64,000 bases of DNA. Source: a virus (taxonomy: Duplodnaviria > Caudoviricetes). Numbering within the stretch: position 1 is the first letter of the stretch; every line of letters starts with the position of its first letter. Both the position numbers and the translations under genes were made by a program. The stretch spans positions 1 to 64,000 of the IMG/VR virus record IMGVR_UViG_3300045284_000107. The stretch is one strand, 5' to 3'. A model generated the notes under the pieces. The model was not told the DNA's origin. It searched no databases and saw nothing but the letters and a program-made list of their open reading frames with translations. Shown here piece after piece: positions 1-64,000 of the stretch.

Positions 1-51
1 TAGAACTCACACTTACAATCCCAAGCCAACCGGGTGGGCCGCTTTCCTCCC

Positions 52-81
52 TTGACAACCCAAACATGCCCAAAGTACAAT
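52..81 (+). promoter_or_regulatory. sigma70-type promoter (early arm)
   Basis: TTGACA (52-57), 18-nt spacer, TACAAT (76-81), 35 nt upstream of the ORF at 116. Confidence 0.7.
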
Positions 82-115
82 GAGACGTATATCCGCACTT
101 ATACCGGAGCGATAA

Positions 116-655
116 ATGCCCATAACATCCGACCGCGTAATGTCCATAATCGAACTTGCAACCCACACCCTAGAAATAACAGACAAATCCCAAAACCTAT
201 TCCACCACATCTACGAGGACATACAATCCCTAAACAATATCCTCACGGATGACAGAGAAGGCGTGAAAGACCTCCTACTTAGCATACGCACATTCGCCGA
301 CACAGGAATGAGACTACAATTAGATCCCAAATCCCGCGACAACCTAATCGAAGAAAAATCCCGCTTCGAAATGAACTATAAGAAAAACAACGCCCAAAAA
401 TGGCGCAAACGCCTCCAGCGACAAGGCGTCCTCCCCGCGCCAAACCACAGACTTACAAAACCCTTAACCCAAAAGGAAATAGAAATCGAGGAACAACTAA
501 AAATCCAATGGCACGAGGCCGAGACTGCAACCCCCGACCTCGACCTCTTATCTGAACCAGAACCAAACGGCCAAGATCACGAGCCAGTCCCCGACCAGCA
601 ACCCGAGGATTGGGAACGCTACGAGCACATTGGCCTAAAAAAGAAGGAAAGCTAA
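116..655 (+). CDS. hypothetical protein (179 aa)
   Basis: ATG with GGAG RBS; downstream of promoter; abuts the next gene. Confidence 0.7.
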   Translation: MPITSDRVMSIIELATHTLEITDKSQNLFHHIYEDIQSLNNILTDDREGVKDLLLSIRTFADTGMRLQLDPKSRDNLIEEKSRFEMNYKKNNAQKWRKRLQRQGVLPAPNHRLTKPLTQKEIEIEEQLKIQWHEAETATPDLDLLSEPEPNGQDHEPVPDQQPEDWERYEHIGLKKKES

Positions 656-656
656 A

Positions 657-1073
657 ATGACAAAATACTATCCCAATCACCGATTTGGCCAGCTAACCCT
701 AAAAGAAAAATTCGGAAACCGTGCCATCGTAGTCTGTGATTGCGGCAACGAAATCGAAGTCTTTATGAGCCATCTAACACAAGGTGGAAAATCCAACTGC
801 GGCTGTGACAAAAAATCCATAATATATTTCATCCAAGTCCAAAACTATGTAAAAATTGGACGGGTGGGAGACAATCGAGAACTTGCCAATCGACTAGGCG
901 TAGTACAAACAAACTGTCCCTACGACGCCGAACTAATCCGCACAATATCCGGCGCGCGAGACACAGAAAAATCACTCCATAAAAAATTCCAATCCCTCCA
1001 CAAACAGGGTGAATGGTTTGAGTACGATCCCGAAATGTTAACCTACAGGCCAGCCGCGAACTCTGAAACTTAG
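657..1073 (+). CDS. T5orf172/MUG113 (GIY-YIG-like) nuclease-domain protein
   Basis: IYFIQ..YVKIG...RL..VQT.CP...E..LH..F......GEWF motif; N-terminal CDCG...CGC motif typical of phage homing-endonuclease N-termini. Confidence 0.8.
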   Translation: MTKYYPNHRFGQLTLKEKFGNRAIVVCDCGNEIEVFMSHLTQGGKSNCGCDKKSIIYFIQVQNYVKIGRVGDNRELANRLGVVQTNCPYDAELIRTISGARDTEKSLHKKFQSLHKQGEWFEYDPEMLTYRPAANSET

Positions 1074-1281
1074 AAACTGGTAAGTCGAGTCATGCGCCAG
1101 ACGCATAGCTCCTATGTGGAATGACCGTGGGTTGCCGCCGCGCTAACCTGCTAAGATACTAGACCAACTCTATTCACTTACTACCCTGGACTTAGGAAAT
1201 GACAAGTACCAGACACCAAGTCGCCCCGGCGCTCTGCGCCCGCGATATCAGCGCCTAAATTCTATACTTACGGAGCTACAG

Positions 1282-1683
1282 ATGCCAATCGTAAACCTCC
1301 ACGCTCAAGTCTGCATCACCCAATGCCCAGAAACCAACAAAACCACCCTGGAAGTTCCCCTGAATGGTGGCCGCAAAACAATCATTCTGAATGAAAACGC
1401 TCCCGAGACCTGGGGCGCCATAATCAAAGCCGAACTCGACGCCGCCAATGCCTGGCAAAAAAAGATTTTCGACCGCGAGTTCGAAGCCAAAGTCGCCGCC
1501 GCCAACTACAAGCGCGAACTGGCCGAAAAAAAGGCCGAGGAATACTGGCCCCGTCATCATAGGATTTGGGACACTGCCGCGTCACGTCCCAACCAGGGAA
1601 AGGAATTTGCAGAAGAAAAATTCGGCGGCCGGAACCGCAACTCCAAAAAGAAAATCAAAATCTCTGATCTTCTCGCTCTGTAA
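1282..1683 (+). CDS. hypothetical protein
   Basis: ATG with GGAG RBS, 133 aa. Confidence 0.7.
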   Translation: MPIVNLHAQVCITQCPETNKTTLEVPLNGGRKTIILNENAPETWGAIIKAELDAANAWQKKIFDREFEAKVAAANYKRELAEKKAEEYWPRHHRIWDTAASRPNQGKEFAEEKFGGRNRNSKKKIKISDLLAL

Positions 1684-1700
1684 TCCTGAAAGGACATCCA

Positions 1701-1961
1701 GTGCTACAGACCCTAACCCTCAAGTTCGACGGCCACTGCCCCACAACCAGAGACTACGACCGCCCCACCATCCGCAAGTTCCGCGACGAACGTGCAATCG
1801 TGGAAATCTCCACCCACGACAACGGAACCCAATTCTACAGTGCCACAGTCCGGGGCCACCGAGTGGATTGCTGCACAAGTCTCAAGATGGCCATAGAACA
1901 CGCGGCCACTGAAGCCGCGAATATCCAAATCAACGTCGTCACAATCAGGAACTTCCAATGA
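1701..1961 (+). CDS. hypothetical protein
   Basis: GTG start with AAGGA RBS; ATGA overlap with next ORF. Confidence 0.6.
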   Translation: MLQTLTLKFDGHCPTTRDYDRPTIRKFRDERAIVEISTHDNGTQFYSATVRGHRVDCCTSLKMAIEHAATEAANIQINVVTIRNFQ

Positions 1962-2131
1962 AAGCCGCAGTCGAAAAGCAAATTGCCCATCTAGAAAAAA
2001 TGGTAATCACAGCCGAACGCTTGGCCGACAGTACCAATCCAGATACCGCCACCAGATACGAGCAGGCCATAGATAGCCTGGAAGCTGCAATCGCCGCCTT
2101 ACAGGAAATTCCCGCCCTCTTTGACAACTAG
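1958..2131 (+). CDS. small helical hypothetical protein (57 aa, MKAAVEKQ...)
   Basis: Read manually (below ORF-track cutoff); ATGA coupling, AGGA RBS. Confidence 0.6.
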   Translation: MKAAVEKQIAHLEKMVITAERLADSTNPDTATRYEQAIDSLEAAIAALQEIPALFDN

Positions 2132-2227
2132 CAGCAGAATACCCCAGATCGGAGGTTCTGGGGTCCGTCCGTAGGTTCCGTATCGGCGCTGATGAAGCAA
2201 ACGGAACAGAAAATGAGGCTACAGACT

Positions 2228-2467
2228 ATGGAAACCAAGATGGTACTGGTGATAAAAGCCAGAACAGAAGCCGAAGCGAAGCATTTCGCCCAGGCTCACA
2301 ATATCCAAATCACAGACATCTGTGATATGGGTTTCAGATCCTATCGTGGCCGTACCCCTGCCACAAACGCCCTCGCAGTCCAGAAATGGTACAATGAGGA
2401 CGGGGAATGCGAGCAGGGGAACGGCTATCCCCTGGGAACCCTCCTGTACTTCAACTTTGGGGTCTGA
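2228..2467 (+). CDS. hypothetical protein
   Basis: In-frame ATG with GAGG RBS inside ORF 2192-2467. Confidence 0.6.
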   Translation: METKMVLVIKARTEAEAKHFAQAHNIQITDICDMGFRSYRGRTPATNALAVQKWYNEDGECEQGNGYPLGTLLYFNFGV

Positions 2468-2471
2468 AAAC

Positions 2472-3935
2472 ATGTTAAGCACAGACGAACAACTCCGCGA
2501 ACTAGAAGGCCAAATCGGGGTTCTGCCCTGGTCTGGCACTCTGCCAGAACGTACCGCCATATTGGCGGTCAAATCCTGGCTGGTCCTAAAAGGCATTCCC
2601 AAACAAAAAACCGACAACTCCAATTGGGAAAGCCTCGCCAAGTGCTACGCCATTAAAAACTACTTCAACGTAGTTGCTGGCAACCGTCCGCGCAATCCCA
2701 ACTACAAAGCCGACCGCGCCATCAACCGTTCCCTACTAGAGGGTGACGATCAGGAGGCGGCTCCGCCGCCGTCCTACAATACAGACTACAACTACGACGC
2801 CATCAAAGAAGAACCCGCCCAAACCCAGGGACTTACAGCCCTGGACATCGCCCAAATCATGTCCCAGATCGAGGACAAACTCGAAAACAAGTTCTCGCAC
2901 TCCCTGGACCGGATCGTAGACAACAAAGTCCAGACCCAAATCCGGCCCCACGTTGCGTCCATAACCGCAGACCTCATAAACCAATTCAACCTGGGCAAAA
3001 TCAAGGTAGGCTTTTCGGACCAGGCCAAATCTGATCTGAAATCCCTAGTCCTACGCACGGCCCAGGACTTCCTTGCCCAGAACCTGCCCCCAAAAGAAAC
3101 CATCATCAACATTCCACAAAAGAACATCAACGTCAATGTAGGGCATGTCCACCACGAGTTCCCGACCCTGCTACAGGCCCTATCCTGCAAGCTGCATGTC
3201 ATGCTTGTAGGGATGGCCAGTAGTTCTAAAACAACCAGCGCATCAATGGCCGCGAAGGCTTTGGACATCCCATTCTACCACATGGGAGCCGCCGCCTCCG
3301 AGTTCAAATATGCCGGATTTGAAGACGGCCACGGCAAATACCACAGCACACCATTTCGGATGGCATTCGAGAATGGTGGTCTGATCCTTCTGGATGAATA
3401 CGATGCGGGCATTCCTGCCGCGCAAATGTTCGTCCAGGCCGCCCTGGCCAACTACACTTGCCACTTCCCCGATAAAATCGTGGAAGCCCATCCCGATTTC
3501 ATGTGTATTGCAGCCTGCAACACCTACGGCCGGGGTTCAGATCGGCAATACACATCCCGCAACCAACAGGACGCAGCCGCCCTAGACCGTTTCGTAGTCC
3601 TAGATTGGGACATCGACGAGGATCTAGAGGCTCAACTGTTTGGGGACGGTATGAAACACTACAACCCCAACGTCACAATAACAAAAACCCCCATCATAAA
3701 TGGGACAAATACAATGTCGAGTGGAGAATGGGTCAGGCATGTCCAAAAGATCAGACATGCCATAAACGATCTAGGAGAACGCCATCTAGTCACAATGCGT
3801 GCCTCAGACTTTGGCGCCCGCCTCCTATCTTCCGGTATGACACTTTCCAAGGTAGAGCAAATGTGCATTTGGAAAGGCTTAAACCCGGCCACAATAGAAA
3901 AGATCCAGCACGCCGCTGGTCTAACCCAAAACTAG
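2472..3935 (+). CDS. MoxR/CbbQ/CobS-like AAA+ ATPase
   Basis: Walker A variant GMASSSKT, Walker B LILLDEYD, ACNTYG sensor, DAAALDRF arginine finger; start taken at ATG 2472. Confidence 0.85.
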   Translation: MLSTDEQLRELEGQIGVLPWSGTLPERTAILAVKSWLVLKGIPKQKTDNSNWESLAKCYAIKNYFNVVAGNRPRNPNYKADRAINRSLLEGDDQEAAPPPSYNTDYNYDAIKEEPAQTQGLTALDIAQIMSQIEDKLENKFSHSLDRIVDNKVQTQIRPHVASITADLINQFNLGKIKVGFSDQAKSDLKSLVLRTAQDFLAQNLPPKETIINIPQKNINVNVGHVHHEFPTLLQALSCKLHVMLVGMASSSKTTSASMAAKALDIPFYHMGAAASEFKYAGFEDGHGKYHSTPFRMAFENGGLILLDEYDAGIPAAQMFVQAALANYTCHFPDKIVEAHPDFMCIAACNTYGRGSDRQYTSRNQQDAAALDRFVVLDWDIDEDLEAQLFGDGMKHYNPNVTITKTPIINGTNTMSSGEWVRHVQKIRHAINDLGERHLVTMRASDFGARLLSSGMTLSKVEQMCIWKGLNPATIEKIQHAAGLTQN

Positions 3936-3950
3936 AAAGGACCACTACAG

Positions 3951-4856
3951 ATGCCCCGCAATTCAAACCGTAAAGACCAGGATGGGCGCACCCATTTCTG
4001 GACCCACTTCCTCGACTGGCGCGAGTTTCTTACCGCCTGCCAAGCCCCCGCAGAATGGGGCAACGTCGAAGACCTGACCCACACCTTACAGTTGGCCAAA
4101 TACGGCTGGCCAGAAGGCAGGAAACTATTCAAGACCATAACCGAGAAACTGAACCCAATGGAAAGCCCATTGCGGAACATGAAACACGCAACCACAAACG
4201 ACGTTGCGGGTTATCAGCCTGACATCCAGGCCTTTTTGTCAGGTGCCCCAGACCACATGATAAATTATGGGGATCAGACCATAGAGGCGGCCCCGATCGT
4301 ACAATTACAGATCAACATTGACGCCCCCGGCGCAGTCCCTGGTTCCTACATGGCAAACCACGCCGTCGCTGTAGCATCCCTAGTTGACGCCCTGGAAACC
4401 CAAGGCTACCAGTGCGAACTCAGACTTGCCAACGCCACCTTCTCCAACAAAGGCCCCAACGGCTCAACCCTCACAATGTACACCTGTGAATTTAAAAAGG
4501 CCGGCGAACCCCTCGATCCTGATCTTACAGTCTTCGCACTCGGCCACCCAGACGTACTGCGCCAACTGTTATTCTCTATCTATCGTTCCAGCAAAGAAGT
4601 CGGTCGCCGGTTCGGAAACGGATATGGCGCTCCCACAATGTCCATCCCAGAGGACTATACGGACCCGGGCGTTATCAACATTCCCCCCGCCGACAGGGAA
4701 TGCCGCACAATCGAGAGCGCCTTAAGACGCATAGTCCGCATTCTAAAAGAGGGAAACTCCACAGTAGATTGGAACTTCCTCGACCTCCTGATCGCGCTGT
4801 TGGATAACCTGGCCGACAATGCAATGAAAATGCCCACCTCCACCGCCATCCACTAG
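3951..4856 (+). CDS. VWA-like partner of the AAA ATPase (CobT-like)
   Basis: DVAGYQPDIQAFLSGAPDHM motif typical of phage AAA-associated VWA-like proteins; directly follows the ATPase. Confidence 0.65.
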   Translation: MPRNSNRKDQDGRTHFWTHFLDWREFLTACQAPAEWGNVEDLTHTLQLAKYGWPEGRKLFKTITEKLNPMESPLRNMKHATTNDVAGYQPDIQAFLSGAPDHMINYGDQTIEAAPIVQLQINIDAPGAVPGSYMANHAVAVASLVDALETQGYQCELRLANATFSNKGPNGSTLTMYTCEFKKAGEPLDPDLTVFALGHPDVLRQLLFSIYRSSKEVGRRFGNGYGAPTMSIPEDYTDPGVINIPPADRECRTIESALRRIVRILKEGNSTVDWNFLDLLIALLDNLADNAMKMPTSTAIH

Positions 4857-4868
4857 ACTGTAGCCAAT

Positions 4869-4904
4869 CTGCGATCTGGAAAACCAACAACAACCAGATC
4901 GCAG
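4869..4904. repeat. perfect 11-bp inverted repeat (operator or terminator hairpin)
   Basis: CTGCGATCTGG-N14-CCAGATCGCAG, intergenic. Confidence 0.7.
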
Positions 4905-4932
4905 CCGGGTACAATCTAAAAGGAAATCCTAA

Positions 4933-5190
4933 ATGCCAACCCCCGATCCATCCCTAGACGAACTCCGCCAATTCTGCAACATGCTACTAATAACCGAACC
5001 CGCAGAAATGTACGAATTTGAACGTGAAGAAGCCATTTATTGGTTCGCCACCCACAACCACGGAGGCCAAAACTCAAACCTCTATGAGGCGCTCTGCACT
5101 TCACAATTCAAACCCTCAATCCTGAGCAATGGCCCCGAGGAAGGCCTTGCCCGCGAACTCTACGATCTAATGACCGAAAGTTTCGCCTAA
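4933..5190 (+). CDS. hypothetical protein
   Basis: ATG with AAGGA RBS. Confidence 0.7.
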   Translation: MPTPDPSLDELRQFCNMLLITEPAEMYEFEREEAIYWFATHNHGGQNSNLYEALCTSQFKPSILSNGPEEGLARELYDLMTESFA

Positions 5191-5191
5191 A

Positions 5192-5353
5192 ATGTGGACC
5201 TGGACCTTTAGCATTCTGGCAGGGATCATCTTATCCCTGTTCCTGCTAATATCTATCCACAACCACCAACAACAAGACCAAAGAAACTGCGCGACCCTAC
5301 TAATACAAGGCTTTGGCCTTGAACAATGCAAAAAGGAAGGCTACAGACCATGA
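5192..5353 (+). CDS. small membrane protein (53 aa)
   Basis: MWTWTFSILAGIILSLFLLISIH hydrophobic stretch; read manually; ATGA overlap with next ORF. Confidence 0.55.
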   Translation: MWTWTFSILAGIILSLFLLISIHNHQQQDQRNCATLLIQGFGLEQCKKEGYRP

Positions 5354-5502
5354 CTAAGAAATCCTACATCCAAATCGCCAAGATCCTCTCCCAATTGCCC
5401 CAGGATATACAACAAAAAATTTTACCCCAAATCCTCCCCGTCCTAAAATCTGACAACCAGAGATTCAACGCCCAGAAATTCATCGACGCCATCGAAAACT
5501 AA
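5350..5502 (+). CDS. small conserved-type phage protein (MTKKSYIQIAK...DNQRFNAQKFIDA)
   Basis: Read manually; pattern resembles common small phage proteins ending DN.RF...KF. Confidence 0.6.
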   Translation: MTKKSYIQIAKILSQLPQDIQQKILPQILPVLKSDNQRFNAQKFIDAIEN

Positions 5503-5508
5503 AAATTT

Positions 5509-5538
5509 GGCGGGATCATCATATTGGTGATCCCCGCC
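5509..5538 (+). terminator. GC-rich hairpin after early gene cluster
   Basis: GGCGGGATCATC-ATATT-GGTGATCCCCGCC; weak U-tract. Confidence 0.45.
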
Positions 5539-5635
5539 ACTTTGCCCCATATACCACCACCAACAATAAAAAAAAAAATTTATTATTTAAAACATAAAAA
5601 ATAAAATATTAGTTTTGCCCTTTATGGAGAATGAC

Positions 5636-5908
5636 ATGAAACAAGCGAGCGAAGCGAGCGCCACTAACCACCAAAACAAAGACTGGTTATTCAATACCAA
5701 AAACTACAGTGTCCGCTACATTCATGGCGCGCGCATCCGCATCTGCTGCATCTATTACCAAGACCAAGAAATCCCCATAGGCTGCGCCTCGACCATTACG
5801 GATGGCAAAAACTCCACCCGCAAAGAAATAATTTCCCTAGCCCTAAGACGCGCATCGGAAAAAATAATCCAACGCAAACTTACAAACCTAAAGGAACTAT
5901 TCACATAA
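5636..5908 (+). CDS. hypothetical protein
   Basis: ATG with GGAGA RBS within ORF 5615-5908. Confidence 0.55.
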   Translation: MKQASEASATNHQNKDWLFNTKNYSVRYIHGARIRICCIYYQDQEIPIGCASTITDGKNSTRKEIISLALRRASEKIIQRKLTNLKELFT

Positions 5909-5923
5909 AGGAACTATTCACAT
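5889..5923 (+). repeat. 17-bp tandem duplication containing an RBS
   Basis: TAAAGGAACTATTCACA twice in tandem. Confidence 0.9.
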
Positions 5924-6281
5924 GACCTACGACCAATGGAAAACTACAAACCCCCAGGACGCACAACTCTGGCCCATAACCTGTCCCGTATGTAAGTTCA
6001 AACACTACGAACACGAACCCTGTCTCACCCCAGAACCGGAACTCGAAACCATGCTTGACAAATCCAAATGGACCGCCCACGACCAACTATTCAACGACCT
6101 AAAGTATGATCCCAAAACCAACTCCCAACCAATGACCTCCCACCGCGCCTTTACCATATGTGAGTTAGCCATATACCGCTTCCGTGACGCCCTCTACGAC
6201 AAGGACGACCGCGAATACGAACTCCTAACCCTATTAGTAGATGAAATCCTATCCCTTAGAAAATCTTGGCAAGGAAAATAA
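5922..6281 (+). CDS. hypothetical protein with N-terminal CxxC-H-H-C motif
   Basis: MTYDQWKTTNPQD...CPVCKFKHYEHEPC. Confidence 0.7.
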   Translation: MTYDQWKTTNPQDAQLWPITCPVCKFKHYEHEPCLTPEPELETMLDKSKWTAHDQLFNDLKYDPKTNSQPMTSHRAFTICELAIYRFRDALYDKDDREYELLTLLVDEILSLRKSWQGK

Positions 6282-6284
6282 ACC

Positions 6285-6599
6285 ATGAAAGATAATACGA
6301 AAGGTAATACTCTAGCCCTATACGACAGCCGCGCCCGAACCACAACCCAAAAGCGCGCCATCTACACCTCCGACCCAAGCCCCGAAAACATCCTAAAAGT
6401 CTGGGAATTGGTCCTAAAAGATGAAGTAGATCCCGAGGACGCCAAATCCTACCTATACCTAGGCAACAACTGGAAACCCCACGAAATGAACGACGCCTGC
6501 GTTGTCTTCAATGACTATTGGGCAGAATACGGCTGGTACTTAACCGTCCACGACGACGAATGGACCGTCCCTAACGACTGTGAAGAAAAGAAACTCTAA
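6285..6599 (+). CDS. hypothetical protein
   Basis: ATG, AAGGA RBS. Confidence 0.65.
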   Translation: MKDNTKGNTLALYDSRARTTTQKRAIYTSDPSPENILKVWELVLKDEVDPEDAKSYLYLGNNWKPHEMNDACVVFNDYWAEYGWYLTVHDDEWTVPNDCEEKKL

Positions 6600-6614
6600 A
6601 CAAGGAACCTAACG

Positions 6615-6794
6615 ATGCCCGCCCCAACTCCAGAACAATTCCGCGCCATAATCCGCGAATACCTAAACGAAAAACTAGACGAATGGTTCATCCTGGTCCC
6701 CTACATCCCAGAGGTAGCCGCCGAACAACCAATGGCCGTAGAAATAATCGCCTTCCTTGAATGGATCAAGGAAGACTTTGAATATGTCAAATAA
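6615..6794 (+). CDS. small hypothetical protein (59 aa)
   Basis: Read manually; AAGGA RBS; fills the gap between ORFs. Confidence 0.6.
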   Translation: MPAPTPEQFRAIIREYLNEKLDEWFILVPYIPEVAAEQPMAVEIIAFLEWIKEDFEYVK

Positions 6795-6808
6795 AGAGCA
6801 CCAAACCC

Positions 6809-6991
6809 ATGACCTACGACGACTGGAAACTCTCAAACCCCTACGACGAACAATTAGAAAACAATATCTGGACCAAATGCCCCCTATGTAAACGACACCA
6901 CTGGTCGCACCTGCGGTGCGGGGAGGTAGGAAAGGAGTATGAATACGAAGACAGACTGGAAGACAAGACTAATGACTACAATGACTGCTAA
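6809..6991 (+). CDS. small CxxC-H-H-C protein, N-terminal paralog of 5922-6281
   Basis: MTYDDWKLSNPYD...CPLCKRHHWSHLRC. Confidence 0.65.
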   Translation: MTYDDWKLSNPYDEQLENNIWTKCPLCKRHHWSHLRCGEVGKEYEYEDRLEDKTNDYNDC

Positions 6992-7016
6992 CCTACAGAT
7001 CAAAAGGACTATCCAA

Positions 7017-7565
7017 ATGGACGAAACCAAACTCTATTCCGGCCACACCATCACCCTAACCCCCAATTGGGACTTTGCAGTCTCCGGCCCCGAGTTCGAC
7101 AAGGACGAAAGCAAATACTCCATCCAGTTCAAATCCCTAGACGCCGCAAAGGCCGAAATTGAAAAGCGTACCAGCGAAACCAAGAAACTCCAAGCCAAAA
7201 ACGTCTCCTTTGAACTGAAGATCCTTAACGAAAAGGGCGAACCCAAAACCGCTACAAGAATAAACCGCCAAAACTCCGAACTTACAGGAACCCTAGACAC
7301 GTCCCATTTCTATCCCAACGTGGATTGGATCAAAGAGGCTATACTACGCCAAGTCAAACTCAACCAAGAAATCCACACAATCGACCAAGCCCTAAGACCA
7401 TTCCGTATGTCCAAATCCGTAGGCTACGGTCGCATGGACGCCGAAGTCTACGCCCTGAAAGTCCAATCCATAACCAAAAACTTCAACGAACTGGTCGAAA
7501 AGGCCAAATCCCAAAACAAACTCGAAGCCGTTCCCCCGAGCGAAGCGAGGGCCAACAACACCTAA
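7017..7565 (+). CDS. hypothetical protein
   Basis: ATG 7017 with AAGGA RBS within ORF 6939-7565. Confidence 0.7.
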   Translation: MDETKLYSGHTITLTPNWDFAVSGPEFDKDESKYSIQFKSLDAAKAEIEKRTSETKKLQAKNVSFELKILNEKGEPKTATRINRQNSELTGTLDTSHFYPNVDWIKEAILRQVKLNQEIHTIDQALRPFRMSKSVGYGRMDAEVYALKVQSITKNFNELVEKAKSQNKLEAVPPSEARANNT

Positions 7566-7676
7566 ACCCCAATACAAACCGCCTGAAGATTGCCGTGGCT
7601 GGCATGAAAATCCCTGACCTGGAGGCCCAGGGATTAGCGGTAGCCCGCGAAAACCTAAACTTAGGAAACCCTAACA

Positions 7677-7964
7677 ATGACCGAGAATACAAAATCCTTT
7701 GGCGCGGAAATCAGACTTAACAGCGGCCAACTTGCCCGCGTGGTGCCCGGCGGAACCGTAGAAATCCTACCAGAACCAATCCCCTCCACCTATACTTACA
7801 AACTGGTAGCCATCCACCCCGACATGCCCACACCCCTAACCGCCCGCGCTGAAAACTACACCCAACTGATCCAATTCTTTTTACAGTTGGAACACATGGG
7901 CTATTTCCTCAACAACCTAGAACGTGTCGCGCACAGCGCAGAGGAACCCCAAAATGCAAACTGA
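7677..7964 (+). CDS. hypothetical protein
   Basis: ATG with AGGA RBS. Confidence 0.55.
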   Translation: MTENTKSFGAEIRLNSGQLARVVPGGTVEILPEPIPSTYTYKLVAIHPDMPTPLTARAENYTQLIQFFLQLEHMGYFLNNLERVAHSAEEPQNAN

Positions 7965-8292
7965 CCTAGACACTGACGAATACGACATGACAGATGAATT
8001 TGTGGAAGAATTGATGTCCATAACCTGCAACTTGCAGGCCAGCGGCGTCACAAACAGAGAGATCCTAAGTCTTCTCCGTCAACATCCCAAGTTCAACTTT
8101 GCCCTACAGGGCCAAAAGCCAGGGATAAAAGTCCGCGACCGCGAATGCCAAACCTGTAAATGGGGCTGGACCTCGGAAGTCAAAATGTCCCCCTACACCA
8201 CAAACCTAAGTGGGGAAGCCACCGAACATTGCCCTATGTGCAACTCCAAAAACGTAATCTCCTGGCCCATAAAGGAACTCCCAAATGCCTGA
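7954..8292 (+). CDS. zinc-ribbon protein
   Basis: CQTC...CPMC; GAGGA RBS. Confidence 0.6.
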   Translation: MQTDLDTDEYDMTDEFVEELMSITCNLQASGVTNREILSLLRQHPKFNFALQGQKPGIKVRDRECQTCKWGWTSEVKMSPYTTNLSGEATEHCPMCNSKNVISWPIKELPNA

Positions 8293-8632
8293 ACAGAACC
8301 CCTATGCTGGTGTAATGCCAGACGAAATGTATCGCCCCTTAACTCCTGACGAGATTGGGGCCTTTAAGGAATGGACCCACCACAACTGGCAGGAGACATT
8401 GCCGCCCAACTTCTCTACTTACCATCCTGTAGTTAGGAGCGAATGGCGGCGCATTGACAACGAAAAACATTTCTTCCAGTGCGACATCTGTGGTCGCATG
8501 GTCTGCCAGGAAATCATCCACCACATAAACATCTATGGCTCAGATACATCCGCCTGTGCCGTATGCCTGGGCCACGACACTGACGACCGCGACTACGATT
8601 CCGCAGAGATAGACCAAGGACTACCACGATGA
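8285..8632 (+). CDS. hypothetical protein with CxxC motifs
   Basis: CDIC...CAVC; translational coupling at both ends. Confidence 0.65.
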   Translation: MPEQNPYAGVMPDEMYRPLTPDEIGAFKEWTHHNWQETLPPNFSTYHPVVRSEWRRIDNEKHFFQCDICGRMVCQEIIHHINIYGSDTSACAVCLGHDTDDRDYDSAEIDQGLPR

Positions 8633-9312
8633 AAACCAAGCCCCAACAAGTCACCGCCATGCTATCTGGCCTCGACCTCGAAGATGCCAAATACATCCAA
8701 GACTTCTATTCCTACGGCCACCTAGGAATGATAGTCCGCCCCGCCGTACAATACTTCGCCAAATACCTCCGCGAAAGGCCCACCCATGAAGACCAAAAAC
8801 CAAATGAAATCCAAACTGAAAACCCAGCCCAACCCCAAAGTAACAAACCCGAAGTCTGGGACATCGAAAAGGGCGATCCCCTACCAGAACCCCTACAACC
8901 AGAACCCCCAATCTCTGCCGAAGCCAAACCCGAACAAATCCAAGACTTCCTAAACGAAGTCACAGCCGCGCCACTCCTACAACGTCCATCCAAAATCATA
9001 ACAAAAACGAACCTAGACCACCTCACACCATCCAACCGGCGCTGGCTCAAAAAATGTCTAGTCCTAGACAACGGCTATCAGGACAAACCCTGGACCTCAA
9101 AAGATCGCGAACAATCTCCCCAATGGATTAAAACCCTATGGGAAACCCACAACCTAAGTGAAAAGGCAGAAGAAATAATCGAACGTGACCTAAAGAAAAT
9201 GCGCCTTTCGCCGGACTTTGAAAAGTACGCCCTACTAAATCCGCGCTTTCCAGAAATCTACCGCGCGGCCCTGGAAGGTACAACCGTCCTAAGTCTCTAC
9301 TCCGGTTCCTAG
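8629..9312 (+). CDS. hypothetical protein
   Basis: ATGA coupling; 227 aa. Confidence 0.7.
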   Translation: MKTKPQQVTAMLSGLDLEDAKYIQDFYSYGHLGMIVRPAVQYFAKYLRERPTHEDQKPNEIQTENPAQPQSNKPEVWDIEKGDPLPEPLQPEPPISAEAKPEQIQDFLNEVTAAPLLQRPSKIITKTNLDHLTPSNRRWLKKCLVLDNGYQDKPWTSKDREQSPQWIKTLWETHNLSEKAEEIIERDLKKMRLSPDFEKYALLNPRFPEIYRAALEGTTVLSLYSGS

Positions 9313-9359
9313 TGGAGCCTGCGGCCCCACACTACAGACACAAGAAAGAGGAAACTAAA

Positions 9360-9578
9360 ATGGCAAACTTTGGTCCCCACAGTCCTCGCGGCCTCACCTT
9401 CGACTTTGCGTTCCACCATGTCAAAAAGGTACAAATCACCCCCGCCGAAACCTGCACCAACTTCCTAACCCGCCGTATCTACCTGGTAGACGGCAACGGG
9501 GAACGCCTATGCATAACCCTCTTTTCCGACAATGGTTCTGATGACATCCAGTTGGAACTCCTAGAGGACGACTGCTAA
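9360..9578 (+). CDS. hypothetical protein
   Basis: ATG 9360 with GAGGA RBS. Confidence 0.6.
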   Translation: MANFGPHSPRGLTFDFAFHHVKKVQITPAETCTNFLTRRIYLVDGNGERLCITLFSDNGSDDIQLELLEDDC

Positions 9579-9579
9579 A

Positions 9580-10827
9580 ATGCCTACCCTACCATCTTTG
9601 CCCTTCATGGATGAGGTCCACAAGTGGACCTTTTCCACCAAACACATCGGCGGGGGAGCACAATCCCCCGCCACCAAATCCACACTTGCCAAATACCGTA
9701 CCAAACTACGCCAAGCCGAAAAATTCGTAATTGATGATGATACTGTAAAATTGGTCTGCCATCTTTCACATGACCAAAAACAATTAGAAGGCTATAGTGT
9801 CCTTGCCCGCCTACCCTATCCTACAATGTGGATAGAATTTAACCTCCACGTTAAATGCCAAACTTATCGGGATCTCGGCCGCTTGTCCGAAGATTTCAAC
9901 CCCGACGAAGTAAGTCCCATAATTGGTTTCTTAATATACCAAGACAACCACCCTACCCGATGGATCGCCCACTCATTTGTGCAAGTCGGCGGCCTCCTAT
10001 CCAAAGTCACCAGCTCCCCAGTCGTCATACCTGTAATGCTAACCTATATCTTTGACCCTGACGGTCAAAAACATTCAACCCCCCAAGGTTCAGACTTCTG
10101 GCGCGCCCCAACCTTGAGCCACTTACCAGGCGGACTTAAAATCCCTACCGCCCAATCCAAATCCCATCCCGACCTGCATATGGTAGACCCAGAATATGTC
10201 ATAGCCGGCGATCTAGAATTTGACCACGAAACCCAGGAATTTGTTGCAGCTCCCTGGTTCATAAACCGCGGAGCTGTAATCGTAGACCCTTTCTGGAACT
10301 CCTGGCGCGGCATAAACCTCAGCAAAAAGATCCTAGCATCCGAGATAATAGAAAACGCCGGAGCAATACGATGGCTAGTAACCTTTTTGGGCGCACTAAA
10401 CGCCCTCCCAAAAGACCTGCGCCAAGCCCAAACCCAAACAAAAAAGCGCCAAGTCGGCGCCCACATCCTCCCCTATTTCCAACACAGAACAATTACAATA
10501 AACCTGCCCAGAGATGACAGAATTGTATGGGCAAACAAACACCTCCAATCCTCACTTAAAAATATGCCGCGCCCCTGGCACCAAGTCCTAGGCCACTGGC
10601 GAATAATAGAACGCGGCAAAAAACAACATCTGTGCAGACATATGCCCACAATGATCGAAGACGACATTGCAATGTGCCAAAAATGCCAACTGATGATCCG
10701 ATGGATTAAATCCCACAATCGCGGCGATCCTGCCGTAGGCATCGTAACCCACACCTACAAAACCAAAGCCCCAAAACAAAAAACTCCCTCACCCTTTAAA
10801 CCCAACTTCGAACTCTTGGACCCATAA
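9580..10827 (+). CDS. hypothetical phage protein with C-terminal H-x3-GHWR / H-x-RGD motif
   Basis: WHQVLGHWR ... WIKSHNRGDPAVGIVTHTY. Confidence 0.7.
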   Translation: MPTLPSLPFMDEVHKWTFSTKHIGGGAQSPATKSTLAKYRTKLRQAEKFVIDDDTVKLVCHLSHDQKQLEGYSVLARLPYPTMWIEFNLHVKCQTYRDLGRLSEDFNPDEVSPIIGFLIYQDNHPTRWIAHSFVQVGGLLSKVTSSPVVIPVMLTYIFDPDGQKHSTPQGSDFWRAPTLSHLPGGLKIPTAQSKSHPDLHMVDPEYVIAGDLEFDHETQEFVAAPWFINRGAVIVDPFWNSWRGINLSKKILASEIIENAGAIRWLVTFLGALNALPKDLRQAQTQTKKRQVGAHILPYFQHRTITINLPRDDRIVWANKHLQSSLKNMPRPWHQVLGHWRIIERGKKQHLCRHMPTMIEDDIAMCQKCQLMIRWIKSHNRGDPAVGIVTHTYKTKAPKQKTPSPFKPNFELLDP

Positions 10828-10828
10828 A

Positions 10829-11404
10829 ATGACCCCCGAACAAATCGAAGAAATCAAATCGCGCAAATGCGGCACCTGCTATTCCTGCTGCGTAAACCTG
10901 GGCATAGACGAACTAAAAAAATACCCCGCCCAAAATTGCAAACATTTAGACGGCGGAATTGGTCCCGAAACTAGATGTAGCATTTATAAAGACCGGCCAA
11001 CTGCCTGCCACACATACAGATGCGCTTGGCTCCAAGGCCTTGGCACCCCTGACATGCGCCCAGACAAGTCCGGCCTCCTAGTCACAACCTACAATCCCCA
11101 TTTCGAAAACTCCGGCACTATGTCCGCCACAATCTGCATCACCAACCCCAAGATTGGCGACCCCAAAGATTTGCAAATCCTAAACCAGGAACCCCTCCAT
11201 CAAGTCCTAACCAGTTTATTGGAAATTCACTGCAAAGACATCCGCATCGTCGCCTACCACACCCTAGACATAATCCACATCCTAGACGGCCAAATCTTCC
11301 GCGGCGTGCGACAAAAAAATTCCAAAGGTAAATACGAAGAATTAGTAATTGCAACCTTTAATCCACCCGCCGGCGTATATCGCATAGAGGAACGAACCAC
11401 ATGA
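10829..11404 (+). CDS. YkgJ-family CxxCxxCC (Zn/Fe-chelating) protein
   Basis: CGTCYSCC...C...CSIYKDRPTAC..YRCAWL...RPDKSG. Confidence 0.8.
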   Translation: MTPEQIEEIKSRKCGTCYSCCVNLGIDELKKYPAQNCKHLDGGIGPETRCSIYKDRPTACHTYRCAWLQGLGTPDMRPDKSGLLVTTYNPHFENSGTMSATICITNPKIGDPKDLQILNQEPLHQVLTSLLEIHCKDIRIVAYHTLDIIHILDGQIFRGVRQKNSKGKYEELVIATFNPPAGVYRIEERTT

Positions 11405-11724
11405 TCTGGTACATGAAACATCCCCGAGCCACCCACGAAATGCTTGGATTTATCCCTGGTTATCTAGACGACAATGATCCTCGTCCCGCGCGAGAACAAT
11501 TAGATGAAAACTACCGCGAGGGTGGCGGCTGGCACCCCGTAATGGGATTTACAGTCACCCCAAACGGTGAACTCAACTACCCTGGAGATCCACCAATGCC
11601 CCTCTTGGCCGAGACCATTCTCCACCCCGAAACTACCCACCCCGAAGTAATCCGCCTCTACCTCCACTCGTGGGTATCTATCATTCAAATGGACGGCTCA
11701 TTTGAAATAGCCCGGATGGACTAA
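11401..11724 (+). CDS. hypothetical protein
   Basis: ATGA coupling. Confidence 0.7.
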   Translation: MIWYMKHPRATHEMLGFIPGYLDDNDPRPAREQLDENYREGGGWHPVMGFTVTPNGELNYPGDPPMPLLAETILHPETTHPEVIRLYLHSWVSIIQMDGSFEIARMD

Positions 11725-11725
11725 A

Positions 11726-11905
11726 ATGTCCCAGGATGAAATCCCCGAAATCGAAACATCCATCTGCTCTGCATGTGGCAAACCAGTCCAATCCTATTGG
11801 ACCTCAAAAGGTTGCCTGTCCCGCCCCCTAGAATATGTCCTAATCGCAGATTGGATATTCCACACCCCCTGTTGGGACAAAATGGTAAAGGATCATCCGC
11901 CATGA
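11726..11905 (+). CDS. small CxxC protein (59 aa)
   Basis: Read manually: MSQDEIPEIETSICSACGKP...; coupled at both ends. Confidence 0.55.
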   Translation: MSQDEIPEIETSICSACGKPVQSYWTSKGCLSRPLEYVLIADWIFHTPCWDKMVKDHPP

Positions 11906-12087
11906 AAACCAAACCCCCGCCCGAAAATCCCACACCTGAGATGATACAACGAGGCCTAAAAGTCTATGAAACCAACCCCTCCGGCCCATTGGACATTCTC
12001 ATACACGACATCTGGCAAGCCATGTACGACGAATGGAAATATCAAAACCGACCAGGCGTAATCGTGGACCTGAATAATCTAAAATGA
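11902..12087 (+). CDS. small hypothetical protein
   Basis: ATGA coupling (internal ATG of ORF 11773-12087). Confidence 0.55.
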   Translation: MKTKPPPENPTPEMIQRGLKVYETNPSGPLDILIHDIWQAMYDEWKYQNRPGVIVDLNNLK

Positions 12088-12209
12088 GTACCTGTCATGG
12101 GCCGCTTTCACGGGTGCGACACAATGCCGCAGGGCGGCCCAGGCCGAACCGTGCTAATATACTAAACCACCCTATCCTCTACTTTCCAATCCACCAATTG
12201 GAGATTGAG

Positions 12210-12380
12210 ATGTACGACACCAAATGCTACGACCTTGCAGAGGAATTTCTAAGTGACACCCCAGAACATGCAACCATAAAAAACACCAACGCCCTCGCCC
12301 AAATGATCCAAGATACAATCGAGGACTTCCTCCACGACCTAGAAAATCCAGAACCTGAAGATGAGGAAGAAACCAAATGA
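12210..12380 (+). CDS. small acidic hypothetical protein
   Basis: ATG 12210 with GGAG RBS. Confidence 0.55.
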   Translation: MYDTKCYDLAEEFLSDTPEHATIKNTNALAQMIQDTIEDFLHDLENPEPEDEEETK

Positions 12381-12730
12381 TTTATCCAATCGTAGGCGCG
12401 CACTTTCACCGGCCCGCTAAAGCCATACTTGCAGTCCTCCCAATAGGCACCCTGTTGGACGTGATCCCTGAGCCTGACAACGAATATGACCCAAACGCAA
12501 TTGCCATCTGGGTCAAATCCGACCAAATCCCCCGCGAAGCGGCGGGCGAACTGGACAATTTATCCAAAGGTTATGGCTTCAACGCAGAAGAAATTCTCCA
12601 ACCCGGCGATATGTGGATGTTGGGCTACATCCCCCGCGAAATCGCCGCCAAGTTACAGCCCTTTGAAATGAAAACTGGTAAGTTTTCTGTGGGTGCTAAT
12701 GGTGGCCCCAGAGTAGAGATCGAGATCTGA
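12377..12730 (+). CDS. stand-alone HIRAN domain protein
   Basis: IVGAHF ... PEPDNEYDPNAIAI ... LGYIPREIA. Confidence 0.85.
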   Translation: MIYPIVGAHFHRPAKAILAVLPIGTLLDVIPEPDNEYDPNAIAIWVKSDQIPREAAGELDNLSKGYGFNAEEILQPGDMWMLGYIPREIAAKLQPFEMKTGKFSVGANGGPRVEIEI

Positions 12731-12732
12731 CC

Positions 12733-12954
12733 ATGCAATGGGACTTCGACATCATCAAATCCCTCATCGAAGATGCCGAACTAAACGGCGAAAGTGAGGT
12801 AGAACTATCTTCCCCTCGCGAGGCAGAACTGTTTAGGGCGGCCATAAACAACAATCGTAGACTTAAAAACCTAGGACAAAACCTAACCACAAGAGTACAG
12901 GACCGCTCCGTCATCATTACTCGCCGCCCCGAAATCAGACTTAAGAGCGCCTAA
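12733..12954 (+). CDS. hypothetical protein
   Basis: In operon, tight spacing. Confidence 0.6.
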   Translation: MQWDFDIIKSLIEDAELNGESEVELSSPREAELFRAAINNNRRLKNLGQNLTTRVQDRSVIITRRPEIRLKSA

Positions 12955-12959
12955 GTCCC

Positions 12960-13319
12960 ATGAAATTATATGACCCCCAACGGCCAAAAGTCTACCACAA
13001 ACCGGCATTCTTGCCGGGCCATCACCCAATCCAGCGCCTCCAAATTTGGCCTCTGGAAGACGGTACACTTGAGGTAGCACTTATGCTCCCGTTGGGGGAC
13101 AACCGTTTTAGCGGCATGTTCTTCAACACCTATTGCTCCCTGGACGAAATCCAGGGAGTAATTAGTCAATTTACAGATGACCCCGAACACTTTGTCGAAA
13201 AATACTTCTCCAAAAATCCCGCCGGATTTATACCCGGAGTGGGCAGTAACGCCCCCAAAGTGAGGCCTACGGCCTCGCCACAACCCACATCCCAAACCCT
13301 AAACTTACTGGACGAGTAA
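12960..13319 (+). CDS. hypothetical protein
   Basis: In operon, tight spacing. Confidence 0.65.
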   Translation: MKLYDPQRPKVYHKPAFLPGHHPIQRLQIWPLEDGTLEVALMLPLGDNRFSGMFFNTYCSLDEIQGVISQFTDDPEHFVEKYFSKNPAGFIPGVGSNAPKVRPTASPQPTSQTLNLLDE

Positions 13320-13322
13320 AAA

Positions 13323-13565
13323 ATGTCCATCTTGTCAAATCAGGCCGAGAATGTCCTGCGGACAGCACTAGAAAGTCCCTATGGCATCCAAATCCTGATC
13401 TATGAAGATCCTCCCGGCCAAGTAGTAACCCCAACCCTCCGCGCCAGACAAATCCTCTACAGATTTAGGCAGGAGATAGGGGACAAAGACATGGATCAGA
13501 TACAGATCAGGCTTTGCCCCACCGACCCTGACCACCGCTTATGGCTCGTAAAAAACCCTGGATAA
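13323..13565 (+). CDS. hypothetical protein
   Basis: In operon, tight spacing. Confidence 0.65.
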   Translation: MSILSNQAENVLRTALESPYGIQILIYEDPPGQVVTPTLRARQILYRFRQEIGDKDMDQIQIRLCPTDPDHRLWLVKNPG

Positions 13566-13570
13566 TCCAA

Positions 13571-14005
13571 ATGACCAAAGAAGAATATGACGCTACAGTC
13601 CTACAATACGAAGCCCTGTTGATCGAAAAGGAGAACAACCTTGCCATATTGGCATCTTGTAGGGGCCAAATCGACTCCGCAAAAGCCAAAGCCGTCGAAG
13701 ACAAAAATTTTGCAAGTGCAAAATGGTTTGCCTCCGTCAATACCCGCGCCCGCTATGCCGGCCAACGTGACCAAGAACTCGCGCGCCAAATCTCAGAACT
13801 AAAACTCAAAATCCGAAAATACAATCACGAAAACCGCCTCCTAAACCCCATAAATTCCGAACCCGAAATTCTCCAAACATTAGTTTCCGCCATACATCTT
13901 CTGCAAAACGCCGTAGACCTATTAAGAATGGAAAATCTAAATGCCACGGGTAGCAGATGTACCACTTCACCGGATACACATCCGCCTGGAAACGGAGGAC
14001 TATGA
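13571..14005 (+). CDS. coiled-coil hypothetical protein
   Basis: ATG 13571 within ORF 13541-14005. Confidence 0.6.
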   Translation: MTKEEYDATVLQYEALLIEKENNLAILASCRGQIDSAKAKAVEDKNFASAKWFASVNTRARYAGQRDQELARQISELKLKIRKYNHENRLLNPINSEPEILQTLVSAIHLLQNAVDLLRMENLNATGSRCTTSPDTHPPGNGGL

Positions 14006-14150
14006 ATGGCTCAAGCGCGAACTCGGCGATGAAAAACTCATCTCCGAAACCATCCGCAAACTAATAAAAAATTTGCGGGAACGCCGCGAAAAACTCGACG
14101 GTCACTTCCCGCCAATAGAACAACTACTAGACACAGGACCAGACAAATGA
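13941..14150 (+). CDS. ribbon-helix-helix (CopG-like) DNA-binding protein
   Basis: RIHIRLETEDYEWLKRE...ISETIRKLI, a beta-alpha-alpha pattern. Confidence 0.55.
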   Translation: MPRVADVPLHRIHIRLETEDYEWLKRELGDEKLISETIRKLIKNLRERREKLDGHFPPIEQLLDTGPDK

Positions 14151-14515
14151 TCGAAAAGCCCATCCCACTAAATTTCGGACCCGGCCCCGAAATCAAGAAC
14201 CCAAAAGACGCTCTGAAATTGATGTTAGAGAGCAGTCTCAGACACGAAGATGGCCTATCCACACCATTGGACGAAATAGATCCAATGGCCCTCGATGAAC
14301 TAATCAACCGTATTGATAGTGGCGCTTTGGCACTCAACCAAGTGCCAGACCCCAAAGACATCGGCGAATTAGTCCAATACTACTGGAACCTCCGTACCAA
14401 GCACAACTTGGAAGTCCAACTTGGCATCGCCAACAAGCCCAAGGGCAGAACCCCAAAGGCGGCCAAACCCCTAGTCTCAATCAATGACCTCTTAAACCTG
14501 GACGACGAAGAATAG
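14147..14515 (+). CDS. hypothetical protein
   Basis: ATGA coupling. Confidence 0.65.
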   Translation: MIEKPIPLNFGPGPEIKNPKDALKLMLESSLRHEDGLSTPLDEIDPMALDELINRIDSGALALNQVPDPKDIGELVQYYWNLRTKHNLEVQLGIANKPKGRTPKAAKPLVSINDLLNLDDEE

Positions 14516-14532
14516 GGGCGCAAAAGCGCCCC
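14515..14532. terminator. GC hairpin between early and recombination genes
   Basis: GGGGCGC-AAAA-GCGCCCC; no U-tract. Confidence 0.35.
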
Positions 14533-14562
14533 GCCTAAAATGCTACAACACAGGACAATACA

Positions 14563-15594
14563 ATGCCAAGCGATCAAGAAGACTTTACAGACATAGATCC
14601 CGATCCCGAGATCGGCCGGAACCTATCCTTCAGTCAGGAACAACCAAACCTACAATTGTCCTGGGACCAAACCTCCCTGGGCGAACTGAAAATCTGCCCC
14701 CAAAAATACAAATATAGTATCATTGATGGCTATGAACCCCGAGACACAAACGTCCACTTCATCTTTGGTGGCATATACCATCACGCATTTGAGTTCTTCG
14801 ACCACCGCATAGCGGAAGGCCAGGACTACAAGTCGGCAGTTCAGGAAACCGTCACGGAAGTGTTGCTCAAGACTTGGCGTCCTGATTTGGGGCGGCCCTG
14901 GCCATCGGACAACCCAACCAAAAACCGCGGAACCCTCATAAGAAGTGTCATCTGGTACTTAGACCAATTTAAAGATGATCCCCTAGAGACAATCATCTTA
15001 CACGACGGCAAACCTGCCGTAGAACACTCATTTAGAATTGAACTCGGCTGCCAATCCTCCCTAACGGGCGAGGCATTTCTATTGTGTGGCCACATAGACA
15101 AACTAGTCCTATTCGAAGGCCGCCCCGCAATAGTAGACAAAAAAACTACCAAAAACGCCATAGGTGGAGCCTTTTTCTTGAGGTTCAGTCCCGACAACCA
15201 AGTAAGTGCCTATATGTTGGCCGGGGGCTTCATCTTGGATGAACCCGTCACAACCATGATTATAGATGCCGCCCAAATCCTAGTTAACAGCACCCGCTTT
15301 CAACGCGGCATAATCCACCGTACCCCAGACCAATTGCACGAATGGCTCAAAGACACCTGGATTTGGATCGCCCAAGCCGAGCAATACGCCAAAATGGACT
15401 ACTGGCCCAAGAACGACAAAGCCTGCGGCCAACCCACCGTAGACCCCAAAACCGGCGAAGTCCGATACGGATGTCCTTTTAGAGAAGTCTGTGCATCCGA
15501 TCAATCCATGAGACAAATGCTCCTAGATGCCAACTTCAATCGCCGTACTTGGGATCCAATCCAACCGCGCGAACTAAAGAGGTCCACGCCATGA
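14563..15594 (+). CDS. PD-(D/E)XK exonuclease (Cas4/RecB-like)
   Basis: S.....CPQKY, GHIDKL...IVDKKT, QVSAY, terminal C...CPFREVC. Confidence 0.85.
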   Translation: MPSDQEDFTDIDPDPEIGRNLSFSQEQPNLQLSWDQTSLGELKICPQKYKYSIIDGYEPRDTNVHFIFGGIYHHAFEFFDHRIAEGQDYKSAVQETVTEVLLKTWRPDLGRPWPSDNPTKNRGTLIRSVIWYLDQFKDDPLETIILHDGKPAVEHSFRIELGCQSSLTGEAFLLCGHIDKLVLFEGRPAIVDKKTTKNAIGGAFFLRFSPDNQVSAYMLAGGFILDEPVTTMIIDAAQILVNSTRFQRGIIHRTPDQLHEWLKDTWIWIAQAEQYAKMDYWPKNDKACGQPTVDPKTGEVRYGCPFREVCASDQSMRQMLLDANFNRRTWDPIQPRELKRSTP

Positions 15595-15959
15595 AGTTAT
15601 TGGTATGTGGTGGCCGAGACTTCAAAAACTGGACCTACCTCAAAGAATACCTAGATGGGTTCCACTTCAAACAACCCATATCCGAAATCATACATGGCGC
15701 GGCCCCTGGCGCGGACAGTCTAGCGGGTAATTGGGCCTTACTAAACCACATCCCCGTGCGCCGCTTTGCGGCTCAATGGGACCGATTTGGCAAACACGCA
15801 GGTCCAATCCGCAACCAACAAATGCTTAATGAGGCCCAACCCGATGTTGTAATCGCATTTCCGGGCGGCCCAGGAACCGCAAACATGAAATTCCTCGCCC
15901 GCAAATCCAACATCCTGGTCATAGACGTGGAAATGGAGTCCATCACATGCCCGCGTTAA
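15591..15959 (+). CDS. DUF2493 / YspA-related SLOG family protein
   Basis: MKLLVCGGRDF...IIHGAAPGADSLA..WA...AQWDRFGKHAGPIRNQQML. Confidence 0.9.
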   Translation: MKLLVCGGRDFKNWTYLKEYLDGFHFKQPISEIIHGAAPGADSLAGNWALLNHIPVRRFAAQWDRFGKHAGPIRNQQMLNEAQPDVVIAFPGGPGTANMKFLARKSNILVIDVEMESITCPR

Positions 15960-16987
15960 ATGACCAAACCCAACGGCCCGTAAAACTCATCTACCTAGGC
16001 CGCCAAGGCGCAGGAAAAACTGGTAGCTTTGCTAGTCTAGCCGCTGCGGGCTACAAACTGCGCCTATTGGACGCTGATAAAGGGGTGGACACCCTCCAGA
16101 ACCTATTATTGGATCGGGACCACTTCCCCTACCGTAACTTTATGGACAAGCACAACATCGACTTGGGCCTGTCCTCATTCATCCCTGTAGACCAAGAAAT
16201 GAACATAAGTACCGTCGATAGAGCTTATAAAGACCCTACGGGAAAAGTAATAAAAACCACAAAAGAACGTGTTTTGGCCCCCTCAAATGCCCAAGCGTGG
16301 CACAAAGTAACCGACCTACTCCAAGACTGGAACGACGGCGGCCAAAAACTTGGCAACGTCCATTCCTGGGGTCCAGACACAATCTGCATTTTAGACACGT
16401 ATTCAACGATGGCCCGCTATGCCTACTATTACCACCAGGGAATAAATGGCCGACTTGGAGCCATAGAAGACGGCTTTGACCATCAAAGAGATATTGGTGG
16501 CGCACAGGCATGGCTCAGACGCTTATTAGAGGTTCTGTTTTCCTCAGCCGTAAAGTGCAACATAATAGTTGCCTGCCACATCACATGGGTAGACGAAAGC
16601 CGCGGATTTGCACAATCCCCAGGCGAAATAAACCGCGCCGGACGTTCATCTGATCCTGATGGCCTCCCAGATGCCATAGGCCAAGCCCTATCCCCGCGAA
16701 TGGGAAAATACTTCAACAACGTATTCGCGGTACGGTCAAGTGCCACGGGTGATAGTAGAAAAATCTGGACCAAACCCATTGATAGGGTGATCTGCAAAAG
16801 AAGTGCATGGTTAGAAGACTCATATGACATCACAACCGGACTTGCCGAAATCTTCTCCCAACTCAATGGCCAGCCCCTACCCAAAGATTTCATCCAAGAC
16901 CTAAAAAATGTCCGACCCAACGGACAGGACACACCGCCCATTCCTACAAGTTCAGGAGTAGGCCGCCCCCAACCCTTAAAACTCTAA
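15947..16987 (+). CDS. AAA_24-family ATPase (Sak4-like single-strand annealing/recombination protein)
   Basis: Walker A GRQGAGKT, Walker B ICILDTYS; lies between nuclease and SSB-like genes. Confidence 0.7.
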   Translation: MPALNDQTQRPVKLIYLGRQGAGKTGSFASLAAAGYKLRLLDADKGVDTLQNLLLDRDHFPYRNFMDKHNIDLGLSSFIPVDQEMNISTVDRAYKDPTGKVIKTTKERVLAPSNAQAWHKVTDLLQDWNDGGQKLGNVHSWGPDTICILDTYSTMARYAYYYHQGINGRLGAIEDGFDHQRDIGGAQAWLRRLLEVLFSSAVKCNIIVACHITWVDESRGFAQSPGEINRAGRSSDPDGLPDAIGQALSPRMGKYFNNVFAVRSSATGDSRKIWTKPIDRVICKRSAWLEDSYDITTGLAEIFSQLNGQPLPKDFIQDLKNVRPNGQDTPPIPTSSGVGRPQPLKL

Positions 16988-17038
16988 GAAAGGAGCCGCG
17001 AAAACCCTCTAACTACAAAATCACAACTGGAGATACAG

Positions 17039-17323
17039 ATGCCTGATAGAGCAAAATTCGCTGAAATGGTCGAGCGCCGTATGGCCCAATACGACGAAAC
17101 ACTTCGCCGTATGGAACCCCTCGCGCGCAACTACGACCACAACTCCCAAGACGTACAAGAAATGATCCGCTACATGCGGACGGGGATCGACAAACTGGAG
17201 TCCCTGTTCACCAGTGGCGGCAAGATTGGAGGGTTTAGGTTGAAGCCCCTGATCCAAGAAGAAGAAACTCCCCCTACCGACACGTCCAATACCCCCGTGA
17301 AACTATCCTCAAGGAAGGCGTAA
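17039..17323 (+). CDS. hypothetical protein
   Basis: GGAGA RBS. Confidence 0.65.
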   Translation: MPDRAKFAEMVERRMAQYDETLRRMEPLARNYDHNSQDVQEMIRYMRTGIDKLESLFTSGGKIGGFRLKPLIQEEETPPTDTSNTPVKLSSRKA

Positions 17324-17327
17324 CAAA

Positions 17328-17822
17328 ATGAGTGATACCTCTAGCACTGTAGACTTCCGCGATCTCCTGCGGAAGCCCATTGGAGATTGGGAAAGCCGTG
17401 GCCCACTTCCTGTCGGCCACTATTTCGGCAAGGTGGTAGACGTTGAGGAAGGCAATTCCTCCAAGAAGGGCACCAAATACTTCGCGTTCTTCGTTCAGAT
17501 CGCCACGGCCGGTCCTGACGTTGACCAGGCCCAGTTGGGAAGCGTGGATCTCACCGCCTACGAGTTCCCCAACAGGCGGTATCCCAACGGCCCATCTGTG
17601 GTGTGGATCACCCCAGGTGCAATGCCCATGAACCGGGTCTTTTTCGAAAACATGGGCTTCCCGCCGACTAAGCCGATGGACGAGTGCATCAACGAAATGC
17701 GCGGCAAAAACGTCATGATCGGTATCGGCGTCGAAGAAAGCGAAAGCAATACCAACGCTGACGGTTCCAAGCGCAAATACAACCAGTTGGTCAGCATCAC
17801 GGGTGATCCCCGCGAAAAGTAG
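17328..17822 (+). CDS. DUF669-like putative ssDNA-binding protein
   Basis: PLPVGHYFGKVVDVEEGNSSKKGTKY beta-rich OB-like pattern; context next to AAA_24. Confidence 0.55.
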   Translation: MSDTSSTVDFRDLLRKPIGDWESRGPLPVGHYFGKVVDVEEGNSSKKGTKYFAFFVQIATAGPDVDQAQLGSVDLTAYEFPNRRYPNGPSVVWITPGAMPMNRVFFENMGFPPTKPMDECINEMRGKNVMIGIGVEESESNTNADGSKRKYNQLVSITGDPREK

Positions 17823-17843
17823 AAACTACCAACTGCCAAGTTT

Positions 17844-17877
17844 TAGCCCCGAAGGGATTAAACCCCTTTCGGGGCTA
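17844..17877. terminator. 13-bp stem-loop after the SSB-like gene
   Basis: TAGCCCCGAAGGG-N7/8-CCCTTTCGGGGCTA; no U-tract. Confidence 0.5.
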
Positions 17878-17929
17878 GAACCCGTAGAAACCCAAAAAAC
17901 TCCCCACCTACAGACATGAGAACACACCA

Positions 17930-18202
17930 ATGGCCTGGAAATCCGAGTCCCGAACCATAGTTCTAATCCACCGGCGCTATCTAAAGCTCAATCCCCACCA
18001 CACCCAAAGAATGACCGCGCGCGAACTAGGACTTACAGAAAAGCAAGTCCACATGGCTTTGCGAGTGCGCGAAAACCTAAAAGATCCCGAAATCGCTGGC
18101 GCCCACAGCCTCGATAAAGCCTTCAAAATCCTACTAGAAAAGAACAAAGCCCGCAAAAAAGTCCTCGTCAAATTCCTTGTCCGAGATGGGCTATTCCAAT
18201 GA
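17930..18202 (+). CDS. helix-turn-helix protein (like the helical part of ParB-type proteins)
   Basis: TQRMTARELGLTEKQVHMAL. Confidence 0.6.
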   Translation: MAWKSESRTIVLIHRRYLKLNPHHTQRMTARELGLTEKQVHMALRVRENLKDPEIAGAHSLDKAFKILLEKNKARKKVLVKFLVRDGLFQ

Positions 18203-18228
18203 AAATCCTATTGGTAGGCGAGGCCTAA
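18199..18228 (+). pseudogene. orphaned original 5' end of the UDG-exonuclease gene (MKILLVGEA*)
   Basis: 9 codons matching the start of 18676-19881 (VKILLCGEAW); ATGA-coupled to the upstream gene. Confidence 0.75.
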
Positions 18229-18229
18229 A

Positions 18230-18679
18230 ATGAAAGAAATACCTCTCACACAGGGCCACGTCTCTCTAATAGATGACGAGGACTATGAATTAGTCTCTCG
18301 TTATCCGTGGTATGCCGATGTTGGAAAGTGGACAACTTATGCCAAATCAGACAACGTATTCTGGTATGGCATTATACGAATGCACGCCTTTATTATGAAG
18401 CCCCCTGCGGGCTTCATAGTTCACCACATTGATGAAAATGGATTAAACAACCAAAAATACAATCTCGAAAATATCACTCAAATGGAACACGCAACAAAAT
18501 CTAAACTACGATACAACAAATCAGGAAGCCTTTATCGAGGGGTTTACCTCCATAAAAGCGGATGGTATTCCGCCGAAATCTGGCGCAACTATAAAAAAAC
18601 TTACCTCGGCCTGTTCCAAACACAAAAAGCAGCAGCCGAGGCTTATCTACAGGCAGCTGAGAGGATGGACAAAAAGTGA
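18230..18679 (+). mobile_element. HNH homing endonuclease with C-terminal AP2 domain
   Basis: RMHAFIM...VHHIDENGLNNQKYNL; YRGVY...AEI....KTYLGLF.T.KAAAEAY. Confidence 0.9.
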
Positions 18680-19881
18680 AAATACTTCTATGCGGAGAGG
18701 CGTGGGGCCGAAACGAAAACGACTACAAACACGCATTTGTAGGTACAAGCGGCCAAGAACTGGCCCGCATGTGTGGGGAGGCTGGGATATGCCCTCCCCT
18801 GTCCCGCGAATGCCGCCACTGTAAGTCTCAGGTCCAATTCGGGCGCTGCGATCAATGCGGCACCTGGAACGGCGTCTCCTTTCTGGAAATGGTCCATTTC
18901 TGGGCCAAAACCAGAAACTCTGGCGTGGCCCTAAGTAACACCTTCAATGCCCACCCCGAAAAGGACAACATAGAACTGTTTTTCGACAACAAACTCGGCG
19001 ATGTATGCCTAGATTATCCGCCCTACAAGCGAGGCGCCAAAAATCTGTATGTTTTAAATCAATACTCCCACCACATAAAGCGTCTCCATGACGAAATAGA
19101 GGAAATGCGCCCAAACATCATAATCCCCCTCGGGAACACCGCCTGTTGGGCAATCCTGTCCCAGACTAAAATCTCAGATTTGCGCGGAACAGTACACCAG
19201 ACCAAATGGGACATAAAAGCCTTACCTACCTATCACCCCGCCGCACTTAGAGATTGGGCCTTGCGCCCCCTGATCGTATCCGATCTAAAAAAGGCAAATG
19301 AAGAAAGTCACAAACCCGGCATAACCCGAAACAAAGTCTGGATCAAGAAAAACCCCAATTTGGACGAAATCGAGGAATGGTTCTCCGTGCCTACGGCACG
19401 GTATTCCTGCGATATTGAAAGTGGGTTCGTCCTATACTCAAAGGCCGAATTGGGCCGCATGAAACAATACGCCCCAAAAGCGCGAAACATCCTCGCCCAA
19501 CTTATCTCTATGGTGGGTTTTGCCAGGGATGGAGAGCAGGGACTTGTAATCCCCTTCATGACCCGAAACCAAGACAATGGCCAACTAGAAAACTACTGGC
19601 CCAGCCCCTCACATGAAGTCCTAGCATGGAAATGGGTCCAACACGGACTTAGCAGCGGGGCAGAATTAGTCTTCCAAAACGGCCTCTATGATGTGAATAG
19701 ATTATTATGCAGCGGGATGCGCCCCAAAAACATGGCCCACGACACAATGCTCCTACACCACGCCCTTTTCCCCGAAATGCTCAAAGGCCTGGGTTTTCTA
19801 AATTCCATCTATGGCGACATGGGCGACTTTGGCTGGAAATCCATGTATGGAAAAGGCGAGTCACTAAAGAGGGATGACTAA
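18676..19881 (+). CDS. uracil-DNA glycosylase (family 4-like) + 3'-5' exonuclease: N-terminal half of a split family A DNA polymerase
   Basis: GEAWG..E....FVGTSG, LGNTA, TYHPAA (UDG); DIE (ExoI), FQNGLYD (ExoII), HDTMLLHH. Confidence 0.85.
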   Translation: MKILLCGEAWGRNENDYKHAFVGTSGQELARMCGEAGICPPLSRECRHCKSQVQFGRCDQCGTWNGVSFLEMVHFWAKTRNSGVALSNTFNAHPEKDNIELFFDNKLGDVCLDYPPYKRGAKNLYVLNQYSHHIKRLHDEIEEMRPNIIIPLGNTACWAILSQTKISDLRGTVHQTKWDIKALPTYHPAALRDWALRPLIVSDLKKANEESHKPGITRNKVWIKKNPNLDEIEEWFSVPTARYSCDIESGFVLYSKAELGRMKQYAPKARNILAQLISMVGFARDGEQGLVIPFMTRNQDNGQLENYWPSPSHEVLAWKWVQHGLSSGAELVFQNGLYDVNRLLCSGMRPKNMAHDTMLLHHALFPEMLKGLGFLNSIYGDMGDFGWKSMYGKGESLKRDD

Positions 19882-19883
19882 AA

Positions 19884-20222
19884 ATGTACAAAGTAACAAA
19901 TGAACTAACAGTAGCCCCATTGGGCACAGCACTCTTAAATATCCCAAATACCATCCTCTATCTAGGTTCTATGAGCCGGGCCAAATTCTATGCCGACATA
20001 CTGCCTCACCTAGAAACAATAAAAATAGGAAAACGAACTATGATTGTAAAAGAATCCATAGACAAGTTTATCAATGCACACCGGGTCGATCATATAGAAC
20101 CAAAAGCCAAATACATTGGCTGGACCTGCATGAACTGTGCAAAACCAGTCGCCGGCCCATATGCCAAATGCACCCATTGTGGCCACAAACCTCCAAGATC
20201 TTCACATGAAGGCCCACACTAA
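19884..20222 (+). CDS. excisionase-like HTH_17 protein with C-terminal zinc ribbon
   Basis: LGSMSRAKFY...IKIGKRTMIVKESIDKFI; CMNC...CTHC. Confidence 0.6.
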   Translation: MYKVTNELTVAPLGTALLNIPNTILYLGSMSRAKFYADILPHLETIKIGKRTMIVKESIDKFINAHRVDHIEPKAKYIGWTCMNCAKPVAGPYAKCTHCGHKPPRSSHEGPH

Positions 20223-20256
20223 AACCTACAATTTCCCGGCTCCAAGGACACACCCC

Positions 20257-20442
20257 ATGAAAAAAGGTAATTCCGACCTCGTAGACATATCGGGCGAAGT
20301 CCGCCACGAAACAGAAAAAGCCTATCTGTTTTACGATGGCAAGGACCAAGCCTGGATGCCCAAATCCCTATGCCAATGGGACGATCTAAACAAAATCATG
20401 ACCTGTCCAGAATGGATAGCCCTAGAAAAAGGCCTAATCTAA
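20257..20442 (+). CDS. small conserved phage protein (HETEKA...WMPKS...PEWIALEKGL)
   Basis: Recognisable phage-family motif; TAATG coupling to the polymerase gene. Confidence 0.7.
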   Translation: MKKGNSDLVDISGEVRHETEKAYLFYDGKDQAWMPKSLCQWDDLNKIMTCPEWIALEKGLI

Positions 20443-21905
20443 TGCTCATTGCAGCCCACGAACAAAACCTAGATGATGGCGATCCCCAAATCTACAACGG
20501 ATTTGATTGTGTAAGAACCCACAAAATCCTAACGAAACTGCTGGACCTCCCCCAGTACGGACCCATTTACAATTTGGAACGGGGAATGCAAGGCCCCGTA
20601 ATGGAAATGATGTTGAGGGGATTTCTGATTGACCCGATGGAACGGGAGAACGCCGTTCAAGACATTAAAGCCAGACTTGAAGGCATCAGTAAGGTATTGG
20701 ACCTGTTGTCGTTCACCTTGTCGGATAACCCCCTGAACTACAACTCCCACAAGCAAATCAAAGAACTATTTTATGACTTGTTAAAGATACCCCCAATCGA
20801 GAAATCATTTAAGGGCGAAAAGAAAACCCCAATGAATGAAGAAACCCTAGAAAAATTGCGCCTAAAACACCCCTCAATTCGTCCTTTATGTGCGGCCATC
20901 CTATCCTGCCGCGACCTAAAAAAACAATTAGAAAAACTTCAGATGGAGGTCGATGATGACTGGCGCATACGAACCTCAATCAACATCGCCGGTACAAACG
21001 AAGGACGGTTCTCTAGTTCCAAGTCCTTTACCGGAACCGGCGGAAATATGCAAAATGTTACAGAAAGTGTCAGAAGAATGTTTATTTCGGACCCCGGATG
21101 GCGGCTATTTGGTATTGATAAAGAACAAGCCGAAAGCCGATGGGTCGGCCTATACTGCGGCATCCTATTTGACGATTGGTCCTATCTGGATGCGCTTCAG
21201 TCCGGAGATGGACATACGGCAGTTGCAAGAATGGTATGGGAAAAAGACCTCCCCTGGACCGGAAACCTCAAACAAGACCGCGAAATCGCAGACCGCCCCT
21301 TCGCAAAAGAAACCTATCGTCAATCGTGTAAGATCCTGGCTCACGCAACCAACATCCTGGGGCGGCCACCCACAATATCCATCCATACTGGCATACCTGT
21401 CAAATTGGTCAAAGACTTCCAAGACAAATACTTTTCGGCATTCCCCTGCATCCCAAAATACCACACCTGGCTCGCCCAACAACTCCAAACCAAACAATAC
21501 CTAACCAACATCTTTGGCAGACAGAGAGATTTCTTTGATCGGCCCGAAGCAGATGAAACCATAAGACAGGCGGCTGCATTTATGCAGGCCTCAAGTAACG
21601 CCGATGATATTAACTTGGGCTTGTGGCGCGTCTGGAAAAAGATGGGCCTTAGAGTACAACTCCTAACCCAAGAACACGACGCCATATATGGCCAATTTAA
21701 AAGCGACGATGACGAAAGAAACTTCATCGACACCGTACAAGAGCACCTAAAGGTAGAGATAGACTTGGGAACTCGCAAGTTCTCCGTCCCAACAGACGCA
21801 AAGACAGGCCGCAACAAAGGCTTACGGTGGAAAAATGGACAAGAAATCAACCCCTTTGGCCTCGACAAACCCTGCGCCCCGCGACCCAACTCCTACTACA
21901 CATAA
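20442..21905 (+). CDS. polA: DNA polymerase family A, C-terminal half (ExoIII + polymerase domain)
   Basis: YNGFD (ExoIII), GTNEGRFSS, motif A GIDKEQAESR, motif B RQSCKILAH, motif C HDAI. Confidence 0.9.
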   Translation: MLIAAHEQNLDDGDPQIYNGFDCVRTHKILTKLLDLPQYGPIYNLERGMQGPVMEMMLRGFLIDPMERENAVQDIKARLEGISKVLDLLSFTLSDNPLNYNSHKQIKELFYDLLKIPPIEKSFKGEKKTPMNEETLEKLRLKHPSIRPLCAAILSCRDLKKQLEKLQMEVDDDWRIRTSINIAGTNEGRFSSSKSFTGTGGNMQNVTESVRRMFISDPGWRLFGIDKEQAESRWVGLYCGILFDDWSYLDALQSGDGHTAVARMVWEKDLPWTGNLKQDREIADRPFAKETYRQSCKILAHATNILGRPPTISIHTGIPVKLVKDFQDKYFSAFPCIPKYHTWLAQQLQTKQYLTNIFGRQRDFFDRPEADETIRQAAAFMQASSNADDINLGLWRVWKKMGLRVQLLTQEHDAIYGQFKSDDDERNFIDTVQEHLKVEIDLGTRKFSVPTDAKTGRNKGLRWKNGQEINPFGLDKPCAPRPNSYYT

Positions 21906-21959
21906 GCCCAAAACACCCCGCTCACTACTAAAATATTGCTTCTACTGTGACGATAATAC

Positions 21960-22265
21960 TTGTACGGGCGGACCATGCCCAAAATGTGGCCATCCAACAA
22001 GAGGCTAACCCCTATGTTAAAAATATCCTTCACCGGAAAGAAAGCTGGCAAACCCCTAAAAGGAATAGTTTTTGGCCTGTCCTACACAAACCTCGAACGA
22101 CTAAAAGATGGCCAACCCATCGTCATAAACGGTGACGAAGTAAGACTGCCGGGTTATGAGATCCTAATCTTTTCGGGGCCAACAGAACAATCTATGGCCC
22201 GCGAAATCCACGAACTTATAGGCCCCAATACCCAGGTCCATATAGACCCGCGCCTAAAGGACTAG
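21960..22265 (+). CDS. hypothetical protein (start uncertain)
   Basis: ORF between polA and dcd. Confidence 0.6.
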   Translation: MYGRTMPKMWPSNKRLTPMLKISFTGKKAGKPLKGIVFGLSYTNLERLKDGQPIVINGDEVRLPGYEILIFSGPTEQSMAREIHELIGPNTQVHIDPRLKD

Positions 22266-22267
22266 AA

Positions 22268-22729
22268 ATGATCTTACCAGCCCAAGAAATAAGACGTTTG
22301 AAAATTCTTGACCCATGCCTTGAACGGACCCAATTCAACGGTGTAAGTCATGGACTTGGCCCTGCTGGATATGACCTACGTATCGCCTCTGATATTCATC
22401 TTTGGCCTAGTTCTAGCGTTCGTGTCGATGCGATAGAAAAGTTTTCGATGCCCAACGACGTAATGGGATTTATCTTTTCCAAATCAACCTGGGCCAGACT
22501 TCACATTGAACATGCCACTACAGTTATAGAACCCGGTTGGCGCGGAACCCTAAGATTAGAAATCAACATGCACTTTGGCCCCGAACCTGTGAAGATCGCC
22601 GCAGGGACGGGCATCGCCCAAGTAGTATTCTTTCGCTTAGAAAGCCCTACAGATAACCCCTATGAGGGGAAATACCAGGACCAACTCGCCAATACAGACG
22701 CCCTATTCCTCAAAAACAACGGCCAATAA
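22268..22729 (+). CDS. dcd: dCTP deaminase (trimeric dUTPase-like fold)
   Basis: GLGPAGYDLRI, SKSTWAR, IEPGWRGTLRLEI, YEGKYQDQ. Confidence 0.75.
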   Translation: MILPAQEIRRLKILDPCLERTQFNGVSHGLGPAGYDLRIASDIHLWPSSSVRVDAIEKFSMPNDVMGFIFSKSTWARLHIEHATTVIEPGWRGTLRLEINMHFGPEPVKIAAGTGIAQVVFFRLESPTDNPYEGKYQDQLANTDALFLKNNGQ

Positions 22730-22744
22730 AAAGGTCCATGTCCA

Positions 22745-23944
22745 GTGCCAGATTGGATCGACACCTTTGTAAGAGACACCGAGGGAATACAATCCCCTGA
22801 AAGTTTCAGACTTTGGACCGGCATAACTACCGTTGCCGGTGCCCTGGAACGCCGAGTGTGGACCGAGACGGACAAGGGACCACTATATCCAAATATGTTC
22901 ACCCTCTTATCAGGGGTTCCTGCCTCGGGCAAATCCCTGATGGTGGCCCAAGCCCGCAAATTCTGGATAGAAACCCGCGAAACCACCACCGAATACTTAC
23001 ACGTTGGTCCTGACAACCCCACAAAGAAATCATTCCTTGATGAACTGGAAAAATCCCAAAGAAATTCCCACGACGGCGCGGGAAAACCTACAATCTTCTG
23101 CGCCATGTCTATGGCCTGTAGTGAATTTTCCGTCCTCTTTTCCAAAGCAGAGAGTCAATTCTTCGGAGACATGACCTCCCTGTACGACAACCTCGACAAA
23201 TACACAGCGCCGAGGTCCACCACAAAATCCATAGATATTGACCGCCCAACAGTAAACATCCTTGCGGGTGTCACACCTGATTTCTTGGCCGACCTCCTAC
23301 CCGAGAGTGCGTGGGGCCAAGGCTTTACCTCCAGACTTTTATTTATATATGGCGCGAAAGTTGAAAACCCCAACCGTAATGTCTTCCAAAAGCGCCCCAA
23401 AGACAACCACGACATGCTCCAAATCGAACTCAATCGCATATTCAGAATTGCCGGCGAATTTCTATGGGAAGACGAGGCCCAAGAAGCCCTAAACCAATGG
23501 TTTGCAGAGGGACTTCCCCCCAAACCAGACTATGGCCGTTTATTACACTATGCTGGAAGACGTGAAGCCCATGTCCTAAAATTAGCCATGATAAGTGCAA
23601 TCTCATATCACCAAAGTCTTACCGTGACACTGGCGGATTTCCTGCGCGCAAAGAAATGGCTCTTAGACGCCGAAAAGACCATGCCAGATGTTTTCAAGGC
23701 CATGCGCCAACGCTCAGACTCACAACTCCTACAAGACCTCTACCAACACGTCTATGCCCTATGGTCCTCCGTTGTACATGAAAAGCGGCAACCCCTACCA
23801 GAAGAAGTCCTATGGGAATTTCTCACGGAACGCGCCCCTACGGATAGAATATCCCGCTTGATCGAGAGTGCCTACCGATCAGGCATCATCCGGCCCGGCA
23901 CAAAGCCCGGCACCTTTATCCCGCGCCCAAGAACTGAAACTTAG
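22745..23944 (+). CDS. DUF3987 P-loop ATPase (helicase/primase-associated)
   Basis: PESF..W......GA..RRVW...PNMF..L.G.PASGKS; GFTSRLLFIY. Confidence 0.75.
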   Translation: MPDWIDTFVRDTEGIQSPESFRLWTGITTVAGALERRVWTETDKGPLYPNMFTLLSGVPASGKSLMVAQARKFWIETRETTTEYLHVGPDNPTKKSFLDELEKSQRNSHDGAGKPTIFCAMSMACSEFSVLFSKAESQFFGDMTSLYDNLDKYTAPRSTTKSIDIDRPTVNILAGVTPDFLADLLPESAWGQGFTSRLLFIYGAKVENPNRNVFQKRPKDNHDMLQIELNRIFRIAGEFLWEDEAQEALNQWFAEGLPPKPDYGRLLHYAGRREAHVLKLAMISAISYHQSLTVTLADFLRAKKWLLDAEKTMPDVFKAMRQRSDSQLLQDLYQHVYALWSSVVHEKRQPLPEEVLWEFLTERAPTDRISRLIESAYRSGIIRPGTKPGTFIPRPRTET

Positions 23945-23956
23945 GAAACCACAACA

Positions 23957-24517
23957 ATGATCTTAGGATTGTGCGGCCCCAAAGGCGTAGGCAAATCTAC
24001 CTTCGCCCGCGAACTGACCAAGGATTATGACTTTCGGCGCATCAGTTTTGCAGACCCCTTACGAGACATGCTGAGATCATTGCTGTATGCCCAAGAATGC
24101 CCCGAAGATGACACCGACCGAATACTTTACGGCGATCTAAAAGAAACCCCCAACTTTGACTATTTTATGGGCCGAACCCCCCGCTACATGCTCCAAACCC
24201 TAGGCACAGAATGGGGCCGCCTCTTGGTCGATGAATATTTCTGGGTCAACGTCCTAGTAACCACCGTTAAAAACCTCCAAACCCAAGCCAAGATCCAAAA
24301 CTTCGTAGTGGACGACATGCGGTTCAAATCGGAGGCCAAAGAACTAAAAGTAATAGGCGCCAAACTTATCCTAATAGAACGCGACGGCTATCTACCAGGC
24401 GAACACCTATCCGAACAAGAATACCTAGAAATCAAACCCGACTTTAAAATCAAAAACTCCAAAGATCCCTCCTATATGATCGAACAACTAAAAGCCGCCA
24501 ACTTCCCCAACTTATAA
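23957..24517 (+). CDS. deoxynucleoside monophosphate kinase
   Basis: GLCGPKGVGKST, FADPLR, TPRYMLQTLGTEWGR, DDMRF..E. Confidence 0.9.
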   Translation: MILGLCGPKGVGKSTFARELTKDYDFRRISFADPLRDMLRSLLYAQECPEDDTDRILYGDLKETPNFDYFMGRTPRYMLQTLGTEWGRLLVDEYFWVNVLVTTVKNLQTQAKIQNFVVDDMRFKSEAKELKVIGAKLILIERDGYLPGEHLSEQEYLEIKPDFKIKNSKDPSYMIEQLKAANFPNL

Positions 24518-24709
24518 AAATGAACTTACGAGAAGCCCTAATGTACGATGTCTTATGCACCCTTTTGCATAGATTATCGGGCACCTTAGCCGAGGAGTGG
24601 GTCGCCCCAAATCCTCGCGCCTCAGAACAAGCCGCCATGTCCCAATACGAGGGCGGCCTCTGCGATCTAATCTTCTGCACCCTGCAACTTGTTGATAAGG
24701 ACTTAGAAA

Positions 24710-26446
24710 ATGGGACCACAGACCCCCAGCGCCGACCGCCTCCACGCAATGAAATACCGCTCACCGGGCGAAGACTTCCGCGAAAGTATGAACCGGGTAG
24801 CATTTGGCTTAAAAGATTCGGACAACCACTACCACAAAACACGAGAAATTTTACTGGATCAACGGTTCCTTCCCGGTGGGCGCATCCAGTCGGCCATAGG
24901 ATCTTCCAAACACGTTACAAGCCATAACTGCTACGTCTCGGGCACCATTTCGGACTCATTTGTGGAGGGTCCAGGCTCCATAATGGACCGCGCAAAAGAA
25001 GCTGCCGCAACTATGCGTATGGGTGGAGGAATAGGCTATGACTTCTCAACTCTACGTCCGCGCGGAGAATTGGTGGCTAAACTACAAAGTCAATCCTCAG
25101 GACCAGTATCTTTCATGCATATCTTCGACGCTGTATGTCTTGCCACCGCGTCATCAGGGCACAGGCGAGGTGCTCAGATGGGCATCCTACGTATCGACCA
25201 TCCAGACATCGAGGAATTTATCCACGCTAAAAACAACCGGGATAAGCTCATTGGATTTAACATCAGCGTGGCCGTAACCGACGCCTTCATGGAGGCCATG
25301 AACAAAGGGGAAGAATTTCCCCTACAATGGAACGGCAAAAACTACCGCTATGTAGACGCGCGCGAATTGTGGGAAAACTTAATGCGCTCTACTTGGGACT
25401 GGGCCGAACCCGGAGTGGTGTTTATCGACACCATTAACAAAATGAACAATCTGTACTATTGTGAGACAATTGCAAGTACAAACCCCTGTTCTGAACAGCC
25501 CCTCCCGCCCTACGGTGCATGTCTATTGGGCAGTTTCAACCTTGTAAAGTATCTTTCGCGCGGTCCCGTCCCGGTAGGTCAAAGTCCCTGGACCTTTGAC
25601 ACTGAACTTCTCATCCACGACATTGCCCCAATCGTGCGCGCCCTAGACAATGTAATTGACAAAACCAGATACCCCCTAGCAGAACAACGCGCCGAAGCCA
25701 TGACAAAAAGAAGAATGGGAATTGGCATCACTGGTCTGGCAAACACCGCCGAAGCAATGGGTTACGTCTATGGCTCCCCCGAGTTCTGCACATTTGAATT
25801 GGGAATCCTCAATACCATAAATCGCGGGGCCTATCTCGCAAGTGCAGAATTGGCCGAGGAAAAAGGCCCGTTCCCACTATTCGACAGTGACAGGTACTTG
25901 GCAGGGGAATACGTCAAGGGCCTCGACGAGGAGGTGCGCCGAAAAATAAAAACTTGTGGAATGCGTAACTCCCACCTAACAAGTATAGCCCCGACCGGCA
26001 CAATCTCGTTGTGTGCCGACAATGTATCGTCCAGTATTGAACCCGTATTTGCCTACCGGCAAGAGCGGCCAATCAATACGCCTACGGGTCAGGCGATTGA
26101 AACCCTGGAGGACTACGGCTCCAAGTTCTTAAACATCAAAGGCAAACTTGCCAGTGATGTTACCGCTCAGGAACATTTGAACGTCTTGTTGACAGCTCAG
26201 AAGTACCTGGACTCGGCGGCATCCAAAACCATCAACATGGATGGCCGCAAAATGCCCTGGGAAGACTTCAAAAAAATCTACCAGACCGTATGGGAAAAAG
26301 GCGGTAAGGGCTGTAGTACATTCAACATTGCAGGAAAGCGCGGCGCGTTGTTATCAGAGGCTGAACCCGATGACATAGAAGTTGTCATAGACGAATACGA
26401 CATGTGCGAAATAGATCCTCTTACGGGGCGGCGTAACTGTGAATAA
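24710..26446 (+). CDS. nrdJ: class II (B12-dependent) ribonucleotide reductase
   Basis: FLPGGRI, NCYV, RRGAQMG, FNISV, EPGVVFID, TNPCSEQPL, APTGTIS, SKTIN; no beta-subunit gene nearby. Confidence 0.9.
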   Translation: MGPQTPSADRLHAMKYRSPGEDFRESMNRVAFGLKDSDNHYHKTREILLDQRFLPGGRIQSAIGSSKHVTSHNCYVSGTISDSFVEGPGSIMDRAKEAAATMRMGGGIGYDFSTLRPRGELVAKLQSQSSGPVSFMHIFDAVCLATASSGHRRGAQMGILRIDHPDIEEFIHAKNNRDKLIGFNISVAVTDAFMEAMNKGEEFPLQWNGKNYRYVDARELWENLMRSTWDWAEPGVVFIDTINKMNNLYYCETIASTNPCSEQPLPPYGACLLGSFNLVKYLSRGPVPVGQSPWTFDTELLIHDIAPIVRALDNVIDKTRYPLAEQRAEAMTKRRMGIGITGLANTAEAMGYVYGSPEFCTFELGILNTINRGAYLASAELAEEKGPFPLFDSDRYLAGEYVKGLDEEVRRKIKTCGMRNSHLTSIAPTGTISLCADNVSSSIEPVFAYRQERPINTPTGQAIETLEDYGSKFLNIKGKLASDVTAQEHLNVLLTAQKYLDSAASKTINMDGRKMPWEDFKKIYQTVWEKGGKGCSTFNIAGKRGALLSEAEPDDIEVVIDEYDMCEIDPLTGRRNCE

Positions 26447-26636
26447 AAAAGACGAACCCCTCTACCGTCGCACGGCCCGCCTAAAAAGGCGTAAGTGCCA
26501 CAAAGGACATTCCCGCCACAATGCCTTCGTTGAAATAGACCACCGAACGGGGGGCATAAGATTACGGTGCCGCACTTGCCACCGCGAACGCCTAAAAAAA
26601 TACCACTCGGAAGGAAAACTCTACCGCTATGTCTAA
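26439..26636 (+). CDS. small Zn-binding protein resembling the C-terminal domain of some HNH endonucleases
   Basis: CHKGH...RCRTC. Confidence 0.5.
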   Translation: MNKKDEPLYRRTARLKRRKCHKGHSRHNAFVEIDHRTGGIRLRCRTCHRERLKKYHSEGKLYRYV

Positions 26637-26754
26637 ATGGAGGACTTCCCATGACCTGTGCCCAACTACGATGTCAAAGTATCGTCTACTGGGCCTGGCA
26701 CAACGGCCGTATTGATTATTATCCCCACACCCTCAACCGTATGGGACACAAAAA

Positions 26755-26958
26755 ATGTTGGAAAAGGTTGTCTCCGCCCTCGAAAATGACCTCAACACTT
26801 CCCTCGCGATTACCCACCTCAACTCCCTTGCCAAGCAAATTATGGTCGAGACTGACCCGCAAAAACTATGGGAATTAAAGGTACAACTTTTGGCGGGCAT
26901 GAAATTGTTAGGACTGGAACCAAAATCCATTGGCGGGAATGGGAAGTCTCGTCCGTAA
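26755..26958 (+). CDS. stand-alone DALR-like domain (as in the CysRS C-terminus)
   Basis: ALENDLNTSLAITHL...LLAGMKLLGL. Confidence 0.6.
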   Translation: MLEKVVSALENDLNTSLAITHLNSLAKQIMVETDPQKLWELKVQLLAGMKLLGLEPKSIGGNGKSRP

Positions 26959-27110
26959 TGGCCAGCGATCGAGTGGTAAATCCCACCCGCAGCCACACTT
27001 CCTCACTCTAACCCTACGGGCGGCGCAATGGACTGGCCCCCCATTACACATAAGTCCAAATTATGTGTAGGCTGAGAGCTTACAGCTTGTAAGTCCTGAG
27101 TTTCGGCGGC

Positions 27111-27156
27111 TTGGTATCCCTGGGAACCCCAAACTCTCAGGGAGATACCAATTTTT
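27111..27156 (+). terminator. intrinsic terminator at the convergent junction
   Basis: TTGGTATCCCTGGGA...TCTCAGGGAGATACCAA followed by TTTTT. Confidence 0.6.
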
Positions 27157-27796
27157 AGGCACTACTTACGGCAAAATATGGTCTAAGTCCCAACCCTCCA
27201 ACACTAACAATTGGATGATTTAGGACCACATATGCATTTATTTTACTTAGGGTTTCTTCTGGTGGGGGTCCAAGGACTGCATACCCCTCGACCTTTGATA
27301 AATCTTCACTCGGCGGCGGTTTAAGGACCGCATACCCCTCAAACTTTGAAACGTCAACACTTAACCGAACATTTATAACCACATAGGTGATTAATTTGCT
27401 TAGGTCAAAATCTAAACTTGTTAGAACGGCATATGAATTTGTTTTTGCAAGTTCAATATCATTTGTTTCTAAAACAACATAGGAATTTAATTTTGAGGTA
27501 AGGGTTGGCGGTAAACTACTTCCACTTACCCCCGACTTACCATGAATATTCGCACTAAGTTGTATTTCTTTATATAAATCGCCACTTATACTACTTTGAG
27601 TATAGCTTCCAGTGTCCAGATCTACAGTTAAGAGGGTCGCCGTGGAAGTAATACTAGCCGCGGATTGTGTCTCTATTGTAGTAGTAAGACCAATCCCTGC
27701 AACCAGGGCTTCGCGTACTATACCACTGAGGTTTACCTGTCCAGCATCAGCTACTAAGGCTTCACGCCTTAACCCGCCAAGGCGTGCGTCGGTCAT
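27155..27796 (-). CDS. putative virion protein with six SK-x2-(G/S/T/A)Y(A/V)V(L/I) repeats
   Basis: Last gene of the tail operon; repeats seen in translation. Confidence 0.7.
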   Translation of the reverse strand: MTDARLGGLRREALVADAGQVNLSGIVREALVAGIGLTTTIETQSAASITSTATLLTVDLDTGSYTQSSISGDLYKEIQLSANIHGKSGVSGSSLPPTLTSKLNSYVVLETNDIELAKTNSYAVLTSLDFDLSKLITYVVINVRLSVDVSKFEGYAVLKPPPSEDLSKVEGYAVLGPPPEETLSKINAYVVLNHPIVSVGGLGLRPYFAVSSA

Positions 27797-27813
27797 TTGA
27801 TAAGACCTAAGTC

Positions 27814-29298
27814 CTACGAGTCAACTTTGAGGCCACTTTGGGCAGCGTTGAGAGTTATTCCGGTCCAGGGTGCCCCAGCCGACGGTTCAGTAATAAACAA
27901 CGACGTTAACCATCCAAAACTTGTCGCGGGAACAATCCCCGTCACCGAACCTCCACTATCCGTTCCAGATGATAATATTCTTAAACTTACAGATTTTGCA
28001 CCTGAGTCTGAGCGTTGAATATAGGCCTTTACTGCTACCCCATATACGACTGCGGGCAAAGCACTTAACGGGCCAAAATTATACAAGTCCTCATGCCCCA
28101 CAGTAGCATCAAAAACATAACTAGGCAGACCTGCGGGCGGCGATAAACTTACCTCATACCAATTATTCCCTGTAACTCCGGTCAGATTACCCCACAACAA
28201 CCATGAGCCAAATCCAGCCGTCATCGCCGGAGCTGTACCTGGCGCGCCCGAACTGAAAGTTGCATTCGCTCTATATCCAAGGGCATTATTATCACTTGCA
28301 GCCATATTAAACGCCGTGTCAGTCATAAAACCAAGCCAATACTGTGTCCCTGCACTTAAACTTTGTGGCGTGGTTAAATTCAAAGTCAAAGGTACACCTG
28401 AGCTAATACCTGTAACTGTAGACCCCGCGGACATTAGTGTTCCGGCCGCCCCAGAACTATCCGAATAAATAACAGGCCTAAAGTTCGCCGTGGCACTTGA
28501 AGCATTTGAAGAGATTGAAATTGAATTAATTGTTCCCGCTACAACAGGGGTGAAACGTCTCAGTCCCATACAATTCGCCACTGTCGCGACACTACCTTGG
28601 GTCCGTTGCCCCGCAGATCCCAATATCGCCGCTCCAAATCCAAACTGTACCGTTCCATCACTTGTAGGAAATGTAGTCTCAACCCTAGGGCTTGTCAAAA
28701 GCACCGCGTTATTGGTTGATCCGGTCGGGTCAAAAATGTACAAATCGTCAAATTGGCAAGCTCCGGCGGCACTCGGCTGGGTCAATTGAAACCCATTAGC
28801 AAACGCATTGGCCGAGGCTGTCGTATCCCCCGTCCCAGACATTACACTCACACCATCCATCCAAATCTGATACGATGCGGAATTTCCAAACGTAATGTCC
28901 CATTCATAATAATGAATACTGTTGGCCGTAATAGAGGTAGGGCTAGTTGCTATAACGGTCCCGCCTACAGTCCCATTTCTAAACGTAACAGTCGAAGCAA
29001 TTGAAATACAACACTGAACCGTGCCACCATCTAAAAAATATACCCCACATGTTCCTGTAAAAGCAGACGAAATTCTTATGCCGCCAATTAGCCGATTATA
29101 ATTAGTCGGAAGTACCTTGGTTAATGTACCCGTTCCGCCCGGTTGCATCGCAAATCCAGGACTACTTAGTCCCGCCACGATTGTACAAAGATTACCAGAG
29201 GAGTTCCATTCACCCGCCGTCATAAGCAAGGAGGCATATCCAGCATTAGAATTAAGCCCACCGTATTTATCAAACCCGTCCATAAAAATAAGTGCCAT
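27814..29298 (-). CDS. tail fibre/receptor-binding-like beta-rich structural protein
   Basis: MALIFMDGFDKYG start, G/S/T-rich, lectin-like beta pattern; in tail operon. Confidence 0.7.
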   Translation of the reverse strand: MALIFMDGFDKYGGLNSNAGYASLLMTAGEWNSSGNLCTIVAGLSSPGFAMQPGGTGTLTKVLPTNYNRLIGGIRISSAFTGTCGVYFLDGGTVQCCISIASTVTFRNGTVGGTVIATSPTSITANSIHYYEWDITFGNSASYQIWMDGVSVMSGTGDTTASANAFANGFQLTQPSAAGACQFDDLYIFDPTGSTNNAVLLTSPRVETTFPTSDGTVQFGFGAAILGSAGQRTQGSVATVANCMGLRRFTPVVAGTINSISISSNASSATANFRPVIYSDSSGAAGTLMSAGSTVTGISSGVPLTLNLTTPQSLSAGTQYWLGFMTDTAFNMAASDNNALGYRANATFSSGAPGTAPAMTAGFGSWLLWGNLTGVTGNNWYEVSLSPPAGLPSYVFDATVGHEDLYNFGPLSALPAVVYGVAVKAYIQRSDSGAKSVSLRILSSGTDSGGSVTGIVPATSFGWLTSLFITEPSAGAPWTGITLNAAQSGLKVDS

Positions 29299-29299
29299 G

Positions 29300-29962
29300 T
29301 TACGATGACCTTATGTTCAAGGAGCCTGCGGGGAAACTTACCAATACCCCGGCCGATATAATTTGTGGCACGACCTTTCGTACCATTCCATTCCCCGGCG
29401 CGGAAGTATTAACTCCCACTCCGCCATTTGTAACCGTAAATGAATTAGTCAAAGGTGATCCGCCAACAATCAACGGCCCCGTAAAGCTCCCAACCGCAAA
29501 CGTAGGATTAGTACCCCCATATTCAATCGTCCATTGTACCGTGTCACCCGCCAAATATCCATGTGCAGGAGAGGTAATAATAGCAGGTGTACCACTGCTT
29601 ACAGTGGCGGGGAACCACAAATAATTCCCCAGAAAGTCCCAAGCCAAAAGATTTCCCGTGGTCAAGGCGTCAAAGATGCCCATTCCAATCGCAGTTCCCC
29701 AAGCGGCAGTAGGAATAGGAAATGCTATAGGATTAGCATTTACGATTGAGGATGGCCCCGACCCTGTGGCGGCATTCCAATCTGCCGCCGCAGTTGCCAC
29801 CCGCGCATACCCGGTCCCCGAGACTTCTGTAAATCCTGTCCCTGCATCTATCCCTACCCCAGTGAACAGGCCTACATGGGCGGTAGGTATAGAAAACAAG
29901 GCAGACTTGCCAGTGACATGGTTCAGAATGCCTTGAGACACTCTATCTGTAAAGCCAGTCAT
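29300..29962 (-). CDS. minor tail/fibre protein
   Basis: EVSGTGYARV...FP..T..WGT....GIFDALTTGNLL, a motif common in phage minor tail proteins. Confidence 0.75.
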   Translation of the reverse strand: MTGFTDRVSQGILNHVTGKSALFSIPTAHVGLFTGVGIDAGTGFTEVSGTGYARVATAAADWNAATGSGPSSIVNANPIAFPIPTAAWGTAIGMGIFDALTTGNLLAWDFLGNYLWFPATVSSGTPAIITSPAHGYLAGDTVQWTIEYGGTNPTFAVGSFTGPLIVGGSPLTNSFTVTNGGVGVNTSAPGNGMVRKVVPQIISAGVLVSFPAGSLNIRSS

Positions 29963-29977
29963 TACCGTCCCTTTCTT

Positions 29978-30997
29978 TTAGGCCAACGCCTTAACGCCAT
30001 AGTTAAACCCCGCAGCTGTAAAATCCGCAATGAGCCACGGAGCGGAGGTATTGGGATTTAAGGCCCATTGACGAGAATAATTATTAAACGACGTAGACAA
30101 GGCAATGGACAACCCGGCCAAATAATCCGTCCCCGAAGTTCTAAGTGACCAATCCATATGTTGGGGGCCGGTGGCCCCAACCTGAGCGCGCGCCTCTTGG
30201 AAAAATCCTAGAACATTCCAAGTCCCTGCGGGGGCTACCGCGCCAGAGGGAGACCATTGTGAAAGATCATTATTCACCGTTGTGCTTACGAACGTGCCGT
30301 CTGAATTGTTGATTTCGTTTATGTTTCCAACAGTGTTAGGGAGCCATGATTGGGTGTTGCCCGACGCGGTAGCCGGTAAGGTCCACAGGGCCATTCCCCT
30401 CGTATCCTGATCGGCCACAATAATTTCCGAATAAAGTGTTTGGCCATTTGTGCCCCAATTAGATAATTCAACCTGATTTAACTGTGTCGCCGAGTCCGTG
30501 CGGGGATCTCCCGCAAAATTCACAACCATAGTCCCATTGAGCCAAACCTGTATCCCACCGGACACACTATAATCAATCTTTACATCTAAGGAATACAGTG
30601 TTGAGCTTGTGTGGGACGAGGAAAACGTGGCCAAATCAGTCAAAGTTCCCGCCGCATTCCTACTTGAAACTTTCGGCGTACCATACAACGATGCCGATGT
30701 TCTAATTACAATCCTTGACACCCCATCAGGACTACGAAAAAGTACATTCTGGCAATTTAAGACCGATCCTGTGTCTGTATCAAAAAACACACAATGAAAC
30801 CACACAACAGAACTGGATGTGAACGTGGGTAACTGTATTCGGTTGGCGGGCGGATCTGCCGTGGAGTTGCCACTATTTGCCCCCACCGCACACCGGCCAT
30901 ATCCAGCCCGAAACCGCCCGGTACTCGTACTTATCTGAGGAATTTGCGGGAATCCAGTAAATCCAATATCTTCCCCGGTCGCTTGCAAGATGGCCAT
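29978..30997 (-). CDS. beta-rich minor tail protein (lectin-like)
   Basis: Composition, context and architecture similar to 27814-29298. Confidence 0.65.
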   Translation of the reverse strand: MAILQATGEDIGFTGFPQIPQISTSTGRFRAGYGRCAVGANSGNSTADPPANRIQLPTFTSSSVVWFHCVFFDTDTGSVLNCQNVLFRSPDGVSRIVIRTSASLYGTPKVSSRNAAGTLTDLATFSSSHTSSTLYSLDVKIDYSVSGGIQVWLNGTMVVNFAGDPRTDSATQLNQVELSNWGTNGQTLYSEIIVADQDTRGMALWTLPATASGNTQSWLPNTVGNINEINNSDGTFVSTTVNNDLSQWSPSGAVAPAGTWNVLGFFQEARAQVGATGPQHMDWSLRTSGTDYLAGLSIALSTSFNNYSRQWALNPNTSAPWLIADFTAAGFNYGVKALA

Positions 30998-30999
30998 TT

Positions 31000-32085
31000 C
31001 TAGTTCCTCGCTCCAACGATTGTCCCATAAAGGCCGGCGATTGTACCATCAAACCCTGAATGTGCATACATTCGTAATCTCTGTCCCTGTGTGACATTGA
31101 ACGAGCCACAAGTCCAAGATCCCGAAGTCGAACCAGCGTGAATAGTCATACTTCCTACAGGCGTTCCCACCCCTGCCACATCAATCAATTGCAAATTAAA
31201 TACCGCGTCCAATAATGGCGCGATCTGACATCCCGGCAACGGACTTTTAGCCAGGTTTGCGTCAAAATTAACTGTCCACGGAAATTCTGCATCAAAAATC
31301 TGATAATTACTATCCCACGGATCCAGGACCAAATCTGTAATAAGTCCTCCGACCGAAAACGGCGTAACCCACAATCCGCGCGCCAACCCCGAACCAGTCA
31401 AAGTATAATTATATACCGGCAACATAGATATATCTTCTAGATTGCCCCCAACCGAATTGAAGGATGGAAATTTAAAACTTACCATGGTCCCGATCATAAT
31501 GGACGGATAAGTATGGGAGAATATCTGTCCTCCGACAAGTCCAAACTGGCCACCTATTGGATGGGCCGAGATTGCCGTGTCGAACATTCCCCGCCTCAAA
31601 TATGTGTCCAAATCGTACATACTTGGCGCGGTCAATACAACATTAGAATATCCTACAAGTTCCCCATCTACATAGGCTAGGGTAATCCCAACATCCGCAT
31701 CGCCGGCACTTGCTGCATCTATGACCCCATCACACATTCCCGTGTCCACAGATAACACATTTGTAGTGTCGGGGTCCGAACCGGCCAGGAAATTGGCCGA
31801 CAACATCCCTTGGACGCCACCCGTCATCATAGTGCCCAATTGGCCATATGAAGTGCCGCCATCTACCGAAGCCCAAATCTGGCACCCGCCCCAATCCTCT
31901 GTCGGACCCGTAACAATTATCCACAGCGATAATTGGCCCGCCGAAAGGCTCGGGTTGGGTTCAAAAATAATCGGCTCATTAACACTTGGCGGAAACGTGT
32001 CAATAATATCCGTGTAGCCGCCCGATCCTGAAACTTGTGAGTCATAAAGATAAGCCGTTCCAACGCCTGACGGGGAGAGTGCCAC
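31000..32085 (-). CDS. free-standing C-terminal half of the tail-tip host-specificity (J/GTA-g15-like) protein
   Basis: VNEPIIFEP, WGGCQIWASVDG, YVDGELVGY, YLRRG, FKFPSFN motifs. Confidence 0.7.
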   Translation of the reverse strand: MALSPSGVGTAYLYDSQVSGSGGYTDIIDTFPPSVNEPIIFEPNPSLSAGQLSLWIIVTGPTEDWGGCQIWASVDGGTSYGQLGTMMTGGVQGMLSANFLAGSDPDTTNVLSVDTGMCDGVIDAASAGDADVGITLAYVDGELVGYSNVVLTAPSMYDLDTYLRRGMFDTAISAHPIGGQFGLVGGQIFSHTYPSIMIGTMVSFKFPSFNSVGGNLEDISMLPVYNYTLTGSGLARGLWVTPFSVGGLITDLVLDPWDSNYQIFDAEFPWTVNFDANLAKSPLPGCQIAPLLDAVFNLQLIDVAGVGTPVGSMTIHAGSTSGSWTCGSFNVTQGQRLRMYAHSGFDGTIAGLYGTIVGARN

Positions 32086-32103
32086 GATGATTGTCCTTTC
32101 GTT

Positions 32104-34164
32104 TTAGTACAAGACCTTGGTAGTCTGTAAGGGTTCGGGGCCGTCCAAGATCAATTCTGGCCCTGAACTTAGAAGTTTCCCTTTAGGAAATCTCAGATCT
32201 AGGTCGGCCAAATGTCTAAAAGCACTTTCGTTTGGATCTCTAGGAATGGAATTTGTATTCCTAAATATTGATGGGCTGTTTATGGCCCGTTTTGTGGTCC
32301 ACCAAAAATTACTTGTATCCCCCCTAAATCCACTATAAAACACAACGTCTTTGACTAACGAAAACTTTAACATTGGCGGCAAGACAAGGCCCGAACCCAT
32401 AACACTATCCACATCGTGGCCATCCACCCACAATATAATCCTCTGAAACCCATCCAACGTCCATGTCAATAACAAATGTTGCCAAGTGCTATTTGTCAAA
32501 ATTATGTCTTGATCGGTCTGAAAATAAAACTCTCCATCTAAGATTACACTAAGAGACAGGTTTTCATCTATAAAGACCTTTAATTGTATGTGGCCATTAC
32601 TGTCTATGGCGGTGATTAGATCACAGGTCTCGCCCTTGGGTATTTCCTGATCCATATTGACCCACAGGGATAGGGTGCCTTGAGAACTGTCTTGTAATTG
32701 GGGATCTTGCCAAATATAAGCACTTTGACCCGTAAATGTCAGGGCAGCTAATGGTGGAGGTGTACTTACAGGCGCAGCGCCGCCCATTTGTGGATCTTCA
32801 CATGTAAAAATCAAATCCCCGTTGTCATTTTCTTCAATGGTCAAGATACGGACTGGATAATGGTCCAGGTATGTGTCCCCAGCATGGCCGGTCAACGTGA
32901 CCATATCCATTGGCTCTAACAAACAATATTGCCATCCCAACTGAAACTTTATCTGATTGTTGCGGATATACATCCGCCGTTGCATAAGTAATTGAATGGA
33001 GATTTGGGCCGAATACTGATTACAAAAGGCCCGCCCTGGTAATGAGTCCCCAATCCGTAACCCATACGTATCAATTGCGCCTTGGTCATAAGCAGTTATG
33101 ATTGTAGAGTTGTAAAAGTTTTTGCGGTCCATATATTCCATTGAGATCCAATTATCTGCATCCGCCGGGTTGGACCTCATCAACATGATTGGGTCATCAT
33201 CTCCAGGAGTTGGTATCCCTCCCTCTTGGTGTGGGTTCCAGGGCAGAAAATCATCATCCGTCAAATCATATTGATAGGTAAATGTAAACGGATACCAATA
33301 TGCACCGTTGTTGTTGAGTTCTAGATCCCCATAAGGGACGACCTTTAACAAACGTCCTGACCAAACCATTGTCGAATTAGTCAAAATTATCAAACCATTT
33401 AACCATTCAATTGCCTTTTGGTGCCCGTCTAGACTGGAACTTACCAGCAAGGACGCCGCCTGACAGTAATCCCCATATGTATTTAGGATCACCCCATCTG
33501 GGTCATGAGTTAGGCGATCCAAGCATTCTGGTGGAAAGCCCGCCCCGTACCTAACATTAGTCAAAAAATCTGTTATTATGTCTCCTGGATTTGCATCGGC
33601 GGTATATGCCCCCACATTTACGCCGGTCATCATTCCCGTAATTTCTATCCCTACGTTTGGTAAGACCGGAGATTGTCCAAGGTCCATTGGCGTCCCAGTA
33701 ACATGCACGGTCCCACTATAACCCAAACTATTAAAACTTGGGTCGGGGGTCTGCCCATCATATCCCAGATAGGCATGTAATCCCGTAGATCCAAACGATG
33801 CAACCCCGGCCGAGGAAAAAACTAAATTAGCAGTTGTACCCCCGACAGGGCCTTGACACAAGGCAAAATCTACAAACACGCTATAGTGGCCATTCTTTTT
33901 GCCGCCCTTACCCTTACTGCTACCCCCGCCTTTTCCTGATTGGGAGGTGCCACTTAGGGGCAACGATCCCGTCTTGCCTTTTTTACCTTTTGGTCCCTTA
34001 TAATTCTTAAGATCTATAAGATTGACCTGTTGCCGACACGTCCCATAGATCAATGGGATTACAGATCCTTGTTGTGACGTATTATAATGCAAAGCATTTT
34101 TGGCCTGGTGCTGCCAAGCCGTGTTCTGCAAAAACGACTGTTGGGGCCGAAAAATCGAACTCAT
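32104..34164 (-). CDS. tail-tip hub protein paralog B (Phage-tail_3-like N-region + LamG-like C-domain)
   Basis: PLIYGT, LCQGPV, ANP..II.DFLTN.RYGAG, EYMDRKNFYN, LLEPMD; C-terminal LSLWV...WQHLLLTW. Confidence 0.85.
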   Translation of the reverse strand: MSSIFRPQQSFLQNTAWQHQAKNALHYNTSQQGSVIPLIYGTCRQQVNLIDLKNYKGPKGKKGKTGSLPLSGTSQSGKGGGSSKGKGGKKNGHYSVFVDFALCQGPVGGTTANLVFSSAGVASFGSTGLHAYLGYDGQTPDPSFNSLGYSGTVHVTGTPMDLGQSPVLPNVGIEITGMMTGVNVGAYTADANPGDIITDFLTNVRYGAGFPPECLDRLTHDPDGVILNTYGDYCQAASLLVSSSLDGHQKAIEWLNGLIILTNSTMVWSGRLLKVVPYGDLELNNNGAYWYPFTFTYQYDLTDDDFLPWNPHQEGGIPTPGDDDPIMLMRSNPADADNWISMEYMDRKNFYNSTIITAYDQGAIDTYGLRIGDSLPGRAFCNQYSAQISIQLLMQRRMYIRNNQIKFQLGWQYCLLEPMDMVTLTGHAGDTYLDHYPVRILTIEENDNGDLIFTCEDPQMGGAAPVSTPPPLAALTFTGQSAYIWQDPQLQDSSQGTLSLWVNMDQEIPKGETCDLITAIDSNGHIQLKVFIDENLSLSVILDGEFYFQTDQDIILTNSTWQHLLLTWTLDGFQRIILWVDGHDVDSVMGSGLVLPPMLKFSLVKDVVFYSGFRGDTSNFWWTTKRAINSPSIFRNTNSIPRDPNESAFRHLADLDLRFPKGKLLSSGPELILDGPEPLQTTKVLY

Positions 34165-34176
34165 TTATGTGGCCCC

Positions 34177-36483
34177 CTAGAGATACGGATCATCATTACA
34201 GATCGTCAACGAGGCCCCCACAAGACCCAGATTAGGATATGCCAAGTCTCCGCCCCCGCCACTACCACTTACTCCATAAAAATTCTCCCAATACAAATGA
34301 TCGTCAGGTTTAAACCCCGCCCGGTTATACGCATAATACGATTGGTCAAGTCCGGGCTGGTTAGGATTTAAATTACCTACGGCTGGATAATGCAAGAATA
34401 CATGAGGAGATTTACCAAACGGATACTCGCCGCGAGGTCCAAGATCCTTAGCACTTCCGTCAGGGTTCCTAAACGAACTCGGGCTTGAATGTTGCGCCGA
34501 ACCATCAAACCACAAGTCCTGGGTGCAACCTCTCAGTGTCCCGCCAATCACGCCAAAGTTCGCGCCCGAATAAAATATAATAGTCCGCTCATTTGAATAC
34601 TTTACGTCATACCAGGGTATAAGAATAGACGATAAAGCAAAATCATAAGCCCGTTCGCCGTCTACCCAAGCATTTACTTTGGGGCTGGCCCAACTAAACA
34701 GCACATGATGCCATTGCCCATCAAACTTTAAAACTTCTGGATTAGACAAGAGAGAAATTTTATTAGCCGTATAGCTGCCTGCCACCCAGCCAAACAACCT
34801 CCCACGCCAATCTACCCCCAATCCCAACTCCATCCTCACATCACTTGGATCAGGTGGTTGGGTATGAACAAAGAAAAACCTACTATCAAACGCGCCGTCG
34901 GGGCCGGTCGGAGCCTCATCTTCGGTAATTTTAACCCATACGCTTAATGAGCCGTGGCGACTATCCGGCGGATGTGTATGCTCCCAATTAAAATTAGGAA
35001 ATGTAGCATAGCCGGGGGTGGTAGATGGCCATATACAACCCGAAACGGTCATATGTACGGCCTTTTGATGATCCCTAAATGTCTCGCCGGTCATTGGCGC
35101 CGCGGTTCCAGGCTGCGGATCTTCCCCTGTAATTATCAAATCCCCATTATCATTTTCTTCAATAGCTGTAATTCGGACCGGATACTTGTCTAGATATTTG
35201 TCCCCATGAAGGCCCGTGACAGAGACAAAATCCATAGGTTCCAACAAGGCATACCGCCATCCAACCTGGAACTTCACCCCTGTGTTTCGAACATAAAGTT
35301 TGCGCTGAAGAAGAATTTGGAGCGAGATGGAGGCCGATCCAAGGTCCGCAAACGCCCTCCCCGCGATTGAGTCCCCAATCCTGAGACCATAAGTATCTAT
35401 GGCACCTTGGTCAAACGCGGTCAAAATGGTCGAAGCATAAAAGTTTTTTCTATCTGTATATTCAATACTGTGCCAGTTATCAGCATCGGCGGGATTTGAA
35501 CGAGTGATAATTATGGGATCGTCATCTCCAGGATTGACTGGCGCGCCATCCTGATGTGGAGCAAAGGGCAGAAAATCATCATCATCCAAATCATATTTAG
35601 GTACAAAGTCCGGTATCCAATGAGCACCATTGCGGTTTAATTCTGCATCACCGTAAGGGATGATTTTTAATTGTTTGCCGGACCAAACCATTGCGGAGTT
35701 GGTCAATTGACAAATCCCCTGCATCCATTCAATTGCCTTCATATGTCCATCTAAGGCCACACTAATCAACAAGTAATTGGACTGACAATAATCGCCGTAA
35801 GTATTGACCCGGCCGGGCAAACGGGTCAGGGGGGCGACACATTCGGGCGGGAACCCCGCCCCATATCTAGGATTAGTCAAAAAATCCGTAATACACTCGG
35901 CGGGGTTTGCGTCTTTTGGATTGGACGGCCCAGTGTTAATGCCAGTCATAAACCCATTGATTTCAAACCCAATATTCGGCACAACAGGAGACTGTCCTAG
36001 ATCTATTGGCGTCCCTGTGACATGGCATGTTCCACTATAATTTACCTTATTAAAATGTGGGTCTAAGGCCTGTCCATCTTGGCCCTCATAAAAATGCAAT
36101 ATAGACGATCCAAACTGCTCGACCCCAGACGACGAATAAATAGTATTGTGTGGGTCGAAATGTACGGGGCCTTGGCATATCGCAACGTCTATATTGACAG
36201 AATAATGTTTGTTCTTTTTCGCGCCTTTGCCCTTACTTCCACCTGATCCCTTACCAGTCTGGGAAGTCCCAGACAATGGAATAGATCCTACTTTGCCTTT
36301 TTTGCCTTTCGGCCCCCTGTAATCATTCAAATCAATAAGGTTCATTTGCACGCGCACGGTGCCATATATCAATGGCAAAACCGATCCCTGCTGAGACGTA
36401 TTGTAATGTAAAGCATTTATAGCACTATGTTGCCAAGCGGTATTTTGCAGGAACGATCTCTTGGGTCGAAACAACGAACTCAT
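34177..36483 (-). CDS. tail-tip hub protein paralog A (Phage-tail_3-like N-region + different LamG-like C-domain)
   Basis: Same motifs as paralog B; C-terminal SLSVWVK...WHHVLFSW; follows the NlpC/P60 gene. Confidence 0.85.
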   Translation of the reverse strand: MSSLFRPKRSFLQNTAWQHSAINALHYNTSQQGSVLPLIYGTVRVQMNLIDLNDYRGPKGKKGKVGSIPLSGTSQTGKGSGGSKGKGAKKNKHYSVNIDVAICQGPVHFDPHNTIYSSSGVEQFGSSILHFYEGQDGQALDPHFNKVNYSGTCHVTGTPIDLGQSPVVPNIGFEINGFMTGINTGPSNPKDANPAECITDFLTNPRYGAGFPPECVAPLTRLPGRVNTYGDYCQSNYLLISVALDGHMKAIEWMQGICQLTNSAMVWSGKQLKIIPYGDAELNRNGAHWIPDFVPKYDLDDDDFLPFAPHQDGAPVNPGDDDPIIITRSNPADADNWHSIEYTDRKNFYASTILTAFDQGAIDTYGLRIGDSIAGRAFADLGSASISLQILLQRKLYVRNTGVKFQVGWRYALLEPMDFVSVTGLHGDKYLDKYPVRITAIEENDNGDLIITGEDPQPGTAAPMTGETFRDHQKAVHMTVSGCIWPSTTPGYATFPNFNWEHTHPPDSRHGSLSVWVKITEDEAPTGPDGAFDSRFFFVHTQPPDPSDVRMELGLGVDWRGRLFGWVAGSYTANKISLLSNPEVLKFDGQWHHVLFSWASPKVNAWVDGERAYDFALSSILIPWYDVKYSNERTIIFYSGANFGVIGGTLRGCTQDLWFDGSAQHSSPSSFRNPDGSAKDLGPRGEYPFGKSPHVFLHYPAVGNLNPNQPGLDQSYYAYNRAGFKPDDHLYWENFYGVSGSGGGGDLAYPNLGLVGASLTICNDDPYL

Positions 36484-36953
36484 TGTGCGGCGACCTCTGA
36501 TATTTTATCCGACATTTCATCTTCTAACATCAAGGGCCTATAAAAGACCCTAGCTTTGGACATTAAATGTCCTTGTGTCCCATCCGCATATATGACCCCG
36601 CGCGTCACATACGAATGAATGATACGGGGCCATTCAACTATAATTCCCCCATGCGAAAAGACCCGCCCCACACGATACAAGACTAGATCCGCCGGTAAGG
36701 CCTCTGCCATTGTAATTGGCCGCGAAAATCTCTCTACGATAGATTTGTACCATTCCTCTGAACGATGTAGGTGAAAATCTCGTGGATAATATGCCGTCTT
36801 GACGTGGGGTATAAATCCACACTCCTCAAACACCCCAAGTAAAAACTGGCCACAATCCACCCCTGCACCCTTGCACCGTTGTAGGTGATGGAATGGTGTC
36901 CCTACCCATTCCCCGGCCACCTGCAAAACCTTCTGTCTTCTTTCATTTAACAT
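36480..36953 (-). CDS. NlpC/P60 tail-associated peptidase (GTA g14-like)
   Basis: WVGTPFHH...GVDC..F, SHGGI. Confidence 0.9.
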   Translation of the reverse strand: MLNERRQKVLQVAGEWVGTPFHHLQRCKGAGVDCGQFLLGVFEECGFIPHVKTAYYPRDFHLHRSEEWYKSIVERFSRPITMAEALPADLVLYRVGRVFSHGGIIVEWPRIIHSYVTRGVIYADGTQGHLMSKARVFYRPLMLEDEMSDKISEVAAQ

Positions 36954-36954
36954 T

Positions 36955-37059
36955 TTAGTCTCCTACTGCATTTATGGCCCACATAAGACCCTCCACAATC
37001 AACAGCCACAAAACTATGCCCAAAATGACAAACCCCACCCGCCATAAAAATTTCTTCAA
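36955..37059 (-). CDS. possible 34-aa membrane peptide
   Basis: TTG start overlapping the upstream stop; LKKFLWRVGFVILGIVLWLLIVEGLMWAINAVGD. Confidence 0.35.
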   Translation of the reverse strand: MKKFLWRVGFVILGIVLWLLIVEGLMWAINAVGD

Positions 37060-38012
37060 ATGGCGGTCTCAGGGGGTGGAATATACGGAAACCCGCCATA
37101 CCGCGCCCGATTTTGAAACGTATTGGTACAGGTGTTTAGCGTGTGGTCACATCCTGGGAAGACGTGAAAATAATCCGAACTTTCCACAACTGGGAAGATC
37201 CACGGTTTAAGAAAATACACCGTATTCCAGGGAGAGCCGGGAATAATTTTACCAATCGTTCGCGTAAACCCAGCGTTTAGACCCGTAAAGCCCTGAATTG
37301 TACCATTATCATACGACGTTGCAATCGCGGGGGTGAAAGTTGTCTTTATCGAATTTTGGTCCGATCCAACACCGCAGATAAATTCTGCCAGACCAATCCC
37401 GGTCGCAGTCCCTAACGCATTTAAACCATTTACCCGATCATATCCGCACATTCCAAATCCAGGCTCCCCAAACACATGGTTACATGCAGATTGGAACAGT
37501 CTTCGGGGCATTTGCACTGTTAGGAGGTCCAACAATGATTTGACCCGTATTGCAGTTTTTGTACGTCCTATATCTACATCTCCGACCCGACCATAAAACC
37601 AAGTAATTGTTCCCACCACATGTGGGGGAGAACCTGTCAAGAATGCGCGCAAAAGTTCACAATATGCCCCATCGAACAATCCGACAAAAAAGGCATTCTG
37701 CCAAGTGATTGTGCCCCCAGAATTGACGGCCAAGATATCCTCATCCCCGGCATACAGGTCAATGGATAATTCATCGACTTGGGGGCCGACCTCGACCTTG
37801 GATTTGGTCCGCGCAAACCTCGGCCCCAAAACAAACTCATAAGTCGGCGCGGTAGTATTGGGCAGGGGAGCTACCAATGGTGTTTGGAAACCTGAATAAT
37901 AAAACGTTTCGCCGGTTATGAGAGTGAATATGTATAGGTCAGCAATCATGACCCGTTGGGAGGTGGGCCAATTATCCAGAAAAGTCTTCAGCGCGGTTGA
38001 AGCCAAACGCAT
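37056..38012 (-). CDS. DUF2163 / BR0599 baseplate hub protein (GTA g13-like)
   Basis: C-terminal PGCDHTLNTC..TF.NR..YGGFPYIPPPE; ATG at 38012. Confidence 0.9.
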   Translation of the reverse strand: MRLASTALKTFLDNWPTSQRVMIADLYIFTLITGETFYYSGFQTPLVAPLPNTTAPTYEFVLGPRFARTKSKVEVGPQVDELSIDLYAGDEDILAVNSGGTITWQNAFFVGLFDGAYCELLRAFLTGSPPHVVGTITWFYGRVGDVDIGRTKTAIRVKSLLDLLTVQMPRRLFQSACNHVFGEPGFGMCGYDRVNGLNALGTATGIGLAEFICGVGSDQNSIKTTFTPAIATSYDNGTIQGFTGLNAGFTRTIGKIIPGSPWNTVYFLKPWIFPVVESSDYFHVFPGCDHTLNTCTNTFQNRARYGGFPYIPPPETAI

Positions 38013-38023
38013 CTTAGATCTCC

Positions 38024-38659
38024 CTAGTACAACACAGATGTAAGTTTTAGTTGCTTCATGGACCACAGTTGATACATGAAGTTTTCGGCCTCTAGATTGT
38101 CCGTGGCGAAGCGGACCTTGTAGCGGTAGGTTCCATCAAAAGTAATTGGTGTGCCACTACCGGGGGCGGTCCCATAAGTAATGACCCCCGTATCAAAGTT
38201 CGGCACCGACCCAGTAGGGGAAAATGTATAATCTATAGGAATAATTGGGGCGCGAATTGCACTACAAAGTTGGAAACTCTTTGTTGTACCGTCACCTACG
38301 GCGACAGTTATGGCCTGCGCCACAGCCGGATCGGCCCGCGTAGTATTATCCGTAGGATCATAAAACTGAAACGGAATACTTGCTCCACATTGTTGATTGA
38401 AGAAGTTCCAAATCTGTCGCAATTCATCCCTGGGGGTAGTCACGTCCGCATAGGCATGGCCGCGCAATGGGCCATCTCGTATATCCCACCGATCTCTTAA
38501 AACCTCATACGTTAATGTAAAGGTATAAATAGGTAATATATAATCATTTACGCGCAGTTCGCGGCCACTTACGGCCCTCTGCATTCGGGTGGCCCAGTTG
38601 GGGCTTTTCATTACGGACCATCCCAACGTGATAGTATTAGGAAAGACATTTAGTGCCAT
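38024..38659 (-). CDS. DUF2460 distal tail protein (GTA g12-like)
   Basis: GWSVMKSP.W.T...AVSGRE.R...FF....G....F.F.DP.D. Confidence 0.85.
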   Translation of the reverse strand: MALNVFPNTITLGWSVMKSPNWATRMQRAVSGRELRVNDYILPIYTFTLTYEVLRDRWDIRDGPLRGHAYADVTTPRDELRQIWNFFNQQCGASIPFQFYDPTDNTTRADPAVAQAITVAVGDGTTKSFQLCSAIRAPIIPIDYTFSPTGSVPNFDTGVITYGTAPGSGTPITFDGTYRYKVRFATDNLEAENFMYQLWSMKQLKLTSVLY

Positions 38660-38664
38660 CGCCC

Positions 38665-41600
38665 TTATCCTGGCAAATTGGGGTTGAAGTTACGATAAGC
38701 GTTCCGGTACAGGCCCGCGATAGTATCCCTGTGGTTCATTAGAAATTGGGCACCAGATCGTTGATCTATGGCATTTATGTGGAAGTTGATTGGGGGCGGC
38801 GGCATCCCGGCAGGGCCACCACCATTAGCCCCATCTTGTACCGCCTCCGACAAATGCTTTGGAAGAACCATTTCCCCAGGGTGCAAGATTGACAATGTAC
38901 CCCCTCTTGACAGGTTTGCTCCGCCGCCCATAATCATTCCCCCCTCTGCCGAGGGAATTATCCCACCCTGTTCCAACATAAAGATTGGAAGTATTTTTCC
39001 TATGGTGCCAAAAATGCTACCGGCCGTATCTAAAAGTCCTCCACCACCACCCCCACCGCTATCACTTTTATTATCCCCAAACATACTAAAGATAGATTTC
39101 AATCCACCAAAAGCCCCACTAATCGTAGACATTGAGGTGGATAGTTTGGCAACTCCATTTTCAGATGATCCAGTGGTACGGGCCATTGACCCCAACGCAC
39201 CCGTAACCTTTGTTACGTCTGTAGCCAGATCACCCATTTTGGTACTAACATTACTGACATTTTCGGTCAGTTGGCGTACTGCTGTGTTTGTACCTATTGC
39301 ACCGCCGGCAACCGGACTATAAGTCGGAGAACCTGGAGTAATTTCTGAGACCACTCCGCCTTCTGCATATCCTCTCGGTAGAACAACTTCTCCACCTTGC
39401 AAAAATGCAGCCATATCATGTGGAACCTGTCCACCTCCATGGAACTTAGGTAGGATCTTTTCCCACCACGACTTGGACGGCTCATCCTTATCGCCAATTG
39501 TTTTGCCTGTGTATGGATTTATATTTGCCGCTTTGTCCTTGTATTTGTCCAATTGTTCTTGGGTCAGCGGAGTAGTAATTTGGGTTACATCTTCGGCCCC
39601 AAAATCTTTAGTATCTAATAGTTTTTTGGCCAAGGCCTTGTCTTTGTCTTTTTCGCCAAACAGGGATGCAATTCCTCCCGCTACAGCCAAACCTCCCAAT
39701 AAGGCAAGCCAGAACCATCCCTTTCCCAGACCCGGATTGGTCTGTACCAAATGATACGGGGCAAAGCCGCGACTTTCATTTGTAAGAGATGTGAGGCCTG
39801 GATGGGACGCTACAATGCCTCCATCGGCAAACTTAGGCATTGATCCAGATGGAAACAACTGGGCCATTGGATCAAGGTCTCGGAATTTTAATGCTTCACG
39901 AAGGGTAAGCCCTTCATGATGCTGCATTCCATTTCGACCCATAGATACAACATCAAACTTCTCACCTCTAAGTACACTTTCCCGCGCTATACTTGCCTCT
40001 GCGGGCTTTCCTGCAAATTCCCGCCCTCCACTTACCCTAAACCCATATAAATCTGTAGTTTCCCCCGTCATCTGAAACATACGTCTGAATGTATCACGGA
40101 TAAATTGGCCACCAAGTGCTCCGCGGCCATACCCTGCCGCAAATGTTTGACCTGGAAGTTCTGGATTGACCGAGGGCAAGGGCGAACTTGCCAATCCAAT
40201 ATGTATACCTCTAAATTTCTCGCTTGATTTGCGATATAAATCGCCTTCCATTACGGGCTTTCTTTCGCCCTCGGCAAAGGCCCCAAATTCCATATGCCGA
40301 TATTCTATACCACGAACAGTCTGGCTTTCTGGATTTATAAACTTTAGTTTTTGGAATTTCAGGGCACCACTTTCATCTGCCAACATAGATGGAACGGCGG
40401 CGGCCATTTCCCGAGCAATTGGCACTCCCGCTCGTATCGCCCCAATACCCGCCCGCGCAACAGGAAATAAAGTAGAGACGCCAGTTGCAGCTCCGACTAC
40501 GCCCTGACCAAACGCCTGTAGATATTCCCCCCTACGGGCGGCCAATATTGATTGCTCAATATCTGTATAGCCAATTAGAGATTTGCCAATATCTTTCAAT
40601 GACGGAACAGGTTCGGGTTTGTATTTTAAAAATTCCCCTTCCAAATTTTGCTTATAAATTTCCTCAACAAGTCCGCCATCGGCAAATCTTTGACCCCGTT
40701 CTGCCAAAATCCTCCTATAACGCTTCATTTCGTTAAGTTCGGCTTCTGTACCTCCCATACTGTAATGACCAGCATCAGGGGTACCAAACGTGCTACCAAT
40801 GGCTATAGACTGGCCGGGATAATACCTATCGCGGGCCTTAAGCATTTCTTCGTCTAGTTTACGATATAAAGGACCGCCTCTCCCCATCATTCCAGGAACA
40901 AGGTTTCCCTTCGCGTCAAAAATCCCAACATCAAATGCCCGGCCCATACCATGTTCGGAAGGTTCACCAGTTCCTTTAACGGTAGACCCAGGTCTATTAG
41001 CCGAGGTTATTTTAGTTGAAAACCCTCTGGGCAGATTTTCATTAGCACTATCCATCAAGAAGTGAAGTTTTAGAAGTTCGGGGGTATCATATGTCATACC
41101 TCCTATTGTAAGATTTTCGCCCCCTGCAATTCCGCCCTCTTGATGGCGTTCAATCCCTGACGGGAACATACGATCGTATTTGGCCCGCTGATTGCGGGTC
41201 AGAACCCGTTCCCCTGGAGTAAGCCACGCCAATACAGTATCTGTACCTACAGGACCGCCAAGTGCATATGCAGGTGTAGGCACACTTGTAGGAGCAGGCG
41301 GACTTGCCGTAGGTCCGGCTCCAGGAGCCTTAATCGCCGCCAAAGCACTTGCAGCTGTGGATGCGGCACTTCCAAGTCTTCTTAGTTCATTTTGGGCGGC
41401 TTCAGCACCACCTATACTATAATGTCCCGCATCCGGCTTATCACTAAATGTACTTCCTACTGCCAATGGCTGGCCGGGATATAACTTGTCCCTGGCCTTT
41501 ATCATTTCTTCGTCCAGTTTACGATACATGGGACCACCACGACCCATGTACCCTGGAACTCGTTTCCCTTCTGGATCTAGAACTTCAACGTCCGCGGCCC

Positions 41601-44600
41601 GCGCGAAACCATGTTCAGAGGGTGTACCTTTCCAAGTAGTAGCCCCAGGTCTTACATCATTAGTTATCCGTGCCGTGTATCCGGCTGGCAAATTTTTATT
41701 TGCCTCGGCCAACATGGCATTAAGTTTTTGCAATTCAGGAGTATTGGTCGGGACACTTGATGTAGGACCGCCCGGCACAGTGGTACTTGGAACTGCCCCA
41801 CCTTTTAATTTGTCGGCGGCCTCCTTTAATCTGTCTCCTGCCTCTTTTAATCCATCAGCTGCGGGCTTTATAAGTTTCGTGGCCTCGTTTTGGGCGTCGG
41901 CGGCTTTTTGTATTTTTTCGGCCGCCCCCTGCATTGCGTCCTTGGGGGTATCCTTGGTCAGACCAAGCATATTCCCAAGTGCCCGACTTAGAACCGTTCC
42001 AAGTCCGGTATCTGCCAATCCCTCAGTCTTGACCCCCAACATTGGGGCCAATTTACTGCCTAGATACTGTGACCCTAAACTAAAGGTCTCTTTTACCAAC
42101 GCTCCAGTAATTGATTTGCGGAGATCCTGTAATGTATTGGTTCCGGCCTCGCCAGTCAAAAGGCCCGTTAGGGACTTCTCAAGTCCTGACCCCACTTCAT
42201 CAAACGCACCTTTTAATAATTTGGCGCGCTTTTCATTTTCTTTTTCTATAGCCTCGCTTACGCGGGCCTGGGCGGCGATTTGTAGTTCCGCATCCTTCTC
42301 ATACAATTCGGCCAAATGCGAGAACAGTTTCTCTTTTTGTTGATCTGTGAGTCCACTAATTCTGGTCTGGGCTTCAATTCGTTTTTCTTCCTCCTCCATT
42401 ACTTTAGATGAGAACGCGGCCTCTTTAGTGGCCATCGTCTCCTTGGACATACTATGGTCCGCAACCTGAGCCTGAAGTCTATACTTCTCCTGTTGCATCC
42501 TGATCCGGTCAAGACGCTCTTGGGACGAATTAAACCTATCTAATTCACTAAACCTTCTATTTTGTTCTTCAGATAAGGCATTTACAATATCTGTTTGGGC
42601 ATTGATTTTTTGGGCGGGGGTGGCGTATTTGTCCCCAGCCGTAATTTGGGCTTCTTGAATACGTAAACGTACTATTTCCTCTAAATCGCCACGACTTTTG
42701 GCAATTGCTTCACTTAGTTTTAGTTGGGCAATTTGAGTATTTTTGGTGTCCTCTACGATACGTTTTTGGGCCTCTGCGATTTGAGCATCATAGCCAGCAC
42801 TTTGCCGCTGGTACTCAACCCCAACCCGCCATAGATCCCACCAAATCTTAGTCTTTACTGTAATGTCTGCATTTGTCTTATCAGCATCTTGCATTGCCTT
42901 GTTGAAGGCTTCGGCTTCGGCCCTCAATTGCATCATTGCAAGGGCGCGTTCTTGTTCTATAGCCGCAGGGGCCGCCGCAAGCCCCGCATGACCCATATCT
43001 CTAAGTTTGGCCTTGTTTTGCAGTTCAAAGGCCGAAAGAATATCCCTATTGGCCTGTTTTAAATCATTTGCCGACGATACTGCCGCTTCGACTACAGTTC
43101 TGTATGCTAGGATTCCCGCGCGCTCTATGTCCTCCATTGCGCGGAGGAAATCTACACTCCCCGCCTTGAAATGGGCGGCGGCATTCGCGCGCCATTCTGC
43201 AATGATCGCAGTTATAGCATCATAAGAACCCTTGCCGGTTCTGATTTGGTTTTCATAACCTTTTGCAGCTTCGGCGTATTCTTCTCGATTTGCTTCTCGG
43301 GCAAACGCAGTCTGGGCACGTTTAGCCGTTTCAACCTGTACCTGTGTCGCCTGACCTTTTTTAAGTTGTTGCTCAGTCAATGAGACTATTTCGGCCTGTA
43401 GGGCAATCTTTTCTTTTGAACCATGCGCCTCGGCGGCAATCCGTTCCTGTATCCCTGCAATGGTAATTGCGGTTTCCTCGTTTTGGATCCGCCGCATTAC
43501 CTCTTTTATTTCATTGTTGGCTTTTATTGCAGCCTCAGACTCTTGTGCCATTTCGGCGGCACGTTCGGGGTCCATACCTCCCCCGACCAACCTTTGAGTC
43601 TCTGTTCTTTGTTGTTCGCGTGCAACATTTATTGCAGCCGCTAATTGGGCCTGTAAATCTACATGTCTTGCTTGGGCTTCGGCATGGATATGTCCTAGAG
43701 CAAGTCTATGCCGCCTTTCCTCGGCAGGATCTTGTGGCATTGACCGGACTTCAGCTTCAAGAGTTCCAGCCGCGCTACGCGCCCGTTCTTCTGCGGGAGT
43801 ACCCTTTAATCTTTCCGCCGCCGATTGGGCGGCAGTCATCATGTTTACAAGTACAATCCGCTTATTTAAGGCATCATTGCCTGCGACTATAGCAAGGCCT
43901 TGGGCCTTTATGTCCTCTGTTAATCTCTGTGTAGCTTCACTATCCCCTTTTAAGGGGTCCATATATTTTTCGAATGTTTTTGCCAGTTCCTCCGCAAGAG
44001 GATTAAAGGTAGAAAATTCACTACCCGCGGCTCCAGCCCCAAATGCGAGCCAGAACATATCATTACCGGCAGTTCGCCCCGCCGTTCCCAACTCTTTTAA
44101 TTTGGGGTCAATAAGATAGGGGGCAAGAAGTCTAAACGCTTCCTCGTCGGTCTTTGCGATCTTTGCTAGTTCTACAAGGGACCGTCCAGAACTATCCACC
44201 ACCCCTTCGAGGCCGCGGAATTTAGTTATAAATTCGGCTAGTGAAACTGCGCCACCTTTGGCAGCGTTTACAAATGGCTCAATAGCCTTTGTAGGTTCAA
44301 CCCGTTGTAGGCCTGCATATCCCTTAGCCGCCTCGTCAAAACTCTGTCGTATTGCATGAGCCGCCGGAGGAAGTTTATCTAATTCAGATAATAACTCCTT
44401 TGTTGTTCCAGCGTACTCATTAGTTGATCTTTTGCTACGGTCAAATTCTGCCTCAGCCCCTGCACGTTGTTGAGGTCCAAATCCAAACCCCTGTATTGCT
44501 CCTGTTGTTTCTGTTTCACGAACCGATTTAAACCGCTGATATGCCTGTTCGAGAGCATAAACGACCACTGCAATTGCGGCCACTGCCGCTGCGGCATAAA

Positions 44601-45816
44601 CCCCCCACACCCCAGTCAATTTAGTCAGTGTATTTTCTAATATACCACTGTCGCGGGCCAGAGCGGTAAATGAGGCCACAACTTGGCCGCGCTGACCGCG
44701 CATCAGACCATCAAAGATGGCAGTCGTGTGCTGAAGACTACGACCCAGATTAAAGGACGCCCCAGTAGCGGCGTCCAATTCTTCCGTCATCCCGTGTCCA
44801 GTTACAGGATGAACTTTTAATTGACCAGCGTCATCTCGGACAAATTTAACCTGTGTCCGCGCCGCCATTTGTTCTTGGAATTTAAACTGCTCCTTGGCAA
44901 GTTTATCTTGCTCCGCGCCATACCGTTTTAAGTCGGCGACCATTTGGTCTGTGGCACGTTTCCGGGCAGCAGCCTCTGCCTCTATTTGGCGCTGTCTATC
45001 TGCAAGATTGACCTGGGCGGCCATCTGCTGTTGAAACTTAAATTGCTCTGCATTGAGTTTTTCTTGTTCGGTTTTGGCGCGCTGAATTTCTTGTATGTGC
45101 TGGGCGAGATTAGACTTGGGGGCGATCTGCGAGGCAAATTTGGCCTGTTCGCGATTTAGGCGTTCTTGTTCTTGGGTCGCCCGGCGAACATTTTCTACAT
45201 GTTCGGCTATGTTGGACTGAGGAGCCAACAATTGAATGAATTTGCTTTGTTCTTCATTAAGTCTTTGCTGGGCAACTATAGCATTGCGGACATCATCTGC
45301 ATGTTGTTTGACGTTAGATTGGGGAGAGATTTGGGAGGCAAACTTTTGGCGGGCCTGTCCCGCTTTTTCTTCTTCTTGGCCCAACCGGCGCATTTCATCA
45401 GATTGGGCCTTTAAAACGGCCAATCGTGTTGACAGTTGGGCGCTAGACTCTGATCCGTACTGACTTGCTGTACTTCCCAATTGGCGCATTATATCCAATT
45501 GGTTTTGTAATTCTGCCCCTGCCGCTTTAAGGGTCGATGAATTTACATTATTATAAAATACCTTCGCCTGTTCGGCTAAAGTCTCAAATGCAGAAGCGGT
45601 GGCGGCGACTTGGGCCTTTAATTCCTGTAAACTCTGCGTAGCGGCGTCAATGTCGGTCTGAATAACGCGCGTGGCTTGTTGGATCGCCCCAAGTCCAAGA
45701 CCACTTTGCCCAACCTGTTGTAATTGTTTTTGTAGTTCTTTTAGGCGAGTTTCAATGGCAGTGATCTGGGCACTGGCATCATCGTTAGCGCGGATATTAA
45801 ATGAAAAGTCGGCCAT
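38665..45816 (-). CDS. tape measure protein (2383 aa) with inserted M15 peptidase and other domains
   Basis: Longest ORF, A/Q/E-rich helical N-terminal region, position before the distal tail gene, AxGG / PGE.VL motifs. Confidence 0.92.
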   Translation of the reverse strand: MADFSFNIRANDDASAQITAIETRLKELQKQLQQVGQSGLGLGAIQQATRVIQTDIDAATQSLQELKAQVAATASAFETLAEQAKVFYNNVNSSTLKAAGAELQNQLDIMRQLGSTASQYGSESSAQLSTRLAVLKAQSDEMRRLGQEEEKAGQARQKFASQISPQSNVKQHADDVRNAIVAQQRLNEEQSKFIQLLAPQSNIAEHVENVRRATQEQERLNREQAKFASQIAPKSNLAQHIQEIQRAKTEQEKLNAEQFKFQQQMAAQVNLADRQRQIEAEAAARKRATDQMVADLKRYGAEQDKLAKEQFKFQEQMAARTQVKFVRDDAGQLKVHPVTGHGMTEELDAATGASFNLGRSLQHTTAIFDGLMRGQRGQVVASFTALARDSGILENTLTKLTGVWGVYAAAAVAAIAVVVYALEQAYQRFKSVRETETTGAIQGFGFGPQQRAGAEAEFDRSKRSTNEYAGTTKELLSELDKLPPAAHAIRQSFDEAAKGYAGLQRVEPTKAIEPFVNAAKGGAVSLAEFITKFRGLEGVVDSSGRSLVELAKIAKTDEEAFRLLAPYLIDPKLKELGTAGRTAGNDMFWLAFGAGAAGSEFSTFNPLAEELAKTFEKYMDPLKGDSEATQRLTEDIKAQGLAIVAGNDALNKRIVLVNMMTAAQSAAERLKGTPAEERARSAAGTLEAEVRSMPQDPAEERRHRLALGHIHAEAQARHVDLQAQLAAAINVAREQQRTETQRLVGGGMDPERAAEMAQESEAAIKANNEIKEVMRRIQNEETAITIAGIQERIAAEAHGSKEKIALQAEIVSLTEQQLKKGQATQVQVETAKRAQTAFAREANREEYAEAAKGYENQIRTGKGSYDAITAIIAEWRANAAAHFKAGSVDFLRAMEDIERAGILAYRTVVEAAVSSANDLKQANRDILSAFELQNKAKLRDMGHAGLAAAPAAIEQERALAMMQLRAEAEAFNKAMQDADKTNADITVKTKIWWDLWRVGVEYQRQSAGYDAQIAEAQKRIVEDTKNTQIAQLKLSEAIAKSRGDLEEIVRLRIQEAQITAGDKYATPAQKINAQTDIVNALSEEQNRRFSELDRFNSSQERLDRIRMQQEKYRLQAQVADHSMSKETMATKEAAFSSKVMEEEEKRIEAQTRISGLTDQQKEKLFSHLAELYEKDAELQIAAQARVSEAIEKENEKRAKLLKGAFDEVGSGLEKSLTGLLTGEAGTNTLQDLRKSITGALVKETFSLGSQYLGSKLAPMLGVKTEGLADTGLGTVLSRALGNMLGLTKDTPKDAMQGAAEKIQKAADAQNEATKLIKPAADGLKEAGDRLKEAADKLKGGAVPSTTVPGGPTSSVPTNTPELQKLNAMLAEANKNLPAGYTARITNDVRPGATTWKGTPSEHGFARAADVEVLDPEGKRVPGYMGRGGPMYRKLDEEMIKARDKLYPGQPLAVGSTFSDKPDAGHYSIGGAEAAQNELRRLGSAASTAASALAAIKAPGAGPTASPPAPTSVPTPAYALGGPVGTDTVLAWLTPGERVLTRNQRAKYDRMFPSGIERHQEGGIAGGENLTIGGMTYDTPELLKLHFLMDSANENLPRGFSTKITSANRPGSTVKGTGEPSEHGMGRAFDVGIFDAKGNLVPGMMGRGGPLYRKLDEEMLKARDRYYPGQSIAIGSTFGTPDAGHYSMGGTEAELNEMKRYRRILAERGQRFADGGLVEEIYKQNLEGEFLKYKPEPVPSLKDIGKSLIGYTDIEQSILAARRGEYLQAFGQGVVGAATGVSTLFPVARAGIGAIRAGVPIAREMAAAVPSMLADESGALKFQKLKFINPESQTVRGIEYRHMEFGAFAEGERKPVMEGDLYRKSSEKFRGIHIGLASSPLPSVNPELPGQTFAAGYGRGALGGQFIRDTFRRMFQMTGETTDLYGFRVSGGREFAGKPAEASIARESVLRGEKFDVVSMGRNGMQHHEGLTLREALKFRDLDPMAQLFPSGSMPKFADGGIVASHPGLTSLTNESRGFAPYHLVQTNPGLGKGWFWLALLGGLAVAGGIASLFGEKDKDKALAKKLLDTKDFGAEDVTQITTPLTQEQLDKYKDKAANINPYTGKTIGDKDEPSKSWWEKILPKFHGGGQVPHDMAAFLQGGEVVLPRGYAEGGVVSEITPGSPTYSPVAGGAIGTNTAVRQLTENVSNVSTKMGDLATDVTKVTGALGSMARTTGSSENGVAKLSTSMSTISGAFGGLKSIFSMFGDNKSDSGGGGGGGLLDTAGSIFGTIGKILPIFMLEQGGIIPSAEGGMIMGGGANLSRGGTLSILHPGEMVLPKHLSEAVQDGANGGGPAGMPPPPINFHINAIDQRSGAQFLMNHRDTIAGLYRNAYRNFNPNLPG

Positions 45817-45831
45817 CGAACTGACCTCTAC

Positions 45832-46260
45832 TTACAGGGTCTCGATTAGGGCGTCGTAGAGTTGGTCTTCAATCCAGGGCTTTAACTGGGCCATTCGTTG
45901 GGCCAAGATGTCAGAACCTTTGAGATACGGATGTCGCACATACCGTGTCCGCACTAGATCACCTGATTTGGCAACAAACCTCAACATTCTGGCCTTTACA
46001 GGTACGATTGGATAAAATCCGGTCTTGTCCTGGGATTCTATATATCCAATTAATGTAGTCCCTTGTTGCGTGACCCCCGAATGAATAGTGCCCGGATCAA
46101 GATATTTCGCCGGTAATGTGTGAAACAAATCCTCATGAATAGTAGTAACAATGTTGTATAATTTATTGGTTAGGGCATCCTGTATCTTTTTGGGCAGGCC
46201 CTTAAGTGCCACCAGTACCTCATCGCCCTGTACTGTGATGTCAATTAAGGAGCCTGCCAT
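45832..46260 (-). CDS. tail completion/neck protein (HK97 gp10-like)
   Basis: I.P.KA..LRF...G..V....V.HP motif. Confidence 0.6.
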   Translation of the reverse strand: MAGSLIDITVQGDEVLVALKGLPKKIQDALTNKLYNIVTTIHEDLFHTLPAKYLDPGTIHSGVTQQGTTLIGYIESQDKTGFYPIVPVKARMLRFVAKSGDLVRTRYVRHPYLKGSDILAQRMAQLKPWIEDQLYDALIETL

Positions 46261-46542
46261 TTAATTTCCCCTCACAACCAAATCCACATTGCCGAATTGG
46301 TTTATAGTTTCAAGCATACGTCGGGTGTTGTTGATGTTTTCTTGGTGTTTGGTTTCGTGGGTTTGATAGCCTAAATACGCGGCTACTAACCAACCGACTG
46401 GAGGATTTTTAGCCCAAGCCCTTTGTAATAACTTACACCACTTTAAGGTGTACGTTCGTCCAATGGCTATGGGATCTCCGCCGCAGACTCCGTTGGCTGC
46501 GAGTTCGGCGATGAGTCCGCAGATGTCCCAGTCCCATTTTCC
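46261..46542 (-). CDS. -1 frameshift extension of the tail assembly chaperone (G-T type)
   Basis: Open -1 frame with no usable ATG: GKWDWDIC...W.KNPPVGWLVAAYLG; slippery G GAA AAT at 46542-46536. Confidence 0.7.
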   Translation of the reverse strand, partial: GKWDWDICGLIAELAANGVCGGDPIAIGRTYTLKWCKLLQRAWAKNPPVGWLVAAYLGYQTHETKHQENINNTRRMLETINQFGNVDLVVRGN

Positions 46543-46931
46543 GGGTTCTCCGCCGTTTCGCTCACCGCCTCCACTTCCGGGTTTGTATTGCCCTCAAACC
46601 CCGAAATATCCAGCAGTTCGTTCATTCGGCCCGGCAATTCCCGCATTTCCTTTAGGGAACATGCCTTCAAGAACTCATCTTCTGTGACGGTCATCTCAGG
46701 ATGGGAGTCCTTCAATGCTATGTACATGATGTGGATCACATTCACGGCATAGGAAATCCAATCCAAGTCAGGCCCAAGAGTAAGCAACTGACTTTTTACC
46801 TTGTCCATTACAAAGAGGTTGAGGGCCGGAACTTCTATGTCCTGGCCCCCAATAACAAATTTGGTAGTTTCGTGGGAGGTGGTCAGGCGCGGACCCAACC
46901 ACTGTGCCCCATTTCCATTTGACATGGCCAT
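46467..46931 (-). CDS. tail assembly chaperone
   Basis: Follows the tail tube gene; ATG 46931. Confidence 0.75.
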   Translation of the reverse strand: MAMSNGNGAQWLGPRLTTSHETTKFVIGGQDIEVPALNLFVMDKVKSQLLTLGPDLDWISYAVNVIHIMYIALKDSHPEMTVTEDEFLKACSLKEMRELPGRMNELLDISGFEGNTNPEVEAVSETAENPENGTGTSADSSPNSQPTESAAEIP

Positions 46932-46947
46932 GATAGAACGTCCTATT

Positions 46948-47694
46948 TTAGTTGGTGGAGTTCCAACTCCCCACCGAGCCAGAGGCGTCGGCGAAAGCGG
47001 AGAAGTCAAGATCCTCGATCACATAATCATCAATACGGGTTGGGAACGTCAGGCGGTTACTGACACAAGCGTTCAAGACCAACACGACTTGGTTGTTCTC
47101 GAACTCTTGGAAGAACGTAGCCTTGAACCTGGGAGTGTTGCCCATCAGGGGGTTGCCAAGTGCAATGCTATTTCCCCCCGTAACGGTGTACGAATAGTTG
47201 ACAAGTACACCAGTTCCGGCCGGGAGCGTCCCAAACGTATACGCGCCAGTCGAAGCATTAAAAACATACTGACCGGCAGTTGGGGCGCTACTTACCGCAA
47301 TCAACTGATTGCCATTGGAACCCAAAAAGACACCCTGGTCGAGCAGAGGTGTGGAACCAGCGTTTGCCACCGTGTAACTTGCAGCGCCGGTGCCGCCCAA
47401 TGCAGAACTTTCATTCCAAGAGTATTTCAGGGATGTGGTGGTGGACAGGATCTGACCAAAAAAGAGGTCATTAAACATGCGGGCCTTGATCTCGGCAACC
47501 TTCGCTTTGCCGGTGATCTTTGTTTTGCCACGGGCAGTATCAATTGGATACTGATTGGTGGCAAACAATTCCTTCGTGTCGCCCGAGAACTCGATGTCTA
47601 CGTTTTGAAGGGCGCCAAAACGAATAGGAGTGAGGGTTCCCCCACTATCAGTTCTGATGCCTGTCAAAACGCCGGAGCCAAAACCAAATTCCAT
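46948..47694 (-). CDS. major tail tube protein
   Basis: FGSGVL, FGALQ.V.IE.SGD.KEL...QYP...ARGK.KITGKAK; position. Confidence 0.85.
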   Translation of the reverse strand: MEFGFGSGVLTGIRTDSGGTLTPIRFGALQNVDIEFSGDTKELFATNQYPIDTARGKTKITGKAKVAEIKARMFNDLFFGQILSTTTSLKYSWNESSALGGTGAASYTVANAGSTPLLDQGVFLGSNGNQLIAVSSAPTAGQYVFNASTGAYTFGTLPAGTGVLVNYSYTVTGGNSIALGNPLMGNTPRFKATFFQEFENNQVVLVLNACVSNRLTFPTRIDDYVIEDLDFSAFADASGSVGSWNSTN

Positions 47695-47723
47695 GGAACC
47701 ATTCCTTCAATTAGAGGGTAGGA

Positions 47724-47987
47724 CTACTCGCGCTTGAGTGGCCCTTTGGTGAGGTATTCCCGCAAGTGTGAGAGAGAATTGTTCAGGTGGTTCCACGCTT
47801 CGGTATTAGCCGAGATTGGGCTGTTCCTAACGTAGTCATCAATCCACGCAGAAGATGCCGCCTGCCAAGTCTCATCTGAGATTTCTGACCCAGCAAATGG
47901 CACCTTTGGATCTGCGCCTTGATCCGCTGTAACCGTAGCCGCCGTTTCTTGTTCTTGTTGTTCCTGTTGTTCTTTATCGTCCGACAT
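47724..47987 (-). CDS. small hypothetical protein
   Basis: ATG 47987 with AGGA RBS. Confidence 0.6.
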   Translation of the reverse strand: MSDDKEQQEQQEQETAATVTADQGADPKVPFAGSEISDETWQAASSAWIDDYVRNSPISANTEAWNHLNNSLSHLREYLTKGPLKRE

Positions 47988-48000
47988 TGGTTTTCCTTTC

Positions 48001-48492
48001 CTAAGGCAAAAGGATACGAATGGGGAGAACCAATAAGGCTTGCCCATCTATGTCTCCCGGATCACGGATGAGCATTGAGTCTTCGCGAATAATCCGCGCC
48101 CAATGTACAAGTCCCCCAAGTGTGAGTTCATTTCGGCCGGGATCATCGGGAAGTAAAACACTTTCTAAAGCCGTTTCCATAATGTCAAGTAAATCGTCCC
48201 CAATTATAGACTCGTCCCCGGTCGGGGCATAACACCAAAAACCCATATCCAAATAACGCCGAATGAGATTACCACTACCGCTTGAATTGCGGTTTTCCCG
48301 GTGCTGCACTAGAAACATGGCGGGTTGCATAGACGTGTCCACATTGATCCAGAGTTTTAATCTTCTGGAGGTGGTGGCCCAGGTCGTGTACCCATTTATA
48401 GGGGTATCAAAGGTGGCGCTTTTGGCCAAATCAAATAAACGATCCTTAATTATCTTTCTATCTCTTGGGGTGGCGGGGCCAAAATCAAACAT
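48001..48492 (-). CDS. tail terminator protein
   Basis: SRRLKLW.....QPAMFLVQ...LGGLVH; upstream of the tail tube gene. Confidence 0.7.
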   Translation of the reverse strand: MFDFGPATPRDRKIIKDRLFDLAKSATFDTPINGYTTWATTSRRLKLWINVDTSMQPAMFLVQHRENRNSSGSGNLIRRYLDMGFWCYAPTGDESIIGDDLLDIMETALESVLLPDDPGRNELTLGGLVHWARIIREDSMLIRDPGDIDGQALLVLPIRILLP

Positions 48493-48946
48493 TGGACGTA
48501 ACCTTTACTTTTCGCCCACCCTCAACCCCATACTCGATCCGTATATCGTCCCCCAAAATAACCTCCAATTGTCCACCCCTTTCAATTATTCCATCTAGGA
48601 CATTTTTAATTTCGGGGGCTTGCCATGAGCGAGGGTATTGGGGATCTACCTGTACATAGGCCAATTTATCATCATGACGATCAACGGGGCCAATAACCAC
48701 ATGAGAAATATCAGGACGGAGATATCTAGGCAATCTCTTAGTCTCGTCTTCATGGCTTTGACTTTCTAGCCACAAACATTTAAATTGGGCACAGGCCAGA
48801 AGTTGGGGGTCCGAGGATTTCTCCATATGACGTTCACAACCGCCGTGTACCCCCGTCCACCAACAGAGCATACGCGCAGGTTTGTTTATGTCCGGAACCC
48901 CCAACAACTTGCAGCACAAGTTACATGCGCCACAACCCAAAGTCAT
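48485..48946 (-). CDS. YkgJ-family CxxCxxCC protein (second copy)
   Basis: CGACNLCC...C....C...AC..FKCLWL...RPDISHVV. Confidence 0.75.
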   Translation of the reverse strand: MTLGCGACNLCCKLLGVPDINKPARMLCWWTGVHGGCERHMEKSSDPQLLACAQFKCLWLESQSHEDETKRLPRYLRPDISHVVIGPVDRHDDKLAYVQVDPQYPRSWQAPEIKNVLDGIIERGGQLEVILGDDIRIEYGVEGGRKVKVTSNV

Positions 48947-49095
48947 AAGTAATTATTCCTTTGGGGGATCAGTTTGGACAGGAAGATTGTCTGACGGCGG
49001 ATCTTTTTGCTCCTTTTCAGGTTCGCCATTTTCGTCAGACATATAGAATGGAAACGCCAACTGTTCTGGTTCCATCTTGTGTCCGTCCTTTCGAC

Positions 49096-49123
49096 AATAA
49101 AAAAGGCCCCGCGAGGGGGCCTT
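49096..49123 (-). terminator. intrinsic terminator after the PEP-CTERM genes
   Basis: On - strand AAGGCCCC-N5-GGGGCCTT then TTTTATT. Confidence 0.8.
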
Positions 49124-49150
49124 AAGTTTTGAGGGAGATCTGGAAGGTGC

Positions 49151-49930
49151 TTAGGCAAATGCCTCTTGGGACGGGGCCGGAGATTGTTCCAGTTTCTTAA
49201 ATCTTCTTCGGATAAACCCCATCGCCACGAGTCCAGTCCCCAAAAGGGCCATACTTCCCGGCTCTGGTACGTCAATGGCCGATGCGACAGGTACGATGTA
49301 GAAACTCTCGCCCCCATCAACCGCGCCATGCCATGTGGCCTGAAAGATCAGGTTATCACCCGGCTGTATAGCACAGTCGGCCAGTACGAATTGGCCACTG
49401 TCCCGACAGCCTTGTGACAAATTGAACCCTGAGATCAGGTAATCTGCCGAGCCATTACCATTTCGGATATCTGGCAACGCCACCGAGCCGGCCAAGTCAA
49501 ACACTATCTGACCAGTCGTAAGATCAATCAGGCGGAACTGATCTAGGACTTCCGACGCAGCGTGGGTCGAGTTCACGTCAATGGCGACCCCGAACGTAAA
49601 CAAGGGATCTGTGCCTTGGGCGTTTAGGAAGTTCTCCAGTTGGGTTCCGGTATAGGCCGTGCCTTGTACACCGTTCCCAAACGCATTGGTCAGATTTGAT
49701 GAGAACAGGTTGAAACTGTCATCATTACCTGTGCTGTTGAAATTATTGTACCCAAATCCTACCGGATTGTGGGCCTGTGTCGTTGCACAGATAATGCACG
49801 GATCGGAGGCCGACTGTGGTACGACTTGTGCATCGGCAAGTGGCGTCACAGTAAGTGTAGTAGCATTTGCGGGACTTAAACCCGCCACCAATGCCATTAC
49901 AGATACTGCACCTAACAAGTTCTTAATCAT
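49151..49930 (-). CDS. PEP-CTERM sorting-domain protein
   Basis: Signal peptide ending PANA; C-terminal VPEPGSMALLGTGLVAMGFIRRR. Confidence 0.92.
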   Translation of the reverse strand: MIKNLLGAVSVMALVAGLSPANATTLTVTPLADAQVVPQSASDPCIICATTQAHNPVGFGYNNFNSTGNDDSFNLFSSNLTNAFGNGVQGTAYTGTQLENFLNAQGTDPLFTFGVAIDVNSTHAASEVLDQFRLIDLTTGQIVFDLAGSVALPDIRNGNGSADYLISGFNLSQGCRDSGQFVLADCAIQPGDNLIFQATWHGAVDGGESFYIVPVASAIDVPEPGSMALLGTGLVAMGFIRRRFKKLEQSPAPSQEAFA

Positions 49931-49950
49931 GTTTGTAGCCTTTGATTAGG

Positions 49951-49975
49951 GGTTGGGACCAGGACGGTCCCAACC
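49951..49975. repeat. perfect 10-bp inverted repeat between the PEP-CTERM genes
   Basis: GGTTGGGACC-AGGAC-GGTCCCAACC. Confidence 0.8.
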
Positions 49976-49985
49976 ATTGTTAAAG

Positions 49986-50753
49986 TTAGGCAGCGAGGAG
50001 ATCTTGTTGACCAAAATCTTCCTGTTTCTTTTGGCGGCGGCGAACAAACCACCCCATACCAACAAGACCCGCACCCATAATCGCTAGGGATGACGGCTCG
50101 TTTACTGGCGTTACGTCGGAGGTGATGTCTTGGGAACGACCAGCCAAAGTGGCCTGCGCCCCAGAAATCAAATCACCCTGCGCCCACATAGTCCACGAGT
50201 ATGGACCTGTAGTAACAAACGGCACAGTTACCTGACCCGTATCGAATGAGTCAGCACCACCAACAGCCGTGAAGTTGGCAGTAGACAACTGTGTCCCAGG
50301 GAGATCAGTAACGTTTTCGGCTCCCTGCTGGTTGGTAGTGTCACCATACCATGCCAGACTTATCGTGCTGGCAGGTGCGTTGAGCCAAGTTCCACTACCC
50401 GCCAACGTAGCGGTGTTAGTCGGCGCCGCAAAGTCAGTACCACCAACCACAAACGTAATGGTCTGGGTAGTACCTGTCGTATTGGTGATCTGCGTGCTGT
50501 TAGTCAGCAGAGAGTTTGTTGGAGGTCCGATAAACTGTAACTGCGACGACCCCTCAAAAGTCACACCCCCAATGTTAGTAGAACCAAGAGTGAGGGTGCC
50601 GATGGCGTTGTTGGTATCGCAACCTGACTGATTGTCGAAGCAAGAAAACGAACTTGCCCCAACCGTAGCCGCAATCATCAGAGTGGCATTGCCGGGATTG
50701 GCCAATCCCAACAAAAGCACCCCCGCACTTACTGTACTCAAAAGATACTTCAT
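49986..50753 (-). CDS. PEP-CTERM-like sorting-domain protein (VNEP variant)
   Basis: Signal peptide ending PGNA; C-terminal VNEPSSLAIMGAGLVGMGWFVRRR; ATG 50753. Confidence 0.88.
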   Translation of the reverse strand: MKYLLSTVSAGVLLLGLANPGNATLMIAATVGASSFSCFDNQSGCDTNNAIGTLTLGSTNIGGVTFEGSSQLQFIGPPTNSLLTNSTQITNTTGTTQTITFVVGGTDFAAPTNTATLAGSGTWLNAPASTISLAWYGDTTNQQGAENVTDLPGTQLSTANFTAVGGADSFDTGQVTVPFVTTGPYSWTMWAQGDLISGAQATLAGRSQDITSDVTPVNEPSSLAIMGAGLVGMGWFVRRRQKKQEDFGQQDLLAA

Positions 50754-50825
50754 TGTTACACCCAAGGGTTAGTGGTGGACGCTAGTAATTGCCATGTGTA
50801 CAGCACAGCAACCATAGGCCCCGAT

Positions 50826-51155
50826 TTAGGGGCCTATTCCGGGGAGAAGCAAACCGCCAGGAGTTGTAAACCTGGCCTCGACATGCTTCCTAACCATTAC
50901 TGAAAAGGACGAAACCAAATCCTTAATTAGAGCCTCTCGGGCCTGGGGAGGTTCAATCATGGCACAAACCGATGCCAAATGATTTAACAATAAATTTATC
51001 ATGTCATGGGCCGGGACACCCATTTTCAAGGCCTGCCGCTCTGCCGCCGCAAGTCCGTGGTTCAATGGTTCAAGAAGTAATACCCCCAAATTTGGGGGCA
51101 AGTTAGATACTGGACCTAGATTTGCTTGGTGGGTAGTTTCAGTCTCGGTAGTCAT
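50826..51155 (-). CDS. hypothetical protein
   Basis: TAATG coupling at 51155. Confidence 0.6.
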   Translation of the reverse strand: MTTETETTHQANLGPVSNLPPNLGVLLLEPLNHGLAAAERQALKMGVPAHDMINLLLNHLASVCAMIEPPQAREALIKDLVSSFSVMVRKHVEARFTTPGGLLLPGIGP

Positions 51156-52045
51156 TAGATAAATGCTCCCATTGCCGGTGGTAGCGGGGAACAATACGGA
51201 CCTAGTATTCCTTTTACAAAGTCCGACAAACCATCACTCATGGAGTAAGTTATACTTTCTTGGGCGGCCAACGATTGAGATCTTACACCCCCCGCGCGTC
51301 TTCGATAGGATACTCTATCCTGTATAGTTTCAAGACACGCTTGTTCCAAATCAGAAGGTATGTACCCATAACTGATAAGAACGTTTTGGCCCGCATCGGA
51401 GGCCGAGAATGTATATTTATTCCTGGCCGGAGTGGCATTTGGATCTGGGGGAATGTACTGCCCCACCTGCAATGTAGCTGTATCGGCGGGCATTGCCACG
51501 AGTAAACCTCTGCCGGTAGCATACACCACACCTTCGTCCGTTGCCCAAATACCAAAAGTAGAAAGCGGCACAATCTCAAAAGGTGTCAATAACGGAACCA
51601 TATATGGCTCATCCACAACGCCATACCCGGCCTTGTACTTGACCACTACGCCCTGGGTACTCCAAATGTAAAAGGCCCCGCCTGTAAGTCCAATAACCGC
51701 GGCCACTCCCGGCGGAATGCCATTCCAGGGCTGAAACCTATAACCATAAGGATTTGCCCCAGTATCTATTTGGTTTGCTTGGGGCGCAAATTTCATAGGC
51801 TGCCCAGAAATATGCAAAGATTGCAATTCCAATAATGGATAATTAGGCAGAACTAACTGTTGTGTCCCACTTCCATTAAATTGTTCTGTATAGACGCGGG
51901 GTGTCATTACGCCCCGGTTGAGATATGAGGATATGCTTCGAGACACTCTGGTAATCATACCTCCTAGGACGGCAGCACTGGGCGGAGAGTCCAGATATTG
52001 CCGGGCCGTTTCCATAGTGGTCAGATCACCACTTGTCAAGGACAT
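51155..52045 (-). CDS. head-tail connector protein with inserted beta domain
   Basis: DLTT....YL ... YTEQFNG ... Y.AGY ... PSDLEQAC ... RSQSL...ESITY. Confidence 0.8.
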   Translation of the reverse strand: MSLTSGDLTTMETARQYLDSPPSAAVLGGMITRVSRSISSYLNRGVMTPRVYTEQFNGSGTQQLVLPNYPLLELQSLHISGQPMKFAPQANQIDTGANPYGYRFQPWNGIPPGVAAVIGLTGGAFYIWSTQGVVVKYKAGYGVVDEPYMVPLLTPFEIVPLSTFGIWATDEGVVYATGRGLLVAMPADTATLQVGQYIPPDPNATPARNKYTFSASDAGQNVLISYGYIPSDLEQACLETIQDRVSYRRRAGGVRSQSLAAQESITYSMSDGLSDFVKGILGPYCSPLPPAMGAFI

Positions 52046-52428
52046 TACTTCTTTCCTTTTTCCTCAGCCTGATCTGCCTGCAAATTCTTAAATTCGGCCT
52101 CAAGATTAAAGAACTTTAATTTCCATTCATCAATTTCCATCTTGGTCGCCGCCATAGCGCCCTTTAGGGCCTCGTTCTCGACCTTTAGTCCCTCGACCTG
52201 ACCCGCCAATTGTGACAGGGCCGTATCTTTTATGAGATCATCTTTGGGCAGGTCTTTGGGATTACCAATTGGCTTTCCTTGTCCAAATCCTGGTAAGTCC
52301 AGAATTATGGGGGCAAAGTGATCTGGTGCCCTGAAACAATCCCGGCCATCCTCATCCTTGGCCTCAGGAAAGAAATTCTGCAACTGTACACTTATTTCGC
52401 GGGTTCCTTCGGGAAATCTAAACCACAT
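52045..52428 (-). CDS. hypothetical head-region protein with coiled coil
   Basis: Coupled to flanking genes. Confidence 0.65.
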   Translation of the reverse strand: MWFRFPEGTREISVQLQNFFPEAKDEDGRDCFRAPDHFAPIILDLPGFGQGKPIGNPKDLPKDDLIKDTALSQLAGQVEGLKVENEALKGAMAATKMEIDEWKLKFFNLEAEFKNLQADQAEEKGKK

Positions 52429-53034
52429 CTAAACGGCCCTCTCATACTGCAAGGTCGGGGACTTAAAGGGCGAAATCAATGCAAACCCACTATCATTTAA
52501 AATTATCTTTACAGAATGTTTCTGGCAAAATGGATAAAGAAAACTCAAACCGCGCCGATGTGGCATAAGTTCAGGCTCAACCTTACCTTGACCCCAAGGT
52601 AGATCCGCCCAGAACCTCAAATCATCAATTAAAACACAGTAACTCCCATCTGGTCGGGCGGCTCTAATGGCGTCTAATTCTTTTCTAATTGGCATTCGTT
52701 CTATCTCAGACCGTTCGGTACTGGACTGGCCATATAAATCAGGACAGTGAGCATCGAGCCAGAAAAACACCGGATCACTAAACCGTAATTCTTCTAACAA
52801 GCGGGGCAACTCCTCTGCACTGTTGCCTTGAATAATTCTAACCCGTGGATCATGTGAAAAGTCACTTTTGGCCTTTTGAACTACCTCGGGCCATATCTCT
52901 ATTGAAAACAACCAAGAGAACTTTTTCCCGGCCGCGATCCTGAGACTATCTCCATTGCCATATCCAGTTTCCACAAAGATTGGAAACCGACTAATAAATT
53001 TGTCAGATAGAGGAAAATTAAGTAGGCTTCCCAT
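52429..53034 (-). CDS. class I SAM-dependent methyltransferase-like protein
   Basis: FVETGYGNGDS, SIEI, GNSAEELPRLL, FWLDAH, LIDDLR. Confidence 0.75.
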   Translation of the reverse strand: MGSLLNFPLSDKFISRFPIFVETGYGNGDSLRIAAGKKFSWLFSIEIWPEVVQKAKSDFSHDPRVRIIQGNSAEELPRLLEELRFSDPVFFWLDAHCPDLYGQSSTERSEIERMPIRKELDAIRAARPDGSYCVLIDDLRFWADLPWGQGKVEPELMPHRRGLSFLYPFCQKHSVKIILNDSGFALISPFKSPTLQYERAV

Positions 53035-53064
53035 TAGGAGTTTCTAAGTTCAGATTAACGTGGT

Positions 53065-53093
53065 AGTATAATAGGGCGGGTGGGCCGTGTCAA
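53065..53093 (-). promoter_or_regulatory. sigma70 promoter inside the late operon
   Basis: On - strand TTGACA (53093-53088), 17-nt spacer, TATACT (53070-53065). Confidence 0.8.
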
Positions 53094-53127
53094 TAGTGAG
53101 AAAGCGACCCACCCAACCCCGCCCCAA

Positions 53128-54783
53128 CTAGAATACCATAGATCCCGAGCCGGGGTTCTTGTTAGTAATCGCCGCGAATGCAGGTGAGAAGTACATCGCG
53201 AAAACTTCATCGACGTACACACCATACTCATACCGCCGGGCACGCCAGGGCCACTGTATCTGATAGTAGTCTTGCCGTACACGGGCCTCCAACAAGTTTG
53301 CCACCCCCGAGAGTTCGTATGGGGAAGTATCAGACCAGAAGATAATTGTCCCGGCGGGCAAATACGGATGAACTTCAACATCAAGGGTGTTGTTGAAGAA
53401 CTTATTCATGTAGGACGTAACCTTTCGGCCTGCAACTATACGTCCCGTCGCTTCGTCGGCGTCAAAGAGGATACGGTAAATGTTCGAGGCCGCACTCTGG
53501 TTCAACATGGCCCCAAACGTATCCAGCATATCCTGTCCGGACATCAAGATGCGCGAGAAACCGATCTTATATTGGTCATACGCAGCCTGGAGCAAAAGAT
53601 CGAACTCTACGATATTGGAACCACTAATCGTGAGTCCGGTATTGCCCGTTGGCAAGGCATAGATGAGACTGCCACCCGCCGACGTACTAATGGCAGAGTT
53701 CAGAACCGGATTGGTAGACATTGCCCGGCCGGGGTCCATACCCATAACCGCGCCAAAAATCTGCGGAATAATCCCATCCGGTACAAGGATGTTGGTGGAA
53801 TTATCCGCAGGAGCGGCGGCCACATAGATGGCATTTAGGGGCTGGTTAGTTGCAGCGGGAAGTCCCCTGAGAATGGCCTGATTGCTGGGAGTGATACCGG
53901 CCAAATACATGGTGCCAGGACTTGCAGCCGTGGAACCGGCGTACCAGGCATATGCCATCGCGCCAGGAACCCGCGCAACAGTAGCAGTTACGACTTGGGT
54001 GCCCGTGGGCGTGACGGTGGCAATAGCGGAGGGTTGGGCACTACCACCACCATAAGTATCAGATGTACCATCCGCATTGATCTTGGTGACTTGGCCGGGG
54101 ACACCACCAATAGCATTTGCCGACTGATAGGTGGTATATCCAGTAACGCCCATCCCCGACAGTGCAACCGCCGCCACATAAATGGCGCCGCCGAAAGTCC
54201 CAACTGCGGAGGATGTACCCGCGAGGGTGGGAGTTGGCGTAGTGCCAAGTGGCATCGAGGCATTGCCATTAATGAGGATCTTTTCCTCATCAATCATCAA
54301 CGAACGCAGAGCCGACTGTACACTAATGCCCAAGGCTTCTGGGTTCAAGTTCCTGGCACCAAGTCGGGCCTCGAACGTGACCGAGCTTTCCAGACCCAAG
54401 GTCTTAAATGCCGCCGTCAAGTCCTGTTCCGCGATTGCAATTCGCGCGCCACGATTACCCTCGGACACCCCAGAGGAAATACCGTTGACGTTAATTGCAG
54501 TAACACGCTTCCAGTGATAGGCATTACCACCGTCCGCACTCACCCGTGGAAGTCTTGAGATCCTGGGGATCAACTCCCGGTAGGGATAGAGCATTTGAAC
54601 GACAGGCTTCAGGTCGTACCACAAAAGATTTGTGGCTTGGGAAATGGTATCTGCCTTTGACAGAATACCCTCTGCGTTCTTTTCGAGGCCTTTTACAAAC
54701 CCTTCATTTGCAAGGAGGGCCTGTACAAATTCGTTGCCAATTCCGTTACTGCCCACGAAGGGCACATTGTATCCAGTAGTCAT
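53128..54783 (-). CDS. major capsid protein (HK97 fold, with insertion domain)
   Basis: Follows protease/scaffold; YDL....LYP...PRV...HWK.VT..N, EG.RG, FK.LG.E..VTFEA. Confidence 0.85.
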   Translation of the reverse strand: MTTGYNVPFVGSNGIGNEFVQALLANEGFVKGLEKNAEGILSKADTISQATNLLWYDLKPVVQMLYPYRELIPRISRLPRVSADGGNAYHWKRVTAINVNGISSGVSEGNRGARIAIAEQDLTAAFKTLGLESSVTFEARLGARNLNPEALGISVQSALRSLMIDEEKILINGNASMPLGTTPTPTLAGTSSAVGTFGGAIYVAAVALSGMGVTGYTTYQSANAIGGVPGQVTKINADGTSDTYGGGSAQPSAIATVTPTGTQVVTATVARVPGAMAYAWYAGSTAASPGTMYLAGITPSNQAILRGLPAATNQPLNAIYVAAAPADNSTNILVPDGIIPQIFGAVMGMDPGRAMSTNPVLNSAISTSAGGSLIYALPTGNTGLTISGSNIVEFDLLLQAAYDQYKIGFSRILMSGQDMLDTFGAMLNQSAASNIYRILFDADEATGRIVAGRKVTSYMNKFFNNTLDVEVHPYLPAGTIIFWSDTSPYELSGVANLLEARVRQDYYQIQWPWRARRYEYGVYVDEVFAMYFSPAFAAITNKNPGSGSMVF

Positions 54784-54814
54784 TTCAAAATCCTCTCAAT
54801 CTTGGGTCTGGGGC

Positions 54815-56881
54815 TTAGGCTTTGGCACCCGCCGTGCCATGAAAGCTGGGATCAAAGACTTGGCGGCCATGACCATTCACGATCATATTGCCAATGACCT
54901 TACCAACGGCACTTTTGCGGATACTTTCATCATCCGAAACCAGGGCGTGTTCACTCACCCCCTCAAACAAGGAGGTGGAGTCCCTGGCGCTATTGCCCAA
55001 TCCCAACTTTGTGGTATCGAACAAATGTGGTTTGCGACCGGAACTAGGCATTGCGGGCATCTTTTCCAGAAGGTCCACCTTGGCCTCTGCCGCCGCCGCC
55101 CGCGTTAGGGCTTGAACTTCAGCCTGGGACCAATATGTCTTGGCCATTTTCTTTGGGCCAGTCTCAAGACCCCAATCAATAGGATCAGAACCGCCTCCCT
55201 TACTGCCCGGTCCCGCATGTACCAGTTCGCTCTCGCTGAGAGCGTCTACACCGGCTGGGACTCGATAAAACTCATTGCCCGTTGTAGGACTTTGTTCAGT
55301 TTGACCCGTCCTACCTGCCGCCTTTTTGATTTGCATATCGGCAGCCTTAACGAACGTCTTGAGTGTACTGAGATCGCCGTAGGCCTTTTGCAAGTATTTC
55401 ATTGCCGTTTCGTGATCGAAGTCACCACTCTCGGGTTTGGCCTTTTTAGCCATCTTGGACATATAGGCTTCTTTGTGCATAGAATGCGCGGCCTTAATCG
55501 CAGCCGAGCACTCTTTCATGGTGGACTTGGCCTTTTTCATGTTGCCACGGGCCATATCCATACGGGCCACTCTTGACGGCGGACGACCTGCCTTCGCCAA
55601 GTGCTCCTCCAACAACTTCGACAGTTCATCTTTGTCAATCTGTACAGTCATCTCGCCGCTCCTCTGGGTTGGGACATATGATTTCCTAAGTTCAAGTTCG
55701 GGGCCATCCCTTAAAGGCTGGGAACGTCTCAATTCCAACCCAGGAGGAAGCTCATGGCCAGACTTCTCCATTTGACCCTCGACGGGTCCGCGCCCATCAT
55801 CGGCACCGAGGGTTAAAAAGGACGGCTGTGCCGAATTTAAACTTACGGATGCGGACACGGCCTTTTCGGCCTTTTCTTCGGCCTGTCTTATAAGTTTTTT
55901 AGCCAGTTTCCGTTTAAAGTTCGGGGGAAGTTTAATTCCCAATTGGGCGGCACGATTTTTCAGCAGGGTTTTGGACTTGCCCGCCTTTTCGGACTTTTTG
56001 GCACAGATGGGACAATTTGCTGTGTCATGGGCGGCACATTTCATATCGTCCGTTTTTGCTATGGGTGGCCCCGTATCACAATCAATCTCGTGGACATGGG
56101 TGTCATCTTCGGATTTTTTGGTTGGGGGAAAATGAAACCCATCATTGGCCTGTCCGGGTTCACTTTTGGCCATTATTTCTACAGCTTGGGCCATTTTAGT
56201 TAGGGCGCGGGAGGCCGGGTTCCGTCCTGACATGACTTTGACAAGATAGCCTCCATTTTCAGCCGATCGTTCCTTATATCTTTTAGCAACTTCAATTCTG
56301 CATTCAGGATTTGCCGGGCGATCCACGACAGACACTTCGATAAGCTCAATCTCAGTGATAGTATTGCCAGTCTTCGCGAGCTTTTTCCCGCCAATCGAAA
56401 AACCCTTATAAACTTGGTCAAGGCACTTCTGGGCCGCCGTAGGATCGGTGATACGAGCAGTAAGAAAGAGACCTCTATCATCTACATGGGACTCCGTACC
56501 TGTGCCTACGGCAGAGGGCTGGTGCATTTCGCGAATATTTCGCCATTCCCAATATCCCGGAAGGGCTTTTCGTACTGCATCTAAAGATACAATTTCATTG
56601 TCTAGGTCCAACGCTGGGGTCGAGGCATACCCGGCGACAGTTACCGATCCGTCCTTTTGCCGTTCGACCTTTGACAATGGCAAGAACAGATTGAAATTAT
56701 CAGTCATGGTCGGGGCCTTTCCTAATTTGTTAACGGTGGCCCACGCCTCAGCGAAGGCTCTACTCTCATCCTTGTGTCTAGCATACGATGAGGTCCATAC
56801 ATGCCGCCACTGTCGGCGCTTTGAACCTTTTAATTTTGCCCGTACTGTTGGGGGCAGGGATCTGTTGGTAGGATATGGCAA
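54815..56881 (-). CDS. ChaB + prohead serine protease + scaffold fusion
   Basis: N-terminal MPY...LP..VR...AW ChaB pattern; GYAST..LD...E.V, REMH, KGFSIGG protease motifs; long K/A-rich helical C-terminus. Confidence 0.85.
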   Translation of the reverse strand: MPYPTNRSLPPTVRAKLKGSKRRQWRHVWTSSYARHKDESRAFAEAWATVNKLGKAPTMTDNFNLFLPLSKVERQKDGSVTVAGYASTPALDLDNEIVSLDAVRKALPGYWEWRNIREMHQPSAVGTGTESHVDDRGLFLTARITDPTAAQKCLDQVYKGFSIGGKKLAKTGNTITEIELIEVSVVDRPANPECRIEVAKRYKERSAENGGYLVKVMSGRNPASRALTKMAQAVEIMAKSEPGQANDGFHFPPTKKSEDDTHVHEIDCDTGPPIAKTDDMKCAAHDTANCPICAKKSEKAGKSKTLLKNRAAQLGIKLPPNFKRKLAKKLIRQAEEKAEKAVSASVSLNSAQPSFLTLGADDGRGPVEGQMEKSGHELPPGLELRRSQPLRDGPELELRKSYVPTQRSGEMTVQIDKDELSKLLEEHLAKAGRPPSRVARMDMARGNMKKAKSTMKECSAAIKAAHSMHKEAYMSKMAKKAKPESGDFDHETAMKYLQKAYGDLSTLKTFVKAADMQIKKAAGRTGQTEQSPTTGNEFYRVPAGVDALSESELVHAGPGSKGGGSDPIDWGLETGPKKMAKTYWSQAEVQALTRAAAAEAKVDLLEKMPAMPSSGRKPHLFDTTKLGLGNSARDSTSLFEGVSEHALVSDDESIRKSAVGKVIGNMIVNGHGRQVFDPSFHGTAGAKA

Positions 56882-58114
56882 TTATTGGATCCGTCTTGCA
56901 GATATATAACCCACCGCGGTACAAGTCCCCGTAAAGGTGCCCTGCACTACCAGATACACATTTGTATTGGCACTTACATTCACTCGGGTAGGGCCGGTCT
57001 GCATTGTTTGGACCTGGCCATTTGCAAACGTAAGCCTGTATTGGGTCATTGCACCCGTACCGGCGGCAAGTTGGGCCGGGGTGGGTAGGGTCGCAGATGT
57101 TGTAGAAATACCCGCACCCAATGCACTTGGCGCGCCAGATGGTGTAAAAACCACAACCCCCGCAACAGTCCAATCTCCAGGTGTCAAAGGCAACGTACCC
57201 AAATTTAAAGTCACAGTGGTTGTTAGCGGGGTAGCGGTTGGGACACTTAGAGATAATTGTTCGCCGCGAAAACCTGCGGGAGTATTGCCAGCATTAGTTA
57301 TGCCTCGCAAAACTATCGTGTCAGGAACGAGGGTTAGATTGTCCGTTCCTAACCGGGCGAGGTTTCCGGCATTTGCACTTATAGCTGTAGGACCAGCCGG
57401 ACCTGCGGGACCAACACTTCCGTTTGTACCATTGGTGCCGGGGGTTCCGGTATCACCTTTGGGTCCGGCAGGACCAATTGGGCCTTGTGATCCCGTAAGT
57501 CCTATAGGGCCTTGTACGCCTGGATCTCCAGTATCACCTTTTGGGCCTATTGGACCCTGAACTCCGGGGATACCTTGTGGACCCGGCACTCCTTGTTCAC
57601 CTTGGGGGCCTTGTACGGCCCCCATCCTAATCCAACCATCCGGCGACAGAACTGTACCAACCCACAAATAAATATCATCCGTAGGAATATGGACAAGGCC
57701 TTGCCCATTTTCCATCTGAAAACTTATGGGTGGTTTGTTTGGAGCATCCCAATCCTTGTCAAAGTATCCACTGGGAGGCAGGGCACTTGGTGGTTTAGTA
57801 CCAAAACTCCCAATTACGGCTACGGTTTCGCCAGCGGGGCCTTGTGGACCTTCAGGTCCAGGTACACCTTGCGGGCCTGGTGGTCCCTGCGGTCCTACTG
57901 TACCAGTTCCCCCCTCGGGGGTGCCAGTGTCAGACCACATACTACACCAATCACCCTCATCCACTCTGGGCCATATAGTCCCAGATGCAAAACCTGAAGG
58001 TGAAGGCGCGCTATAATGGCATTCGTTACCAATGCCAAAATAGCAAGTCTTACAGGTAGCCCCTGTTGGGGGCGCTACAAGTCGTGGCTGAATTTCGGAT
58101 CTGGAGGTTTGCAC
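56882..58114 (-). CDS. collagen-like fibre protein
   Basis: Two Gly-X-Y runs, N-terminal Cys4 domain, beta-sandwich C-terminus. Confidence 0.85.
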
Positions 58115-58127
58115 TTAATTGGTCCCC

Positions 58128-58871
58128 CTACCTGACCCGACGGGCACAAATGTACCCCTTAGAAAGTACAGTAGATGCCCCTGACGCAAAAGCGGTTTGG
58201 GCCACTAAGTACAGATCCAAAGGGGCCGCCGAATTTGACCTGCACTGGCCGGTCATTAGGACTTGGCGTTGCCCACTCGTAAGTGCCGTTGTGGTAAACA
58301 TATTTAGAATGCCCACCCCAGTCATTAGATCGTCTTGATTGGGCAATTCATTTGGGTGGACACTCACACTTGCGGCGATCATATTAGGACTTACATTGGA
58401 CGGGGGCAAGAAATCTACCGATCCCCAAATCTCCCAGTCCCCAGGTGTAAGGTGGATAGAACAAATCTGGGTGGGGGTATCCGCGGCCATCTGGACCCCG
58501 ACCACATTACTTGTGACCTTGTATTCTCCAATTGTTCCGGGCGCACCCTCGGAACCATCTACTACACCCATAAACACAGACGTTTGGGGAACCAACAACA
58601 ATTGGTCCGTGCCTAATTTGGCTACGTTGCCTGCATCTGTACTTACAGCCGTAGGTCCGGGCGGTCCTTCTGGTCCTGCTGGTCCCACTTCTCCACCCCC
58701 ACTTCCACTTGACCACTTACTGCACCAATCTGTACGTTTTATTCGGGGCCACGCAGCGGTAGATTGGAAACCTGCGGGTACTGGCGCGCCATAATGGCAC
58801 TGACCGTCAATCTCGAAGAAACAATTCCCACATCTTGGGGTGGGATCTACGGCTACGGCCCGGGATTGCAT
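58128..58871 (-). CDS. short collagen-like fibre protein, paralog of 56882-58114
   Basis: Same Cys4 N-domain, short GXY run, AGN.A.LGTD motif, same C-domain. Confidence 0.8.
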   Translation of the reverse strand: MQSRAVAVDPTPRCGNCFFEIDGQCHYGAPVPAGFQSTAAWPRIKRTDWCSKWSSGSGGGEVGPAGPEGPPGPTAVSTDAGNVAKLGTDQLLLVPQTSVFMGVVDGSEGAPGTIGEYKVTSNVVGVQMAADTPTQICSIHLTPGDWEIWGSVDFLPPSNVSPNMIAASVSVHPNELPNQDDLMTGVGILNMFTTTALTSGQRQVLMTGQCRSNSAAPLDLYLVAQTAFASGASTVLSKGYICARRVR

Positions 58872-59024
58872 TACCAATCCGCCAAGTCGTGAGGAATAAA
58901 TGGCGCCTGACCCTTTTGTGTCAATGCACGCAAAGGGAATGGTGGCGGGGACTTTGGTTCTACAGTTTTGGGCGCCAATGGTACATGACCAATTGCATTG
59001 TCCAACTGTTGCAGCACTTCCCGA

Positions 59025-59411
59025 TCACTCAAGGGCTTCGGTGTCGCGACTTTCGACAACGTAGAATTGATCTCCGTCATTAACTTTTCGCCCCTGCCCA
59101 TTCCTGAACCTAATGGTCCGTTGCTGGACAGGGTGTCGCAGCCATTGGTCCCACACAACAAGTCCCTCAGAAACCTCTCGGATAAAGATCGCTGCGTGCG
59201 ATCGTCCATCTGTGTGGTTTCCATACGTACCATTCTGATCAAATGTAGCAATTGCCGTTCCCGGTTCGACATTCGATCCTCGTACTTTGTCGCCGGGTTG
59301 CCACTGGGAAGTATGAGGACATCCCGTACATTCTTGGACATATCGGACGCATTGTCCATTGTGAACCACCTGACCCTGGTAAGTCTCGGGATCGTCAGAA
59401 ATATATGGCAT
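59025..59411 (-). CDS. BPSL0067/Tae2-like peptidoglycan amidase, candidate endolysin
   Basis: GQCV..VQ...G.P.T..W.PG.KV, GTAIATF, SHAAIF, V.DQW. Confidence 0.8.
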   Translation of the reverse strand: MPYISDDPETYQGQVVHNGQCVRYVQECTGCPHTSQWQPGDKVRGSNVEPGTAIATFDQNGTYGNHTDGRSHAAIFIREVSEGLVVWDQWLRHPVQQRTIRFRNGQGRKVNDGDQFYVVESRDTEALE

Positions 59412-60037
59412 CAGTGTGTTGCCAACTTTTTTGCGATTTCGCGCGCAGCACCCACAGCCACATTCTCATTAGAATTATCTGTAGGAGCAGCCCACGCCAA
59501 GTAAATGACTCCAACAAACGACTCTGGATTTGGGGGGATGGGAATGGCGCATCCACGTTTCATACCCCTCTCTGCAAGACGCCGCGCTACAGGTGTACCG
59601 TCGGAATTTAGATTTACACAAACCGGAAACCCCTCAAGAATACCCACGAGGTTTCGTATATCAGATGCGTGATCCATTATGGGTAATCGGCGCGGGGTGG
59701 GAATGACGGGTCTTTCACCATCATGCCGCCGGGCTGCAAGGAACCACTGAGAGTTAGAGGGAAGATCAACGGCCCAGATTTGAACAAGGTCGGCGTCCGT
59801 TTCCGTAGCAAGTTTCTCCAATGCACTTGGAATTTCTTGTGTTTTAAGTTCAGGGCTAGACGGGGTAAGCCAGGCCTCGAACAGTTCGTTTCGTTTGTCA
59901 TAAATTATGTACCCAATACCCAAGAATAAAACCAATAAAATAACAACAAAGGCTTTCCACGGCCGATCCATATAGGAAAGGAATTTGGAAATTAAATCCC
60001 CAATCCACGACTTAGACCCTTGATCTGGAGTGGACAT
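59411..60037 (-). CDS. candidate holin: single TM + GAF-like domain (T4 T-like topology)
   Basis: TM WKAFVVILLVLFLGIGYIIY; CAIPIP....FVGVIYLAW; coupled to the amidase gene. Confidence 0.55.
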   Translation of the reverse strand: MSTPDQGSKSWIGDLISKFLSYMDRPWKAFVVILLVLFLGIGYIIYDKRNELFEAWLTPSSPELKTQEIPSALEKLATETDADLVQIWAVDLPSNSQWFLAARRHDGERPVIPTPRRLPIMDHASDIRNLVGILEGFPVCVNLNSDGTPVARRLAERGMKRGCAIPIPPNPESFVGVIYLAWAAPTDNSNENVAVGAAREIAKKLATH

Positions 60038-60043
60038 TGGCCA

Positions 60044-61738
60044 TTACGGTACGAGACCAGTGGACAATTGAAGCATTAACTGGACCAACGGCATCGTAGA
60101 TTGTTGTTGTACAGACTCACCCCCAAAAGTAACCATGTTGCCCAAGACAGGATCCACATCTACAGCCACCGCCACGGACGTGTTGGACATATCTGTCAAT
60201 ACATATGTCATGCCGGTAGGGGTCGTGATCTTTGTAATGCCAACAGGTAAATCTAAGTTTTGGACCAGGATCGGCGGATGGCCACTGGGACTATCGGAGG
60301 CATCTGTTAATTGACCTATCAATTGAAAGGGGCCGCCCGTTCCCTGATTTATCCAAAAATGGTCCTTATCACCCCAAAACTGAAAGGTTTGTGGACCCCA
60401 AAAATCCAATGCAATAGATGGATCTTGCGGGCCTAACCATGAACTAATAAACAAACGCCGCGAATTGACCGGAATAATTTGCTCTGGTGTGTTGTTTATA
60501 AGTGATAGGCCTGGAATAATCCATACATCGGCGCAATCCATTATAATTCCACTGGACGAACCGTCATTGCCGAACCAAAATGGCAAACCAATCGTCACAA
60601 TATTAAATGAATAAGTCCCGGTGTCTACAACTTGAGTGGGGGTAACTTTTACGTCGTCGATATATAAGGCAACTTTGCGACCCCCAGATCCGGCGCCCAC
60701 ATGTCCAGAATATAAAATGTGGTGCCACTGTCCCGGTGTGAAGGGGCCTGTACCTGGAGGATCAGATATATTTAATTCGGCGGTCTGACCAAAACCTTCA
60801 CCCTTGAGATTAAACGCATATCCTCCACTACCATGAAGATTAAAATTGGACCAATACCCCCCTTCGGGGTCTATCACTGCAAAGGCAGAATTAGGACTCG
60901 TCGGATACAATTTAAACCAACCGGAGATCGTGATCGCAATATCATCGCCGCCAGTGACAGAGGGATTTTTCATCCATGTCTGACCATCAAAATGTACCGC
61001 CTTTGCATGGTATGGGATGCTGGGACTAGAATCTGAGTCTATCAAAGCGCCCAGAACCGTAAACGAACCCCCTGACCCTTGATTTTGCCAGAAAGTACTT
61101 GCCCCACCACTAAACAACATCGCGGAGGGAGGAAAGCCCATTGGATCCTGAGGCAATCCCTCACTAGAGATAAAGATCCGCCGTGTCGCTTCGGGAATAT
61201 CCCCTCCTGTAAGTAAACTTACGCCGGGGGCAATCCATATGTCCGCAAAGTCCCCCACACTATAATCTGCAATGCCATCTCCCAAGACCCTAACCGGGCG
61301 TTGATCGTTGGCCATAATGAATGGATTATTATTGTCTTCAAAATTGGGATAAGTACCAGAAATGTCAATGTCGTCAATATACAGTTTGAAGATTTTTTGT
61401 CCTGCGGGCGCATTCGTGTCTACGGTCATCAAAACATGATGCCACGCCGACTCATATACAGGTTCCGGATCAGGATACTGTGTAATGACCGCATTATCGT
61501 AGGCCAGGTCAATGAACAAAAACATAGGATCGCAGGGCTTACCGCCCTGACCATTTATGATTGACCAATAAAAATTATCGGGATCTATGACTAGGAAACA
61601 TCCCGATTGGCCGGGCGCACCTAGCCAGTTTTTGGCCCAAAACGATACCGAATAGAAATTACTATTGGGCGCATTTATATTGGGACAATCAAGACAGGTC
61701 GCCCCATCTAGATGGACCGCTTTTGCTGTATATGGCAT
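60044..61738 (-). CDS. tandem LamG/concanavalin-like domain protein
   Basis: Internal duplication PY.AKAVH.DG ... WHH.L ... FW.NQG.GG.F...G.L.D...SPS. Confidence 0.75.
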   Translation of the reverse strand: MPYTAKAVHLDGATCLDCPNINAPNSNFYSVSFWAKNWLGAPGQSGCFLVIDPDNFYWSIINGQGGKPCDPMFLFIDLAYDNAVITQYPDPEPVYESAWHHVLMTVDTNAPAGQKIFKLYIDDIDISGTYPNFEDNNNPFIMANDQRPVRVLGDGIADYSVGDFADIWIAPGVSLLTGGDIPEATRRIFISSEGLPQDPMGFPPSAMLFSGGASTFWQNQGSGGSFTVLGALIDSDSSPSIPYHAKAVHFDGQTWMKNPSVTGGDDIAITISGWFKLYPTSPNSAFAVIDPEGGYWSNFNLHGSGGYAFNLKGEGFGQTAELNISDPPGTGPFTPGQWHHILYSGHVGAGSGGRKVALYIDDVKVTPTQVVDTGTYSFNIVTIGLPFWFGNDGSSSGIIMDCADVWIIPGLSLINNTPEQIIPVNSRRLFISSWLGPQDPSIALDFWGPQTFQFWGDKDHFWINQGTGGPFQLIGQLTDASDSPSGHPPILVQNLDLPVGITKITTPTGMTYVLTDMSNTSVAVAVDVDPVLGNMVTFGGESVQQQSTMPLVQLMLQLSTGLVP

Positions 61739-61746
61739 GGGGAGAC

Positions 61747-61784
61747 TGAGGCCCGCTAAGTTCGGGGTTGACTCGCGGGCCTCA
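61747..61784. repeat. 10-bp inverted repeat between the 74-aa gene and the LamG gene
   Basis: TGAGGCCCGC-N18-GCGGGCCTCA. Confidence 0.7.
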
Positions 61785-61792
61785 ACCCCTTC

Positions 61793-62017
61793 CTATGGCA
61801 CTAGGCCGGTGGAAGTCTGAAGCAGGAGTTGGGCCATCGTCTTCATCGCATCAGAACGGACCCCCGTACCTGTGAGAGTGGTTGTGTTGCCGGTGATTGG
61901 ATTATTTGTGACTGCGAGGGTGGCACTTGTACCCCTACTATCCGTAATAGTGTAGGTGGTCACGGCTCCAACTACCGCTTTGCTGGTATAATTGTTTGAG
62001 CCTTCATTTGCTGGCAT
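61793..62017 (-). CDS. 74-aa protein homologous to the C-terminal tail of 60044-61738
   Basis: ...QLLLQTSTGLVP vs ...QLMLQLSTGLVP. Confidence 0.75.
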   Translation of the reverse strand: MPANEGSNNYTSKAVVGAVTTYTITDSRGTSATLAVTNNPITGNTTTLTGTGVRSDAMKTMAQLLLQTSTGLVP

Positions 62018-62786
62018 TTGACATCTCCTCTGGATAAGCCAGGACGTTGAGTTCGTTACTTTCGAAGTGGTACTTTAGCGGGGCCAAGAAATCCTTTATG
62101 TTGTCTAGGCCACACTTGATCCACTCGATATGAAGCACAGGACGGTGCTGTGAAATGGTCTTGGATGCCCCGCTCAGAACTTCCATCTCCATACCTTCAA
62201 CATCTATCTTTAAAAAGTCGGCGCGGTCCAACCCTAAGTCATCAATCGCAAACATCCTAATGTCCACGAGATCCTTGTCCTGATAGGACACTGACTGGCC
62301 GATATACTCGGTCAATTCATTACGCCGAAGTTCTAGACTGCCAAACGAACCTGGAAGTTGGTAATTGGGCAATGGCATTCTAAAGTGTCCAGTTTGGGCA
62401 CCTAGGGCTACGTTCATTGCGCTAACATTAAATAAATTATTAAGGCAAATGTTGCCGCATAGAGCGTAATAAAGACGTTCTTGGGCCTCGAAAGCATACA
62501 CACGGCCCCAGTCCGTAGTGTGTTTAGCCATTTCAAGGGTCATGACCCCAATGTTAGCGCCGCAATCCAAAATGACAAGGTGGCCACTACGATTTTGGTG
62601 AAGAAGGTCCAAAATGGACAACAATGTCTGAATTTCGCCTCGGTCATAAGCCCCATTTCCTAATATCTGCGCCCCAACACCATATATTCCACCATTTTCT
62701 AATTGATGATAATCTGTGCGGCATACAATCATTGGGCCGTGATCTGAAGCGGCCAAAACAAACGGAATGGGGTGCAATTTAATCAT
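62004..62786 (-). CDS. FkbM family methyltransferase
   Basis: LDCGANIG, VYAFEAQ, VALG, IDDL, KIDVEGME; ATG 62786. Confidence 0.92.
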   Translation of the reverse strand: MIKLHPIPFVLAASDHGPMIVCRTDYHQLENGGIYGVGAQILGNGAYDRGEIQTLLSILDLLHQNRSGHLVILDCGANIGVMTLEMAKHTTDWGRVYAFEAQERLYYALCGNICLNNLFNVSAMNVALGAQTGHFRMPLPNYQLPGSFGSLELRRNELTEYIGQSVSYQDKDLVDIRMFAIDDLGLDRADFLKIDVEGMEMEVLSGASKTISQHRPVLHIEWIKCGLDNIKDFLAPLKYHFESNELNVLAYPEEMSNASK

Positions 62787-62985
62787 GGTACAACTTTGCG
62801 CGTACCGCACAATCCTTTGCCTCTAAAAGTTTTCTCAAGGCTGTGGTACGTTCAGGGTTTCGGGGCAAAGTCTCAACAATCCACTCTGCAATGGAACAAA
62901 ACGGATTACTAACCGATTGTAGTGTGGCGGGCAGGTGGCTGTATTCAAAAAATTGTAGCATGGGTTCGCGGGTTTTATCGCTCAT
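62779..62985 (-). CDS. small conserved phage helical-hairpin protein (possibly Acb2/Tad1-like)
   Basis: LQFFEYSHLP..LQ.VS.PF...LP.NPE.T.ALRKLLEAKDCAVRA. Confidence 0.65.
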   Translation of the reverse strand: MSDKTREPMLQFFEYSHLPATLQSVSNPFCSIAEWIVETLPRNPERTTALRKLLEAKDCAVRAKLYHD

Positions 62986-64000
62986 GCTGCTAAGGCCTTG
63001 TCACGTTTTTTCATCATATGTTTGATTTCATTTGTGGCACTTATGAGTTGATCTTGCCAATTGCCCGGCTCGGTCTGAGGCATAATTTCCATTGTTTCAT
63101 ACCAAGGAAGTCCTGATCCTTCGTATAGGTTCCACCACCGCCAGCAATGTTGGAATTGTGCCAACATTATGGTAGGTTTGCCCATTCCTGCTGCCAAGTG
63201 AGCAATTGCAGTATCAATGGTCACAACTGCGTCTAATTTGGCCACAAACGCGGCAGTCTCGGCCCAATTGGACAATTTAGGTGTAATGTCACGGATTAGA
63301 GCCTGGGAAATATAATCATGAGGATCTTTGTCATCTTCGTCCTGGCGTTTGTATAAGGACCACAATTGCACGCCGGGGATCTCCGCCAAGCGGAACCATT
63401 CTTTTAGGGGTGTGAGACGTCGCCTCCAATCCATTTCATTTCCGCGCTTGCCCGAGGCCCAACAAATACCCACGTTGAAGTATTTTTTATCAACGGGCGG
63501 AACTACTATCTGTGGGGGTTTTAGGTAGGGCTTTGAAGATATTTTGTCTTGCGTGATTTGGAGGTGCCGCATTGCCGAATACAAGGGCGAATGATACTCA
63601 AACGCATCCATGTTGCTATCGGTCATGTCTTCGATCGCAAGTACAGATTTCACGAAGTCTTGAGCGAGGAAGAAATCGCAAAGTGATCGGGGGAGGCCCA
63701 AAGTAACCCGCGCTCCGCGCGCAAGTAAATCCTTAGTAAACCTCGCCGTCATTATAGTATCGCCATACCCTTGCTCATGATGCAAAAGTATCCGTTTTCC
63801 ATCTAGGTCTTGACCAGTCCATTCCTGAATGTGATAATCCCACGGCGGCAGATGGTTCATTCCCCACCAGCGGACCTCATACACCTCAAGTGCGGCACTG
63901 AGATCCCCATTTGCCAATAGCATGTGGGCTTCGTCATTTAAAAGCGAATTAGACGTATCGCCCATGTCCTTTACGCGCTGAATATACTCCAACGCGCGGT
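62982..64000 (-). CDS. TPR-associated GT9-like glycosyltransferase (5' end probably beyond the window)
   Basis: EQGYGDTI, VGICWASG, ETAAFV..LD.VVTIDTAIAHLAAGMGKPT, WRW, PWY; frame stays open to the window edge. Confidence 0.85.
   Translation of the reverse strand, partial: RALEYIQRVKDMGDTSNSLLNDEAHMLLANGDLSAALEVYEVRWWGMNHLPPWDYHIQEWTGQDLDGKRILLHHEQGYGDTIMTARFTKDLLARGARVTLGLPRSLCDFFLAQDFVKSVLAIEDMTDSNMDAFEYHSPLYSAMRHLQITQDKISSKPYLKPPQIVVPPVDKKYFNVGICWASGKRGNEMDWRRRLTPLKEWFRLAEIPGVQLWSLYKRQDEDDKDPHDYISQALIRDITPKLSNWAETAAFVAKLDAVVTIDTAIAHLAAGMGKPTIMLAQFQHCWRWWNLYEGSGLPWYETMEIMPQTEPGNWQDQLISATNEIKHMMKKRDKALAA

Follow-up and report, generated by a model that had tools for sequence, protein, structure and literature searches.

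The window analysed here is a 64,000-nt stretch of DNA (positions 1 to 64,000 of IMG/VR record IMGVR_UViG_3300045284_000107) from an uncultured soil siphophage whose baseplate is of the RcGTA/R4C type, comprising a distal tail protein (Dit), a hub, a putative NlpC/P60-like peptidase and a megatron. All of the genes discussed below lie on the minus strand. The first encodes a distal tail protein with a DUF2460 domain, of the RcGTA g12 type (38024..38659; Pfam PF09343, E 5e-30), and is followed by a baseplate hub protein of the g13 type (DUF2163; 37056..38066) that combines a Gp84_N attachment domain (PF09931, E 1e-19) with BR0599 (PF09356, E 6.5e-13). The g14 position is occupied by the putative NlpC/P60-like tail peptidase (36480..36953); its match to PF00877 (E 8e-4) is weak and falls below the curated Pfam cutoff, and it also matches phrog_329, a minor tail protein (E 1.4e-9). 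The GTA-like gene order proposed in the original prediction is thus present, with the peptidase as its least certain member, and is identical in three relatives (L001-L003).

The stop codon of the peptidase gene overlaps the start of the next gene (ATGA), which is the first of three that together occupy the megatron position. These are paralogue A (34177-36483, 768 aa), paralogue B (32104-34164, 686 aa) and gene C (31000-32085, 361 aa, GTG start), with coordinates and strand exactly as originally described. They share one orientation and are separated by gaps of only 12 and 18 nt. No minus-strand terminator was found within the A-B-C block or upstream of it as far as the tape-measure gene; the sole one, at 27708-27695, is located inside the last gene of the module.

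Paralogues A and B are related over their entire N-terminal region (BLASTP E=0, 53% identity overall), with 68.8% identity up to a defined junction and 24% beyond it. The shared region spans aa 1-463 of A (35095..36483; PF13550, E 3.7e-21) and aa 1-465 of B (32770..34164; PF13550, E 3e-16), in agreement with the length of about 465 aa estimated earlier, and a hand count of about 78% identity over the first 107 residues is borne out by calculation (84/107, 78.5%). In A, this region consists of an N-terminal segment, a Gly/Lys-rich loop, an adhesin-like domain and a central (Phage-tail_3) domain, as expected of a tip protein of the megatron/gpJ type; B likewise has the adhesin-like and central domains.

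A structural model of A, of moderate confidence (pLDDT 70.8), was compared with known tip proteins. Residues 9-468 match the RcGTA megatron (residues 38-982 of 6tba_8A) with Z 25.4 and an rmsd of 3.1 over 356 residues, the R4C megatron (residues 52-1125) with Z 23.8, and JBD30 gp53 (residues 2-394) with Z 21.5. The N-terminal motif of the core is highly conserved, and residues 1-26 form the low-confidence part of the model (pLDDT <50). The 'iris' helices of RcGTA have been reassigned to tape-measure C-termini (2026 preprint). The core of A has only 463 aa, and its alignment to RcGTA 38-982 skips the peripheral TIM-barrel domain; likewise, neither A nor B has a hit to GTA_TIM or any other Pfam family between the adhesin-like and central domains. 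The entire core, up to and including the Dit-docking central domain, is already contained in the N-terminal half.

The junction motif EENDNGDLI..EDPQ.G.AAP ends at nt 35095 in A and nt 32770 in B, and the two sequences diverge abruptly after it, at both of the positions first proposed. What normally follows this junction in one-gene homologues is encoded separately, by gene C, and three types of evidence agree on this point. First, the ranges matched in the phrog_1101 profile are contiguous (147-467 for A, 150-473 for B and 474-675 for C). Second, P0135, a one-gene homologue of 784 aa, aligns first with residues 16-455 of A and after that with residues 20-359 of C. Third, the fold-match boundaries of A and C are collinear in R4C (1125|1132), JBD30 (394|401) and Chi (408|417). 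The alignment of 31000-32085 to the C-terminal part of intact hubs is consequently collinear by profile, sequence and fold. In a wider set of C homologues (n=2430), residues 5-235 mostly map to about 420-660 of proteins that are 700-1800 aa long.

Gene C is not simply the second half of a hub, as had been supposed. Its aa 1-232 (31390..32085) comprise a conserved N-terminal linker peptide and an FN3-like homologue of the fibre-binding domain that contains Rcc01698_C (PF23666, E 3e-8), and aa 28-231 of its model match R4C megatron 1132-1336 (Z 17.7), JBD30 gp53 401-707 (Z 17.4) and Chi 417-625 (Z 15.4). The remaining aa 233-361 (31000..31389) are modelled as a C1q/TNF-like jelly-roll head, for which residues 235-361 match residues 475-582 of the tail fibre of Agrobacterium phage 7-7-1 (Z 13.7, 23% identity) and C1q heads (Z about 7.5). 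The linker peptide carries the motif G-[VI]-[GS]-T-A-x-x-Y-P-x-Q, which is shared by the N-termini of more than 50 free C-halves and by the linkers of fused forms. The Rcc01698_C fibre-binding domain thus resides in a separate gene, and A and B end in LamG-like domains instead. In published domain maps, this split point lies after the central domain and before the fibre-binding domain, where a linker of roughly 20 residues connects the two (PMC7296036, PMC10276861, PMC11445458). We conclude that a megatron/gpJ-type tip protein is encoded in pieces, with the break in the linker between its central (Dit-docking) and fibre-binding domains, and that the fibre-binding piece has stayed single-copy, keeping the linker peptide at its N-terminus and a C1q-like head at its C-terminus.

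To place this arrangement among relatives, we drew on a census of roughly 130 related loci, about half of which are split. Fused genes account for 59 loci, N-only cores with a separate C-half for 40, and cores with an extension and a separate C-half for 14, in addition to the tandem loci described below. The split is therefore the norm of a large environmental clade and is not special to the window phage; the proposal of a fission at a domain boundary was correct as to the boundary, which is an inter-domain linker, but not as to its having arisen in this phage. The suggestion that the junction serves as a slot for swappable domains also holds, since seven sequence families of extension occupy it among 74 relatives.

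A megablast search with the module against 50,697 phage records returned no match, and tblastn recovered only distant tip proteins of Acinetobacter, Brevundimonas and Pseudomonas siphophages. Single-sequence phmmer searches of the PDB with A and C gave no meaningful hits, and an alignment-profile search of the PDB matched the RcGTA and R4C megatrons, only through the N-parts of fused rows. In the literature on paralogous or heterotrimeric siphophage hubs and on PF13550, no description of such an arrangement was found.

The sequences beyond the junction, 305 aa in A and 221 aa in B, are LamG-like, as proposed. The domain of A (aa 464-768 plus stop, 34177..35094) is LamG/pentraxin-like, matching Laminin_G_3 with E 6.7e-6 and a score of 26.8 bits, just below the Pfam cutoff of 27.6 bits; the domain of B (aa 466-686 plus stop, 32104..32769) scores 33.1 bits, above that cutoff. 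Residues 472-768 of the A model match the LamG-like domain of PAPP-A (Z 18.4) and pentraxins (Z about 16, including PTX3 with Z 16.2). The two tails had been described as unrelated-looking, but they are detectably homologous (23% identity, E 1e-10), and in a LamG tree the A and B domains group together with support of 92/93. This rules out independent acquisition of the two domains. They were duplicated along with the whole gene and not, as previously thought, slotted in separately as swapped receptor domains. In a tblastn search of the window at E 0.01, LamG sequence was located at the A and B sites and nowhere else. Terminal branches are 1.0-1.3 for LamG compared with 0.13-0.23 for the core, and divergence of the LamG domains was 6-8 times faster than that of the core.

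A tree of the N-region unites the A genes of the window phage and L003, and likewise their B genes, with support of 100/100. In L162, the third phage of this lineage, the start of another N-half lies 12 nt beyond an A-type gene. A tandem duplication of the whole core-plus-LamG gene thus took place in a common ancestor of the window phage and at least two more metagenomic phages, and a sister lineage independently underwent a duplication of its own (L089, L009 and L090; support 98/97). Identity between paralogues is 69% both within and between genomes, and shared sites in the A and B cores are divided into 5 that are genome-specific and 31 that are class-specific. With synonymous sites saturated (pS 0.74, dN 0.28 for A versus B) and no gene conversion, the duplication is old. 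Gene conversion is ruled out by these site counts and by the longest identical run between A and B, which is 19 nt at 65-67% DNA identity. The same figures make it unlikely that homologous recombination between the paralogues could delete or swap one of them, as had been envisaged. Purifying selection acts on the core of both copies.

The sequence is of metagenomic origin, and A evolves somewhat faster than B (core branch lengths 0.23 and 0.16 for A, 0.13 and 0.12 for B). Either observation might suggest that one paralogue is redundant and decaying, or that assembly has joined two strains into a chimeric tandem. We regard this explanation as highly improbable. Both ORFs are intact in the window phage and in L003, L162 contains the beginning of a second copy, dN is much lower than dS, and the DNA divergence between the paralogues is far beyond strain variation. 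Moreover, independently assembled sequences retain the duplication. Weak further support comes from two soil runs, each a possible source of the window DNA, whose contigs bridge the tandem; the contig from the second of these possible source runs crosses from A into B without a single difference, and it shows no alternative joint. The duplication is accordingly genuine, and assembly chimerism and paralogue recombination are effectively excluded. Between 26000 and 46000, neither inverted repeats nor a near-identical template/variable repeat pair, as a diversity-generating retroelement (DGR) would need, was found; the only repeats there are the 71%-identical segments of A/B paralogy.

Siphophage tail-tip hubs such as gpJ, pb3, gp53 and the megatron are treated as single homotrimeric polypeptides. 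The RcGTA megatron (Rcc01698, g15; PDB 6TBA/6TEH) and that of roseophage R4C (PDB 8GTC) share gene order and core fold with the window phage, which differs from them in being split at the linker between central and fibre-binding domains, in lacking the TIM-barrel peripheral domain, in having two tandem paralogous cores that end in LamG domains, and in having a fibre-binding piece with its own C1q-like head. JBD30 gp53 (8RK3), the phage Chi tail tip (8VJH), lambda gpJ and T5 pb3 likewise have the same hub-domain architecture, including a long linker to FN3-like distal domains that carry receptor-binding proteins. Each of these is a single polypeptide encoded by one gene, unlike the pieces of the window phage, and tandem paralogous cores are reported for none of them. 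In T5, the later fibre is shared out between pb3 and pb4, with the division at a point other than that of the split described here.

In the explanation that we consider likely, the tip is split and duplicated, with mixing of A and B, LamG domains that act as adhesion modules, and non-covalent docking of C. Three core subunits per virion would form a trimeric tip together with the hub protein. Because A and B lie close together in one orientation and their cores are conserved to an equal degree, their products would be rivals for the three available places and would most likely assemble into mixed tips. The majority of virions would accordingly carry both kinds of LamG domain at the upper rim of the baseplate, a position in which these domains may function as glycan-binding adhesion modules. 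The fibre-binding protein C would attach to either type of core subunit by non-covalent docking of its conserved N-terminal peptide, supplying its own head, an attachment site for downstream fibre proteins, or both. Such an arrangement probably lets one phage display two adhesion domains.

Alternatively, A and B could each form homotrimers, so that one burst yields two particle types that differ in adhesion specificity, as a form of bet-hedging. The 31 fixed class-specific differences between the cores could include interface residues that enforce self-association, and both genes have been conserved over long times. However, the class-specific sites are distributed uniformly over the core, without any clustering that would mark a specialized interface, the cores are 69% identical, and the two genes are neighbours that no terminator separates, an arrangement that favours co-assembly. 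We therefore view separate homotrimers as unlikely, and mixing of A and B as the better account.

A shared fold does not in itself establish function, and we regard the LamG domains as putative glycan-binding adhesion modules. Split cores most often take an N-only form of ~450 aa, so assembly does not require the extension, which could have an accessory role. A different proposal is that the extensions are structural adaptors that replace the missing peripheral domain as a seat for C or for fibres. In RcGTA, two things keep the fibre-binding domain in place, namely its linker and its contact with the peripheral domain (PMC7296036). The window phage lacks the GTA TIM-barrel peripheral domain, and its extension sits exactly at the site of the lost covalent link. 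Against an adaptor function, the 40 related loci with N-only cores have no extension yet keep a separate C-half, which indicates that no adaptor is needed. In addition, the extensions fall into seven unrelated families, and their evolution outpaces that of the core by a factor of 6-8, whereas the C-half is conserved (70% identical between the window phage and L003), the opposite of what is expected for a conserved docking interface. The adaptor proposal is, in our estimation, slightly less probable still than that of homotrimers.

An adhesion role for the LamG domains would have parallels. The 'evolved' Dit and Tal proteins and peripheral carbohydrate-binding modules (CBMs) of siphophage baseplates, such as the R4C megatron CBM and Dit insertion domains, likewise involve lectin-fold modules grafted at permissive points of a conserved scaffold, and in those phages the modules are thought to mediate reversible adhesion to polysaccharides (PMC10276861). 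In these systems the module is in an internal loop, whereas in the window phage it is at a C-terminus made by gene fission; its diversity arises, unlike theirs, through duplication of the whole scaffold gene.

A large environmental clade thus routinely splits the hub at one linker. At least seven unrelated domain families have come to use the new C-terminus as a docking point, and duplication of the core gene has taken place two or more times. The clade offers a natural, well-delimited example of phages modularizing their host-recognition hardware and reveals a place on a conserved scaffold at which fusions are tolerated. It is mainly of interest to phage structural biology and evolution, and it raises the question of mixed-subunit tips. 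One could go further and propose that, after the hub split, the freed core gene was duplicated to give a tip that is obligately or predominantly heterotrimeric, and that this evolved independently at least twice, once in the lineage of the window phage, L003 and L162 and once in that of L089 and L009. A tip of this type would break the three-fold equivalence of the siphophage tip and place two different lectin domains on each particle. We hold this stronger proposal to be possible though doubtful. In the L089/L009 lineage, a bare core is paired with a core that bears a 480-aa extension.

The tail module lies entirely on the minus strand, as judged from ORF calls in the window. In transcription order it opens with a tape-measure ORF of 2383 aa (38665-45816), followed by a DUF2460 distal tail protein (38024-38659), a Gp84_N+BR0599 hub protein (37056-38066) and a putative NlpC/P60-like peptidase (36480-36953), whose weak Pfam match (E 8e-4) falls under the curated cutoff. 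The start codon of gene A (34177-36483, 768 aa) overlaps the peptidase stop, and 12 nt separate A from its tandem paralogue, gene B (32104-34164, 686 aa). After a further 18 nt comes gene C (31000-32085, 361 aa), which has a GTG start preceded by a good AAGGA ribosome-binding site, and then four more tail or fibre-like genes reaching 27155. No terminator-like site was found on the minus strand within A-B-C or upstream as far as the tape-measure gene; the sole one on this strand lies at 27708-27695, within the module's final gene. Promoter-like sites were no more frequent than in shuffled sequence.

A and B align with E=0, and the features first noticed in them were largely confirmed: 84 of the first 107 aa are identical (about 78%), and the two proteins diverge abruptly after a shared motif that extends to nt 35095 in A and to nt 32770 in B. 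Up to this junction the N-region is 68.8% identical, against 24% for the rest. Both proteins carry LamG-like tails, that of B over the Pfam cutoff and that of A slightly under it, and residues 472-768 of the AlphaFold model of A match the LamG-like domain of PAPP-A (Z 18.4) and pentraxins (Z about 16). The tails had been called unrelated-looking, a description that must be revised because tblastn connects them at 23% identity (E 1e-10). The conserved N-terminal 26 residues of A are unmodelled. The 'iris' helices of the N-terminus of the megatron, the tail-tip protein of RcGTA (g15, Rcc01698) and R4C, have been reassigned to tape-measure C-termini by a 2026 preprint. A Gly/Lys-rich, low-confidence loop (approximately 36300-36210; A aa 57-92) interrupts the adhesin-like domain, is also present in the same region of B and most relatives, and is similar to one reported as disordered in the adhesin-like domain of R4C.

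Four independent routes (a profile, homologues, one intact protein and folds) agree with the original prediction that C is the piece normally found after the junction. The 1405-position PHROG profile phrog_1101 is matched by A at 147-467, by B at 150-473 and by C at 474-675. An exhaustive HMMER search with C returned 2430 relatives, in most of which residues 5-235 of C align at about 420-660 of a protein of 700-1800 aa. The single polypeptide P0135 (784 aa) aligns with A 16-455 (34% identity, E 9e-69) and, 14 residues after this match, with C 20-359 (37% identity, E 7e-58). Finally, the core of A and C show collinear structural matches on three solved hub proteins: the R4C megatron (A core 52-1125; C 1132-1336, Z 17.7), JBD30 gp53 (2-394; 401-707, Z 17.4) and the phage Chi tip protein (2-408; 417-625, Z 15.4).

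By fold and gene context, A, B and C belong to the megatron/gpJ hub superfamily. The RcGTA megatron comprises adhesin-like (47-229), peripheral (230-744), central (745-984) and fibre-binding (985-1304) domains, with a 20-residue linker holding the last of these (PMC7296036). In R4C the central and fibre-binding domains span 904-1130 and 1131-1447 (PMC10276861), and in JBD30 gp53 domain IV is followed by a long linker and FN3-like domains V-VII that hold receptor-binding trimers (PMC11445458). The A/B N-region is the entire core up to and including the Dit-docking central domain, and C is the fibre-binding domain. On these maps the break therefore falls in the inter-domain linker and not within the hub, so that C is not the 'C-terminal half' it had been taken for. 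Unlike RcGTA-type megatrons, A and B lack the peripheral TIM-barrel domain, and the fibre-binding domain is not supplied in cis. Tail-protein fission and fusion and grafted carbohydrate-binding modules are already familiar, and our literature searches turned up neither a split megatron nor paralogous hub cores in tandem.

The last 127 residues of C (31000-31389, aa 233-361) form a C1q/TNF-like jelly roll, and C may thus have its own binding head. The best match of this head is the C-terminal part of the tail fibre of Agrobacterium phage 7-7-1 (Z 13.7, 23% identity), which is flagellotropic. The head is variable among relatives, whose C genes encode 281 to 592 aa and many of which align over residues 1-235 only; it is therefore a second swap point.

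To place this arrangement among related phages, we collected 76 viral-contig and 80 metagenome loci by N-region alignment and six more by exact protein look-up, and classified them with phmmer. In non-redundant counts, the C-part directly follows the core in 59 fused loci, a core-only gene (about 430-475 aa) precedes a separate C gene in 40, and a core with an extension precedes a separate C gene in 14; two core genes stand in tandem in five cases. A split tip gene is thus usual across a large soil clade, rather than the outcome, as had been proposed, of a fission in this phage. The 74 core+extension proteins fall into seven extension families (BLAST single linkage, E 1e-5), of which LamG is only one, and the nearest sister lineage (L001/L002) carries an extension of a different family from the window's. 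These results support the predicted slot for swappable domains at clade level.

Across loci the breakpoint varies by only a few residues. Fused junctions read ...TAED-FF-GGYSTAxLYPKQ..., and in split forms the core ends near ...ED and C starts M..G(V/I)(G/S)TAxxYPxQ. As more than 50 free C proteins retain this conserved, disordered N-terminal peptide, we infer that it would serve as their non-covalent anchor. In the unrooted N-region tree, a split, core-only locus (L011) groups with fused 785-aa forms (L018/L152/L158; 99/98), which suggests that this linker probably underwent fission or re-fusion more than once. Five loci of fused type (L027, L056, L063, L074 and L155) have the tip gene in two overlapping ORFs broken at other positions; unlike the clean linker split, such breaks probably reflect frameshifts or errors of assembly.

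The tandem is not confined to the window. An independently assembled JGI soil contig, L003, has the same A-B-C layout (777, 690 and 361 aa), and L162, from a third sample, carries an A-type gene and, 12 nt on, the beginning of another core gene, which is truncated where the contig stops. In the maximum-likelihood N-region tree the A cores and the B cores of the window and L003 form sister pairs (100/100 each), indicating that the duplication is older than these phages. L089, L009 and L090 form a separate clade (98/97) that marks a second, independent duplication; in L089 (3947-9218) and L009 (7001-9153) a bare core of 456-461 aa is followed by a core with a 478-aa LamG-family extension and then C. 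Split lineages account for all five tandem cases and the 59 fused loci have none, numbers too few for significance.

Exchange between the paralogues had also been envisaged. A and B are 69% identical in the core and 24% in LamG whether compared within or between genomes, and genome-specific shared sites number 5 against 31 class-specific sites, which show no clustering. Core DNA is 65-67% identical between A and B, with a longest identical run of 19 nt, and synonymous sites are saturated (pS 0.74; dN 0.28). Gene conversion, recent recombination and a chimera of two strains, the last also at odds with the layout of L003, were rejected on these grounds. Contigs from two soil-metagenome runs, either a possible source of the window, match the region without differences; one covers the whole region, another bridges the A/B junction, and none has an alternative joint, which weakly supports the tandem as genuine. 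In L162 (781-3252), whose second copy runs off the contig, the first 55 residues of the two cores are identical at 50 positions (44 in the window, 41 in L003) and third codon positions match at only 28 of 55. Within one genome, similarity of the two N-terminal segments may thus be maintained at the amino-acid level.

In the LamG tree the domains of A and B group together (92/93), with a long B stem of 1.7 substitutions per site. Their terminal branches measure 1.0-1.3, against 0.13-0.23 for the core, and identity to the orthologue is 33% in LamG and 73% in the core for A, and 34% and 81% for B. Duplication took in the whole gene, after which the LamG parts diverged 6-8 times faster.

By analogy with RcGTA, R4C and JBD30, each virion would hold three core subunits alternating with three hub proteins below the Dit ring. 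A and B would compete for the same three positions, probably mixing, because their cores are conserved without class-specific patches and their genes are adjacent, on the same strand and without an intervening terminator. The resulting tip would be heterotrimeric, the alternative being two separate homotrimeric particle types. The LamG domains would exit at the top of the central domain and serve as adhesion modules around the rim; their rapid divergence is consistent with a surface exposed to the host. A role as structural adaptors is disfavoured, since 40 loci lack any extension and since C is conserved, unlike the extensions, which evolve fast and are unrelated to one another. C would dock via its N-terminal peptide, bringing its own head, a seat for downstream fibre proteins, or both.

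Among the downstream genes, 29300-29962 encodes a 220-aa protein with a Pfam Gp80 match (podophage GP4 fibre I, E 2.5e-22) over its N-terminal 110 residues, which makes it a candidate fibre for attachment to C. For the genes on either side (29978-30997 and 27814-29298) the only matches are to PHROGs of unknown function, and the 213-aa ORF at 27155-27796, which closes the tail module, contains two adjoining 50-nt direct repeats (27261-27361; 76% identical, period 51).
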